A stretch of DNA of 64,000 bases, taken from NCBI GenBank assembly GCA_973895155.1, contig OZ316899.1, positions 5,335,241 through 5,399,240 of the forward strand, written 5' to 3'. Positions 1 to 64,000 of this stretch are shown one piece after another. Under the pieces are notes generated by a model. That model saw only the letters and a program-made list of their open reading frames with translations, did not search any database and was not told where the DNA came from. The translations under genes were made by a program, and so were the position numbers. How positions within the stretch are numbered: the first letter of the stretch is position 1; the number at the start of each line of letters is the position of its first letter. This DNA comes from Marsupella aquatica. Taxonomy: Eukaryota; Plantae; Marchantiophyta.

Positions 1-824
1 TCCCGATCGGGCCTGGGTAGTGCCACTGCCGTTAGTAACGGGCCCGGGGTGGCCATGGTCACCATGTTGTCTGCCGGGGCCGCTCCTGGGGTCAGAGCAG
101 GGGGTGGGGACGATATAGTGTCGGCCCCTTGAGCGCTTGTTCCTCTGGGCCGCCTGGTCAAGGGTGGGGTAGCCTCGTCGTCATCGCTAAGATCCACAAC
201 GTTGATGACGGAGCGTACTTGTGCTGGCTGGGCGATCGGTGGTGGGGTTTGGCTAGGCTGCGGCTGAGGCTGAAGCTGAAGCTGAGCCTAAGGTTGAGCC
301 TGAGGTTGAGCCTGAGGTTGCATGGGTACGGGTACGGGTTCGACTGAGTTGGTCATGTTGGTTGATGGCCGAGTTCCCATGAAGCTCTGTAGGTGCTGGT
401 AGAAGTTCTCCGAAGCGAGTGCAGACGACCTTGTCGAACGGGTAGTGTTGGACTCGCTGTTGATGATAGCCCGAACCTGAGCAGGGATGTGGTCGAAGTG
501 ATGTCGTTGCAAGTCGATCGTACCCGGGATATTGAAGACCTCGTCCGGAAGCCGAAGCAATGCTTCCCAGAAACCGATATATTTGTCTCCGTTGAAGAAG
601 TACCCAGATACCTCTGCTGGTCGGTAAAGCTTGCTCTGAGACGGGTAGTCAAAGTTAAGGATGTAGTGGTGTCGTCTTGCTAGGCGGAGGGCTCGCTCGT
701 ACTCGCGTTCGATTTCGTATCGGCACGGGTTGGCGTGTTTCAATGAGTCGGCCAAGTGCCTTCCGGTAGATAGGAACTGCATCCAGAATCGAATGGCCGA
801 GCTGGAGAGGATCGTGTGCGACAT
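1..824 (-). pseudogene. N-terminal part of the LTR-encoded accessory gene (3' LTR copy)
   Basis: ORF 288..824 (MSHTILSSSAIRFW...). The TAG at 288-290 is a CAG>TAG change in a QAQP repeat and the frame continues to the window edge. Confidence 0.8.
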
Positions 825-1287
825 TCAGAGGAGATAGTAGTGGCGACTTAGAGCGAACAAGAGAGCTGGGGTTGAAGCTGGCGCGTGGACTGATGGACTG
901 GTGCACTACAAAGGGTTGGCTCCCCTTTTATACCTTGAGGGCTCGATCCCCCGACGTCTCCTTGACACCCATAGGCTGAACCGCTCACTCTTGTGGTGTA
1001 CCGGCCACTCCGCCAGTCTGAGTCAGCGCGTGTCAGTGGCCGCTTCTTAAGTACGTTATACGGACCCGAGGGAGGGGCCCCTCCACGCTCGTAACCCGGG
1101 TGTGCGAATAGCGACCCGCCGCCAGTCCGAACCTGAATTCCCCCTTATTGCCTAATGATGTCCTACCCATAATGATTACCTAAATACTATCGTTATGCTA
1201 ATAATAGCGGCCTAAGACACTCGTAACGCGCGTGCTAAGCGCAGTTAGACCGAATCACTCATTAACCGCCGTACTGGTGGCGTCACA
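1..1287 (-). repeat. 3' LTR (partial, cut by window edge)
   Basis: Roughly 97% identical by eye to 10107-11378. Begins TGTGACGCC on the minus strand at 1287, exactly where homology with the other copy stops. Confidence 0.93.
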
Positions 1288-4200
1288 TAGCTCCCTGCTT
1301 AATTGTGAAGCGTCCTCGCGAACATCACTCTCGGCGTCGTCATCTTGATGGTGGTACTTTTTTACACGATCGTAGCTGATTCACGTGGGGAGTAAATCAC
1401 CGACATACGTTGCAAGCTCCAAAGATCCGTTACGGTAGATCTGATTGACAAGGAAGGGCCCTAACCACCGGGTATGAAGCTTCCCTGGAAACTGCATGTA
1501 CCTACTATCGTACAGAAGGACTAGATCGCCTGCCACGACGTCGACCCTCCGTAGTCCTTTGTCGTGCTGCTTCTTCGAAGTTGCCTGTTTCTTCACGGCG
1601 TGTCGAGCTGCTAGTAGCCGTGCTTCTTCCAAGGCTTCAATCTGATAAGCTCGGTCTGATGAACTTTCAGATTCAGGTAAGCGATCCCGAATGCTGACCC
1701 GTGGAGTGTGTACTTCAAACTCGACGGGCACCAACAAATGTTGGCCAAACACAAGAAAGTACGGGCTATGACTCGTAGTAGTTTTGTAAGCTAGATTATA
1801 CGAGTACACCGCTGCGTACAACTTATCATCCCAATCCGTTTTGTGCGCAGCTACAATTTTGTTGAGGATCTTCCCAATGATACCATTTGCTCTCTCCACC
1901 ATCCCGTTGGCTTTAGGATGATACGGGGTAGTCTTGCGGTGCTTGACTAGGTAACGCTCCGTAAGCTGGGCTACGGTATCATTGAGGAAGTGGGTTCCAC
2001 GGTCGCTTACCAATTCTAAGGGCGGGCCGAATCGGGTGGAAATCTGTTCATATAAGAATGTGGCACTGGTTGCGGCGTCGTCCTTTACCGTAGCCCGCGC
2101 TTCGACCCACTTGGTGGAGTAATCAATAGCTAGTAGGATGTACCTACATCTTTGCCTTCGGGTAACGGGACTAAACGGCCCGATATAATCAATTCCCCAT
2201 TTTTCGAATGGTGCCAATGGAAGCACAGATGTGAGCGGGTGATGATGAGCCCGCCTCGGGGCCCCAGCTCGCTGACACAAGTCACAGCCCTTAATGAAGC
2301 ACTGTACATCCCGATGCAACGTAGGCCACCAATACCCCGAGTCCAAAATCTTTCGGGCTGTCGTGACCACCGCGAAATGGCCTCTAGCTTCTTCTTCATG
2401 CAGGGCCCGCATCACGATAAGCGTCTCCTTATACTCTAAGCAGCGTCGTAACTTTCCATTAATACCTTCCTTATGTAGGTGACCCTGTATCATGACGTAA
2501 GGCCCGGCGTTCCGTAAAAACACAGCGGTGGCCTCCTGATTGGTGCCGTCAGGGATGCGGCCCGTTAAAAGGAAGGTGATTATTGAGCCGTACCACGTTG
2601 GTATCCCCTCCCCTACGTGGAACAACTCCTCATCCGGAAAAATATCATCAATTGGCTGATCGACTGGTACGCCGTCCAGCCGTGAAAAGAAGTCGGCATT
2701 GAGGTGTGCCTTTCCTGGCCGAACCCAAACTTCGTAGTTAAATTCCTGGAGAAGTAGCACCCAACGGGCTATCCGTCCCGTTACGTCTGCTTTGTTGACC
2801 ATGTACTTCAGGCTGTCGTGATCCGTGTGGAAGATGACCTTGTAGCCGAGCAGATAGTGTCGGAACTTCTTACATGAGTAGATTATGCCCAGTGCCTCTC
2901 GATCCGTGGGGGAATAATTTTTTTCGGCTGTGAATAATTGACGGCTAGCGAAGTAGATGGGGTGATTGCGTCCGTCCGTATCAAGCTGACTAAGCACGGA
3001 CCCGATACAGAACCCTGACACGTCGACATACACGTGGAACTCCTTGTTCCAGTCTGGAGTGACCATGATAGGTGCGGTGGTGAGTCTTTTACGGAGTTCT
3101 TCGAAAGCAACCCGTCTCCTTGGGGTCTCCTCGATCACCGCGTCCTTTTTCAGCATCTCTGTTAAGGGCAAAGCTATTTTAGCAAAATCTTTAATGAACC
3201 GACGGTAATACCCTACGTAGCCCAAGAAGGATTGTACTACTTTTTGATCCACGGGGAACACCACTACCATCCAGGCCGCAACTTTCTCTTGGTCCACCTC
3301 AATGCCCCGTTTGGACACACGATGCCTGAGTAACACCCCTTCCTCTACCCCGAAGAAGCATTTGGCGGGATGTAGTTTGAGGTTAACATCTCGGCATCGT
3401 TGCAACGTTCGTCTTAGGTGTTCGGGGTGCATGGCAACGGTTCCGAAGATGGCAAAGTCATCGATAAATATCTCCAAAAATTCCCGTAGGAAATCGTGGA
3501 AGATATTCATCATAAGGCGCTGAAACATGGCCGGGGCGTTACACAGACCGAAAGGCATCCTCCGAAATGCAAAAGTCCCCCACTCCGTAGTGAAAGTTGT
3601 TTTGAGCTGATCCGCGAGGCGAATCCAGATTTGGTTATAACCTGAATACCCGTCAAGAAATGTATAGATTTCATTTCGGGCTACCATATCTAGAACCATA
3701 TCCGTGAATGGTAATGGGTAATGGTCTTTTCGGGTTGCGTCGTTCAGCTTACGGTAGTCCTGACAAATACGAATCTTAGGTTTTCCATCCGTACCTCCCT
3801 TCTTTGGTACAATGACAATGGGAGAGACCCAGTCGTTGGCCATTACCGGGTAGATGATATCGGCGGCGAGGAGACGATCAATTTCCTCCTTCACTAAGAT
3901 GGAGTACCTCGGGTTCATGCGACGTTGTCGCTGCCGTACCGCATGGGCTCCTAGATTCAGATCGATCGTGTGTTCTCCCAACTCGGGGGAGATGCCTGTT
4001 AAATCATGATGACTCCATGCAAACACATCTTCATATTCCTTGAGCAAAGCTTGGATGGATTTTTCAGCCTTCCCTGTCAGAGCGTGGCCCAGGTTAAAAG
4101 ATTTGTCCATCCCAATGGTGTACTTCCGGTAGTGCTCCTTCCTGATGACTTCAACCTGGTTTTGCAGGCTCGGGTCCAGGCTCGCATCAAGCTCAGCTAA

Positions 4201-7200
4201 CCGAACTCCTCCGTACATGGGTGGAACCGGGATTGGTCTCGGGATTGGAGTTACTTCCTCCAATTGCGGAATGGACGGATCCCATGAGACTCGTTTCTTA
4301 TGTCTCGGTCTTGAGTTTTCGGCCTCGGGCGGTTGTTGGACTGGTTCGTGGTTACGAGGCTCTGCAATGGTAGAAGCAGCCTCGGCTCCCTGCTTAGCTG
4401 GAGCCCTGTCCTCCGTCTCGACGAGTTGTTCATGCGTTTCCTCATCCCCGGTAGTAGATGTGCTTGGGGTGGACTCAATGGCAGCCCTCGGGTAATTTAG
4501 GAGATGTGTTTCGCGGGTTGCTTCAACTCCGAAGACATCTTCCTCGGACAGGGACGAGATGAGTTCAATCATATTGAGTTCCTCTTCCTCCGAGGTCTCC
4601 AAATCATATTCCTCGGGTCCTTGTGGGGTTTCTCCCTGATAATCGTCCATTGCCCATGATATCCGTACGGTGGGTTCCCCGAACCGTAGCTCCTTCTTTC
4701 CCCAATCCGTGACTACGCGGCCACCGTACAGCCACGGCCTGCCCAGAAGAACCGGGTAAGAGGAGGGACGAACCGGCCTCATAACTAGGAAGTTGAGATA
4801 GAACTCCACCCCTCCCACCAGAGTGAGCACTCGTGTGAGCGTGCCTAATGGGAGGACCCTTGCCCCGTTTGCTAATCTGATAGCTCAGGCTGTGGGTTGA
4901 TACGTGAGGTATCCTAACTTGACTGACGTTTCTTCAATCATGATGTTGACTCCCGCTCCTCCGTCTACAAGAACCATCTTGATGGTACAATTATTAATTT
5001 CAATCGAGATGTCCGGCGCTCCAAGGTCCTCGCATATCATGTTGCAGTCCGCGATCCCAACTTGGGGTAGTCTCCTCCTTCGGCGACCCATGAGCAACTC
5101 CCTTAGTTGCCGTCTGTACTGTGGGTTGTTCTGCAGCAGTTGCCCCACTGTCGTTGTAACCGGGCAACTCTTCACGTCCTCCTTAATATCATAGTCCTCC
5201 TTCGTTTCTTCCTTTGGCTGCTGCTTGGCTTCCTCTTGTTTATCTTGCTTTTCTTGCTCCTGTCGCCGGGCTGTCTCGGCTGCTTTGATGTCCTTATCGA
5301 TTGCCTTCTGGTATTCCCGAGCTTCGTAAGCCTCCAGCTGTTTCTTTACCAATTCTTTGATGCGGGGGAAAAATAGCTTCGGGTCATCCCGTTGGTAGTC
5401 ATCGTCCTTCTCCGGGGGTATATCTATCACTGGCTGCACCGGAGTAGTATCTTGCTTTTTCCTGCGTTTCTCCTCCTGCTTCTCTTCCTTCCGTTCAGCT
5501 CTTGTTGACACACGATAGCACTCAGCCTCGTCAGATGGATTAGGGTGTTCCGCCACGTCCACCAGATTCACCCACTTGGTGTTGTCATCTTGCCATTCTA
5601 CAGCAATCATTTGGACGACTGCATCGCTCGTGGCCGGTCTAGCTGCGCTCGTTCGAGCAGCGATTACCAACAGACAATTGGCCGTGGAATGAGCCTCCGT
5701 TTTGCAGACTTGACATAGTGGGGTGCCTCGGCCATCTCCTTGACGTCTTGGTTCGGTGCATTCCCTCGCAAAGTGTCCTGGCTTTTCACAGTTATAACAA
5801 ACCAGGGATCGCCAAATCCTTGGCTTAGGAGGGATGCTCGGGTTACTGATAACCTGGAAACTCCGGCCATTGTTTGGGTAGGGGTACGCAGTTCTACCCG
5901 CTAAATTACGCGGACCTATCGTTGAAATCTGGTACACGGAATCAGGAGGGTCCTCAAAGAAATACTCCGTGGACTCCGATTCGGGACCCGGGTTGTCAAC
6001 ATCATCCAACTCTACTTGGTGAACTTGGTTCTTCCACCTTGGGCATTCCTGCACCACATGGCCGGATTGGAAGCACTTTGAACACCACGCATGGGCTCGA
6101 ATCTCAGATGGCTTCTTCTTCTCCACCGGCTTTTCCGCAAGATGTACTGACAGTGCTTTGAGTCGATCCGTGATTTTGTTCAGCTTGTCTGCTTCGGCAG
6201 CCTTTGGATCTGGTATCGTTCTTCGCGCCTGGGGTTTGATCTTCCCCTCCTTCTTCACTTGTCTCTTCTTCTTTTTGCTCCGGCTTCCACTCTCCGAGTC
6301 ACTTCCTGATGAACTGGAGGTAGAGGATCCGGTGCTTGAAGCTGAATCCAAACTGGATTCCGTCTCCAAGCTGGACGAGGTCGAACGATGTTTCTTCTTC
6401 TTCTTGCATTTCTTCTTCCTCTCGTCGTCCGATTTGGAGTCACTGTCACTGAAGGTCTCGTACTTACCCTTCTTGCGGCGTGCTCACTGGCTCCGCCGGG
6501 AGTTATAGGTGGACTCCCGGTAAGTTTCGGCGCACGCTATGGCCGCCTGCATTGAAATTGGATTATTTTGGCGTACCCAGAATTGCATATTCGTGGGCAA
6601 ACCATGAAGGAACCATGTAAGCTGGAGCGCATCTCCCGGCCTGGGCCGGATCTTGGCCGCAAGTTTCTGAAACTTCTGAATGAACTTCCGCAGGGACTCC
6701 TTCTTTCCCATGCAAAGCTGGCCAATCTTTAATAGAGAACGTTGTTCTAATCCAATGGCACGAAACTCCTACAGCAATGCAGCTTGGAATTGTGCCCATG
6801 TAGTCCCGGGTGGCAACGAGTTGTACCATGGACGAGCTTCTCCCCGCATCACTCCCGAGAGGACGGTTAGCTTAATGGCGTCTTCCCCATTAGCTTTAGC
6901 AGTGGCTTCAAACTCATCCAACCATTCATCCGGATCATCCCCATGACGCCCCTTGAAAGGTTGATAATGAAATTGCGATTGTTGCAATATTTGTGGAGGA
7001 GCTTGAGCACCGCGGGCCATCGGTGGAGCGGCTGCCATAGGTGGTGGTGGAGGTGGCGGTGGTGGTGGTGGTGGCGGAGGAACCGCAGCAGGACCGGTCG
7101 AACCGGACCCCGAAGGTCCCGGGGGTATGTTCATACGTCGGGGCGATTGCGAGTCCTCCAAGCCCGAAGAATCAGAACTTGTCATGGTTGCACTTTCTCG

Positions 7201-7251
7201 TTCGCTGGTCAATCTCCTCAAGTAAGCTGCTTGAGAACGAGTGACGGGCAT
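1255..7251 (-). pseudogene. gag-pol: gag-pol polyprotein, one frame of ~1998 codons with 4 premature stops
   Basis: ORFs 6769..7251, 6484..6711, 4885..6369 and 1381..4830 share one frame. Motifs: retrotransposon gag, three CCHC knuckles, protease LVDGGAGVNI, RT FLDGYSGY/FIDD, RNase H, integrase HHCC + DDE + GPF. Confidence 0.95.
1288..1300 (-). other. Polypurine tract
   Basis: Minus strand AAGCAGGGAGCTA directly before the TG of the 3' LTR. Confidence 0.65.
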
Positions 7252-7344
7252 TTACTCATATAAATGCGATGGTTAGTACTACGTCCTGATGTATCCTGCC
7301 TAGGTGAATACGCACATGTCTCCCCTCTACGATATGTAGAGTGC

Positions 7345-7362
7345 CCCCTCCATCTAGCGCCA
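7345..7362 (-). promoter_or_regulatory. Primer binding site, probably tRNA-Asn(GUU)
   Basis: Minus strand TGGCGCTAGATGGAGGGG, complementary with one mismatch to the plant tRNA-Asn 3' end as recalled (..CCCCUCCUUCUAGCGCCA). Lies between the LTR end and the gag ATG. Confidence 0.75.
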
Positions 7363-8270
7363 AAACAAAGGCTATGTCACGTCGTCGGCTGTGGCCTTAA
7401 CTCAAACTTCAGCTTAGACGGGCACATCCCTCGTAAATCTGAGGGTTCGGGCAGGAAGGGAAGCACGTAATGCACCTTATTCTCGTAAACTAGCGCTAAG
7501 TGCGCATACTGCTAAATACGGACACCTCCTAGGTATGGTTTGTGTTCCGCCGCCGGAACATACCTTAGTCGATAGCAGGATCGACCCTGGCTTAAGGGCT
7601 TCTAAGCCTTTGTGCTGTCCGCCTTCGATCCGGATTCGATGATACAGGTCCTCAACCCGTGCTTGCAACCACTTACCCGCAGGCTACACCCTGTGCACGT
7701 CTCGGGTAGTGCGTTCGGCCTGGCGCTGCCACCCATATACGAGAAACCCACACACATACACGCGCACATGCATACAATCTCGATTTACACGAAGGAAAAT
7801 GATGGGAAAGGATTTTACTACAAAGGAAACATATGCGTACACTTAGTTGACCCGACAGCCCCAGAATGAACAGGTTCAAGGCCGAGGGTGCACACTACAA
7901 CGGAGCCCGGCTCCGCACTCGCCCGGCGAGCTTAGTCCTACCCCCTCCCCTTGGTACTCTTTCATTCCCAGAGGTCGGGACTCCCCGCACATACCACAGA
8001 CGTCCAACTCTGCAACTAAAAACCCCCCCTTGCCTCTACCGAGGGGTGCACTAAATACTAAGGGACGAGGGACGGGATGTCCTCTCGCCGAAGATTCGCT
8101 GACTAAGGTCCTAACTAAGCTGACAGTCAGGCCGGAAAACGGCTGTCTTATTAGAAGATCCTAATCTACGCAGGCTGGACAGCATGGCAGCGCTGCTGTA
8201 CCTAAGGCAGGTGCCTGTCCCAAGAGCCTGACTAAGCCAGTCCTAATCCTAATCTATTCCTACTCCGCTA

Positions 8271-10915
8271 CTAATGCCTGGCACGCTTGCCAGAGCCGCT
8301 CGAATGGGAGCGGCCATCCCGCTGCCTTCGAAGCCTGTCATTGTCCGCCTTGAGGAGCTGGACCTGGTCCAGCAGAGATTCATTCTCTCGCCTCGCCGCG
8401 TCCGTCTCCTCTACTGCCTCCTTACATGCCTCCTCCAGCTGCTGGGTGTCGCTCGTCAGTTTACCCGCCAGCTGGTCCTGCTTCTCGGCCTCGGTTTGGA
8501 GCCGCGCCACCTCGGCCTGCAGCGTGGCTATCTCCGCCGTGTCCCGCTGGGCTCGTTCCTCGGCCTCCTCCAGGTCTTTATGCCAGGTGACGGTTTGATT
8601 CTTCAAACTGTCAATCTGGTTCCGGAGTCGTGTAATCTCGGCCTCGTTCCCAGCTTTGGCCTGTTCGGCTAGGGCGGTAAGAGCGTGCGCCTTTGCTAAC
8701 AACTCATCGGCGGCTGCAACCTTGGGTCGTAGTTGCAGAAGCTCAGCCTCTTGAGCTGCAACTTCGTTCTTTAGGTACACGGACTCCACCCGGTACCGCT
8801 CTATCCTCTGAAGGGCCTCTGACTGGGCCCGACCTACCTTTACTGCGGCAACCAACTCCTGATTGAAGAAACAGGCTACCTTCCGGGCCATGAACTCCCC
8901 GGTATCCCGAGCAATTTGATGAGAGAAATCTCCCAGAAGCCCGTTCAGAAATGTACCCGGTACGAAGAGTTCCGGGTGGTCCAGGTTGTGCCTGTCCGGA
9001 GTTGGGCACGGGCAGACGTCAACACGCGCGGGGGCCGGGGCAGTGACGTCCAGCCCTGGGGACGTAACGTTGGAAGGGGCTGGAGTGTCCTCCTGTAGCA
9101 ATGTCCGGTTCTCCGGAATAGCCACCGGTGGGTCTTTGGGAGACCCGGGCTCGGGTAAGAACTCCGTCGTACCAACTTTTGTACTTAGCCCGGCTTGTTG
9201 GGTCGCATCAACGGTTGCGACAACTGACCCATCCGGTACCTCCTCGGTTACGACTACAGCTACTTGTGGAGGTGGGGTGGGTGAAGCTGGCGTGTTCGCT
9301 GGACTTCGGGCCTCGGGTTGGGGCCGTCTCTCCAAGACCGGGAAAACCCACCTAGTTGGGACCAGCTTTGTAACGTTGAGACGGGGAAGGGTTCGTCGAT
9401 CAAACCGGGCGTACTACTCAAGAATGATCTCGATGTGGCTAGCGAAATACACCTTCCCGCCAATGTACAGCATCTTCCTTCGCCGCTCCATCTCTTCATG
9501 GAATTTCTTAGCGAAGTACGACGCCCACTTCCTAGGTCAATAGTTCTCGACCTGGATAACCTAGGCGGCGGAGATCTCCCCCTGGGGTTCCATCATGTGG
9601 AGGGCGTACCTCTGGAACTCCAGTTGCTCAGCTATCTCGGGGATGAGGCAGGTCTTCATCACGAACCCGTTGTCCACTGCTCCCTCTGAGGGAAAACTTG
9701 AAGATTGGTACTTGGCTCCCTTGCCCCCGGGAGCCCGTGATTCGACTCGATGGTCACCTTCGGGTAACCCGAAGATCATCTTGAGCCGTTCTTCCGTGAG
9801 GGACATACTCCTTCCCCGTAGCCGAGTATGTTGACGCGCGTCGTCATAATTCCTGACGAACTCCGTCATGTCCTCCCCGTAGTACCTGCAAGTGTTCCAG
9901 GGGAGGGAGGCGAGGTGCTCGAATCCCTGAGTCTTCAGGTACACCGCATGCTTGGGATGGAGGATGTTTTTGTGAACATTTCCCCCATGCGGTGCATCAT
10001 CACCTTGGCTACGGCTACCGTGGCCAACGGTAACCCGGATGCAGTGGTGGATTCCTTCCTCTTCTTCCCCCGTGACTGGCTTGGGGAAGGTGACACTTCC
10101 CCATCCTCCCAATCAGGCCTGGGTAGTGCCACTGCCGTTAGTAACGGGCCCGGGGCGGCCATGGTCACCATGTTGTCTGCCGGGGCCGCTCCTGGGGTCA
10201 GAGCAGGGGGTGGGGACGATATAGTGTCGGCCCCCTGAGCGCTTGTTCCTCTGGGCCGCCTGGTCAAGGGTGGGGTAGCCTCGTCGTCATCGCTAAGATC
10301 CACAGCGTTGATGATGGAGCGTACTTGTGCTGGCTGGGTGATCGGTGGTGGGGTTTGGCTAGGCTGCGGCTGAGGCTGAAGCTGAAGCTGAGCCTGAGGT
10401 TGAGCCTAAGGTTGCATGGATACAGGTACGGGTTCGACTGAGTTGGTCATGTTGGTTGATGGCCGAGTTCCCATGAAGCTCTGTAGGTGCTGGTAGAAGT
10501 TCTCCAAAGCGAGTGCAGACAACCTTGTCGAACGGGTAGTGCTGGACTCGCTGTTGATGATAGCCCGAACCTGAGCAGGGATGTGGTCGAAGTGATGTCG
10601 TTGCAAGTCGATCGTACCCGGGATATTGAAGACCTCGTCCGGAAGCCGAAGCAATGCTTCCCAGAAACCGATATATTTGTCTCCATTCAAGAAGTACCCA
10701 GATACCTCTGCTGGTCGGTAAAGCTCGCTTTGAGACGGGTAGTCAAAGTTAAGGATGTAGTGGTGTCGTCCTAGGCGGATGGCTCTCTCGTACTCGCGTT
10801 CGATTTCGTATCAGCACGGGTTGGCGTGTTTCAATGAGTCGGCCAAGTGCCTTCCGGTAGATAGGAACTGCGTCCAGAATCGAATGGCCGAGCTGGAGAG
10901 GATCGTGTACGACAT
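8271..10915 (-). pseudogene. LTR-encoded accessory protein (~880 aa): N-terminal globular region, plant-transposon/PMD-like middle domain, C-terminal coiled coil
   Basis: ORFs 10406..10690, 9935..10303, 9561..10112 and 8271..9335 join through C>T stops and one frameshift near 9970. Motif EFVRNY..LRG..IFGLPEG; heptad-rich C-terminus ending GKRARH. Confidence 0.8.
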
Positions 10916-11016
10916 TCAGAGGAGATAGTAGTGGCGACTTAGAGCGAATGAGAGAGCTGGGGTCGAAGCTGGCGCGTGGACTGATGGACTGGTGCACTAC
11001 AAAGGGTTGGCTCCCC

Positions 11017-11023
11017 TTTTATA
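11017..11023 (-). promoter_or_regulatory. TATA box of the LTR (second copy at 926-932)
   Basis: GGTATAAAAGGGGAG on the minus strand ~100 nt upstream of the accessory-gene ATG, identical in both LTRs. Confidence 0.6.
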
Positions 11024-11387
11024 CCTTGAGGGCTTGATCCCCCGACGTCTCCTCGACACCCATAGGCTGAACCGCTCACGCTTGTGGTATACCGGCCACT
11101 CCGCCGGTCTAAGTCAGCGCGTGTCAGTGGCCGCTTGTTAAGTACGTTATACGGACCCGAGGGAGGGGCCCCTCCACGCTCGTAACCCGGGTGTGCGAAT
11201 AGCGACCCGCCGCCAGTCCGAACCTGAATTCCCCCTTATTGCCTAATGATGTCCTACCCATAATGATTACCTAAATACTATCGTTATGCTAATAATAGCG
11301 GCCTAAGACACTCGTAACGCGCGTGCTAAGCGCAGGTAGACCGAATCACTCATTAACCACCATACCGGCGGCGTCACACCACACCCA

Positions 11388-14300
11388 ATGTCATACCTCA
11401 AACTAATTGCATACAATTCCCTAGTTTCACAAATGCAGGTTGGTGCCACTTTGTTGATGTTGAATTTGCAGGGAGTTTTCAACACTTCAGACGTCCATAC
11501 AGATGCACTATTCCAGCTATTCCACAAAAAACTCTTGCCCCGACCAAACACTCTCCCTGGGTGTGTGAGGGAAGCTAAGAAGTTGTTAACCTCAATTGGA
11601 TTGGCTTTAGAGACTATCCACATGTGTCCAAGTGGTTGCATCCTATACAGAGGGACATACTCTGAGCATACAGAGTGCCCAGAGGCACAATGTAATCTTC
11701 CATGGTACCGACCGGATACCATCGGCAAAAAGATCCTAGAGAAGGTGATGTCCTCCTCCTCTTGGCGGTGTTACATTTGTTAGAACGTAGTTTTGCCCAT
11801 TTTCCTCGTCATTTCCGACGTACGCACACGTACGTCCTTTCTAAAGACGTAACTTACGTCTCCAAATCACCAGTTAGTTTTTACGTCGTCTACTACATGG
11901 TACACATATATTTACGTCGTTAATTAAGACGTAAACTGAAGTAGCCGATGTTACTAACATCACTGAGAAACTTTACATCGTATGTTATATTGTACCGGTG
12001 TATTTACGTCGTGTGAGACGACATTAACTTTGATTTAACGTGATGCTTGTAACTCTGTTTATGGCAGGTCTTCAGGTATTTCCTGATCACACCCCGACTA
12101 CAGCATCTTTATCGACGGAAACATTTATCGGCACTTCAAACATGGCATGCTAAGAACAAATCTCCACCAGGGATTATGCGGTATCACCACGATAGTCCAG
12201 CATGGAAGCACATTGACAGCACTTGGCCGGATTTTTCTAGGGAGCCAAGGAACGTTTGATTGGGTTAGCAATAGATGGGGTAAACCCATACAAGCAACGA
12301 CGGAAGCCTAAGTCCATATGGCCAGTTCTTTTGCTCAATCAAAATATCCCTCCATGGTTGGCGATGAAGAAGGGTCATGTTCTCCTCCTTGCTATCATTC
12401 CGGGTCCTCAGGCCTGTAAAAATCCAGACATTTGTTTGGCTCTAGCTTATGAAGAGTTGCAGAAGCTATGGGAGTTTGGGGCAGTGACCACAGATGTGAC
12501 TCGTACACCGGATAATGGGAGGACATTTAATATGAGAGCAATGATCACCCATTGCACCACGAATGGTCCAGGTAATTCTCAGTCATAGAAATAATTGAGA
12601 CATACATTGTGCATGGTTCTATTGCATGTGACAATGGTTTTTGGCCTGAATGTTTTAAATGTCATTGACAGGTATGGGCACAATATCTGGCTTGAAAGTG
12701 GCCGGTTATTCAGCTTGCCCTTCATGTGGTCCTGAGTTGCATGGGAGATACTCTAAGCGTCTGCACAAAACCACATATGAGGGCAGTAGGGTTCGTTTGC
12801 CAATGGACGATATATTGCAACATAACACCACACATTGGGCTGAGACTGAATTTAGGCCATGTCCCAATGGGCCTTCAGCTAAGGGTCAAATTCAAATGGC
12901 GGAGAAAGTGGAGGCAAAGTTACTTCAACCTAAGCACTGTGGTGTCAATCGTCGCTCAGCTTTGTGGGACTTGCCTTATTGGAGGGTAATCAAAATAAAA
13001 TTTGGCTTCTTTTAAGTTAGTGACTTGTAGTATTCTCTTTATGAATTTCTCACTAGCAAAACCTGATTCTCCACTCATTTTGCAGATCCTCCAGATACGA
13101 TGGTTGTTGGACCCCATGCATATTGAAGTGAATGTTGCCAAGAATATAGTGAAGCACATTTATGGGAGGAATGATACTTGTGGGGTCCGAGAGGATGCAA
13201 AGCAAGTTGGAGTGGTGAAGAGTTGTTGGATAACTCAAGATGGGGAGAAGCCACCTGCTCCTTGGGTTTTGCCAAAACAGATTTTGAAGGAGATGAACGG
13301 GATGATATGTGAAATGAAATTCCCTAGCCATTACGGAGCCGGCTTCCGTGGGTGCACTACAAGGGAAGACCACATACCCCCAATCGGCTTGAAGTCTCAC
13401 GATTATAACAAGTTGATTCAGCATGTGTTACTTGGTGTCTTGCGTTGTTGTGATGATTCTAGAGAGCGACGCCTACTCCGACATACAGTATATGAGTTGT
13501 GCTCCATTTTCAGGTTAGCATAGTCTTGTTGGCATATATTTATGATATGATCATTGCATATGTCTATCATACTAACAATTTGACAAAATCTTGAGTACCC
13601 CTTACAGGTGGGTATGCGCCAAGGAAATAAAGGAGAGTGAGATTCCCGAGATGAGGGAACGGTCTGCCCGTGTTATGTGCAATATGGAGAAGGTGTTTCC
13701 CCCATGTATTTTTGACATGCAATTGCATTTGCTATGTCATCTGGTGGATGAGGTAGCCATTGCTGGTCCAGTGCATGCGCGGTGGATGTATTGGGTAGAG
13801 CGGTTCATGAAAGTGCTAAAGCCTCGGGTGCACCAACCCGCTCGACCAGAGGGAAGTATGGCAACAGGGTATATTATGTCGGAGTGCCTATTCTAGTCAA
13901 GCGGGGTGATAGGGAGTTTGGACACACAAGCTCCCACAACTTGGGAAGAGGCACAAGATGATGACAATGGTGGGTTGCGAGTGATGGGCGCGTCAAAGAA
14001 GCGATCATTATATGATGACATTTTTTGCCGACAAATCCACAATTATGTGTTGGAGAACCGCACCAAGATGTCAGATTGGAGAGAGTTGTATAGGTAGGGA
14101 CGTAATCCTTCATGTTGAGTCCTACTTAGATTTGAAATGTACATTCAAGGTGGTTGGCACAAATTGGGATCTAATGTATCTGTGACCCAGTACTTGCAGG
14201 GCATGGGTGGAGTAGCAGCGGATAGGGGCAGCACGAGACCGTGTTCATGCATCATTTCGCATATGGGCCTTGGAGCGCATGGAGGGGCTCCTTGCAGTGC

Positions 14301-14815
14301 ATGGCCCTACATTCATTCCCATTGATGTACAGAACATCATTAGGGGGCCTTTGATGTGGGCTATGAGTCATACTCACATGTATGAGTTAGGGCACCACTT
14401 TTGGACTTGGAGGACGGACCATATGAAGAAGAGTACTTGTAACTCTGAAGTATATATGGTGACCGATGTAGGTGATGTTGAGGTTCCTTATTGTGGCATT
14501 GTCTTGGATATTTTGGATGTTAATTTTGGCTCGTTTACCACCACGGTGTTAGAGGTGAGGTGGCACAAGTCCATCATGTCACCTCCAGCAAGAGCTACCA
14601 TGGTGAAGGATGAGTGTGGATTTTATCGTGTGGACACGACCCGTGTTGCACCAAGCGGGACTGAGTTTAGTGACACTATAGTTTTTCCTAGCCAAGTGGA
14701 TCAATGCATTACGGTTCCAATGCACAGCATGGGAGGATGGTCCATTGTGATTCCCATCTTTCCACGCCGCAAGAAGGGCTTCATGCCATCAGCTATTGCA
14801 GATGATGAGGATTGA
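11388..14815 (+). pseudogene. TnpD/Tnp2-type CACTA transposase (Transposase_21, DUF4218 and DUF4216-like regions), multi-exon, decayed
   Basis: Motifs IHMCPSGCILYR, GLAIDGVNP, WPVLLLNQNIPPW, LDPMHIEVNV, LKSHDY, GPVHARWMYWVERFM; several GT-AG introns. Confidence 0.93.
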
Positions 14816-15464
14816 CATGATAGACTCACTATCCCCATTTGTATTGACTGTTGTCACGGTTTGCATATAAACAGACATATTTCATGGCCTAGGCATCTGT
14901 CAATTTGGAGAGTGGGATGGGCTTGTTAATCACTTGGTAAAGAAACAAGTAATAACCATACATTTATGGACATGATCCCTCGGCCTTCTGCTACAAGGGA
15001 TAATTGTCATTAACGTCGTCCGAAACAATTTACGTCAATACCAAATTCTCTAATGTCATTTATAGCTACGCAAATTTGATGTAATGGTAGTTAACGTATA
15101 TACCGAACCATCAGCCGATGTTATAAGGGTTTATTAACGTCCTTCTATACGTCGTAACATGGTGAAAATGACGTTCTTAACGATGTATGGCGCGACAAAA
15201 ATATATTACCTCAAGTAGAACGACGTTAATAATTAGATACGACGGTTCAGTCAATGTACTAAATTTTCTTCGACGTTAATCACAGAAAAAAGATACAACA
15301 TTCAAACCACACAATTGTTGCAACAAATAGCACTCATGGATGTGTTTATTGTTGCACATAGACCAAATAGAGATACACAATAGCTCTACCATCCTTTCTA
15401 CTGCAAATGTAGCCTACATGAGTCATGGTCATCCCTCTACACCCTCCCTCCAGACTGATGTTGA

Positions 15465-16025
15465 TTAAGGAGTCCCTTCTCCAGACCAGTAGTACTCCTC
15501 GTCTGCTTTCCTCTTCTTGTACGAAGCACGCCTTTGGCTGGCATTCCAATTCTTCCGCACAACAGCTTCACCGGCCTGTAGCCTCTGAGCCTCCACCTCG
15601 GCTGCACAAGTTTCCTTGTAATCAAACATAGCAATCTGAAGTTCAGTGGTTGACAGGTCACATTTAGACAAGGTGGGAGGATAGGCCTCACCATCATCAT
15701 CCTCGGGCAAATCTTCTAGACCACAATCACTGCTCGGATGCAACAAGAACTCTCCTAGATCCAACTGCTTGTTGGCAAGAATGGAGCACTCTACCCACCG
15801 AGTAGAGATGAAATGCACGGTTTCAACGAAATGCTCGATCAAGCTAGCATAGTCACTGAAGTGCTCCACAACCTGTTTCCACGTATTTGCAATCAAGAAA
15901 TTGGTCTGTGAGGTACATAGCTTGTCAACAAGCCCTCCACGGCAAAAGAACCCTCGAACCATCTTCTCCTCCTCACCAAGCGGGAGGAAACAACAATGCA
16001 CATTTGCAAAGAACTTCCGCACCAT
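15465..16025 (-). CDS. BRCT-like domain accessory protein of CACTA 1
   Basis: FFANVHCCF...RGGLV...QTNFLIA...VHFISTRWVECSILANKQLDLGEFLL follows the BRCT pattern (GG, TH/NxI, VxxxWxxxS). Acidic linker and basic KKRK tail. Confidence 0.65.
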   Translation of the reverse strand: MVRKFFANVHCCFLPLGEEEKMVRGFFCRGGLVDKLCTSQTNFLIANTWKQVVEHFSDYASLIEHFVETVHFISTRWVECSILANKQLDLGEFLLHPSSDCGLEDLPEDDDGEAYPPTLSKCDLSTTELQIAMFDYKETCAAEVEAQRLQAGEAVVRKNWNASQRRASYKKRKADEEYYWSGEGTP

Positions 16026-16499
16026 AGCTGAACACTTTTCCTCCCACGGTTCAACTTCTCTACACTGAGGATCTTTGATGTCTTCACTCGGGAATGCTGG
16101 CTATAGTGAGCCTCCCGCCTATAGTTCAATCTGTCATCCACTGATATGTGGAATTAACGTCGTTTTTCCCGATGCACGTATGGTATTCTATGACGACGCA
16201 TCTGCAGATACGTCATTCCAAACGCCTAAACTTAAGAACATCGTCCTATACATCGTTCTCTTTTACGTCTTCCAAGAATAGGTAAGTTACCACGTCTAGT
16301 AAGACGTAATGTAAGGTACAACGTGATATACGAGGTAACTTACAGTGTCTTAAAGGACATAAAGTTAACGTCACACAAGTCGACATTATCTGATCCCGTC
16401 GGAACTCCGGACGACATCCGACAACAGTCCGAAGCTTAACGACGTATAGTCCGTCGTAAATGGAAGGAACGTTGTCTTGGGTTAGGTTAAACCTGGTCC

Positions 16500-16522
16500 C
16501 AAAATGCAAAAATGTAGTTGTG
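16500..16522 (-). repeat. Right TIR of CACTA 1 (CACAA variant)
   Basis: Reverse complement CACAACTACATTTTTGCATTTTG vs CACTAGTACATTTTTGCAGTTTT at 32036. Homology to 24116+ starts right after it at TAA. Confidence 0.75.
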
Positions 16523-17733
16523 TAAATAGGTCAACGATAGGTCCTCCCGATGCCATAAGCCGGAACCAGAACCCACGCCCACTGTTCGTCCAGAACAGCT
16601 TCTTCCTTGGGCGCGGCCTGGGTTCCCCCTCGTACCTATCCATCACCAACTAACTGTCCTGACCTCAGGACATGTTCATGACCCAAATAGCGTAGCTTGT
16701 CCTAAAGCTTGTCCCAACACGCCGGGACCAGAATGGCCCCGACTCTAGCAACCGCTCTCGATTTGCCCCACTTGTGGTCTAGGGGCCAAGAACCCTTGGG
16801 ACTCAGCCTCCACACCTACTTGGCCTTGCCACCCCAACGCAAGCTCCCTTGGGAGACTGAACGCAGTTTGGTTGTTGTTCGGCAGGTTTCGGCAAGCGGG
16901 CGAGCTAACACCCGCAAACCACGATAACCCACGGCACCCCCGGACCCATCTGAGCTCAGGAGGACGTAGCCCTCCTCAAGAGCTTTCCAACGCACCCAAG
17001 AAGTTCTCCAACGGAGTTCCCGTTGGGAAGATATCGTCATTTCCGTTTGGCGGTTTCCCTTAGTGTCGCGACCGCTGCGGCTCACGACTTCGGCTTGGCC
17101 TTGGCCCCCAGGGAGACACCACTCCCCTCATATATGCTTCTGGAGACCTGCCACCCCTAGACCAGCTTTGGTTCCTAAACATTTGGCCCCCAACCCGGAT
17201 CCCATCCCGCATAATGGGCGCGCCACGAACTGGCAACGCCCATAACTTTCTTGATAGGCATCCGCAAGCGGAGTGCCTTAGCCCACTGTGACCAGGCCGA
17301 CCCAGTGCTCATGCCTAGGCCGTCAGGTCTGATCGTTGCTCGAGGCCCCCGACCGGCACAACCCGGATCGGGCCACAACTTGCGCCCCAAGCGTCCGTTG
17401 CCAATGGCGTCAACTCCATTGGCCTTGGGCCCAAGCTAAGCTCACTCCCAAGTCCTTTGAACTCAAAGTCCATCCGGAGGTCCGAACGGCCACCCTTGAG
17501 CCCGGCCCATTTCCCTTTCACCCCACCAGCCATTGGCTAGTCCAAGTCCTTAGTGTGTGCCCCCAGCTTGGCTCCTTGCCTCGCTAGTGCCACGTCTCAT
17601 TGCCCACAAGTCTCCCTATGCTAAGTCCTCCTCGGATGGCCTATCCGGGCCTAGACCATAAGGAAGCTCGGCGTCGGAGTCAACGATGCCGGAGCTAAGT
17701 GTTAAGGTAGTCGAGTTCCGCGACTAGCTGTCA

Positions 17734-18416
17734 ATAGAAGTAGAGAGACTACAAAAGAAAGAGGACAACATTGCAACTATCGAACAGGGATGGAGGCACG
17801 AAGAAATTGCCATGGAATCACTAGCAGAGTTTTTAGGCATGGGAACATTCCAAACTGGAGGCTTGACGGTAAACTACAAAGGTGTGACCACGGGGATTAG
17901 GGCAGCAATTGAAGCAGAGAAGATGGAGAACCGCAAAGCACAGTTGCAATCCAAATCGAATGCGGATTCCTTAAAAGAAGTTACGAAATTATAGATGCAA
18001 CTCAAGGATACAGTGGGTAAGCATCGAAAAGAAGCCAGCAAGTGGGAAAAAGAGCAAAAGGAGGTCAAGGAGATAAAGTTGAAATGGGAAGAATTAGATT
18101 CCCAACTCCGTCAAAACATGGGTACAACTCTGCCAGCAAATGTAATGCTAGGGGTACACAAGGAAGCATTCAACACCAAAATTGACCAATTGAGTAAGCA
18201 ATTGCACATGACAAACGAGCAAATTGCAGAATTAGAAGCACAACTAGTGCAAGCGAAGGCTTAGAGACCAGGCAACGAAGGGAGAATGGAGGAAGTAGAA
18301 CAGCTCAGGAATGAGAATGATCAGATTTCTCAGGAATTAGAGGATAAGGAACGGTGCATTCTAGACATGAAATCCGAAATTGTACAGCAGTAACCCCAAG
18401 CAAGAAAATGGGTTAG
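17734..18416 (+). pseudogene. 5'-truncated coiled-coil protein (copy 1)
   Basis: ORFs 17812..17994 and 17995..18264 are in frame across a CAG>TAG stop; E/K/Q-rich heptads. Confidence 0.6.
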
Positions 18417-18643
18417 TGGTCGAGAATCAAAGGAGAAGAGTTACGGAAGCTGTGGAGCAAACAATGAACAGGGAACAATGGTTGATGGAGTAGTAAACGG
18501 ATATCGAGGACGAATCCGTAAGTAAGTAAAGGAGAATGTAAACCAAGAAAATAATTAAGTAGAATTAGTGGAGAAACGTCAAGTGGAAGATAATAGATCA
18601 AGTATTTAAGGGGATTAGTGGCAGGTAGGAATAGCTTAGTAAG

Positions 18644-19222
18644 ATGGCTGGGAGACTAACATTAGAAGGCACGACAATTTTTGCTATATGGAGTAGTACC
18701 GGATTAGGGTTTTGCTATGAGGGATGCGATACCAAGCTAGGAGATGGCAGAGATTGCGCTTTGGGGGTGAAAGCAAGACAACGAAGGCAAATGGGAGAAG
18801 AACGATCGAACGTTTTCAATAGAGATCGAGGCACTCATATTTACAAGCTTGTAGGAGAGGGGAAGCCCATGTTTCAATTTATGATCCGACTTAGGGAGGG
18901 AGACTGCCGAGTATGGAATGAAGCAGGGCAACAACTTTTCGGCATGAATGGTGAAACTTTCCAACGACAGTTGACTACTCAAGAAGGCGTTGAAGAATTT
19001 TGCAGGGGAATCATGTCATCAAAGTGGAACCTGACATTGGGACGAGAACTCGATCAACGACAACATCATTGCTGGAGGCTAATCGTCGTTGAACGAGTAA
19101 TTGCTTTTTGGAACATTAGTGAACCAGAAGATCCATTGAATGTCTATCATGTGACATCAGAATTGATAAACTTAACCATTGGCAGTTCAGAAACCACGGC
19201 TCCAACCACCAATCGGTTATAG
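18644..19222 (+). CDS. RPA70 C-terminal-like OB-fold/zinc-ribbon protein, 192 aa, uninterrupted
   Basis: FCYEGC..C..HI(C/Y)..MFQFMIRL..VWNEAGQQLFGMNGETF resembles Rep_fac-A_C spacing; preceded by a GTATTTAAGG TATA-like motif. Confidence 0.55.
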   Translation: MAGRLTLEGTTIFAIWSSTGLGFCYEGCDTKLGDGRDCALGVKARQRRQMGEERSNVFNRDRGTHIYKLVGEGKPMFQFMIRLREGDCRVWNEAGQQLFGMNGETFQRQLTTQEGVEEFCRGIMSSKWNLTLGRELDQRQHHCWRLIVVERVIAFWNISEPEDPLNVYHVTSELINLTIGSSETTAPTTNRL

Positions 19223-19589
19223 AGATGTTCGATGCAGTAGTCTCAGTTGAACAGAGTATACCAATCGGGAACTATGGATTGCGGTTTAGCAACCGCAAAA
19301 TAGCAGTTTATTAACTGCTATGCAGTTATGTTTGATTAGTAAGTTAGATAACAGGTAAGCTAACTCCAAACTTGTCGGACCCATTGTCCTCCCCTTGGGG
19401 CACTCCCCTTTGGTTTGAACTAGCCCGCCCATAGATGTAGGGCGGGCACCATCAACTTCCATTCGAAAAAAGCAAATTGGCCGCCCAACAACCTCTAGCA
19501 CCAACGCAATCCGACTTTATCCTTAAGAGGCCGAGAGGAGTGAAACTAGGATACAACTCACAAAGGTAGCTACAGTTGCCTGTACCAGT

Positions 19590-22500
19590 TCCAAGGATCT
19601 CTAAGGCATTACCCAAAATTTCCTCTAGTTCCCAAGTACTCTCGGCCTAATCATAGCCAGCCCACTTCACCAAATACTCTAAGATTTGCCTTCCCAACCT
19701 GCATTTGTAACGGTGGTCCAGACCTCAAACTCCTCAACGTCGTCCACCAGCATGGCGTCCGGACGCAAAACCTGATCCCGATTGGGATCATCGTCTTTGA
19801 AAAACTTCTTGAGCCGGCTAACATGGTAGCTTTTGCCCACGCCCATTTCCTTGGGTGTCTCTAGCACCACCAAAACCGAATTATCCTTGTGGGCCCATCG
19901 TATAAATGCGATAGGGCCCCACATATCTGGGAGCCAGCTTCCTACTTATGTTCTCGTGGTATTGCTCAGGTCTCAACTGCAACCAGACGCTCTCCCCAAT
20001 TTCAAAGCTTACCTTACCTGGCGTTGATGTTTATCCCCTTGCTCTTGTACCTACTTTGGGCAAGGGTCATACCCTTAGTAGCCGCTTCCACAACTAGGCG
20101 CCGCTCTCAAATAAAATTGTCTGTAGAAGGAACCTTGCTTTCCGTCCACCAAGCTTCCGGATTTATAAACCAGGAGGGCGCCCTTGGCGTCCTCCCTGTG
20201 GCCAACACAAATGGCGCAAACTCTGTCGTAAAATGCTTGGTAAAGTTATGCCTAAACTTGGCCATCGTTAAATGCTTCGCCCAATCCTTTTGATTGGCCG
20301 TCACAAAGTGACGCAAGTAGTCCTCCACAATACCATTAACCCGTTCCGTTTGGCCATCTATCTCATGATGATATGCTGATCCCCTAGTCAGGTCTGTTCC
20401 CGATAACCGGAACAACGCCTTTCAGAAATGGCCCGTGAACTTGGTATCGCGATCGGACAGGATATGCAACGGCAATCCCCAATGTCGAAAGACATTGTCA
20501 AACACTAGACCGGCAACCTCTTGGGCCAAAACCATCTTCGTAGTAGGCAAGAAATACGCCATCTTGGAAAAACAATCCATGATTGTTAAGATGGAGTTAC
20601 TGCCGTGGGACTCAGGTAACCCAACAATGAAGTCCATGGAGATAGACTCCCATGGAGCCGCAGCTACTGGTAAGGGTTGCAGCAATCCTCCTTTTGCCCT
20701 ATAGACCGTTTGGTTCTTTTGGCACGAGTAACAACTTTGCACGTGTTGAAGGACCGATTGCTTCATGTCCGGCCAATACACATCTTGCGACATGCTGCAA
20801 TACGTAGCGGCTTGTCCTCCATGCCCTCCCCAGGGCGAGTTGTGGTACTTTTGCAGAACCTCTAACCTTAGAGACTCTGGTATGTACACACGCCTCTGCT
20901 TGTACCGCCATAATTGAACATTATGCGTCGTATCCAACCCCAACGATACGTGCCTTACCTTGCCTCGGCTACCCCCATTGCTTTGCCATTCCTTAGCTAA
21001 CTTGTCATCCCCATACGCCGCGGCCAGAACCTTTGGCCACTCGGATTTGAGCATCATGATCCCATTGACACAATGTTGGTCCTTACGCGATAACACGTCC
21101 GCTACCGTATTTGTCTTCCCAGAACGTGGCAGACTTCGAAATCAAAATTTGCCAAGAACATCTGCCAGCGCATTTCCTTGGGGTTCAGTCTTGGCTTAGA
21201 ACTGAAGTACCCGGCCGGCAAGCTATCTGTGTGGATTACCACTTTGGGACCGTTCTTAAGGTAAATCTCCCACTTCTTCAACGCATAGATCACAACATAC
21301 ATTTCCCTTTCCGATGTGATCCAATGATTTTCCAACTTACATGACTCAAAGGCCATAGGACGCCCATCTTGGTGAAGACAGGCGCCAATGGCGTAATCAC
21401 TTGCGTCTGTCCAAATCTCGAACGGTTTCCCCATCTCAGGTAACTTTAGAACCGGCGGCGTTATCATTAACCTCTTAAGTTCTAGGAATGCTAACTCGCA
21501 ACCATGTGTCCACACAAACACTTTGTTTTTCAACGTTAGTGTGTTTAGGGGCCTCGCGATCCTTGCATAGTCTTTCATGTATCTCCGATAGAACCTCGTA
21601 AATCCTAAGAAGGCTCTAACTTGCCTTACATTGGACGGGCGCTCCCATTCTTTGATCTCTTTAAGCTTGTCTTGACTAGGCGTAATCCCTTATGGGGTAA
21701 AGGTATGGCCGAGGAACTGAATCTCGGTCATTGCAAACTTGCACTTTCTAGGTTTAGCAAAGAGGCGAGCCTTACAAAGGTGAGAGAAAACTTCTCTAAG
21801 CAACTGCTCATGTTCCTCCAACGTTTTCGAGTAGATTAGGATGTCATCAATAAAGACGACCACCCCTTGGTCCAACAAGTCATGAAAGATGGTATTCATC
21901 ATCTAGCTTCATGAACGTGGCGGTTGCATTACACAACCCAAACGGCATAACCAAAAACTCATAGGATCCGAACCTTGTGCGCATCGCGGTCTTATACTCA
22001 TCTCCCTTAGCCATGCGGATCTGGTAATACCCAGACCGCAAGTCCACCTTTGAAAACTTCTTAGCCCCGAAGAGGCAATCGAAGAGGTCATCCATATGAG
22101 GTAACGGGTACTTGTTCTTTACTGTCTGCTTATTGAGGGCCCGGTAATCTGCGCACAATCTCAAAGTACCATCCTTTTTGGACACAAACAGCGCGGGCAC
22201 CCCGTAAGGACTCTTACTAGGGCGAATGAACCCTTGGTCAATCAACTCTTCCAAATCGTTCTTCAACATCATTCGCTCGTTTAGGTTCAGACAATAAGGA
22301 GCTTTAGCCTAAGGAGCCGATCTCGGCTCCAACTCAACTTGGTGATCCACTTCTCTCCGGGGGGTAAACCTTTAGGTAGCTTCTGCGAGAGCCCGTCATT
22401 GAATTCCTCTAAAATGTCAGGAATTTGACCGCAGTCGGGCCGGACCTTAGCTGACTTGACCTTTGGTTGCAACGCAGCCTCCTTAGTTGGGTGGAGATGA

Positions 22501-24050
22501 AAGAAGAAACATTCATGTCCACCCTTGAAGTCTTTCCACCATTGCTTCACCGATACACACGGAGACATCCACGACACTTTACTTACTTTAAGAAATCTTT
22601 CTTTATTTTTGGTAATTTCGTGTACAATGATGGGCTCACCGCCCTTATTGGGAAAATGGAGCACCTCACCCCCCGATTTCAAGGTAACATTGTGCTTTCT
22701 GAGATAACCTACCAACAAAATGAAGTCTACGGCTAGACCGTCTAGAACGTAGAACATCTCTTGACTAACAAAATTTTGTTGTTCGCCTATGACCTCTACC
22801 CGAAGTCTATGCACTACTCTCGACACTATCCCCTTTGTGTCGTTGGCAAACTTGCACACTAACGGTTGTAGCAACACTTGCACGTCCACCCCAAGACCAG
22901 TTGCCGCCTGCCCACTTATGAAGCAAGCGGTCGCGCCTGTATCCACCAAAGCAACACCCAGATTACCGTTAGAAGTGACATTCACAAAAATCAGTTTTTT
23001 AGGTTCCATTGTCTTCACTTTAGATATCTTCTCTCGCAACAACACCTTCTCTCCATTAGGAACATCCCCTATAGGGACCTTGTCAGCTACTAAGGGTTTG
23101 GTTAGAGTGATACTTACCTTAATGCTCTTCTGCCCTCCACCATCTCCGTTTGGCTTGCCACCTTTCGTGGAACAATCCTTACTTTGATGGCCCATGGCAC
23201 CATATGTGAAGCACAAACCTTCAGCCCGCCTCTGCTCCATGGTTGCCTGCTTCTTTGCTTTCTGTGCCGATGAGGCTCTTTTCTTGAAGTTGTCGGCCTT
23301 CCGGTTTTGCTTAGCTTCTCCATTCTGGGGCTAGGGATCCAAACCACCGGCCCCCGCCCCCTCAAGTTGCTTACGCTTATTCTCGGGACCTTTTTCTTTC
23401 ATAGCTTCCCCCTTGGATCCCTTGCCACCCACCTTCGCCAAGTCCGGTCGGTTATTCACCAACGTAGTGGCCTTGTCAAAGGTGTCAGAAAGCGCTTTGA
23501 ACTCATGACGCTTTTCCTGCAACTTTTCCCTCAGCAATGGCGGGAGCTTCACGATAAAGTTGTGAAGCTATGTATGTAGGGTCTCTTGTCCCGCCGGGAT
23601 ACACGCCAACTGATTCTGGTAATAAGTGATGAACTTTTGGATATCACCCCTAAAGCTCATCTCGGTTACACATTTCTGAGCGTGTCGCTCCGGGTACTTA
23701 GTGATGACATGAGCACGAAGACCCTCAACCAGGTTTTCCCAAGTTAACGGCAAGGAGGAGTCCTCTCGCGACTTCTTCCATGACTTGTACCAAGTCAAGG
23801 CATAGTCCTTCAAGTAAGGAGCGAGTGGTGGACCTCGCCACCCAGCGCCCTCACCAATCCCAGAACCTGCACCTGCACCTGCACCTAAGTGCCCTTGGTG
23901 CCCGAACGCCTCCACAGAATACCTCGAGCAAGCATCCAAGTGCCTCTAGCACCACCTGCGGCCACTCCCATACGAAGCCGCACTTGCTCACCTACACAAC
24001 CGCTACTCAACGGTCCTCACTGTCTGCACAAACAACCAAGCACCTTGGTA
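19590..24050 (-). mobile_element. Chromovirus (Tcn1/Tf2-like) Ty3/Gypsy gag-pol, decayed
   Basis: gag fragments, protease LVDTGA, RT ([12 protein letters not shown]), RNase H (TDASDYAIG), integrase (SMDFI, SDRD, GQTER), chromodomain EEFEV...EYLVKWAGYD..STWELEEN at ~19600-19740; many stops and frameshifts. Confidence 0.93.
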
Positions 24051-24762
24051 AGTAACCCCTCTGGATCTAGAACTTGCCCAGTCTAGCATCCTAACTCAAG
24101 CTCAATAGATGTTGGTAAATAGGTCAGCGATAGGTCCTCCCGATGCCATAAGCCGGAACCAGAACCCACACCCACTGTCCGTCCAGGACAGCTCCTTCCT
24201 TGGGCGTGGCCCGGGTTCCCCCTCGTACCTATCCATCACCAACTGACCGCCCTGACCTCAGGACATGCTCATGGCCCAATGCAGCGTAGCTTGTCCTAAA
24301 GCTTGTCTCAACACGCCGGGACCAGAATGGCCCTGACTCCAACAACCGCTCCCGGTTCGCCCCACTGATGGTCTAGGGACCGAGCGCCCTTGGGACTCAG
24401 CCTCCATACCTACTTGGCCTTGCCTCCCCAACGCAAGCTCCCTTGGGAGGCTGAACGGGGCTTGCCTGCTGTTCGGCAGGATTTGGCAAACGGGCGAGCT
24501 AACACCCACAAACCACGAGAACCCATGGCACCCGCAGACCCAGCTGAGCTTAGGAGGGCGTAGTCCTCCTTGAGAGCTTTCCAACGCACCTAAGAAGTCC
24601 TCCAACGGACTTCCCGTTGGGAAGATATCACCATTTCCGTTTGGCGGTTTCCCTTAGTGTCGCGACCATCGCGGCTCACGACTTCGGCTCGGCCTTAGCC
24701 CCCAGGGAGACACCACTCCCCTCATATATGCTTCTGGAGACCTGCCACCCCTAGACCATCTA

Positions 24763-25467
24763 CAAAAGAAGTAGAGAGACTACAAAAGAACGAGGACAAC
24801 ATTGCAACTATCGAACGGGGATAGAGGCACAAAGAAACTGCCATGGAATCACTGACAAAGTTTTTAGGCATGGGAACATTCCAAATGGGAGGCTTGACGG
24901 TAAACTACAAAGGTGTGACCACGGCGATTAGGGCAGCAATTGAAGCAGAGAAGATGGAGAACCGCAAAGCACAATTGCAATCCAAAGTGAATGCGGATTC
25001 CTTAAAAGAAGTTAAGAAATTACAGATGCAACTCAAGGATACAGTGGGTAAGCATCGAAAAGAAGCGCAAGTGGGAAAAAGAGCGAAAGGAGGTCAAGGA
25101 GATAAAGTTGAAATGGGAAGAATTAGATTCCCAACTCCGTCAAAACATGGGTACAACTCTGCCAGCAAATGTAATGCTAGGGGTACACGAGGAAGCATTC
25201 AACACCAAAATTGACCAATTGAGTAAGTAGTTGCACACGGCAAACGAGCAAATTGCAGAATTAGAAGCACAACTAGTGCAAGCGAAGGCTCGGCGACCAG
25301 GCAACGAAGGGAGAATGGAGGAAGTAGAACAGCTCAAGAATGAGAATGATCAGATTTCTCAGGAATTAGAGGATAAGGAACGGTGCATTCTAGACATGAA
25401 ATCCAAAATCCGGAAGCTGAAGGCGCAAAATTGTACAGCAGTAACTCCAAGCAAGAAAATGGGTTAG
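24763..25467 (+). pseudogene. Coiled-coil protein (copy 2)
   Basis: Near-identical to 17734-18416 with different inactivating lesions. Confidence 0.6.
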
Positions 25468-25694
25468 TGGTCGAGAATCAAAGGAGAAGAGTTACGGAAG
25501 CTGTGGAGCAAACAATGAACAGGGAACGATAGTTGATGGAGTAGTAAATGGATATCGAGGACGAATCCGCAAGTAAGTAAAGGAGAATGTAAACCAAGAA
25601 AATAATTAAGTAGAATTAGTGGAGAAACGTCAAGCGGAAGATAATAGATCAAGTATTTAAGGGGATCAGTGGCAGGTAGGAATAGCTTAGTAAG

Positions 25695-26273
25695 ATGGCT
25701 GGGAGACTAACATTAGAAGGCACGACAATTTTTGCTATATGGAGTAGTACCGGATTAGGGTTTTGCTATGAGGGATGCGATACCAAGCTAGGAGATGGCA
25801 GAGATTGCGCTCTGGGGGTGAAAGCAAGACAACGAAGGCAAATGGGAGAAGACCGATTGAACATTTTCAGTAGGGACCAAGGCACTCATATTTGCAAGCT
25901 CGTAGGAGAGGGGAAGCCCATGTTCCGATTTATGATCCGACTTAGGGAGGGAGACTGCCGAGTATGGAATGAAGCGGGGCAACAACTTTTTGGCATGAAT
26001 GGTGAAACTTTCCAACGATAGTTGACTACTCAAGAAGGTGTTGAAGAATTTTGCAGGGGAATCATGTCATCAAAGTGGAACCTGACGTTGGGACGAGAAC
26101 TTGATCAATGACAACGTCATTGCTAGAGGCTAATTGCCGTTGAACGAGTAATTGTTTTTTGGAGCATTAGTGAACCAGAAGATCCATTGAATGTCTATCA
26201 TGTGACATCAGAATTGATAAACTTAACCATTGACAGTTCAGAAACCACGGCTCCAACCACCAATCGCTTATAG
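25695..26273 (+). pseudogene. RPA/OB-fold-like protein (copy 2, premature stops)
   Basis: Same length as 18644-19222; carries CAG>TAG, CGA>TGA and TGG>TAG stops. Confidence 0.55.
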
Positions 26274-26612
26274 AGATGTTCGATGCAGTAGTCTCAGTTG
26301 AACAGAGTATACCAATCGGGAACTACGGATTGCGGTTTAGTAACCGCAAAACAACAGTTTATTAACTGCTATGCAGTTATGTTCGATTAGTAAGTTAGAT
26401 AACCATTTTTTTAGTCAGGCAGTTGGAAACCGGTAATTATTCCGGGAGATAGTATTTAAGGCAGGCAAGAGCGTAGAACAAGGTGTCACTTTTGCAATAG
26501 GTAATCTGGTTGAAAGGCAAAGGCAGACTTTCCCTAAGATCAGTAGATCTGTTTGAGTGTTCCCTACTCAGATGTGAGTAGAATTTTGATGTTGAGAAGT
26601 AAAGAAATCATT

Positions 26613-27270
26613 ATGGCACAACCTGATGAATTGTTCTTGGAGGAGTATATTGTTGAGAGAGTCTACAGGAAGAGATGGTGATTGACTGCGAGAGCATGAA
26701 TGAGGATTAATTCACTCAAAGTGGACACGTTTAGGAGTAACACCTTACGGAATCAAACTAACAAACAACTCATAAGCAATGGAGTCTGGCTGAAGTGTGT
26801 GTGTTTTGAGAATGACAATCTAATTGTCATACACTTGCAGCATAACGGAGTAATCGTTGAATTGACATTCTACTTACGAATAGCCTTTCTTGATCTACTT
26901 AGTAGCGTAAGTAATTGATCAAACTCCTGGTGGGAGCATCAATGAGACGATTGGATCTAATTAGATCACAATCACTGGAAGCATGAATACTAGCAACAAG
27001 GATAGGAAGAATTCCTCACTAATTAGGCTCAAGCCAATTGAATTGTGGATTTGTTCGATTGGTTCGCACCTAATTACTCGTCGGTTAAGGGAAGAGAGTA
27101 TTCCAATTTGTATTTTCACTTATCGTGAGTGGTGCGGATTTATAGAAATTGTATACAGGGAAGGATTAGTATTAACTGAGTCGATCGTACCCAGGAAGTG
27201 GAAAGAAGAAGTAGACATTGAAGAACATCAGCGGAAATTACAGGTTCAGGGTATGAAAACGATTTACTAG
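26613..27270 (+). pseudogene. Two small tandem ORFs of unknown function
   Basis: ATG at 26613 reads MAQPDELFLEEYIVERV.. through two TGA (probably ex-CGA) into ORF 26700..26918; second ORF at 26983..27270. Confidence 0.35.
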
Positions 27271-27404
27271 ATTACCCTTGTTGGACGATTAATCGGTTAA
27301 TACAAAAGCGAATGAATAGAGAAGGGTTAAGTTGAGTTAATCGTAGGGAAGAATTTGTGTTTAACAGAGTGCAACAAAGAAGTCTAGGCTATTGAGGGAG
27401 GATT

Positions 27405-28978
27405 GTTTATAAGCAAACTCCCATGGTTGACTTTAAGAGAGCAGTAATGGATACCATGAAGACATTTATTGTGCATAACTTTTGAGCCCATTGGCAATCA
27501 CAACATTTTAGACAATGTCTGAAAAAATTCCCAAGAGGGACAATTGTTTCTTCAATAGATTTCTCCAAAAATTACACTTTTTTGCCTCAGAATGAAATTC
27601 AGAGTCAACATTGGGACAATAAGCAAGTGACATTGTTAATCCATGTTACCTATAGACACAGGGAAGATGCCAATTCACTTGAAGCTACAGTGGGTAGGCC
27701 TGTGAAAGCAGCACAGAATGCTGATAAAACTCGTGATATTATAGCAGATTACCATTTCTACATTAGTGATGATAATTGTCATGACACTCTTTTTGTGCAA
27801 CACTGCATGGATGCGCACTGGGAGTGGATGGCTAATCAGGGAATTCATGTTGATCAACACTGGGTTTGGTCTGATGGGGCGGCATCTCAGTTCAAGGCCT
27901 GCAGACCATTTTACTACGTTAGTAGGTACTACTCCCGGTTTGGTGCACGGATGAAATGGTTCTTCCATGCCTCTGGCCATGGGAAGGGTGTTGCTGTAAG
28001 TATCTACACCCAATTCTATGCATGCCTTAGTTGGTTTCTAATGAGTGACGTATCTACTGGGATTGGATGACCAAACTTGCAGTCTAAGTAAGAAACTTTC
28101 TAATCTGTGTCTCTTGTATGCTTTAATGGGATGCTCTTGGCAGCCACATTAAGACCGGGCTTGCAACTGAGCAACTAAAAGGCATGAATGGTCATCGTCT
28201 AGAGGGTGCATCAGATGTGGTGAAGTTTTGCAAGGACAAGTTTGCCCTTGGTCAATTGCAGGAGTATGGTGATGTGCTGCTTGTTTGACGTATATTTTGG
28301 GAAATTCCTGTTGGCACTGTAAATAGAAGGAAGAAGTGGGATTGTGATCCAATCAAGGATTGTAGATCTTTGCACTGCTTTTATGGATTTAGTAAGAGTC
28401 TGTCAACACTGTTGCAAGTTTGGGAGCTCAGTTGTTTTTGTGTAGCTTGTGTTGATGAAGATCCAATGAATTGTGAGAACAAGGAATGGGTAGGCAAGTA
28501 TCGCCTGGAAATGATCAAAGGGGTATTGCAAGTAGATGTCAGAGTTGATGTGGAGAACATGGGAGACGGCAAAGGACGGCTTGACAACATCTCTCTACCA
28601 GAATGTGTCCAATTGGGAGATTTCTATGCATGTTGTGCAAGTCAACCAAATGAAGATAATGTAGATTTCTACATTTATCAATGTGAAGAGGTGCTCCACA
28701 CAGTCACAAAGAGTTTCACTGATGGGTACAAGGTACAATTCAAGGCAGGGGACATGGCCTTAAAGGGAAGGTGGTTCCAACCATATCCAAGATCAGAAAA
28801 CAAGTTTGTCTTCAATTATGCTTCTCCTTTCAGCTACTGCCATCGAGGGGAAGTAATTGACATTCGATTTGGTTTGACACCATGTGAGGTGCCCAAGGGA
28901 GGCAAGGGACGAGGTGCTAGATTTTACACACTAGATTCAGACACTTTAGAAGCGATTTATGAATCGCTGCAGGTGTAG
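27405..28978 (+). pseudogene. Sola2-like DDD transposase, 5'-truncated, one probable intron
   Basis: IDFSKNY..QNEIQSQHW..QVT, ISDD..HD, WSDGAASQFK, GHGKG..WDALGSHIK, then SCFCVAC. This is the motif series I associate with Sola2. Confidence 0.7.
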
Positions 28979-29839
28979 GTTTTGTAAAACTAATGGATCA
29001 TGTTGTACATGAAGACATACAGAAGGTCATTGTAGTAGGGTAGGCTACTATTTAGCATTTCCGAGGCTCCTACATAGTGAGATTGTAAAAAAATTCTTAA
29101 ATTTAATGTAAGGCTATCAGTTCTTTTCCACCTTTATTTCACTTGAGGATCAATAGTATGTTGCTAACATGTGTTGGTGGCAACTTGTCGGACAAATGGA
29201 ACCAGTAAGCTTGTCCAGTGCATTGGAATGTTCATTTTTTGTGGATTTGTCCAGGATGGGACAAGGCGGTAGCAGCATGCGGAATAGCTTCTTTTATTAG
29301 AGCATTAGAGGACTAAATTAACCTGCGGCATTCACACAACTCAAATTTTCCCCGTACTAAGGGTAATTGTGGCTAATGATCTTGCTGATGATCAATATTC
29401 AGTTGGCACAAGTTGAGAGCAACTAAATGTGGCTTTGTAATCTTTGGTGCTTCAGCTCCACATTGAGCTAGTTACCTTCTGATTTTTCAATATTACGTGA
29501 CATCAAGCTAAGTTTCAGTCGTTGCCATACAAAATGATAGAACATCACCGATTAAAATTTATGTACACAGCTCTTTGAATGAGAGGAACAAACTTCCAAT
29601 CACCACTGGGGCTGACGATCATTGTTGCATTATGCAAGACGTGAGCTCACATATTGACCAACAGACAAAGGAGAGACTGAACCGTGGAGCACACAAAGTG
29701 ATAGAAGATAAGGTGCATAAAATGCTCATCCAGTTACAATCAAAACTAGGCTTTGAAGGCCTCAATCCAAAACAAAGTATCATTGAAGACACAGTTCATT
29801 GAACCAACCATCCTCAAACCCCTTGCTTGTAGAGGCTGC

Positions 29840-30426
29840 CTACTTTCTGATGCTAAAAGATCTGAACGAATCCACTATATCTGACCCTAGGTCAACAACA
29901 ACATTCTTTAGCCTGCTAAGGCCACCTAGCGCCACAGGTGACTCGTCTACTGGATCCTTGACTTTGCTTTCTTCAAAGTACAAAGCTCGAGACAGATCAG
30001 CTTCCCTGTCACCCTTGACATACCTGATTATCCAAGTCCCAGCCAAAACCTGATCCCTAATCTGGTCTCTCCTATCAATGTCTGAATCCCTGTACTCCTG
30101 GGCCGTGATCCCCATCAATTGTTGACCATTAGCTTCATTCAGTTGAAGCAAATGTCGCCAACCTGCACAGCAAAACAGTACATGTACGTTCCTTCCCCAT
30201 CCCTTATACAGGTGTGTTGAAGTCTGCTGCGAGATCGAGGACCCAATGGTGACTTGGGGTTTTGCATTCTCAATCTGCGTTTGTACTTCCCCAAAGTGTA
30301 GGGACGACCATCACTCAAAACTCCCCCACAGCCTTCATTCGTAAAGCCTCCGACACATAGACCCCATATCCTATCAATCCTGACTTCATGAAGAGTATCA
30401 TACAGGCTAAGCTTCTCCATCTGCAA
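29840..30426 (-). pseudogene. Divergent paralog of the RPA/OB-fold-like protein (one frameshift)
   Basis: GFTNEGCGGVLSDGR/HTCIRDGEG/NEANGQQLMGITAQEY aligns with GFCYEGCDTKLGDGR/HICKLVGEG/NEAGQQLFGMNGETF. Confidence 0.65.
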
Positions 30427-30559
30427 AACTGAAGCACCTCATTCTCAAAAGCAAGAATTCAAAAGTGTCCACAGAAGTTCCAATTACAAGAAACCAGTTA
30501 CAAGAGCCCCATGGATGTCAAGTCTTTCCCTGAGTACTTGCAATCATTCCCCCGGCCAG

Positions 30560-31215
30560 TACTTAAAGCCCTTTCCACAAGGACCCATAGTCGTTCCAGG
30601 ACTTTGAGTCCTTCAAAATCCTTTGATAAGGACTCAAACTCCTTTGGAGTCCTCCCACGAGGGCGCGGGGTCCTTGCCCAAGGACCCGGAGTCCTTTCTA
30701 GTCCTTTCTCAAGGACGTTTAAGTCCTTTGAAGTCCTTGCCCAAGGATTCTAAGTCATTTCCCAAGGACTCAGAGTCCTTCCACAAGGACTCAGAGTCTT
30801 TTCCCAGGACTCTGACTCCTTCCACGAGGACTCTAACTCCTTGCCCGAGGACTCTGAGTCCTGCCCAAAGATGACTCGTAGTCATTTCCCCAGGACTTGC
30901 AGCCCTTGCCCAAGGACTCACACTCAGTCCTTTCCCAAGGACTCTGGGTCCTTTCCCAAGTCCTTTCCCAAGGACTCGGGGTTCTTTCCCAAGGACTAGG
31001 GGTCCTTTCCCAAGGACTAGGAGTCCAGTCCTTGCCCGAGGACCTCTGACTCCTTGCCACTTGAGGACTCCAAGTCCTTCAAAGTCCTTCCACAAGACCA
31101 AGGACTCTATCATTGACTCTACCAAGACCCTAAGGACTGAAGCTCTTGCCCGTAGACTTCAAGTCCTCACGCTAGGACTTGGGCCCTATAAAGGACTTGA
31201 ACTCCTCAGGCCTTG
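30560..31215. repeat. Degenerate ~21-nt tandem array with palindromic core AAGGACT-nn-AGTCCTT
   Basis: Many copies of CCCAAGGACTC(T/A)GAGTCCTTT variants. Confidence 0.85.
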
Positions 31216-32798
31216 CTGTCCAAGCAATTTCAAACAAAATAGTCACAACCCTAGTCTAAGACATGAAGGGGAACGGTTTGAGATAGAAAACTAAAGTTAC
31301 TTGCTTGATTGTTTAGACTATGTTCATAGCTTTGGCTCTTGTTTTCCGCCCTGATTTTATCTGCTGCACATGAAACAATATTCTTTGTTATTCAGTTCAT
31401 AGTACCCAGAAAACCCTCAGATTCCATTTGCTATGGGTCTCTTACAAGAAGCTACAATCGTTTCCTGGAGTTCGAGCACTTGGGAGGAAGAACAAGGGAT
31501 TCAGTTGTACTGCTGGACCATGGAGTGTTTCTCCTACTTCAGTTTGAACAAGGCTCAATAGTTGCCTGAATGAAACACGAGACACAGACTCAGGAGTAAA
31601 GGGAAAGGTGCCAAGCTCAAGAGGTGTCAATGGGGTACGGGTCACCTTGCTAGCTAATTCACTCTCCTGCTTCTGTTTCTTCCTCACATGCAGTTCATTG
31701 AGGTATTCTATGTTGCGAGCAAACAGGAGATTTGATAGCGAGCATATTTTGATAGCGAGACAATAATGGTTCCAAATTTCAGTTGCTTTTTGGTGCCCTT
31801 TACATTTTTTGTGTTTTTTTAAGGATTCCAGATTACTAGCGAGCTCGCTAGCAAAAAGGGAGACCCCAAAAGGGATGTTACCAACCAGGTAGTTGATAGC
31901 GAGTCACTTGCATGTAGAAAAATAGGGGTCATGCAGGAATTATTTTGCTCGTGCGAGTAAAAATTTTACTGTTTGCTCGCACGTTACAATTACCCCAGTT
32001 CATTGGTCAATGTGGGATCCAACGCTGGCATTTAACACTAGTACATTTTTGCAGTTTTTCCGATGCTTCGGTCGCGGCCTAAAAGAGGCGTCCCATGCCC
32101 TTTCTATCGGACATGTCCGATATTTTAAGGAACGGTTTGTCCGATATAACACGCTTCGGAAACTATGGTTCCGATTTTAATAACATCGGACCACGTTACC
32201 CATACAAACTACATCGGACAATTACCGATGACGATCAAGTCGGACTTAGGTTCAAAATGTTCTATGGAGGTTTCCAATACCCATTCAATGGCATCCTAGA
32301 TCCGATACAAAACATATCGGAAATATTCCGATGGTAATAAAATGGCATCACCCTTCCGAAGGTGGTCCAATGGCTGAGGTATGGCAGTGTGTATCCGACA
32401 CAAGAAAGATGGGAAATGAGTCCGATGTGGTTAGTATGGCAAATGTGGTCCAATTCGGTGAATATTGGATAGACCGGGTTTTTGGTTTTTTGAATGTTTT
32501 AGGTGAAGGTTTGATGGTTTTGGTTATTTGAAACATGGGAAAGGGTATGGGAAAGATGGGAAATTTTCAGTATGCATGCATGGAGGATTTCCATCTGATC
32601 AAAGGACTTGAGTGAACAATATATCATTCATTCAAGAAATTCATATTTGAAGCTTGCATGCATGTTAATCTTTTGAGGTACATATATGTGTGGAGTAATT
32701 GTTATAATAGGTAGAACCAGATATATATATATATGTGATTCATTAATGCCGATAGAAGGAAAACATAGAGGGGTTTTACCTACGTAGGGTTGCATGTA

Positions 32799-35700
32799 CT
32801 ATAGAGAGGGGTCCAAATCCTCCACTATGACTACATTTGGTTGATCCTGAACGGTGGATCGCGAGTGAGGGATGTAAGGCATGACAATGGACCACTCTGG
32901 GTCATCCGGATAGGGAAGATAAAATGCTTGCTCCAAATGATGGGGAAATGCAAATGGATCTGACGTTCTCCAACTGGAACTAACAACACTACGTGCACTT
33001 GTCTTCAACCGTGTGAAACCACAAGCATCCTCTTCACAAGTCCGGTTGTGGCCGACTTGATTCATTCAAAACCACTTGCACTTCAACACCACCTCCTCCA
33101 AGGTTGTATGTTGTTGATACTTGATGGTAAGAATCTCCTCAATTTTCCCATAGTGTGCCACAGTACTACGTATGGGATTTCTATCAGATGTGCTACTCTG
33201 TGAATCTTGGATGAACCACCCCATCACCCCACAATCTTGTGTTGCTGCCCTCTTCATATCAAGATGTTCAACTCGGAAATGCCTCCCCTTTGACCACATG
33301 GCTGTTCGAGTTGTGACTGTAAGTAATGGACCATGAACCAAGGTGCGCATGTCACCGGTGGCCTCTGGGAAGTGCAAAACACTCTCACCCCGACCCAACA
33401 AGGCATCAATCTCTGCCAACTTCTCCTTCATATATGGGAGAAACTTTGGGAAGAGGCGTGGCCGTCGACTATTCTGCTTCTCCTCCTCATAATAGGTACT
33501 CCACTCCCCTGCAATCTCTGGAGAGTTATACAACATGAATGTGGTGAGCTGGAGGCGCTCACCAGACCCTAGTAGTCATTCTCCCTTTGCTCCTGTGAGT
33601 CTATCATCCTCATAGTCTGCCTCTCGTGCTGCTTCATCTGTCCATCCCCTTGGAGCATTTGGATCAAGTGTAGACACAATATTTGTACAATAGAACATAC
33701 TTTCTGCTCCAAGGTGACGCTCAGCAATGCTACCTTCCACCCTTACTAGCACGGTTTGACACATACCCCTTCATGACTCCCATGTACCGCTCTATCCAAT
33801 ACATCCAACGACAATGTACAGGGCCTGCAATTGCCACTTCACGCACTAGATGTATGAGAAAATGAACTTGACCATCAAAGAAGGAAGGAGGGAGTGCTCG
33901 CTCCAACTTGCACACTACCTCCACTCCAAACACCTCCATGGCAGCAATCTCATCCTCATTCACCTCCTTTTGACACACCCACCTCAACAACCTACCCAAT
34001 GACCAAAGGGCATCTCGAAGATCCTCGCTGCCCAATCCGATAATAGCAATTGGAATAACATGCTGCAAAAGGCGATGGTAATCATGGGTCTTCAAGAAAG
34101 CTGGCCACTTTGGAGAGTCATCTCCACCAAATGCCTTGCGGAGATTGGCACCATACCCTGTAGGAAACTGCATTGACCCTATACATTTGCGAAACTCTGT
34201 CCGCTCATTCCTCGTCAAAACCCATGGGGGGTGGATAGTAAGGGGATGATCAAGATCATCCATAGATGGCCAAAAATCATGAAGTCCATGCATCCCCATC
34301 TCCTCACAACTCTCTCTCCAGTTGCTGTTTTTCTCCCCATATAGATGTCGGATCAATGACCTCCCAACATTTCCCTCAATATGCATAGGGTCCAATAGAT
34401 GGTTAATGGGCATGTGGCCCCAATATGGAAGTTGTGATAGTGCTGACAAACGCGTCATTCCGCATCTAGCCAAGGGTATTGGGTCAATGACCCTCTCCCA
34501 TACCTCCTTCCAATATGCTGGGTCTTTTCGCTGAGGTTGAGGATGTGTATCTGGTTGACCCAACTCTGTGTCATACAAAAATGGATCATACCTCCATTCA
34601 TGCTCTTCTGGAAGATACTTTGTGTGACCAATGTAAACAATCTTCCGTAGGGTGGTAGACTTTGGGCGTGCCACTCCCTCCAAATCGGGACCACAAGTCG
34701 GGCAAGCTCGGTATCCAGAAGTTTGCAAGCCAAAAACATATCCAAACCCTTGAACAAGAATGGTAACAAAACACCACAAATGTTTCAAAGTAAGTTCATT
34801 TTCAGAAGCAACGTACCTAAGGGACAAATCCTATTTAAAATTGAGCATACATTTATAGATAGACCATGCAATGCAAAGCCATATGTACGTAATTTAATTT
34901 AAAGGAAGTGCCACAAATCCATATTCATACCTGGAAGATCATGCATGGTCCACATAAGAATGGCCTTCAACTTAAACTGACGGGGTAAGCCCCCTGTATG
35001 CACTCGGCCATCATAGCAATCCACTCCTCTCCATAGCTCTTTTAGCTCCTCAATCAATGGTTGCAAGTATACATCAATTTGCTTCACTTGCTTAGGACCA
35101 GGGATAATCATGGACAGGATCAAATGACCCTTCTTCATGGCCATCCATGGTGGGATGTTGTAGTTAGTGAGGACTACTGGCCATACTGAGTATGGTTGGG
35201 TCTTGCCAGCCATTGCAAAAGGGCTTATACCATCTGACGCCAAACCAAGGCGAACGTGACGAGGATCAGTCTTGAAATCACCCCAACAATCCTCCACAAA
35301 TTTGTTTGCAAGGGAGTCAACCATCATGCGCATGGTAAGTGGATCCAAACTCATGTCTGAACGATGTTGGGAATGCCATATCATATACTTAGCCAACTCT
35401 GCACATCGAAACTGGTGACGCAAACGAGGAATAAGGGGAAAGTACCTCATAACCTTTTGAGGTACTTTTCCAGTCAACATATCCTCACAATATCTTGGGG
35501 CGTTGCAGGTGGGACATGTCACTGCATCCTTGTGCTCTTTCCTGAACAAAACACAATCATTCACACAAGCATGTATGACTTCATACTTGAGTCCTATGGA
35601 CTTCAACACTTTCTTTGCCTCTTTCCACGATGCTGGCAAGTTGTTCCCTTCTGGCAACATACGCTCATGCAATGTCCTAAAAATATCATCAAGGAGCAAG

Positions 35701-36101
35701 TTGCTTGCTCCGTGTCTTTGCTGCAAGTTCAGTAATAACATGATTGCCGAAAGTCGAGATAATCTGGACCCCTCAAATATGCGAGTTCGTGCATGCTCCC
35801 GAGCCTCCTCCCACTGTTGGGAATGTGATTCCCGTGGAGGAATGTGACCAGAAGGAGGAGGTAAGTCAATGTCCTCCCAATCACCCATGTCATGATCACC
35901 TTCCCCTACATCCATGAACTGGTGCATCAATTCATCCATAGCCTGCTCCTCATGCACTCTTTCTTGGGGAGCATTAGGTACTTCATGTGGAATGTTTGCA
36001 CCCTCAAAACCTTGACCCCCTTCCTGACCATGCATGGCCTCACGGAGATGTTGTCGCATAGCTCGTGATAGTACCTCAACATCTGGTTGAGCAAATGTAT
36101 T
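32799..36101 (-). pseudogene. TnpD/Tnp2-type transposase of CACTA 2
   Basis: IHACVNDCVLFR, LGLASDGISPF, YNIPPW, HDLPG, LDPMHIEGNV, LKTHDY, RWMYWIERYM; intron ~34750-34930; frameshifts and stops near 33730, 33576 and 33066. Confidence 0.95.
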
Positions 36102-36161
36102 CTATACATAGAACAACAATATTGATATTAGGCCATGGTGGTTAATTAACTTAGTCAATTA

Positions 36162-37217
36162 TTACAGATCCATGTCTTTCTGACCAATAACACATGAAAG
36201 TCTGACTATGTCAAATTTTATATATATACAAAATTGGATGTACATGTATGCATATATGTGCTTTGAAGGATGACAGCGTATGGCCATCTTAGGCGCATCC
36301 CAATCATAGTCATAAAATATCTCCTCACCAGCCCTAATAGTCCGTATGGCTACAGTCATAATATGGTCATCCATATGCTTGACATAGTAATGTGGTGGTG
36401 GTGCCCCAAAAATTTGAACCCACTCTACATTTGGTTCAAGTCCTCTCTCTCTCCCTTTGGTACTATTGATGTACCCAGCGATGTTATCACATCGCACAGG
36501 ATCACCATCAATCATTCTACAATGCCAAGGCCTCTTGAGGACCTCATCCGGATCAGAATCCATCTGCAATGCATACACCCCCCATGCTGGTTGTTGCCGC
36601 AAAATAATGTTCCAGTTTTTGGCAGTGTATATGGCACCAATATAAGGAAACAAGTGCTCCCCATCATAACCTCTTCGCCACGGCTTTGGATGGACCACAA
36701 TGTCCTCCATAGCAAATAACCCAAGTCCTACATCAACACCAAGGGAGGATGGCTTGACTATCCATTGACGCCCCCATATCTCTACAGGGGCATCGGTGGG
36801 TATGCCAGGAGTGATTCTAAATATCTCAGATGAGAAATCCTTCAAGACAGTCATTGCCTTTCCTGTGAGATATGACAACCCCAACCTACCCTCCACTACC
36901 ACATAATCCTCACCCCGCTCTACCAAAGCAGCATGGACCAAATTTGGGCCTAGGGACTCGTGAGTGGCCAAAGGTTCATAATGTCTCCGATATCTATGGG
37001 AGCGAGGTCGGGTGCGTAGAACCCTAGTACATGGAGGTGCCTCTGGCTCACCCATCTCCGTGTCCTCCATTGGTCCCGGTATAGTTTGGGCCTCAACATG
37101 GGGAGGATTATGAGGAAGGGGTGTAGAAGTTGATGCAAGTAGCCCTCTTGCACAACCCAAAAATGTCTCTAGCCACAGGTCATTAGAGACCAATGGACGG
37201 CGGGGCCTATGGGGCAC
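36162..37217 (-). CDS. SET-domain protein (putative lysine methyltransferase); domain ~36300-36764
   Basis: VKPS..GLGLFA, PYIG, IDG, NIAGYINS..PNV, A.RTIRAGEEIFYDY: SET motifs I-IV in order with no stop or frameshift. Confidence 0.88.
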   Translation of the reverse strand: MPHRPRRPLVSNDLWLETFLGCARGLLASTSTPLPHNPPHVEAQTIPGPMEDTEMGEPEAPPCTRVLRTRPRSHRYRRHYEPLATHESLGPNLVHAALVERGEDYVVVEGRLGLSYLTGKAMTVLKDFSSEIFRITPGIPTDAPVEIWGRQWIVKPSSLGVDVGLGLFAMEDIVVHPKPWRRGYDGEHLFPYIGAIYTAKNWNIILRQQPAWGVYALQMDSDPDEVLKRPWHCRMIDGDPVRCDNIAGYINSTKGRERGLEPNVEWVQIFGAPPPHYYVKHMDDHIMTVAIRTIRAGEEIFYDYDWDAPKMAIRCHPSKHIYAYMYIQFCIYIKFDIVRLSCVIGQKDMDL

Positions 37218-37326
37218 CTATTCATTCACAAATAAACCCAAAATTAATACATGTATGATGATGCGCAATAAGGGGCAACTTGTGTTTCCTCCACAAATTA
37301 GTCCGGTTAAAAGGTAGGGAGCATAC

Positions 37327-37554
37327 CTCATGAGTTGAATGTCCTGGTAAATCACCCTGGTGCCGTCCATGATTCTCAATATGCTCAATGGTCTCCCAAG
37401 CTTGGCAAACAACCATTCCCTTACATCTTACACACCAACATGGAATGGGGCCAAGAGGAGGACGTCGAGGCCTAGCAGGAGGAGGAGCAATATCCCCCTC
37501 AGAAGATGACGAGTCTGAGTCCGAATCTGAGTCTGAACTCCCAGAAGTTGACAT
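37327..37554 (-). CDS. Transposase-associated (CxCxxC..H..H) first coding exon of CACTA 2
   Basis: PCWCVRCKG..TIEHIENHG; ends in a phase-0 donor GAG|GTATGC. Confidence 0.75.
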
Positions 37555-40500
37555 CTGCCCATCATAGGTACACACCTCATCTCAAAATCTCCCTCATATT
37601 AAGTACTCACACAATTGAATTGGAATATATGCAAGCTTATAAGAGGTAAATAAAACATACACACCCACACACACTATACATCTTACCTGAATGATATCCG
37701 TGCTCAACAATGCCTACTAGGATCTTGGCCTTAGGATATATCCTAAGACAATATCCAAAATGTCTGCAAAAGGTGGTACCATGATAAACTTAGCTAGGGA
37801 TGTATTCCCACAAATGTGCCCAACAATGACCAAAAGGTTGGAGCCACAAATTCTACAAGTGTCCACCCTCGTATCAATTTAGGGAGTGCATCATACCTTT
37901 TGGATGCACGGGCTATCACGATGCATATGGCATTGCAAAATTGGACCCTAAAAAAACAAAGACAAAACCAACAACCCAACCCTCTCCAAACAAGTACTGC
38001 ACAATACACACACAAGGTTAATACCCTATGTTTGGCCTCCCACAAAATATTGCACATCACATATAACAAAAGACCATCACATATTGGCAGGAAGTACAAT
38101 ATAATGGCAACAACATACCAGCCTATATATATATATATGTTACCCCAAAATTTGTCCGTTTGGATAAATTGCCGCACTACAATGTAACCATCCGATCAAA
38201 AACCACGTTGGCGAAACAAAACCGGGACCACCCAAAGCAAACCTACATTTCATTGCAAGTAAATGATGAAGTTAATATCCTTACAAAAACACTAATCCCA
38301 ATTACCAACCCTATTCCCAACTACTATCCCATTACAAATTCATCGGAAACATAGTCGGATGCCAAGCGGCAGTGAATGTCCGATGCTGGGACGAGGGGTC
38401 CGATTCTTATAGGATCGGAAATTTGTGATGTTTCTAGTATCGGACATACAATCGGATAGTTAATTAGGTCGCCCGACTGAAGTGCGAGTGCACCTCAATC
38501 GGGCATTGTTTCGGAAGAGTGTCGGGCGGACTTGGCGAGCTCAATTGCACGAGCTCTGGAGGTCATGGCTATGGAGGGAAATGGTGGGGCACCGGGGGGG
38601 ATGGAGCTGGTCCATCTAAAAGCTTTGCTCTCATAATGGCAGAGGTTTTCAGGACACAAGCTGGGCTGTCTGCTGAATCTGCAGAGAAAGTTGCCCATTT
38701 GACTCAAGGGCTGATTGACTCCTCCGACAGAGCTGTGATCAGGCTAGAGAAGGAGAGGAAAAGAAAGAGGAAGGAGGAGAGTAGGAGGCCAGAGGAGACT
38801 CTCTCACCACGACAGAGAGAGAAGAGCCTCAGGAAGGAGGCTCGAGCTACAGAGAGGCTTCGAATTGAGGAGGAGAGACTGCGTGCAAAGGAGAGGGCAA
38901 AACGGCCAAAGCTGGTTCTGAATGAGGGAGGAGCTCCCACAGCGAAGAGCTATAGGCTCTTCAGGAGTCAGCTGGGGCAGGTCTTAAGGTCACATTTTGG
39001 CCCCTTAGACTATTGGGGAAAGAAGAAAGAAGAGGAGCGATTTCGGGTTAGGGAGCAAGTGAAAGAGAGATTCAGCAATGGCTCGTTCTTAGATGATCGA
39101 TTTCTGAACAGGAAAATCTCTGTATCACTTGCAGATCATCGAAATCACATTAGGGAGAAGATGAGGAAGTACCTGCTTGAATGTCAGGATGAGGAAGAGG
39201 TGATCAGGAAGGGAAATCCCTCGGATGACATAGACGCTGATGCCTGGTCCGCTTGGATTGAGGCTGAGCTGCAGGTCCGTGCTTGGCAAGCTCGTCGTCA
39301 CTGGCAAGCTGAGGTTTCTGAGGTAGAGAAGAGGGCCCTTGCAGGAGAGACTGCTGACATCCACCCTCTGCAGTGCAAAGCAATTGAATGGGAGCGGAAA
39401 CCGAAACAACTTGGAGACCCACCCCTGGCAATTCAGAAGGCAATTGATAGAGTGGACAAGAGACCAAAAGTGACTCACCGGATGGGACAAGGTGGATCCC
39501 TTCGTCTCAAAGCAGAGTTTGTGAGTTCTCTGCCCCCTCCTCTTTGCTCAATTCCTACCTCCTTGCAAGGTCCTTCCTCCTCCTGATCACCTTAGGCACC
39601 AATCCAAGGTAATGCTTGCAGAGCCCCCCCCGCAACTACCATTCTTATGCTAGTGTAAACAGTGTGGCTGTCTAGCTTATTAATTGTCGTGGATTTTCAG
39701 TTTCCCGTTTTTTCTGCTGAGTCCGATGCATGTCCAACTTCAATTTAGTCGGAAGCAACATCGGATGCTGTATTATGGTTAGTTGTAGGGCCGTGTCCGA
39801 TCCAGGTCCGATTACTTTACCATCGGACATTGTATCGGACTCAAAGTGTCGGGTTTGCTTCCGATGTGGCAAAGAGGGGTCCGATGCAATTAGGATCGGA
39901 TAAATTCAAATTTTTGAATTATCGACGAGTGTTATTGGGTGAGCGGCCATGATTCATGCCAAGTGCTTAATTAGGTTATAGGTAGGGTTTTTCTGAAAGT
40001 GAAGGGGGATGATTTTTAAAACTAAGATCAAGGGTTGATGAAGGGTTTAATTTTTGGAAGTAATGTATATATTGAGTTTGAAAGGAGTATTAATTTGTTG
40101 GAGTGCAGGAGCGAGAGCATGGACGCCCAATCTTGCCAATCGAGAGAGAGTTAGCTAAGAAGCTTGGACCGCGGGCTCTCAAGCTTCGCATGGAGGAGGA
40201 GTTGGGGTCAGTAAGTTTATTCAATACCGTTAATCCTAAGGTGATCAATTCATCATTGAGTTGTTGTAATGAAGTTTTTGGTAACATTAACATATTGGTT
40301 GGTGCTTGCGTATATATATGGATGTAGGGCTCGGAGAAGGAGTCAGAGAGTTCTGGCGAGGAGGAGGGATCGGACAACTCAGATTCAGAATCTGAGGGTG
40401 CAACATCCCGAGGGCGTGGAGGTAGTCAGTCTAGACAGAGGACACATGATGGTGGTAGGGGTCGTAGTGTTCGAGGAGGTAGTAGGGGTGCTCGCGTAGG

Positions 40501-40863
40501 AGGTGCATCTCGCCATACAGTGGCTGGTGGGGCTGGTGGGGCTCACCGGTCTGCTCCTGGTAGGGGGGTGGTAGTAGGGCACCCAATGGTTTGCACCGGT
40601 CGACTTCTGGTAGGGGGGTGGTAGTAGGGCACCCAATGGTTTGCACCGGTCCACTTCTGGTGGAGGGGCTGGTAGTAGGGCACCTGGTGGTTCTCACCGG
40701 TCCGCTTCTGGTGGGGGGGGGGGCAGGGTGGGGGTGGCACCGGGGCCCCTAGTGGTTCTCATCGGGCAGGTTCTGGTGGGGGGGCAGGGACCAGGGCTCC
40801 TGGTGGTTCTCATCGGGCAGGTTTTGGTGTGGGGGGGGTAGTGGGGCACCTGGTGGTTATCAC

Positions 40864-42922
40864 TGTAATGTTGTACATTAGTTAGAAATGATGGAAATTT
40901 TATAAATTTTGAACTTTTTCTAACTCAAAGGTGTAGTCTAGTTACCTTTTGTAGCAATTTAGATCAACTGAACACTTTAGCTAATGCTATCCTTCATTGG
41001 AGGTTATTGTATTGGATAAGGATCAATTATATAAATCATTGCTCTTTACATGCTACCAAGAAAGAAGACTGGACATCATTGGAGAAGCAATGCACACTAG
41101 AAGATTCAAGAACTGGCCTCCAAAATACTTCTTCAGCAAGAATGAGCTCTGTGTGCAATTATCACGATCAACCGATCTTTGCTATTTTAATTAAATAGCT
41201 ATCATGGTCAGAAAAGTCTCATACTTTTTTAGAAGTTAGTAGTTACGTAGTAAATTCATCCCTGAAAGTTTCATCTCAAACCGACGTGTGGTTTGAAAGT
41301 TAGAATTAATTTAGTTTTGCTATTTTTCACATAGCCGCGACTTCGCCAACGCTTTCTGAAGCGTTCCTTGTATTTTTGGACGTTTTCTGAAGCGTCCACC
41401 CAAGACCACGACGCTTTCTGAAGCATCCGCCACCCAACCAGCTGTACTCCGACGCTCTGCAATCCACCCGACACCGCGACGCTTTCTGAAGCGTCTACCA
41501 AGTTTCGACGTTTTCTGAGGCGTCCGCCACTCCAAGGCGACATCGACACTGACGCTGACTGAAGCGTCGCACCCGGAGCCCAGAAGACGGACGCTGCGAC
41601 CAAAACCTCAAAATTCAGCCGACGCTTTCTGAAGCGTCCACAAAAGTCCTTTGTAGTTTTGGACGCTTTCTGAAGCGTCCACTATGTTCCCGACACTTAG
41701 AAATATTTTCGTTTTTCGCACTTTTATAACACCGCGCCACTTTCATCGATTTATTTGAGACACTTAGAGATCTCAGAAAAGTCTGAAACTTTGTCAACAT
41801 AGAGATTATATGTAGTAGATTACCCTAGAAAAGGTTCAACTCCTTTCGACTTTTAGTTTAGAAGTTAAAATTAGATTAAGATCACTGTTTATTAGTTTTA
41901 CCGCAAACACCGACGCTTTGCAAAGCGTCCGCTCAAACCTCGACGCTTTGAGAAGCGTCCCCTGCATTTTTGACACTTTCAGCAGTATCCATTCACTTTT
42001 CAAGGATGACCGTCATTAAGTTTATTCAAGACCCTTTAGATATGAAAGGGCACGTCCTTTCAGTCTCTCAGTCTCCTTGCGTTCCTGCTAGCCTATATGA
42101 AGTAGAATTTGTGTCATTCTCGAGTGGAAAGAAATAAAGTAGTGCCTGTGGCATGTGCTACAACACTGGAATCACCTTTGCAAAGCTTTCGTGTGTCTTT
42201 GTATGGTATGGAGCTTGCAAATGCAAAGGAATTCTTCTCCCTTCCTTGGTCTGAATGATTGAGAGTTTAGATCATTGAAGTAAAATTACTTGTATGAAGT
42301 TGAATCTCAGAAGTATGAGGGAATAGATTCCTTAAGTGGTGACAACCCATCTTCTTGAGTTCTTGATGCATAGTTTTTGGCGTGACATTGCTTGTGTATG
42401 GGATGCAAAGATTGTTACTCACCAATTACCTGTGACTTCAATTTGATCATGATGGTGTTTATTATTCGTGACTCAGAGTACCGACTGGATATCAAAGTGA
42501 TTGATTACTAGTTTCTTCTGAGTACCTTTGGAAGGAAAAGTTGAGACGTGTTGACGGCATCATCCTAGTACAGTAATCCCTTCCAGAAATGTTCTTACGG
42601 ATTTACCACCCAAATCACATCAAATGAAGTATTGATAAAAAGTTACCTTGGTGTTTTCCAGACTCCCTCATCATCTCTCAAGATTTCATTGTGTTTTGTT
42701 ATTTGTTTCTATTTTATTAATTGCATTTAAAATGTTAAGCAAACATTCAAATCTATGCCTTGCTGAGCAACCATAGTAAAAGGCTCAAACCTATGTTTTT
42801 GTTACCTTAGTCATTCATAAGTGTTAAATGATAGAAAATCATTCCTTTCTTGTTCTTCCATGGGATCGAATACCGAGTTTTGGGCATTAAATGCTGATTT
42901 ATGTCCTTAGTGCAATACTACA
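40864..42922. mobile_element. Solo LTR, 2,059 bp
   Basis: TGTAATGTTG...CAATACTACA ends and a perfect 5-bp TSD ATCAC (40859-63, 42923-27). Confidence 0.92.
41345..41965. repeat. Dispersed palindromic 18-mers GACGCTTTCTGAAGCGTC inside the solo LTR
   Basis: About 10 copies or variants separated by 14-60-nt spacers, with one longer gap. Confidence 0.85.
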
Positions 42923-45900
42923 ATCACCAGTCCGCTTCTAGTGGGGGGGGTGGCACCGGGGCTCCTAGTGGTTCTCGCCATTCAGGGGCTGCAGGTGGCG
43001 GGAGTAGTGGGGCACATGTTGCTTCTCGTCATTCAGGGGCTGGTGGTGGGGAGGGTAGTGGGACCCCTGCTGGTTCTCACCAGTCAGTTGGGGATGGGGG
43101 AAATGCCCCAGCTGACCAGTTAGGGGCCAACCAGGGTACTACGAGCGTTGGAGGCAGTGGCGGTGGTGCGAGTGGGTCTCACCAGTCGGGTGCCATCGGG
43201 GGTGATGGCTCTCACCACTCTGGCACCCAAGTGGGCAGTGGGGATGCATCCTTTCATACTTGCTCTGCTGGTGGGGGTGCTGCACCGCCTTCACATGACT
43301 CAGGAGGTGTGTCTGGTGGTGATGCCCGTGGAAGTAGTGGTACAGCAGGTCCTAGCACCACAAGTGCAGGTGGGTCACATGCCCCCATTGACGAGGCCCT
43401 AGAGGTAGTGCCAGCTGCTAGTACCCCACCATCAAGATCTCACACCCGTTCCAAGAAAAGGAAGGGACGACATGCACCAGCATATGGATAGGGCAGCCTA
43501 GGATAGGCCCATATATAGGTAGGCATTTTGCCGATTGACTTAGAGTACACTTGTGCATTTAGTACTTACCATGTTCATTTGGCAAGGCCAGGCCATTGAT
43601 CCTCTTTTGTATATCTATTTTGGGGTCTCCCCTTTTTGATTATATATTTATACCTTCTTTGCCTACACACAGATGTTGGGGTCTATGTGTGTCACCATCT
43701 TAATACCCTAATTCAGCCCCAAATTAAATCCAATAAAAACCCCAAATTTATGAGCCCTACTCTATTGCTTCTGATCTGCTTCCAATACTAGATTTGACGC
43801 TCAGTCCAATACACATTCCATTGCTACCATCGTTGCAATGTCCGATGTCACATCCTACGCACTTTCCAATTTGGAAAATAACGCAACGTCCGATAATTAT
43901 AATTACGCAATTTCCAATTTTTAAATAATCAGATAAACCGATATTATAAACATCGGACCATGATCGAATGTGTACAATGCCTTGCATGCGGTAGCTGCCA
44001 CGTTTCCGAAACTCTTCGCATTGGGCGTGATTGTATTCGATACCTTCTACGTCGGTCTATGCGATTACTACTGCATCGGAAAGTCCGATGGAGATCCGAT
44101 TGTTGGTATCCGATGGTTGAAACAACGGACAGTGCGATATAAGAAACATCAGAAACGTGGTTCTCTATGGTGCATTTTTATGAAGGGATCCGATGCCTGT
44201 AGGTCGGAAAATGGCCCAATAATGTACTAGTGTAAGGAGAGTCATCCTCATGAGTACCCTGTTCATGCACGGAAATAGTGTGGTTCACATTGCACAACCG
44301 CATAGCTTGGACTTGGGCTTCTTCCTGCACACACAAATGAAGACATAATTTACTACATGGCCCAAAACCGGAACCTTAGAAACCAAATACCAATTGAAAC
44401 ATGACAGTGTGCCTCTACATACCAGAGCTTGCGTGGACTGCATTTGTTGCACAAGGTGACAACGTCTGCCCAAGCAGGCACTGTTTACCCCGTATGTTCC
44501 CTTCATCTCTTGAATATAGCCACCTTCACCCAATGGCAACTTGTCCTGCCCTATGTTTGGAAGACCCCAACTTTGAACCCAATCTTCCAAAAAGGGTTTC
44601 CCACATGCAAAGCAACAGGGTGCTCTTGTTTTATCCCCCAACAATGTAAATAAACAATGTGGATGATACATGTGGCCACAACTTGCTGGAACCCAGTTGA
44701 AACAATGGTACCCGTGGCAACAAATTGGACAATTACTCGCAAGCACTTCCGTTCCCACTATTGTAGTTGATGTGGGAACAAACCGAGGTTGCAACACTGG
44801 ACATGGATTGGACAAAAGAGACTCCAAAATAACCAGTTCAGACTTTTGAGCTGCTGCAGACAACTCAAGGGGCTTCAGGTCTGCTTCCAACTGTGACTCC
44901 ACAACTTTTAGACGAGCTACCTTCTCTGGTACCCATTCAAAGCGCTTGTTGTTGGTATCTATGAGCTTGTCAAATGTTGCCATCCCCTTTAGAATAGATG
45001 ATTCATTGTTCTTCAACGCCTCCATGTCCTTGTTACCATCCTCCAACTTCTGCCGTAAGATAACAATGTAGCTATCCTGCCCCCCCCCCCCCAGAAAAGA
45101 AAACAGCACATGGCAACATTATTTTGCAGTTCATCATGCATCAATGCCTCGTCCTACCAAACCGAATCCAACCACCCAACAAAACATACATAGCCTACAG
45201 GTATTTTGAGCAACACAAGGACAGGCCTATGGTCTGACAAGCAGTATACCTCCTTGTCTTGCTCTCCCTTCAGCTCCTTGAGCTCCATTTCTGTTGACAA
45301 GTCATCATGTAGGGTGTCCCTTGCCTGCATTTTGCTTCTCACCTCACCCAACTCTTCCTCTAGTTTGTTACGTTGCTCTTGAATGACAGAGATGACTGCT
45401 GGATGATCCCGTTTTGACCCCTCCAAGCTTTTCACAGTCTTCTGAACCGCACTGATGCGCTGATGAGTCTCTTTTAGACTACATTCAATCGTGATGATTT
45501 GCCCATCCAGAATGGACAGCAAAAGACTTCTTGGCAATGCAGGGAGAACAGGAGCCTCGGGCTTGGTAGGGAGAAGCTTTATTTGGGGGACACAAAGGGC
45601 CGCAGCTTCCAATGGTTTGGGACGTGGGCTCCCCTTGCTGCAAGAATCCACTATCCCTGGGTGAGCTTTGTCCCTCGCTGTTTGATTCTTGGTAGAAATC
45701 CGTGGGATGGGCTGTGGGAGACGCGTTGAAGGGTCATCCACAAGCCACTTCAAATTTTCTTCATCAAATTCCGCAGGCACTGGTGGTGAATATAGATGTA
45801 GCCTCCTTACGCAAGGAGGCCCGTCTGGCTTACCCTTACCATCTCGCTCCCATTGGGCAATTTGCCCCTTCAGCTTGGACACTGCATACACACATCAGTC

Positions 45901-47215
45901 CACCTTTCGCCTTTGGATCCTGCCTGCATGTGGAATGGCAAAAAGGAGCATTGGAGTGAAAATGGTACATTTTAAAACTTTCTGACTTTAGTTGAAGCTT
46001 CCCCAAGTCAATTGGTTACCCCTTAATACATTTTAAGCCTCAAAAGATCATTCTGGAGAAAGTTGAGGAGTTTGGATTTTTTTCCGGAACAATCGCTCAG
46101 AAAGCTCTCCGAAAGAAATTGCTTTGGCAGAAGAATTGGTTAGAAGTTGCTACAACAACTTTGACGGATGATTGCGGATCGGCCCAATGTTGGTTTGAGG
46201 AGATTTTTAGACTTTGTGGAAAGGTATTTCCAAGGGCTATAGAGAGAATTTTAGTTTGGACCCAAAAGACATACTTCAAAATGTCTCAAATTGATTCTCC
46301 GAGATATTCTGGCACTTGTTTCCTAAACCGTTTTACATTTGTTTTGCACCTCTTGAGCTTTTCCAGTAGTCAGTTAGAGTAGGATATAGAGAGACATAGT
46401 TTAGTACACCTTTAGGAATTAGATTTAGAGGGTCTTAGACTCATCTTACCTTTTAGGACTTTAAATTTAGATACGAAAAGGTTTGTAGACCTTTTAAACC
46501 TTTTGGCATCTCAAGCCTTTGAGGGAGCCTACAATTGGACTCCTAGGACCATTTTTCATTGTCTTTTCCTTGGAATGTTAATCTTTGACCAGTTTTGGGT
46601 CTTTCTCTCATGCCAATTTTGGGCTTAGGAGGGAAGATTAAACCAAGAGGAATTGTACCACACTTTTGCATTGGAATTATAGCATTTGTCTCAAGTTCAT
46701 GAATGAATGTCATAAGAATCATGAATTTGTAAGAGAAAACTTTGAGATATAGGGAAAGGAGAATTGTAGTGAGTTATTCGACGTAAAACCAATCTCTATT
46801 GAGTATATGGAAGTCGATAATGAATGAAAATCAGATTACCTATTGATAAGAAGTAAACACTTATAAATTTATTGATCTTTTGAAATCTATTGAAATGTTG
46901 TTGTAGAATTGTATGCACAAGAAAATAGTGAAGAAATTGCTTTGCGATTTCAAAGTACATAAACACCTGCATAATTTGTTTCACTTATTCCTTACGGGAC
47001 CGAACCTTGGTATTTAAGGACAAATTACACACATTTGGGTTGTTTCCACTTACCACACTGCATAGGCCCCTTTGATGAAAGTGAATGACAGAAAGCCATT
47101 CACTGGTGAGTCATAACCATCCACAACTTGGGATAGCTGTAAAACCTCCTCAATTGGAAGGCCAACACAAAGACTCAGGTTATACCCGTTCCTGTCTTTC
47201 TCTCCTGTGATGCCT

Positions 47216-50200
47216 TGCAAGGATCACGAAGTACTTAGTTAAGCCTAAAATGATGGCTAAATAAAGATTAGGTAGATAGTATAAGGTAGGAACAAAGACC
47301 GAAGCCGATTGCAATGTGTTACGGGGAGGATTGCGATAAGGTAAGATCCAACGATCACGATTGAGCGGGATTAGGGTTATGACCTAATCTGGGCTTGATC
47401 AGGCAAGCCACCAGGAGGCGGATTTGTGGGGAGGGGACCGACACTCTATACACTTGCTCATTTGCTTGTTCGATCAACCTAGGGAGGTGGAGGCAACTGC
47501 CGATCGATCAAGGGAGGTGGTTAGGGAATTTCTCAAGATCCTTTTTCTTTTGGTGGAATGACCACGGTGAATCAAGCGGCCAAGTTTTGGGGCTGTTTGC
47601 TTGAAGAAGCACGATACCTCATACCAACTTACAAAGACGTCAAGCCGGAACGAGCAGCAAGGGAACGGGCGGAGCTCGCGCGGTTATGGGGAATTCATAA
47701 GATGGCATTTGTGGGAACAGAGGAGGTACTTGAGAAATTCATATGGATTTCCACCAGTGCTGAGCTTGACGAGTTGCTGATCAGAGAGAATCAAGTCGTT
47801 GGAATTTGGGAGGCGATTAAGAACGCTGGGCAGCCGGTGTGGGAGTTGAAGGGTCACACTTTGGCTTGGACCAAGGAAGCCATTCTTGGAGAGTTCTCAG
47901 GAACTGAAGAGATGAAGCGTAAGGGTAGTTTGGCGTCTGGAACACCAACTAAGCGGAACCGGTCGGAGAGGCAGGCCAAGGTTGAAGCCGTGCCAGTTCG
48001 TGATAGGGCAGTAGAGGATAAGTTTATGGCGGGTTGGGCAGATAGGCTACTTGCCGACTTACAACTGCAGTTTGCACGAGAAGAAGATGAGGTCTTCTAT
48101 GCTATCCAGGATAACAAGTATTCTGGATACATGAACAACACCGGCTTAAAGGGATTCATCCGGTTGCTGTGGCGGTTAATTGACATACCAAACAAAGATC
48201 TATTAGACTTCGTGGGATGCTGGGAGGCTTCTTGTAACACGACACTGATGTATGGGAAGGTGGTGGAATTAACGCCAACACTAATTGAAGCCGTCTTCGC
48301 TCTTCCACAAGGGAATAAAACTAAGGTGGAGCAGCGAAAGACATTGCCGGATAACCAATTCCAATCATTTCTAGGGCCCTCAACTAAGAATGGGTTCTTT
48401 AGAAATCAATGCACTAATCCACATGTGGGGCAGTTGATTGATTTCTTATGAGTCACGCTACACTGTACATTGCCGAGAGTAGAGATCGGCAAGGCCCAGG
48501 TATTTTTGGTGGAGAATATCGATTCAAGCCGAGACTACAATGGCTATCTTTTAATGCAGTTAAAGAAGGCATTAAATGAAGAGAAGCAGAGTATTGGGGA
48601 AGGAGCGGTATCCATACTAGGGTACCATCTGCAATTACTTTGCCGATATGCAAGAAGTCAGTCTTTTGCACCCATGCTACCACTACAGGAACAGATGCCG
48701 ATCACAGCACCGTTGGAGGAGGACGAGGAGCCCCTGCACAAGCGACGGCAAGAGAAGAGGTTGGCAATACAGGCAATTTAGGGATGGGAGAATTCCCCTC
48801 GCAAGGAATCGGAAGTAGTAACATATGATGTGGTGAGAAACCCTTGCGACGGCCTACTCGTAATAATCCATATGCAGGTATTCAACTAGTAGAGAGGAAG
48901 ATGACTGCCGAAGAAAGAAAGAAACGGGATGAGCAAATGGATTCGGAGTCAGAAGATGAAAGCCGAGGCCAAAGTCAGGAGAGGCCAGTCCTTAGAGCTT
49001 CTAGCCGGGCCCAAGTGGAGGAACCAGTGGAGGTAAATCAACCAGTGGGCTTTGCAGAAGAGGTCGGCATGCTCGGTAGTCAGGTTAATGTGGATGACTA
49101 CGACGATGATTATGTCAATCATGGGGAGAGACCGGTGCCAGGTGTGAGAACGTTGGGAAGGTTTTGTAGAAGACTTCCCTCAGTCTTTTATGGCAAGTCG
49201 GAGGATCAAAAAACCCCAGAGTCTCCTCCACCGGATGTGACACCATTGGAATTTGGCCGAATGAAGGAGGCCGAGGCAGGTTTGAAGGAGAAACTCAACG
49301 AGTGGAGGGCCCAAAATGACATGCAGGAACGGCAGCTACCAGGTGGTGATTGGCTGGAGGAAATAAAATGGCTTAGTGAGAAGCAGGCCAAGCCTCTCAC
49401 TAACTTTGATCAATTACAGGCATAAGCTTGGGAGAAACAGCCCTCGTTGGCAGATGCCAATATCACCTGGCAAGTCAAATTATGCGAGGGATTGGGCTAG
49501 GGAGTATGGAGACATGTGTAAACTGCTAGCCTTAGAAATCTTCGGCAATGAGTTAGAATCCGGACCATTTCTTAGAAAGGAAATGGCTGACCAAACAAGG
49601 TTGGAGGAGGCAATGATGTTGGAGCGATTAAAGAAAGAAGAGGTAATTGCTCGACTTTCCTACATGGAAGCCAAAGTTGCTAAGACGAAGGTTGATCAAC
49701 AAGCTCAACAGGATCTCTTGGCTAGGCAGCAGAAATTAGAGGTGGCGAACAACCAATTGGAAAACTACCAATTGGACAACCAGCAGATCAAGGAAAAATT
49801 GACAAAGGTACAGTTGGAGTTAGCCAATTCAAAGGCGGAGGCACATGGTCTAAATCGGCAAGTTGAGAGGCTCAGAAAGATAGCTAAGGACCAGGCCACC
49901 CAGAGCGAGAAGGCCTTGGCTAAAGCCCAAAGGAAGTATGAAAAGTTACTCGACCGGTTGGAGGCCATGCGGGAGAAGCATGAGGATGCCGTTTGTACAG
50001 CGGCCAATGATCACCTAAGCCGAGTCCAACAGATACGCAAGGAGCTTCAAGAGGAGATAACCAAGACAAAGCAGGCATGGACGGAGGAGGTCATGAAGCT
50101 GGAAGCCATCAACAATTCCCAGAGAGCCGCTCTAGATAAGGAGTTTGAGATCGTGCAGATCTTAAACGAGGAACTAAAGATGGCCAAGGATGAGCCGCAT

Positions 50201-51721
50201 TGGCTCAACGAGGAAGTTGAGGATTTATCCCAAGAGCTGGAGGAGGCCAAAGACAAGATGATCGGTTTGCAGAGGCATGCAAATAATCAAACGGAGAAGT
50301 TGCGGAAGTATGCCGAAGTAGGGCACGGATCACCGAGTGGACGGTCTCCCGCTAGTGGCGTGGTAGCCGGGAATACTGAGGTGTCGAAGCCGACATCACT
50401 ATTGTCAAGAGTAACTGGTAGTAAGGCAATGTAGTTGGTTGCAGATCTGACCAAAACATTCATGGGGCCAACAAGTACTTCTGGGGTACTCTCAAGGCCA
50501 CTCCAGAAGAGGTCGAGAGTATGGCCGCTCACATTTGTGGGACTGTTGCTACGAAGGCAGCCGTGGTAGAGATAAGTAATGCCATTGAACTTGGAGCTAA
50601 TGTAACAGGTTCAGACACCGATACAGCCACCATGGACTACCAGAATGTGAAGCTGTGGAAGATCAATACCAAACGTATTGGAGAGCAGGCTTGGATTGAG
50701 GAAGTGAAGCCCAACGCTATCCAAGCCGTTTCCTAGGAGGATGCCGCTGCCATTGCCGATGCCGGGGCCAATAAACCAGAACTCAAAGTCGAGGAAGCCG
50801 AAGGGATCAAGCCAGAGCCGATTGTAGGAGAAGGTGCAGAGTTGGAAGATTCGGGCTTACCCCCGGTCATCTGACAATTAAGGAGGGCCAGTCGTCGGTT
50901 GGAAGGAGGACGTGGCGGTAGGAGAAGGTCTTGGGCCAGAAGGGCGCGGCTGTTGTAGGATGGGACAGGGCAAGTAGCGCCCTGTTGGCTTAGGTAGTAT
51001 TAGATGCTTGATTCCTGTAGAGTTCTGGGTTAGTCAAGTTATGTTTAGGTGAAAGTTAATTAGCTGGATTATCACGGTGGAAGGCCGTGATTTGTGGTTC
51101 GGATTTCCGCCGATTCCCCTGGATGCGCTGCAAGGATAAAAACCTGGGCAGCATGGCTCGAGGGGCTTTTTCTTAGTCAAGACTCTAGTGTAAAGTCAGT
51201 ATTGCTAGCATAAGCTCTCGGCTAAATCTAGACCACGGATTATCAATAAACCACAAATTTCCATTTATGTGCAATTGTTTGAATTGAGTTGGCCTTGTTG
51301 CCTAGTTCGTAGATTCTTGCAATCATGGCGTTGTGTGTTGTGATACTTGTCGCTTGATCGATTTGAGTCAGATAGAGCAATACTGTGAAGCTATACGATC
51401 GCATTGTCTTGATTGGAGACTGCCAAACCAAAATCTGAGAGAAAAGTGAGGATTGAGAGTGTTTTGTTGGTTAAAGTGTGGGTTGAGTCGGTCTGAGAAA
51501 AACCTTCAGCCGGCTTAAGAGATTAAGCCGTAGAGGTACATTTTGGGGGCGGAATACAAACATACCTGACAAAGTCAATTGAGAATTAGGCGTCTCAGCA
51601 ATACACAATTCACAAGCCCAGTGAAAGAATTGGTCCAGCATAGTGTGGATCGGAGAGTAGACCGCGTTTCCAAGCCAAATAGTAGCCAAACCACCATAAG
51701 CCGACCATAAGTAGTGGTTCA
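47216..51721 (+). mobile_element. ~4.5-kb solo-LTR-like insertion related to the LTR at 7375-11378
   Basis: TG...CA ends; splits a minus-strand ORF; carries a homologous accessory gene; shared U5 hairpin at the same distance from the end; no gag/pol. TSD not cleanly recognisable. Confidence 0.75.
47558..50434 (+). pseudogene. Homolog of the LTR-encoded accessory protein (~960 codons, decayed)
   Basis: AAKFW/AIRFW, VGIWEAI/IGFWEAL, VFALPQG/IFGLPEG, NGFFRNQC/NGFVMKTC, EIGKAQVFLVEN/EISAA(Q)VIQVEN; C-terminal coiled coil. Confidence 0.8.
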
Positions 51722-53393
51722 TAGCCAGTTGCAGATGGTTCTTGGGGTTAGAGGTGTTGGGAAACGTGCCACATCTCCAAACACCTCGGCCAATTGTTCC
51801 TTGGAAATGTCTTTGATCTTATGAGGATTAATACCTTCGTTTGGAAGACCAAATGTGGTGTGGAAATACTCTACGTCCTTAACGTAATCTTCAGGATTGC
51901 ATGACTCTACAGGCACCTCCACCTTAGCCTTTCCTTTTAACGCTTTGGTACTCTCAGATAGGGGAGCAGGAGAGTCAATCGTAGCATGGTCCGTACCTAG
52001 GGAAGCAAAAACTTTGGGTTTGCTAGTAGTTCGCGCTCTGCCGCTACGAGGGATAACAGGGTGTGGGACAACTATCTCCTTTTCTCCTAACTGAATGGTA
52101 GAAGTTGGAGGAGCTTCTGGCTTATTAGTTGACACATCCATGACGCATCCATGACTACATGAAGGTATCACTGAGGAAAGCTAGTGTTCAATGGTGAAAA
52201 CTTCAACTACCATCGGGCGCACAACTATAGTAATTACCTCAGGGCTGTTGCGGATTGAAAATGGATGTTCAATCACCAATGACTTGCAGGTAAAGTTTCC
52301 TCCATTGGCTTCAGGCCAACCGCGCGCCCTGCATCCAATTTATACAAATGATGAGTCACTTTAAAAGGTTCGATTACTGAGAAGGCTTGTACTCAATCTG
52401 TGATTCATTGGTATAGTTGTTTGAAAACTACAAACAGGGCGCTATGACCTATCGGAAGTCAGCTAAGGGAACCAAAACAAATCTAGCCATTGTTTTGAGA
52501 GTTTCATGATTGCGCAAACCAAACCTCAGGCGGTCAGTGGAAGCTTAAGACACATCTGAAGAATAGATTTCTGATATAGCTGTTCAATTCAAACTTAATC
52601 CAGAATTTGCAAATGACGTTTAACATACCAAGCTATTGTACAGTTCGACTGTCAAAAAAGCTCCCCTCAATTTGAACTTCCCTCACTACCTTGCTTGTGT
52701 TGCCAACAAAGCTCCTTTCAAACCTCCTCCACTGACTGCCAATGTCTAGCTTCAAGCTATTTCACAATGAAAGCTCCCTTGTATTCTCAATGGTCTCAAT
52801 GGTTTGAACGAGAGTCCTCTAAATCAATTGCAATCAATGTGACTCAATGCGTCCATGGAAGGTAGACCTCAGATTATCTTGCTAACCATTGTTGCTCTCC
52901 CTTCCTCACCCGACGTTGAAACGTTCACTACTTTCTAATTTTGGCAACTATGGTTTTCAAGCTCGGTTTTCACCATCAAAAAGTTTGAGAAATTGTGGAA
53001 TGCTGATAAAACTTGCCGCGTCCGCAAGTCCTTACCACTATTGTCATTGTCGCGGCTAGGATGGAAGGACTCGGAGTCCTTGTTTTCAAATAGTCCTTGA
53101 CGACGGGGGACAATAGGACATAATTATTGTCCACTTTCCAAAGTCAATTCATGCAAGCTACTTCCCCGAGGATATTTATTAAACACTTCTCGCATGTAAG
53201 TACTTTATGACTTAAATTAGGCTACTAAATCCAAAAATGGTTATAATGGAATCATTTCTCAATCATTTAATTCTAGCCTTTGATCTGTGAATTTTCAATC
53301 TTGGCCATTGAGGGATATGTTGCACATTTAATGCAACATGGAAAGGACTTGAGTCCTTGTCTAGGAGAAAAAAGGACAAAAATGGTAGTCCTC

Positions 53394-56300
53394 AATCATG
53401 CAATCCACTGCCAGAAGCAGCGAGGAATGTGAGGCAATTGTATAACTACGCAATGCTATGCTACTTCATCAAGAGAATGCCACCTCTATCTGTCTTCAAA
53501 AACTAGGTGGAAGAGGTGATGATGAACAGAGTGAACTGGCCGATACTACAAGATGAAGTTTGTATATAGGGAGGAACTTCTACATGGTGGTCTTTGAAAA
53601 TCCTTACCATTGCAATCTTGCACTCAACTACGCACCTTGGTTTATAGAGCGTCGGTATGCATATACATTCCCTTGGGATCCTGCATTTGATGTTAAATGT
53701 GAGAGCTTCACCAAACTACCAATCTGGATCGAGATCCCTTTTTGTGCTCTTGCATTGGAAGGTTGCAGGAGGAAGATAGCCAATACATTGGGGACCTTGC
53801 TCTACTACATCCAGGGCAGCCAATTCAGCTCATACCCATAGGATAGAGCTTGCATCCTATGGGACACTGATAGGGAAGTGCCCTCTAGTGTGAGAATACA
53901 AATTAGAGATGACATTGTGATTTGGCAACTAGTGACGTTTAAAAATATCCCTTAGTTAGTTACCACTGCTATAAATGCAACCAAAGAGGACATCTAACAT
54001 GCAACTATAAAGAGGAGCCTGGTTTGGGATACAAGCCTTGAGAGGGTGGAGACGGGGGGTATCCACCGGATGAGAAGGATGATGAACATCATTCTGAGGC
54101 AGATCCAAAGGAGGTACGCAAAGCTACAGCCAATGCTGAGGCGAGGGCTCTTTTTTGTGCAACAGTTGTTGCCCCATCTCTGCTTGTTCCCGTGCCTATT
54201 TCCTTGCCGGTGGTTGCTGACATCGCCCAAACAGAGAGCCTTATTTGGATTCCAACTTCCCAGAGAGGAGAAATACCATCTCTTGTGCAAACGCATTTGG
54301 GACACAACGACCCTGCTATGGTCCCCCTGATGGGAGTGGAGCACATGCCTTGGAGAGTTGTGACCCCACCTGTTAGTGCCTGTGGGATCCCTAACTCACA
54401 AGTACTCCTGCCAATTAAGATGATCAAACCCCCCTCTAGCCCGGGTCCACCTCTTGACCCCTTGGCACCAAGCTTTGGCCCAGCTATTATTCTCCCTGGG
54501 GCACCAGCTAGCTTGAGTGCGGCTTGCCTCCCCATCTCCACCAGGGAGTCGGGAGAGGATGAGAAATTTTCATTCCACGAGGGTTCTGATGTAGAGATGT
54601 CAGAGTATGAAGAATAAAGTTTAAGGCCCAAGCACACAAACAGGAGCTACGCACCCCCCCAACTGATAGATCGGAGAAAAGCAAGGGTGAGGCTAAGAAA
54701 CAAAGATCACTCAATTTCTCACAAGGATTCTTATCTGATGTAGGAGTGAGTCTGTCAAGAAAGTCCAAGGAAGGAGGGGACCCCTTGCAAGTTGACTTGA
54801 GGATGTTTAATTTGCTGGCCCAATGCTTGCACTGATCTGCTTGAGTATGGTTGGGAATGACTCTCCTACCCTCTGGATACATGAGTGGACCAACAAGTTA
54901 CCAAGCTTGTACAAGAGTGTCCCCAGGTGGGACGCAACCGGCTCTAACAGCTCCATAACTAGGGGCAGGGAGACCTTGCTATGCAATTACACTGCATAAG
55001 CAGGAGATGGCAGATCTTTTTAGGCTGGCATTGTCAAATGTTTGTGGCCTTTGCAAGCCAAATCGCAAGCATGTGGTCAAGAAATGGGTGAAATCATTGA
55101 AGACACCATTGAATCTTCTTGCATTACAGGAAGTTAAAACTGATCAGTTTTGCTTAGACATGGCGTTGAGAGAAATCATGCCTGACTACCAACACTTCTC
55201 TTCTATGCCAAATGAGGGCCGTGGGGGAACAACTCTTTTGGTCCACCCAAAGCTTGAGGTGGTTGGATCAAGAATTATGGACCTAGGATGCGCTTTGTGG
55301 GTGGTGGTGGACAAGGAAGCTGGGAAGATGGACTTGCATGTGTTTATGCCCCCAACTTGTCCAAATTAAGAGCATTGCTTTGGAATGACCTCAAGACGAT
55401 GCTCCCACAATATGACTGGATTGTGTGGGGGGAACTCAACATGATAGAGCGCAGGTCGGACTCTACTTGTAATTTGCCACTGATACAAGGAAGAGAGGCG
55501 GAGATCTAGAGATTTCTTAAAATGCGGCTTGATATGGTGGACGCTTGGGACATCAAAGGAGCTGCTATTGGCCCCAATTTCACATGGAGACAATTTTGGA
55601 GTGGGGAGTTGGTGCAGTCAAGGCTGGACCATTTTTACCTAAGTGAGAAAGGATGGTGGATAGGAGAACTGGTTGAGCTCATACATGAGGTGGCTCCGCT
55701 CTATTAGATCATGATCCGGTGCTAATGCATGTGAGGCTTGCAGGGCCTAGAGTGAAGGGGAAGAGAGGGAATACCAAACTTTTTATGGCTAAAACGGCTT
55801 TACTGAGGAGCAATGACGATCTGCAATTGTTGGAAGAAGCTTGGATGAAAGGAAGAGAGAACTTTGCAGACCCTCACCTTCAATTTGCAAAGGGATGTGT
55901 CCAATTGCGGAACACCTACAGGCAACTTCAAGCCAGGCCTCAAACAACGAAGATGGAGCTGGCTTTTTTTAGAGCACGGTTGCGTGCTCTTAAACTATCC
56001 ATTTTGGAGCTTGGGGGGGTCACTACATGGAGGGTCATACATCGCATGCGACGTTTTAGAATTTGACCCCCCTAACTTATAAGTGAAATTATTATTTTTG
56101 CAAAACCCTTTTTTTCTTTAAATTTTGTCATTTTTTACTAAAAAACCCCTAAAAACTTTAAAGAAAATATTTTTTACAATTAAATAGGCTTATGCGTTCT
56201 TTAAAGTTGATTAGTCAATAAAACATGCCCTATGTGTTCTTCCACCAAACTTTGGAAGTCTTCCGCCACAGCTATTTAAATGGGCCTATACTTTGTTGCA

Positions 56301-57817
56301 CGTGATGTGCCACTTCCGTGGAAGTGACCCCCTGAGTTTTGGAGGCACATTGTGCCTCTGAAATTACATAGTACATGGAGGTGGAGGATTTTTTGCATCT
56401 GACAGAGATTGTGGAAGCTTAGAGGGGCCAAAGACTTGTGAGAGTTAAGTTTTTGCTACTCTGAGAGCAAAGAGATCCAGAGAAGCTATGAGATCCTTGA
56501 TTAGTGATGATGGGAGGGTGATTGATGACCTATGTGAGATCCTTAGTGAGGTTGAGGCATTCTATAAGGGCCTGTATTCGCCTCCGGATCTAACATCGAT
56601 TGAAGTGGTGGAGCAAGGGAGAGCTAGAACATGCTTATTACAAAATACTAGATTTGCATTATCTACTTCGGAGATATTGCAGATGGAGGAGCTTCCATCC
56701 TTCCAGGAGGTGAAGGATGTATTGTGGCTTATGGCAAGTGATAAATCCCCTGGACCAGACGGCTTAACAGCAGAGGTGTACTGGGCCTGTTGGGGATTCA
56801 TGGTAGAGATCTGGTTGATGTGATATAGGAATTCTAGCTTTCAGGTGTCCTCAATGGTGGGATTTGTGAGGGGATTTTTAAATTCATACCAAAGAAACCA
56901 GATAAACATCACTTAAAAGACTGGAGACCAACTGACAATGCTAAACACAATGTATAAAATCATTGCCAAGATCCTTGTTCTACGCCTAAAACCTCTCCTT
57001 CATAAGGTTATCAGCCCTCAACAGACGGGCTTCATTCCAGGGCGGCACATCCTTGAGAATATTTCTCTTGCAATGTTAACATGTGATTGGGTGCAAAATA
57101 GGAAGAGTGAAGCACTATTTCTGAAGCTTGATTTTGAAAAGGCCTTTGACATGGTCTGCAATGACTACATTAGGAGTGTATGCATTTGGTTGGGTTCAGT
57201 GGGCACTTTATCATGCTAGTGAAAGCACTGTTGGCAAAAGCTACCTCTAAAGCACTGGTAAATGAATTCCTCTTAGAAAAGGTGTAACTCAAGCATGGAG
57301 TGCAACAAGGATGCCCACTCTCACCACTTTTATTTGTAATCTCCACACAGCCACTAATGGACTTCCTTGATGCAGAGATTGACGAAGGGCAACTCAGAGT
57401 CCGACCGCAAATCACAAAGGACCTCATGATTTGCTACAAACTATTTGAAGATGATGTTGGCATGTTCATCCCAGCTATAGAGAAGGACTTTGAGGATGCA
57501 AGGTTGGCACTGGAATGTTACAAGATTGCCAGCGGCGCCAAACTGAATCTAGAAAACTCTATGGTTATTCCATTGGCCTTGGAGGCAATTCCGGGATGGC
57601 TAACTAACACTGGATGTATTATCAGTCAAAAGGGTGAGGTACAAAAATACTTGGGTGTGCCATTAGGTGTGGGTTTGCATATAGAACAGTTGTGCAAATT
57701 CTGTTTAGACAAGATCAGCTCTCGTCTTTCTGCCTTGGTGAACAACCTGTTGTCCTTCATAGGTAGAACCCTTTTGGTTAAGCATATTTTGCAAGCAATT
57801 CCTATATATCATGTGAT
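53394..57817 (+). mobile_element. L1-clade LINE, decayed and truncated at both ends
   Basis: ORF1 DUF4283-like (APWF, LPIWIEIP) plus CYKC..H knuckle; ORF2 endonuclease (LALQEVK, VYAPN, SRLDHFY, DHDPV) and RT (KSPGPDG, LKLDFEKAFD, QGCPLSP, KYLG). Confidence 0.93.
56013..56332. mobile_element. AT-rich MITE-like insertion in LINE ORF2
   Basis: Imperfect TIR GGGGGTCACTACATGGA / GGGGGTCACTTCCACGGA around an AT-rich non-coding core that interrupts ORF2. Confidence 0.6.
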
Positions 57818-60800
57818 GGGTCATTGTAACATGCGAGGAAACAGTACAAAAATTCCTCGCACGGGAACATTTTCTCCTCCATATATGCAAAATCTGGCAT
57901 GGTTATCACCTTGCTAGCATGACTTGAAACTTGCTAGGACAAAACCAATCTATTAAACAATAGAAAATTCACTATTCCACTCAATAACAAAACCTATCGT
58001 GGATGGTACATTTGTACATATCACGTATTTCACGCACAACTGGCCACTCAAAGCAACAATAAGTGACCATACTATTTGAACGTACGTCAGGCCAGCAAAA
58101 TCGCTAGTAATTGTGCCACCCATGATTCTCGCACAAACTTTGGTGTGTGGTCCTTAACGACGTGAAACAATCATCATGATAACGGACAGGGAATAATTTT
58201 TTTGACTTAAACAATCTTGGGAGCGCATCCAAGGACAGAATCCAAAGCTTCATCCAGCCGTCGAGCGTGACACCCGCAACAGACATGATCGTAGCACACC
58301 CAATAGACAAGATCCCAAACCGTTGGGAAGGATCAATCTCCCGCTATCCACCATCCCCTATATCTCCCTCGCACCTTCAGAAACATTTCCATTCATTCCA
58401 TTTTGGACACTCTTTTGGGCTCTCTTTCTGTTCGACGCGAGACTCGAAGCGCGCTTCTCTTGTTGTCTTTGCGGGAGTCAAAGCCCTGTCATGACTTGTG
58501 CTACTATCGTCACAACATTACATCAAGTTCCTCCTCAATCACAAGCACAATAGATTTGGTAGTCGGATCCGGATTGAGGTATCTTCGTTCTCTGTCATCT
58601 GTTTCCCACCTGCTGTTTGGTATTCTCTCAGGTACTCGTTGTCATCCACTTTCTGGTTTGTCAACATAAGTAGACCTTGCATAAGATTGTAAGTAATCTG
58701 AATTGCATTAGTTTTTGTTACAGGGAGAAATGGCACGGAACGAGAGTAGAGCTCCTCCAAAATGGATTCTCGAAGTCCGGCAATATAACGCCAAAACGGA
58801 GGGTCCACTAGACTCCCCGCCAAGGTCCCCTCCACCAAAGCAGAGTACGTTCAACACTGTAGTGAAGAGCAATACATCTCCTTCCAGTTGCGTGGCTCCC
58901 GTCGTCTCCAAGGACTCAAAGGTTGTCGCACCTTCTAAAGAGACATTGTCCAAGGCGGTCTCCCGAACACCATTGTCTTCTTGCTCAAATGTCCCTGTCT
59001 CTAAGGGGGTTTTTGAGAAGCGCAAGAGAGAAGAGGAGGAGTCATACTGGAGGGACCTCGAGATCCACAACTATTGGACAGAAAACGTACTCGCTTCCTC
59101 CGACTATGATACAGTCTCCGACTCTGATTCCAACGTGTACAAGGCATCGAGCCCTTAAACAGAAGTCCAATATCAGTAGTCCATCTTCTAGGGGGGATAG
59201 ACATTTTGTAACAGTGTATTGTATCCTGAGTCTGGTCCCTGGACCTTGGAGTTGCAAAGAGTTCTTGGACATTTCATGTGTAACAAAGTTATATGTCAGA
59301 ACATCTTTGTTCATTTTGCAATAAAATCTTGAGAAGTTTGTCTGATTGTAATGTTCCAACCTGTCCTATTATTGCTAGCAACATCACTAGTAAAACTATG
59401 CATGACTACAATGGTTTGTTTTCTCGCACACATGAGTTATGGAACTCTAAGTTAAGTAGATCTTTGTCGAACAGTACCCGTTTAGCACAAAACCAAAAAC
59501 AGTTACTTCACAAGTTTAATGCCAGTGACATTCCTAGCAAAATAAACAACAATGTGGACACTTACTAAATTGTAATAGACCCTTGCTAACATTACATACA
59601 CAATATAATTAGTGAGGTAGAGGACCTTCCTTTGTTCTGAAAACCAGAAGGTGACAAAATGAGGGACGCGGAAACGTTCACCTCAACGGATAATAGAGAT
59701 TAAGTCAACTACACTGCAAGATAATCAAACTCCTCACTTCAGCAACAGTCAGAATTGGCTGCTTCACAAGATCATCTCTCTCTAGATTCAGTGAAAACTT
59801 ATTTAAGTACACCCACAAGAGGTGTTTACAAGACATGTAGAGTCTTCCTCTGGTGTGTCTCTTGTAGAAGGGTGTGTCTCTTGTAGAAGTTATCACATGA
59901 ACAAGAAGGAAAGCAACACACTTGGACCCAGTATTGGTGTGCAATTTTAGAATCTGTCTCGTGAGTGACAATAAGATATTGCCATCCCCACCCATTTCCA
60001 AGGCATATCTTCTCACTTCCAATGACTCTCATATGTTTGTCAATCGCAGATCGAATGCATTTATGAAGCTCCGGGGTGTTCTGGAAATGTTGACGAACGC
60101 CTTTCCCATTCCAGGTCTTGAATCTACGGTTTGGACAACCAATGTCAACTCTTTCTAGGAAGGCGTTCACATCAATTCGGAGGTCAACACAATTTGGAGA
60201 AGAGAATGACCCGATCGGTGTTGGATCAGAGTATGATAATCCTCTGATTTGAAACCCGTTTCAAAGAAGAAAGACAATCTCTGTTGGGGTCAACCTGGTC
60301 CCTCGCTGGACCTGCAATGCCTCAGGTGGTTCCGGAAGCTGGGCAAGAGTCCTTCTGCCACCTATTATTTGGACAGAAGTACAGAAGCTGACAATGTGGA
60401 GAGGACAACCTCAATCCGTGAATGGCAACACCAACCACTCCAGCCTGCAATGCCTTCAATCCAGTTTCTTTGATGAGATTCCTGCACTCATCTTTTCCAA
60501 ACACACTTCGGTCCACTCATCCGTTGCAAACAGGTCCACTCCCTTTTCCACTCCGCCTCAAGTGCCAGGTCCCATATGTCACATCAACCTCTTCAATAAA
60601 AGGGATCCTTCGGGGTGCATCCCAAATTTCATCCCAATTATTTTGAGACGGTGGAATTTCTCCAACATAGTTCGGGTCCTGTGTTGCATCTCCACGGCTT
60701 TGTTCTTCACCATCATCTGATATATTAATAACTTCACAAGGGAGGGGAGGTCTAAGGCAAGTGGGATTGTCTTCATTGTCAGGAAAGTTAGAAGGTCCAC

Positions 60801-63800
60801 CAATATCAGAAGCACCGCTAAAGTTACTAAATTCGGTGTAAAGATTTCTTCTTTTCAAACTAGACAGCGACGCCACTATGCGCAATATCTTATCATGTCG
60901 ATGAGAATTGTTTTCATGAATAGAAGCAGAAGTACTACCCTTCCTTTTTCCTGACGTTGTTCTAAGATCTCCATGTAAAGGCACTATTCTATAGAACTCA
61001 TATTTTCCCGAGGATTCAAATAGTAGATTGGATGCCTTCTCATAGGCATCCAATGACCCCATTGTATCTGCATTTCTATAGGCCAACTCAAATATTGTAG
61101 GACCATTGCCACGATGACACCCTTCCAAGTATGCAGTGAACGCTGCAATTTGTCCAGCTGCTCGATTCTGGTCAACTTCACAGGCTTCCATCAAACCAAT
61201 TTTCTTCTTCGGCTGGCAGGAACGCATTGATGCGTGAGAAGATTCAGCTCCCGCACAGTTTGGCATCAAAGTAGACTCCTTCGCAGTTTGCGTCTGGAAA
61301 ATAAATAGAGTTAACACTTGTATTCACTAGCGATATGTCTAGGTTGAGGCATACTCATGTTTGAGTCAGTGACAGAAAAACCTTTACGAAAAGAAGTATT
61401 ATGGCTAGCGATCTCGCTAGCTTTAATGCATCGTAGATAATGGCCAATACTTACCACCCAAATAAAGTTACCCCATTGTCTCCACCGCACAACCCACCAT
61501 GAAATCCACCCTTGGAGTGATTTAAGCTTGGAAGGGTGACAATTCCCTTCTTTCCACCATTTCTGAATGTCGTCGGCTATACGATATGCTTTGACGTATG
61601 TTGGAGCAATTCTTAACTTCTCCCACATCTTATAGTGCTCCGCATGACATCCCTCCTTGATTCCCTCCAAAGTGTGTCTTCTGAGGGATTGAGAGAAATC
61701 ACTATGCTCTTTCATTGGATTTCTGACACCCCCAAAAAATCCCTTCAAACAGCAATCCAGCCAACCTCCGCATTGTCTGCTATGAATCCTCCAATAATGG
61801 GATTATTCACTCCATTCTCGGATGCAACATCTACCATTAACCTCCACTCAGTCTCAAGCGACTTTGTGTCTTCGGCTCTCAACTCACAAGTGAAAATTGT
61901 ACACAGAGCGCGGTAATTATGGTCATACACGTGTGCGCTGAAGGTCAACCATCCAGTAGTGATATGATGCACCACGTCAAAACTCACCCAAGAACCTTCC
62001 AAAACTCCTCTAGACTCCATGCTCCTCAAAATTTCCACACCAGATCCAAGACCATTTGTACTCATTTTGAATACATGCGCTCGATCATTTATGTTTCCTT
62101 GACCAGGAAACAGGTACCTTTGCACGAAAGGGAAATTATTACATGATTGCATTTCATGAAGTGAGTCAAGTTCTCCTTTTTGGGGATTATCCATCTTCAC
62201 ACTGCGAAGAATAGCATGGAACTTTGGATCGGTCAAAACCACTCCAATGAAACTCCAAATTTCTTTATGTTCTTCTCTCGACAACTGAGCCGATGATTTT
62301 GAATGCAATAGGGAGACTAGGTTCCCAATTGACTGGTTTCTCAGACGTGCGGGAGTTGAGACTGGATTCAACCTATGGACCCCTAAAACAACATCTTCCG
62401 CTATTTTTCTTGGAGAACAAGATTTTCCCTTCCAAACGTGGTGGTCATGGAATCCCATATGCACAGCCAATCTAGACATATGCATTGAAATGTGACTCTC
62501 CAAACCTGGCTTAGGGTATACATACAAGAGTTTTGCCGGGCAATCTCAAATATAGAAAGGCCTCTCTTCACAGAAGCCACAGATGAGTCCGCCCTCACTC
62601 ACTTGCTCTCCAAGATGAAAGATGTCAGCCAGCAACCCTTTCCCTCTAAAAGCGCAGTCACTTTTCACTCCAGTATGTTTCAACTTCCGGCAACCCAAAT
62701 TATGGCATTCAAGAATGCCAGCGCAACGGACTTTCGACATAGCACAATGAAACCTATGTCTTTGGAAGGCGTCCCAAGATCGATCATAGGAGTTTGATTA
62801 CCAATAGCTAAATCCACCGGTTCTAGAATGACATCAAGAAAGTTGTCTTTACTGGACAGAACCTTGACATAAGATCCAACCTTTAGTGTCTAGACTTTGG
62901 GGGAAGTACTATTGTCCTCTCTCAACTTGTGACTCTGTGTTCCATTTTGAGAATACAACTCAAACAACTTCGTGATGAGGTCATCTTTTGGGATTCCAAA
63001 ATGAGTTGCAAGGAATGACTCTGTCACCCTCACCTCCGACGAACCAGGGATACTTGGCAGTACAACCATGTCTCCCGTGATTCTATGCTCCAAAACCACC
63101 TTGGAATTCATCGATATCATCTCTTCTCAAGATACAAAAAATAAAACGACTATGTTTTGAATTGTCCATACAACTCTTATTTGGAGGACCAAAACTTTGT
63201 TCATCCCAATGGAAACAACACATCGACCAAATTGTCAGATAGTTCCCGTTGATTTGACTGTGATTGTCTTTTAATTTACTCAACGTATTGGGATGGTTCC
63301 CATGCTAGCAGTCTTGCTAGCTTGGGTATGCATGTTTTTGGACAAATGTCCCGTTGATTTTGACCTATTTTGAAGGAGATCTGTATCATGGCTTTTATGC
63401 CAGCGATATCGCTAGCCAAAAAGTAAATCCAATGTTTACAAATTTTACCGTTAGGATTCCGTTGGGAATAGTCAACGGGTACCATAATGTCAACGGTACA
63501 AATTATGGTTGACACCTGTACCATTTTGTATGGATAAGATTATCCCTATCGTGAAGGTTGTTCTTTGGGTTTTCCAAAAAGTACAACTAGTGGTCTCTAC
63601 CAGGAGATTTCTATTATTCCTTCCATCATACTATCGATCGGTGTCAGTATAGATTCACTATCATAACTGTGTAAGGCTTTGTCGGGAGTTCCTAACAGTT
63701 TGTACAGCTGTCCTATTTCTCCTAAAGGCGGTGCGATATGGACATTTTTCATGCGTGCAACTGCTGCAGTCTCCGGACACGACCACTCTTCTCCGAAGGG

Positions 63801-64000
63801 GTTTATTTCATGGAGTCATCGTTGTCTCCAGAGAGTATTTCTTTGAGAGGATGATTTCAATCGAGGGAGTCGACAAGGAGAGAAACCAGGTCAACAGCTA
63901 ACAAGAAGGCACTTGTAGTGGGCTTGAAGACTCCTAGGCGACACAAGATGGTGACGGCAGTAGATCTTGTGGCTCTTGTGTTTGATCCGAGCGCTTCGGA
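57818..64000 (-). mobile_element. MULE/SWIM-type DNA transposon (right end not identified)
   Basis: LINE RT stops abruptly at IPIYHVM|GGGTCA.., followed by an unrelated transposase-bearing region. Confidence 0.6.
59705..63108 (-). pseudogene. Divergent Mutator-like transposase: Cys/His zinc finger, DDE-like core, C-terminal SWIM
   Basis: CAGILECHNLGC..CGFC..HMGFHDH; SFDVVH..WLTFSAHVY..GFIADNA; SWIM CSCDNF..CKHLLWV; several frameshifts. Confidence 0.7.

Follow-up and report, generated by a model that had tools for sequence, protein, structure and literature searches.

A conserved SET-domain exon within the transposase unit of a decayed liverwort CACTA transposon

Within a 64,000-nucleotide stretch of the genome of the liverwort Marsupella aquatica (GenBank assembly GCA_973895155.1, contig OZ316899.1, positions 5,335,241 to 5,399,240 of the forward strand; hereafter the window), a CACTA transposon holds a SET-domain reading frame in the midst of its transposase exons. 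Canonical CACTA elements have, to our knowledge, no SET exon, and the locus raises the question of whether the domain is a stray piece of host sequence or a working part of the transposon. Histone and DNA methylation are generally regarded as marks that transposons passively receive, and few elements are known to encode a counter-measure, examples being VANC in VANDAL, TET/JBP in elements of fungi, and SET genes in HarbingerS and Plavaka. Our preferred reading is that the window contains a decayed copy of a liverwort CACTA lineage with a selected extra SET exon in its transposase unit, that the unit gives two products, and that one of these is a predicted active methyltransferase; taken as a whole, we consider this reading about evenly balanced between right and wrong, and its parts carry the separate gradings given below.

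Element boundaries and gene layout

The original prediction had described the element as a CACTA transposon defined by its terminal inverted repeats and target-site duplications, and the ends bear this out. The repeat CACTAGTACATT at 32036..32047 (plus strand) returns in reverse complement as CACTAGTACATT on the minus strand at 44221..44232, with 12 of 12 bases matching, and a TAA duplication stands on each side (32033..32035 and 44233..44235). The 12.2-kb element so bounded (32036..44232) is oriented on the minus strand, as are its TnpD and SET genes. Its terminal 500 bp contain 11 and 8 copies of the motif TCCGAT/ATCGGA at the two ends, where 0.4 are expected. CACTA-type repeats, a 3-bp target duplication, subterminal arrays of short repeats and a Transposase_21 domain thus occur together, as they do in maize En/Spm and plant CACTA elements generally, and the likeness extends to the DUF4218 domain and the CxCxxC...H N-terminus of TnpD. 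Seven further TCCGAT/ATCGGA motifs lie at 37575-38468, between the two divergent genes of the element, and the motif may serve the element ends and a promoter alike.

The transposase unit was read against related loci from other genomes, namely L001 from Calypogeia, L003 and L007 from Riccia sorocarpa (gene models P0020 and P0021), L002, L004 and L006 from Riccia, and L008-L010 from Logan contigs. The first exon, E1 (37327..37554, minus strand), carries the start codon, an acidic, Ser-rich stretch and a CxCxxC...H...H zinc motif, and ends in a phase-0 donor (GAG|gtatgc). E1 has no match in Pfam, and hhalign aligns its zinc motif weakly (P 2e-4, probability 47%) to the CPCxxC...H core in the Transposase-associated N-termini of angiosperm TnpD proteins. 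Intron 1 is a GT..AG intron of 109 nt (37218..37326, minus strand), and the reading frame of the second exon opens directly after its acceptor (aatag|) in the window, L001 and L008; the Calypogeia gene model P0001 joins the same residues. Exon E2 (36162..37217, minus strand) is the SET-domain frame including its stop. A putative intron 2 (36102..36243, minus strand) runs from a donor-like ATGTACA, with its GT at 36243-36242, to the acceptor tatag|, whose position and phase 0 are conserved across the loci compared.

Exon E3, which is TnpD exon A (34931..36101, minus strand), encodes an acidic linker followed by the first part of Transposase_21 (PF02992, 138.5 bits); it is 71% identical to its counterpart in L001 and ends in the donor CAG|gtatga. 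The middle part of TnpD (33730..34827, minus strand) holds the rest of Transposase_21 and DUF4218 (78.7 bits). The C-terminal part (32811..33743, minus strand) is broken. Measured against the continuous 648-aa frame of L008, its reading frame shifts once, near 33740, and is interrupted by stops at 33578-33576 and at 33068-33066, so that the several TnpD lesions claimed in the original prediction are present. Because TnpD has a frameshift and two stops, and because the SET exon has lost its normal stop (below), the window copy is dead and unable to transpose by itself.

On the plus strand, at 38468..39583, is a second, divergently oriented open frame of 372 codons from stop to stop, rich in Lys, Arg and Glu. 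It has no match in Pfam, and it is 50-59% identical to a likewise divergent gene that precedes the SET exon of the Calypogeia element (L001:7372-8371, minus strand); no counterpart was detected in the Riccia loci. The frame may be the counterpart of TnpA. The liverwort element differs from maize En/Spm in that its second gene is divergent in orientation and lacks a Pfam match.

The SET domain and its motif III variant

The frame at 36162-37217 (minus strand) is uninterrupted over 351 aa and scores 33.3 bits (E 6.9e-8) with the Pfam SET family PF00856, for which the cut-off is 22.4, with no other family matched; the L001 exon scores 34.4 bits over profile positions 1-105. All four motifs from which a SET domain had been proposed are found in it: motif I, GLGLFA (36728-36711); motif II, YIGAIY, of the form Y-x-G (36644-36627); motif III, NIAGYINST (36459..36485); and motif IV, GEEIFYDY, with a Tyr of the catalytic type (36306..36329), each on the minus strand. 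The reading of motif III as N-S-T in place of the canonical N-H-S was also correct, with Asn kept and His replaced by Ser, and the variant is conserved across the family. The absence of pre- and post-SET cysteine clusters likewise stands, since the real part of the exon has only four cysteines (aa 22, 63, 233 and 243). This real part, conserved and coding, ends near 36276, and the last 37 codons, from Cys315 onward, are read-through. The ancestral stop, TGA in L001, reads TGT in the window copy, and for this reason the frame runs on.

An AlphaFold2 model of 36282..36935 (minus strand), built with a 54-sequence alignment, gives a 218-aa SET fold with an N-terminal beta extension (pLDDT 91.7, pTM 0.87). 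Foldseek matched the model to at least 236 PDB chains at E <= 0.001, and the top-ranked matches listed were all SET methyltransferases. VIA-align aligned it to 449 SET chains at Z >= 5, the best at Z 11.7 with an rmsd of 2.8 over 126 residues, and yeast SET1, SETD8, EZH2, SET7/9, ASH1L, LegAS4 and PR domains were found at Z 10.6-11.7 over 117-140 residues. Given the Pfam match, the motifs, the model and the fold matches, the call that this frame encodes a genuine SET domain is solid.

The original prediction had also set an intact SET frame against a broken TnpD. The observation is accurate, but we do not take it as a sign of selection on this copy: three lesions in about 3.2 kb predict about 0.9 lesions in a 0.94-kb exon, and the chance of finding none is about 0.4.

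The altered motif III bears on whether the SET protein is an enzyme at all. One alternative is that it is a pseudoenzyme, a selected but non-catalytic binder, for example of a histone tail or of a host methyltransferase complex, that serves targeting or acts as a decoy. The canonical N-H pair is absent in every member of the family, being N-S in most and Q-S in the Riccia clade, and similarity to solved SET enzymes is marginal beyond motifs I and IV; a profile of 22 SET sequences gave only marginal matches to solved structures. Against this, the motif I glycines, the Y-x-G of motif II and the Tyr of motif IV hardly vary across 54 sequences, with at least 90% conservation at these positions, and PR/SET enzymes such as PRDM9 also lack the motif III His. 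A profile of the 54 sequences found the Legionella protein LegAS4 as its best match among solved structures (E 2.6e-5), with all four motifs aligned. LegAS4 (PDB 5czy, 8swi; fold Z 11.3) also has a His-less motif III, YINFS where the liverwort exon has YINS(T), so that GNLTRYINFS aligns with NIAGYINST, and with N-F-S at this position it is an active enzyme: LegAS4 and its strain orthologue RomA methylate H3K14 (PMC10653858; bioRxiv 10.64898/2026.05.29.728679). By this precedent the liverwort variant is compatible with activity, and we regard a pseudoenzyme as improbable, while a predicted methyltransferase is our preferred reading. Unlike the liverwort protein, LegAS4 is a secreted bacterial effector with ankyrin repeats, and at only about 24% identity no common origin is claimed.

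A second comparison, offered by the original prediction, was with the minimal SET protein of Chlorella virus, vSET. It holds as an analogy of fold and setting, since both are small SET domains that lack Cys-rich flanks and belong to a mobile or parasitic genome. It does not hold as a close likeness: vSET is minimal at about 120 aa, whereas the liverwort domain has about 218 aa with an extra N-terminal beta unit, viral SET models match it at the fold level only, and LegAS4 is nearer by profile. A viral, vSET-type origin was considered and rejected on the size of the folded unit and because tblastn against 2.9 million IMG/VR viral contigs returned no viral relative.

Products of the transposase unit

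The original prediction placed the SET domain inside the transposase gene. As a position this is right, and the domain does lie within the TnpD transcription unit of the element; as a statement that SET and transposase form one protein it is less well founded, since the exon has its own stop in most loci. Three splice junctions frame the question. Each of them (E1 donor, E2 acceptor, E3 acceptor) has phase 0 in the window and in L001, L003 and L008, where the E2 and E3 frames begin precisely at the acceptor AG, and E1-E2 and E1-E3 are therefore both in frame. In L001, L003, L004, L006, L007 and L008 the SET frame stops 2-14 codons past motif IV, and a conserved donor-like site (GTAC or GTAT) lies 3' of that stop. 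Phase-0 junctions together with a SET stop ahead of the conserved donor-like site argue for two products from one unit, a Zn-finger-SET protein and a transposase made by skipping E2, as the likeliest arrangement.

In such a scheme, one promoter would give two products with a common exon 1. E1 joined to E2 would encode a Zn-finger-SET protein, about 390 aa long and terminated by the stop in E2 itself, with E2 probably an alternative terminal exon, and E1 joined to E3 and the exons beyond would encode the transposase whenever the SET exon is skipped. Maize En/Spm makes TnpA and TnpD from one transcript by alternative splicing, and the liverwort element would parallel it in probably having more than one product per transcription unit. 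One feature counts against the scheme: with further exons beyond the stop in E2, the transcript would be exposed to nonsense-mediated decay, unless E2 is terminal.

A competing reading is a single fusion, in which the SET domain would lie inside the transposase protein and an in-frame E1-E2-E3 product, Zn-finger-SET-TnpD, would tether or target transposition via chromatin. Every junction being phase 0 suits this as well. In-frame donors do precede the SET stop in L001 (AAG|GTTGTG) and L004 (TTG|GTATCC), in frame with the conserved E3 acceptor, and the Riccia models P0065, P0057 and P0093 join SET-family sequence to Transposase_21, P0065 by using the L004 donor. These two loci are, however, the only ones with an in-frame GT before the stop; L003, L006, L007 and L008 have no in-frame donor between motif IV and the stop, and the window reads GC at the equivalent position, and its conserved later donor would not be in frame. 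Two Riccia models, P0020 and P0021, splice inside motif IV (GEE|) and stay in frame only by deleting the catalytic Tyr, whereas the genomic frames of L003 and L007 continue through (I/V)DY or VEY to a stop; both models look like ab initio artefacts. We judge a fusion unlikely on this balance and retain two products as the preferred reading. Four sequencing runs, from two organisms and none of them recorded as RNA, contain the sequence; their fragmented contigs of a high-copy repeat showed few joints, each in a single contig with short sides, and none at the proposed introns.

Origin, selection and possible role

A word-based search recovered 22 relatives, and a profile search of 1.84 billion representatives recovered only 183, of which the verified ones belong to this family; no mainstream SET family was among the 183. 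The named members are from two liverworts, Calypogeia fissa and Riccia sorocarpa, and more distant ones are from the fern Adiantum nelumboides. The nearest proteins to the window element are from liverworts, at 58-76% identity.

The SET exon is followed by Transposase_21 on the same strand in L001, L002, L004, L006 and L008-L010, and a Zn-finger match lies upstream of it wherever one was searched for among the loci. L003 has a weak TnpD remnant only beside its SET exon, and in L007 the SET exon was found with no TnpD or Zn-finger detected. The loci carrying the exon are mutually 33-71% identical and hence are not assembly copies of one sequence. As far as sequence can tell, the order Zn-finger, SET, TnpD is repeated in each of seven loci read beyond the window, from Calypogeia, Riccia and one further sample, and is no one-off capture.

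A useful reference lies in the window itself, where a second CACTA element, with its TnpD at 11436-13854 (plus strand), lacks a SET exon and is 30-54% identical to the transposase studied here. A tree of TnpD groups the SET-bearing loci in a single clade (94/87), outside which fall this SET-less copy, the fern group and the angiosperm elements, the Adiantum TnpDs being closest to the clade yet outside it; possession of the exon, and this separate placement, set the lineage apart from canonical plant CACTA elements. The inner topology of the clade is that of the SET tree. This agreement between the TnpD and SET trees points to a single old acquisition of the SET exon, followed by co-divergence with the transposase.

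Between the window and L001, dN is 0.186 in the SET core and 0.188 in TnpD exon A (dN/dS 0.17 and 0.12), and dN/dS is 0.52 in the Pro-rich linker; among three Riccia paralogues the SET frame gives dN/dS of 0.19-0.28, all of these being Nei-Gojobori ratios that are approximate because dS is near or above 1 in most pairs. Judged by these alignments, the SET exon is under purifying selection, and neutrality is excluded despite the roughness of the ratios. Conservation and dN/dS had been proposed at the outset as a means of checking the SET exon, and both came out in its favor, with core values of 0.17-0.28 and a dN equal to that of the transposase exon. The exon is, in short, a conserved and selected part of the lineage.

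These results bear directly on the scenario that the original prediction had named as its own refutation, namely that a single CACTA copy recently picked up a piece of a host SET gene, which has since evolved neutrally. CACTA elements do capture host gene fragments, and the window copy is dead, both of which suit such a capture. The marks of Pack-type capture, which are a close host parent, neutrality and a single copy or family, were nonetheless not found. Instead, the same exon occupies the same place in eight loci of at least three taxa, its dN/dS is 0.17-0.28, the SET and TnpD trees are congruent, and no host SET family is nearby among the 1.84 billion representatives, all of which contradicts the scenario and leaves it very improbable. 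Less credible still is an independent host gene that merely lies within or beside the transposon, for which the related single-exon Calypogeia gene P0072, with no transposase within 10 kb, could be cited, but against which stand the position of the exon within the inverted repeats and between two TnpD exons, the phase-0 intron common to the SET and Zn-finger exons, and SET contigs that match the TnpD parts in depth in DNA runs from two organisms.

The read-depth observation can be stated more fully. In contigs of four DNA-type runs from two organisms, bins of the SET core (36343-36736) reach roughly the depth of the TnpD bins, and depth is much lower in the linker part (36737-37327), although contig depth is not copy number. 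A shallow linker and a deep core fit many copies having the core in common.

What a selected SET exon would do for the element can be outlined under the preferred reading. The SET protein would be catalytically active and would methylate a lysine of chromatin or of some component of the transposition machinery, in a way that benefits the element, most plausibly by interfering with the marks through which the host silences it. Bryophyte transposons bear H3K9 and H3K27 methylation (bioRxiv 10.1101/2022.10.24.513474), which gives an anti-silencing role a plausible setting. We further hypothesize, in an extended form that we consider doubtful, that an old land-plant CACTA clade, found in the two major classes of liverworts and perhaps in ferns as well, has its own histone-lysine writer, aimed at the element by the Zn-finger exon common to it and the transposase, and that the mark blocks or overwrites H3K9/H3K27 silencing or prepares chromatin for excision or insertion. 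This would amount to a self-targeted epigenetic counter-defence within a transposase gene, deployed by alternative splicing.

A SET gene on a transposon is not in itself new. A passage of PMC12730594 that cites Kojima and Jurka (Repbase Reports 2014) reports SET genes on HarbingerS, on Phytophthora MuDR and in Helitron captures, and in red algae the Plavaka accessory gene PAG2 encodes a SET domain fused to an N6-adenine DNA methylase (PMC12730594; bioRxiv 10.1101/2025.02.11.637652). Like these, the liverwort element represents a DNA transposon lineage that stably carries a SET gene thought to act on chromatin. Theirs are separate accessory genes in other superfamilies or branches, whereas the liverwort SET is an exon nested in the TnpD gene that has the transposase's first exon in common. 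No description of a SET exon in a land-plant CACTA element was found in the full-text literature searched, whose coverage leaves out many subscription journals and Repbase Reports. SETMAR (Metnase) offers another likeness, with SET and transposase in one transcription unit. SETMAR, though, is a primate host gene with a captured mariner transposase, whereas the liverwort case is a mobile, multi-copy transposon carrying a SET domain, for which a fusion is not favored.

The SET-bearing CACTA lineage seems, by its sequence, to bring its own protein or chromatin modifier. A compact, conserved exon at a defined place in a high-copy DNA transposon makes a tractable land-plant case, and the element has relatives in genomes near that of the model liverwort Marchantia. 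Should the SET protein be active, plants would allow a direct test of whether a transposon can write chromatin marks to its own advantage, and the first exon common to both products would exemplify a transposon that aims an accessory enzyme by alternative splicing. If the protein is inactive, it would be a selected pseudo-SET module with a binding partner worth finding.

Two further groups of related SET genes were noticed. Calypogeia fissa P0072 (L005:10001-11512) is a 503-aa gene with two WRC-like Cys motifs and a SET domain of this family, with NLAGYINS as motif III. It is flanked by ordinary host genes, has no homologues save one near-identical second copy, and is placed by the SET tree immediately outside the clade of transposon copies (84/63), at the end of a long branch, as a possible domesticated copy or donor relic. 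The more distant SET relatives of Adiantum nelumboides (P0140, P0141, P0144 and P0158) also have GYINS in motif III and may be linked to a Ty3 element or to a CACTA. Their gene models span 40-130 kb, and P0140 combines the SET domain with a Tf2-1-type integrase SH3 domain.

Follow-up and report, generated by a model that had tools for sequence, protein, structure and literature searches.

To our knowledge, DNA transposons are the source of the anti-silencing factors whose sequence-specific action is proven. VANC proteins carry DUF1985, bind a short motif and demethylate their own TEs, as passages of PMC5735166 describe. DUF1985 is reported to be structurally like the PMD of MAIN/MAIL1, and PMD-A to occur in Gypsy elements of angiosperms (10.1101/2024.09.27.615353, PMC5418596, PMC13547354); the same fold acts in silencing in MAIN/MAIL1 according to parts of PMC5418596, a point that we counted against an anti-silencing reading of the gene described below. 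The function of the accessory ORFs of plant retrotransposons is called an open question in PMC7264820.

The DNA analysed here (the window) is a stretch of 64,000 nucleotides from Marsupella aquatica, and it is a nest of plant transposons. On balance we lean towards reading one of its segments as the solo LTR of a multi-copy, Ty3/gypsy-type family that holds a broken gene, whose core, of predicted VANC fold, likely encoded a DNA-binding anti-silencing factor. The segment and its surroundings were placed as follows.

47206..51773, plus strand: segment read as a solo LTR, 4,568 bp, with TGTG...CACA ends (contig joint, depth step, contig starts and sequence)
47201..47205, plus strand: left target-site duplication (TSD), TCTCC (contig joint and sequence)
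51774..51778, plus strand: right TSD, TCTCC (sequence)
47050..47200, minus strand: interrupted host reading frame, 3' part (frame analysis and empty site)
51779..52180, minus strand: interrupted host reading frame, 5' part (frame analysis and contigs; the host sequence is itself repeated)

In the window sequence, a flawless TSD of TCTCC stands on either side of 47206-51773, and the termini of the segment form a short inverted repeat (TGTG...CACA). Four public contig runs from two studies were aligned to positions 46600-52300, and they contained relatives of the segment (shares 0.23-0.47). The joint 47200->51774, at which five letters are compatible with either side, was found in three of the four runs, and the empty-site continuation behind 47205 was found as loose ends in all four. 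Contig depth, which was not taken as copy number, rises at 47206 in 4/4 runs, many contigs start exactly there, and the left flanks upstream of this position vary between contigs, which together mark 47206 as the end that the copies of a multi-copy family have in common. The junction of the present insertion was spanned by none of the contig pieces listed, and the runs probably hold other copies of the family, not the insertion at 47206-51773. The earlier note had set the ends at 47216 and 51721, with the caveat that the flanks (TGCCT and TAGCC) formed no clean TSD; the true ends lie 10 and 52 nt further out, and the caveat falls with them, since the TSD had looked poor because the earlier ends were that far inside. 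An insertion by a tyrosine recombinase, without a TSD, was ruled out by the TCTCC joint in the contig runs. Across the empty site, the minus-strand frames of the two flanks are in register with each other, in agreement with the earlier proposal that the element splits another gene.

A second element of the window, element A, served as comparator.

7375..11378, minus strand: 5' LTR of element A, about 4.0 kb, with a homologous ORF; 3' end presumed, followed by a PBS motif and gag-pol

Element A lies on the minus strand and belongs to Ty3/gypsy, with gag, protease, RT, RNase H and integrase in the order PR-RT-RH-INT. Neither an extra RNase H match nor a chromodomain match was found in it; a liverwort Tat Z2 is likewise described as being without the extra RNase H (in part of PMC13468544). 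The window edge truncates its 3' LTR, which begins at 1287; over 1,272 aligned bases, its two LTRs are 97% identical, and its LTR also holds a broken ORF, a homologue of the present one.

No tblastn match to either gag-pol of the window was obtained inside the segment, and no retroelement Pfam family was found in its plus-strand ORF pieces, so that the absence of gag/pol proposed earlier was upheld. A PBS motif, short internal LTRs and long terminal inverted repeats were likewise not found within 47206-51773, and a TRIM or LARD with short LTRs was rejected, as the element has no internal terminal repeats. A scan with Rfam gave two matches, both sub-threshold. In other copies, the right LTR end leads into a short T run and then into the PBS motif TGGCGCTAG (five contigs, agreement 0.72), a continuation seen, among the rows listed, in one of the four runs (X3). 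The same motif directly follows the 5' LTR of element A; we take it to pair with tRNA-Asn, and no tRNA gene was found in the 64-kb window. The LTR start, TGTGATGCC, is similar to that of element A, TGTGACGCC.

When the two LTRs of one element recombine, what normally remains is a single LTR flanked by matching TSDs. Given the perfect TSD, the empty site in 4/4 runs and the PBS motif behind the right end in a single run, 47206-51773 is almost certainly a solo LTR of a multi-copy family, as had been suggested: a full element would have landed in an exon of a host gene that is itself repeated, and LTR-LTR recombination would then have deleted gag-pol, leaving one LTR between the TSDs. That the unit is itself a mobile non-autonomous element, and not the recombination product of a full one, is highly improbable. 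Among the 22 of 28 loose-end rows listed, neither a paired copy of this second family nor a polypurine tract ahead of its left end was seen, as such an element would have it; yet the segment lacks the internal LTRs, inverted repeats and PBS motif named above, other copies carry the PBS motif directly behind the LTR end, and the homologous unit in element A is a proven LTR, as the identity of its two copies over the aligned 1,272 bases attests.

The gene that the solo LTR carries (3.3 kb) occupies about 70% of its 4.6 kb.

47558..50874, plus strand: broken accessory ORF, about 1,100 codons (frame analysis; presumed beyond 50434)
47570..47863, plus strand: N-terminal domain of an unnamed family (match to the element A protein; independent profile)
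48071..48658, plus strand: core domain with a predicted VANC/DUF1985-like fold (homology, homologue model, structural search and Atlas leads)
49583..50310, plus strand, approximate limits: long coiled coil (sequence; sub-threshold coiled-coil Pfam matches)

Starting from the ATG at 47558, the ORF is interrupted by in-frame stops at 48449, 48779, 50432 and 50734 and by three frame changes. It most likely ends at 50874, which places the stop 899 nt from the LTR end, as compared with about 896 nt in element A. The gene would have decayed after insertion: all three intervals with a frame change contain one-base indels in the contigs of other copies, which is consistent with decay of the present copy. 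The protein had been described as a full-length homolog of the LTR protein of element A. Its N-terminal domain (25% identity, E 6e-6) and core (25% over 193 aa, E 3e-16) did match that protein, with scores that none of 1000 shuffles reached in either case, but the linker showed no homology (885 of 1000 shuffles were as good), the coiled coil matched weakly (E 0.06; 9 of 1000 shuffles), and the ORF is broken by its four stops and three frame changes. On these alignments, the homology is real and confined to two domains in common order. No blastn match was obtained between the two LTRs, and protein homology without such a match implies selection on the protein.

To relatives outside the window, a profile of the two cores gave 38 matches at E<=0.001 among 1.84 billion representatives, two of which were unrelated spurious repeats; word-index homologue searches and metagenome scans found none. 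Organism names stood on 7 of the 20 clusters examined, and all were Calypogeia fissa, a liverwort. The genes of this species include CAM6082161.1, CAM6122807.1 and CAM6086213.1. Two proteins, P0040 (906 aa) and P0047 (787 aa), carry the N-terminal domain, the core and the coiled coil in that order in one unbroken frame. An N-terminal domain profile built without the present copy scored that copy at E 5e-6 among 859 targets, and it also picked out 9 of 56 stored proteins, including five Calypogeia ones. A FastTree tree was built from 27 core rows longer than 110 aa, with a single row for each cluster; on it, 2.85 substitutions per site separate the two window proteins, roughly the distance that also separates them from the Calypogeia proteins. 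By such distances the protein family is old. In annotation, a solo LTR with its gene looks like an ordinary host gene, and the unnamed proteins of Calypogeia may be explained in this way.

Element A and the present LTR are alike in having homologous N-terminal domains and cores, a coiled coil at the C-terminus, a stop codon about 0.9 kb from the LTR end, the U5 motif treated below, the PBS motif and the LTR start, and they differ in that their proteins are 25% identical, their DNA gives no blastn match, and their cores, at the distance given above, fall on different branches. Sequence comparison thus supports a coding-LTR layout common to two deeply diverged families. The earlier note's view of this layout as an old trait gains from the protein homology without DNA similarity, the equal layout, the equal PBS motif and the presence of both domains in Calypogeia fissa proteins.

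It is very unlikely that the ORF is a neutral passenger, gained by transduction and without a role for the element. Both ORF copies in the window are broken, as a passenger might be, and the interrupted host frame carries a faint echo of the core motif, with the best non-LTR score of 859 targets. However, this similarity falls short of significance (E 0.17; 77 of 1000 shuffles), domain order and protein similarity were kept between families without DNA similarity, and long unbroken relatives exist.

No Pfam family was above the cut-off in the ORF pieces or the homologues scanned, DUF1985 and DUF287 included; the sole relevant match among the homologues was Transposase_32 (E 0.059), in 1 of 50 scanned. 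In the Atlas, DUF1985 was the only named family for both cores (0.75 and 0.87, scores below 0.9 being leads only). The fold was read from a model of the homologue P0004, not from the broken window copy; P0004 is the closest relative of the present core (34% over 213 aa, E 7e-41). The model, made from an alignment of 30 of the 38 profile matches with the two window pieces, had a pLDDT of 74.8 and a pTM of 0.71, and a model from a two-sequence alignment had a pLDDT of 33. Among 48,161 chains in a structural search, the best was DNA-bound VANC21 (9lnk_A, Z 7.9, rmsd 4.3, 207 aligned), at 11% identity and with a Z that is moderate, in the range the tool calls common; the second-best chain had a Z of 3.2. 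As modelled, the VANC21 match extends over the full domain, has no close competitor among the chains and is in line with the DUF1985 lead obtained before it. Foldseek gave no match for the P0004 model at E<=0.001 against the PDB and viral models, and sequence searches of the PDB gave nothing significant, the profile search being without VANC21 at E<=10. Taken together, these results indicate that the core very likely has the predicted VANC21/DUF1985/PMD fold.

Outside the ORF, the LTR carries three candidate signals.

47446..47451, plus strand: weak TATA-like site 112 nt upstream of the ATG, a putative promoter element (motif search)
51245..51250, plus strand: poly(A)-signal-like hexamer AATAAA, of presumed use (sequence and contigs)
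51534..51567, plus strand: U5 motif common with the LTR of element A (alignment, shuffles and folding)

The weak site reads CTATA in the present copy; in element A, a canonical TATAAA stands 108 nt upstream of the ATG. The AATAAA pointed out earlier at 51245 is present in the window but is not conserved: nearly all contig depth of 4/4 runs reads AGTAAA (place 51246), and a conserved AATAAA was rejected on account of these other copies. In the LTR of element A, AGTAAA stands 445 nt from the end, and this hexamer is named as a known poly(A) variant of retroviral LTRs in part of PMC2664473. As for the hairpin said to be shared in U5, the 34-nt sequence motif was retained (28 of 35 columns alike; 4 of 1000 dinucleotide shuffles), but not the hairpin in the present copy, where the U5 stretch (51 nt) folds no better than chance (z 0.5); the motif of element A does fold as a hairpin (z -2.2). 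With a TATA, an ORF and a poly(A) signal, the LTR would probably be a self-contained transcription unit, so that any LTR, whether 5', 3' or solo, could produce the mRNA.

How the transcripts are laid out allows for two arrangements, either of them compatible with either function considered below. The gene could have a promoter of its own and belong to a long U3, with genomic RNA coming from a second, TATA-less promoter past the ORF, as in the layout of MMTV sag, and we give this a little under an even chance; the alternative is a gene in an R region of 3-4 kb. An R of that length would be extreme, which counts for the U3 layout. The known LTR ORFs (sag, nef) are also placed in the 5' third of the LTR (in part of PMC2664473), but the sole TATAAA of the element A LTR lies upstream of the ORF, 355 nt from the 5' end, and no TATAAA occurs there from the ORF end to the poly(A)-like hexamer.

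A working copy of the LTR would likely yield a nuclear protein, as the ORF protein has basic, NLS-like clusters in its sequence and no transmembrane segment (19-residue hydropathy maximum 1.15). An Env-like role was ruled out by the latter. The chances are about equal for and against a protein that would oligomerise via its coiled coil, bind short motifs in the DNA of its own family and counter host silencing in trans. A tandem target array of the VANC type was not found in the non-coding LTR, the single tandem repeat found lying inside the ORF, and GATT, AAGCC and CTTAG are enriched in the LTR, but near the shuffle maximum.

The main rival to anti-silencing keeps the same solo LTR and fold and gives the protein another role in the retrotransposon cycle (integration targeting, RNA or particle handling), like Athila ORF-1, Transposase_32 or the Ogre PMD. 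We consider it possible but rather unlikely. Accessory ORFs with PMD, Transposase_28 or Athila ORF-1 are described as common in non-chromovirus elements, with no shown function, in parts of PMC6317226 and PMC7264820; proteins with the Athila domain and VANC proteins are both reported as modelled coiled-coil pentamers (PMC13547354), and one homologue has the weak Transposase_32 match. On the other hand, the one solved structure that the search matched is that of an anti-silencing factor bound to DNA, and the protein, having no transmembrane segment, is not Env-like.

Continuing with the anti-silencing reading, a tentative extension is that an old liverwort-type lineage built a VANC-like gene into its LTR, and that solo LTRs act as promoter-gene-terminator cassettes that could supply the factor in trans after the loss of gag-pol; this we hold to be doubtful. 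If true, the host's main removal route would become a reservoir of the factor, and the VANC/PMD fold would have served retrotransposons long before the dicot VANDAL elements. That solo-LTR formation spreads the gene, as the earlier note supposed, does not hold: retrotransposition makes new sites, recombination only keeps one copy in place, and the present copy is broken.

When compared with known systems, the nearest likeness is to the VANC proteins of VANDAL (MuDR) DNA transposons (VANC21, PDB 9lnk; DUF1985, PF09331), with which the present protein shares the predicted core fold and the character of a TE-encoded accessory protein with a coiled coil, as described for VANC in part of PMC13547354. 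It differs in that its gene lies inside the LTR of a retrotransposon, not in a VANDAL/MuDR DNA transposon, in that its core is 11% identical to VANC21 and gives no DUF1985 or DUF287 Pfam match, and in that VANC is called dicot-specific in PMC13547354, whereas the present family has liverwort relatives. Because the host element is the wrong one and there is no Pfam match, the protein is not a member of VANC, but it likely works like one.

In the literature searched, which covered few subscription papers, neither a plant LTR with a whole gene of such size nor a VANC-fold gene in an LTR was found. A VANC-fold gene in an LTR offers a concrete test case for whether a retrotransposon protein unsilences its own family, and it bears on whether PMD/VANC domains arose in hosts or in retrotransposons, a matter left open in PMC5418596. 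The extra ORFs of non-chromovirus Ty3/gypsy elements, namely the PMD of Ogre (PF10536), ORF-1 of Athila (PF03078), Transposase_28 of Retand and the Tekay-type ORF0 of Retrosat2/RIRE3, are similar as fast-evolving accessory genes of large elements with multi-kb LTRs and a 5-bp TSD, and the core probably belongs to the same fold superfamily as PMD. By published descriptions, these ORFs are internal to the element, located upstream of gag or in the stretch from pol to the 3' LTR (parts of PMC7264820, PMC6317226 and PMC3485330), while the present gene lies wholly inside the LTR and persists in solo LTRs. The sag gene of MMTV and the lentiviral nef are like it in being protein genes in or overlapping the LTR and duplicated at both ends, as part of PMC2664473 describes them, but they belong to animal retroviruses, in an LTR of about 1.3 kb, and encode unrelated proteins.

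The solo LTR (47206-51773, plus strand) splits a host gene that looks spliced and is read from the opposite strand.

44288-47200 and 51779-52180, minus strand: interrupted host gene

At its end the gene encodes a coiled coil and a Cys/His motif that we take to be RING-like; a Pfam search returned no match. Because contig depth was high at its empty site (the same locus lacking the LTR), the gene itself is probably part of a repeat. The core-domain motif of the solo-LTR ORF (predicted VANC/DUF1985-like fold) had a faint echo in the split host exon (E 0.17).

In one contig of run X2, one of four public contig runs with relatives of the solo LTR, the middle of the LTR ORF ran back into the LTR start (joint 49919->47205), and we therefore suggest that one copy of this family was inserted inside another.

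The window holds a second full Ty3/gypsy element, with gag-pol on the minus strand (20422-23240) and ORFs in its LTRs on the plus strand, antisense to gag-pol.

16517-19352 and 24111-26403: LTRs of this element (2.3-2.8 kb)
18644-19222, plus strand: 192-aa ORF
24843-25464, plus strand: coiled-coil ORF

This element is a third coding-LTR family, unrelated to that of the solo LTR. The 192-aa ORF, presumably similar to an RPA-type zinc/OB domain, gave zero Pfam or PDB matches.

Among the other repeats, a CACTA-type element (33066-37070, minus strand; Transposase_21, E 2e-40; DUF4218, E 2e-22) adjoins a SET-domain ORF (36162-37070, minus strand, E 5e-8), a histone-methyltransferase-like gene next to or within the DNA transposon. 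A second, plus-strand CACTA-like transposase remnant (11388-14815) is similar to the transposase at 33-36 kb. The pieces of a degraded LINE-like element (53500-57917) were labelled from sequence, on our assumption, as ORF1, endonuclease and RT-like.

30558-31113: array, units of about 21 bp

In element A, the minus-strand Ty3/gypsy element whose 5' LTR carries a homologous ORF, the PBS motif begins 12 nt past the apparent LTR end (7363-7374, minus strand), whereas the usual gap is 0-5 nt; the LTR itself may actually run on for a few more bases.
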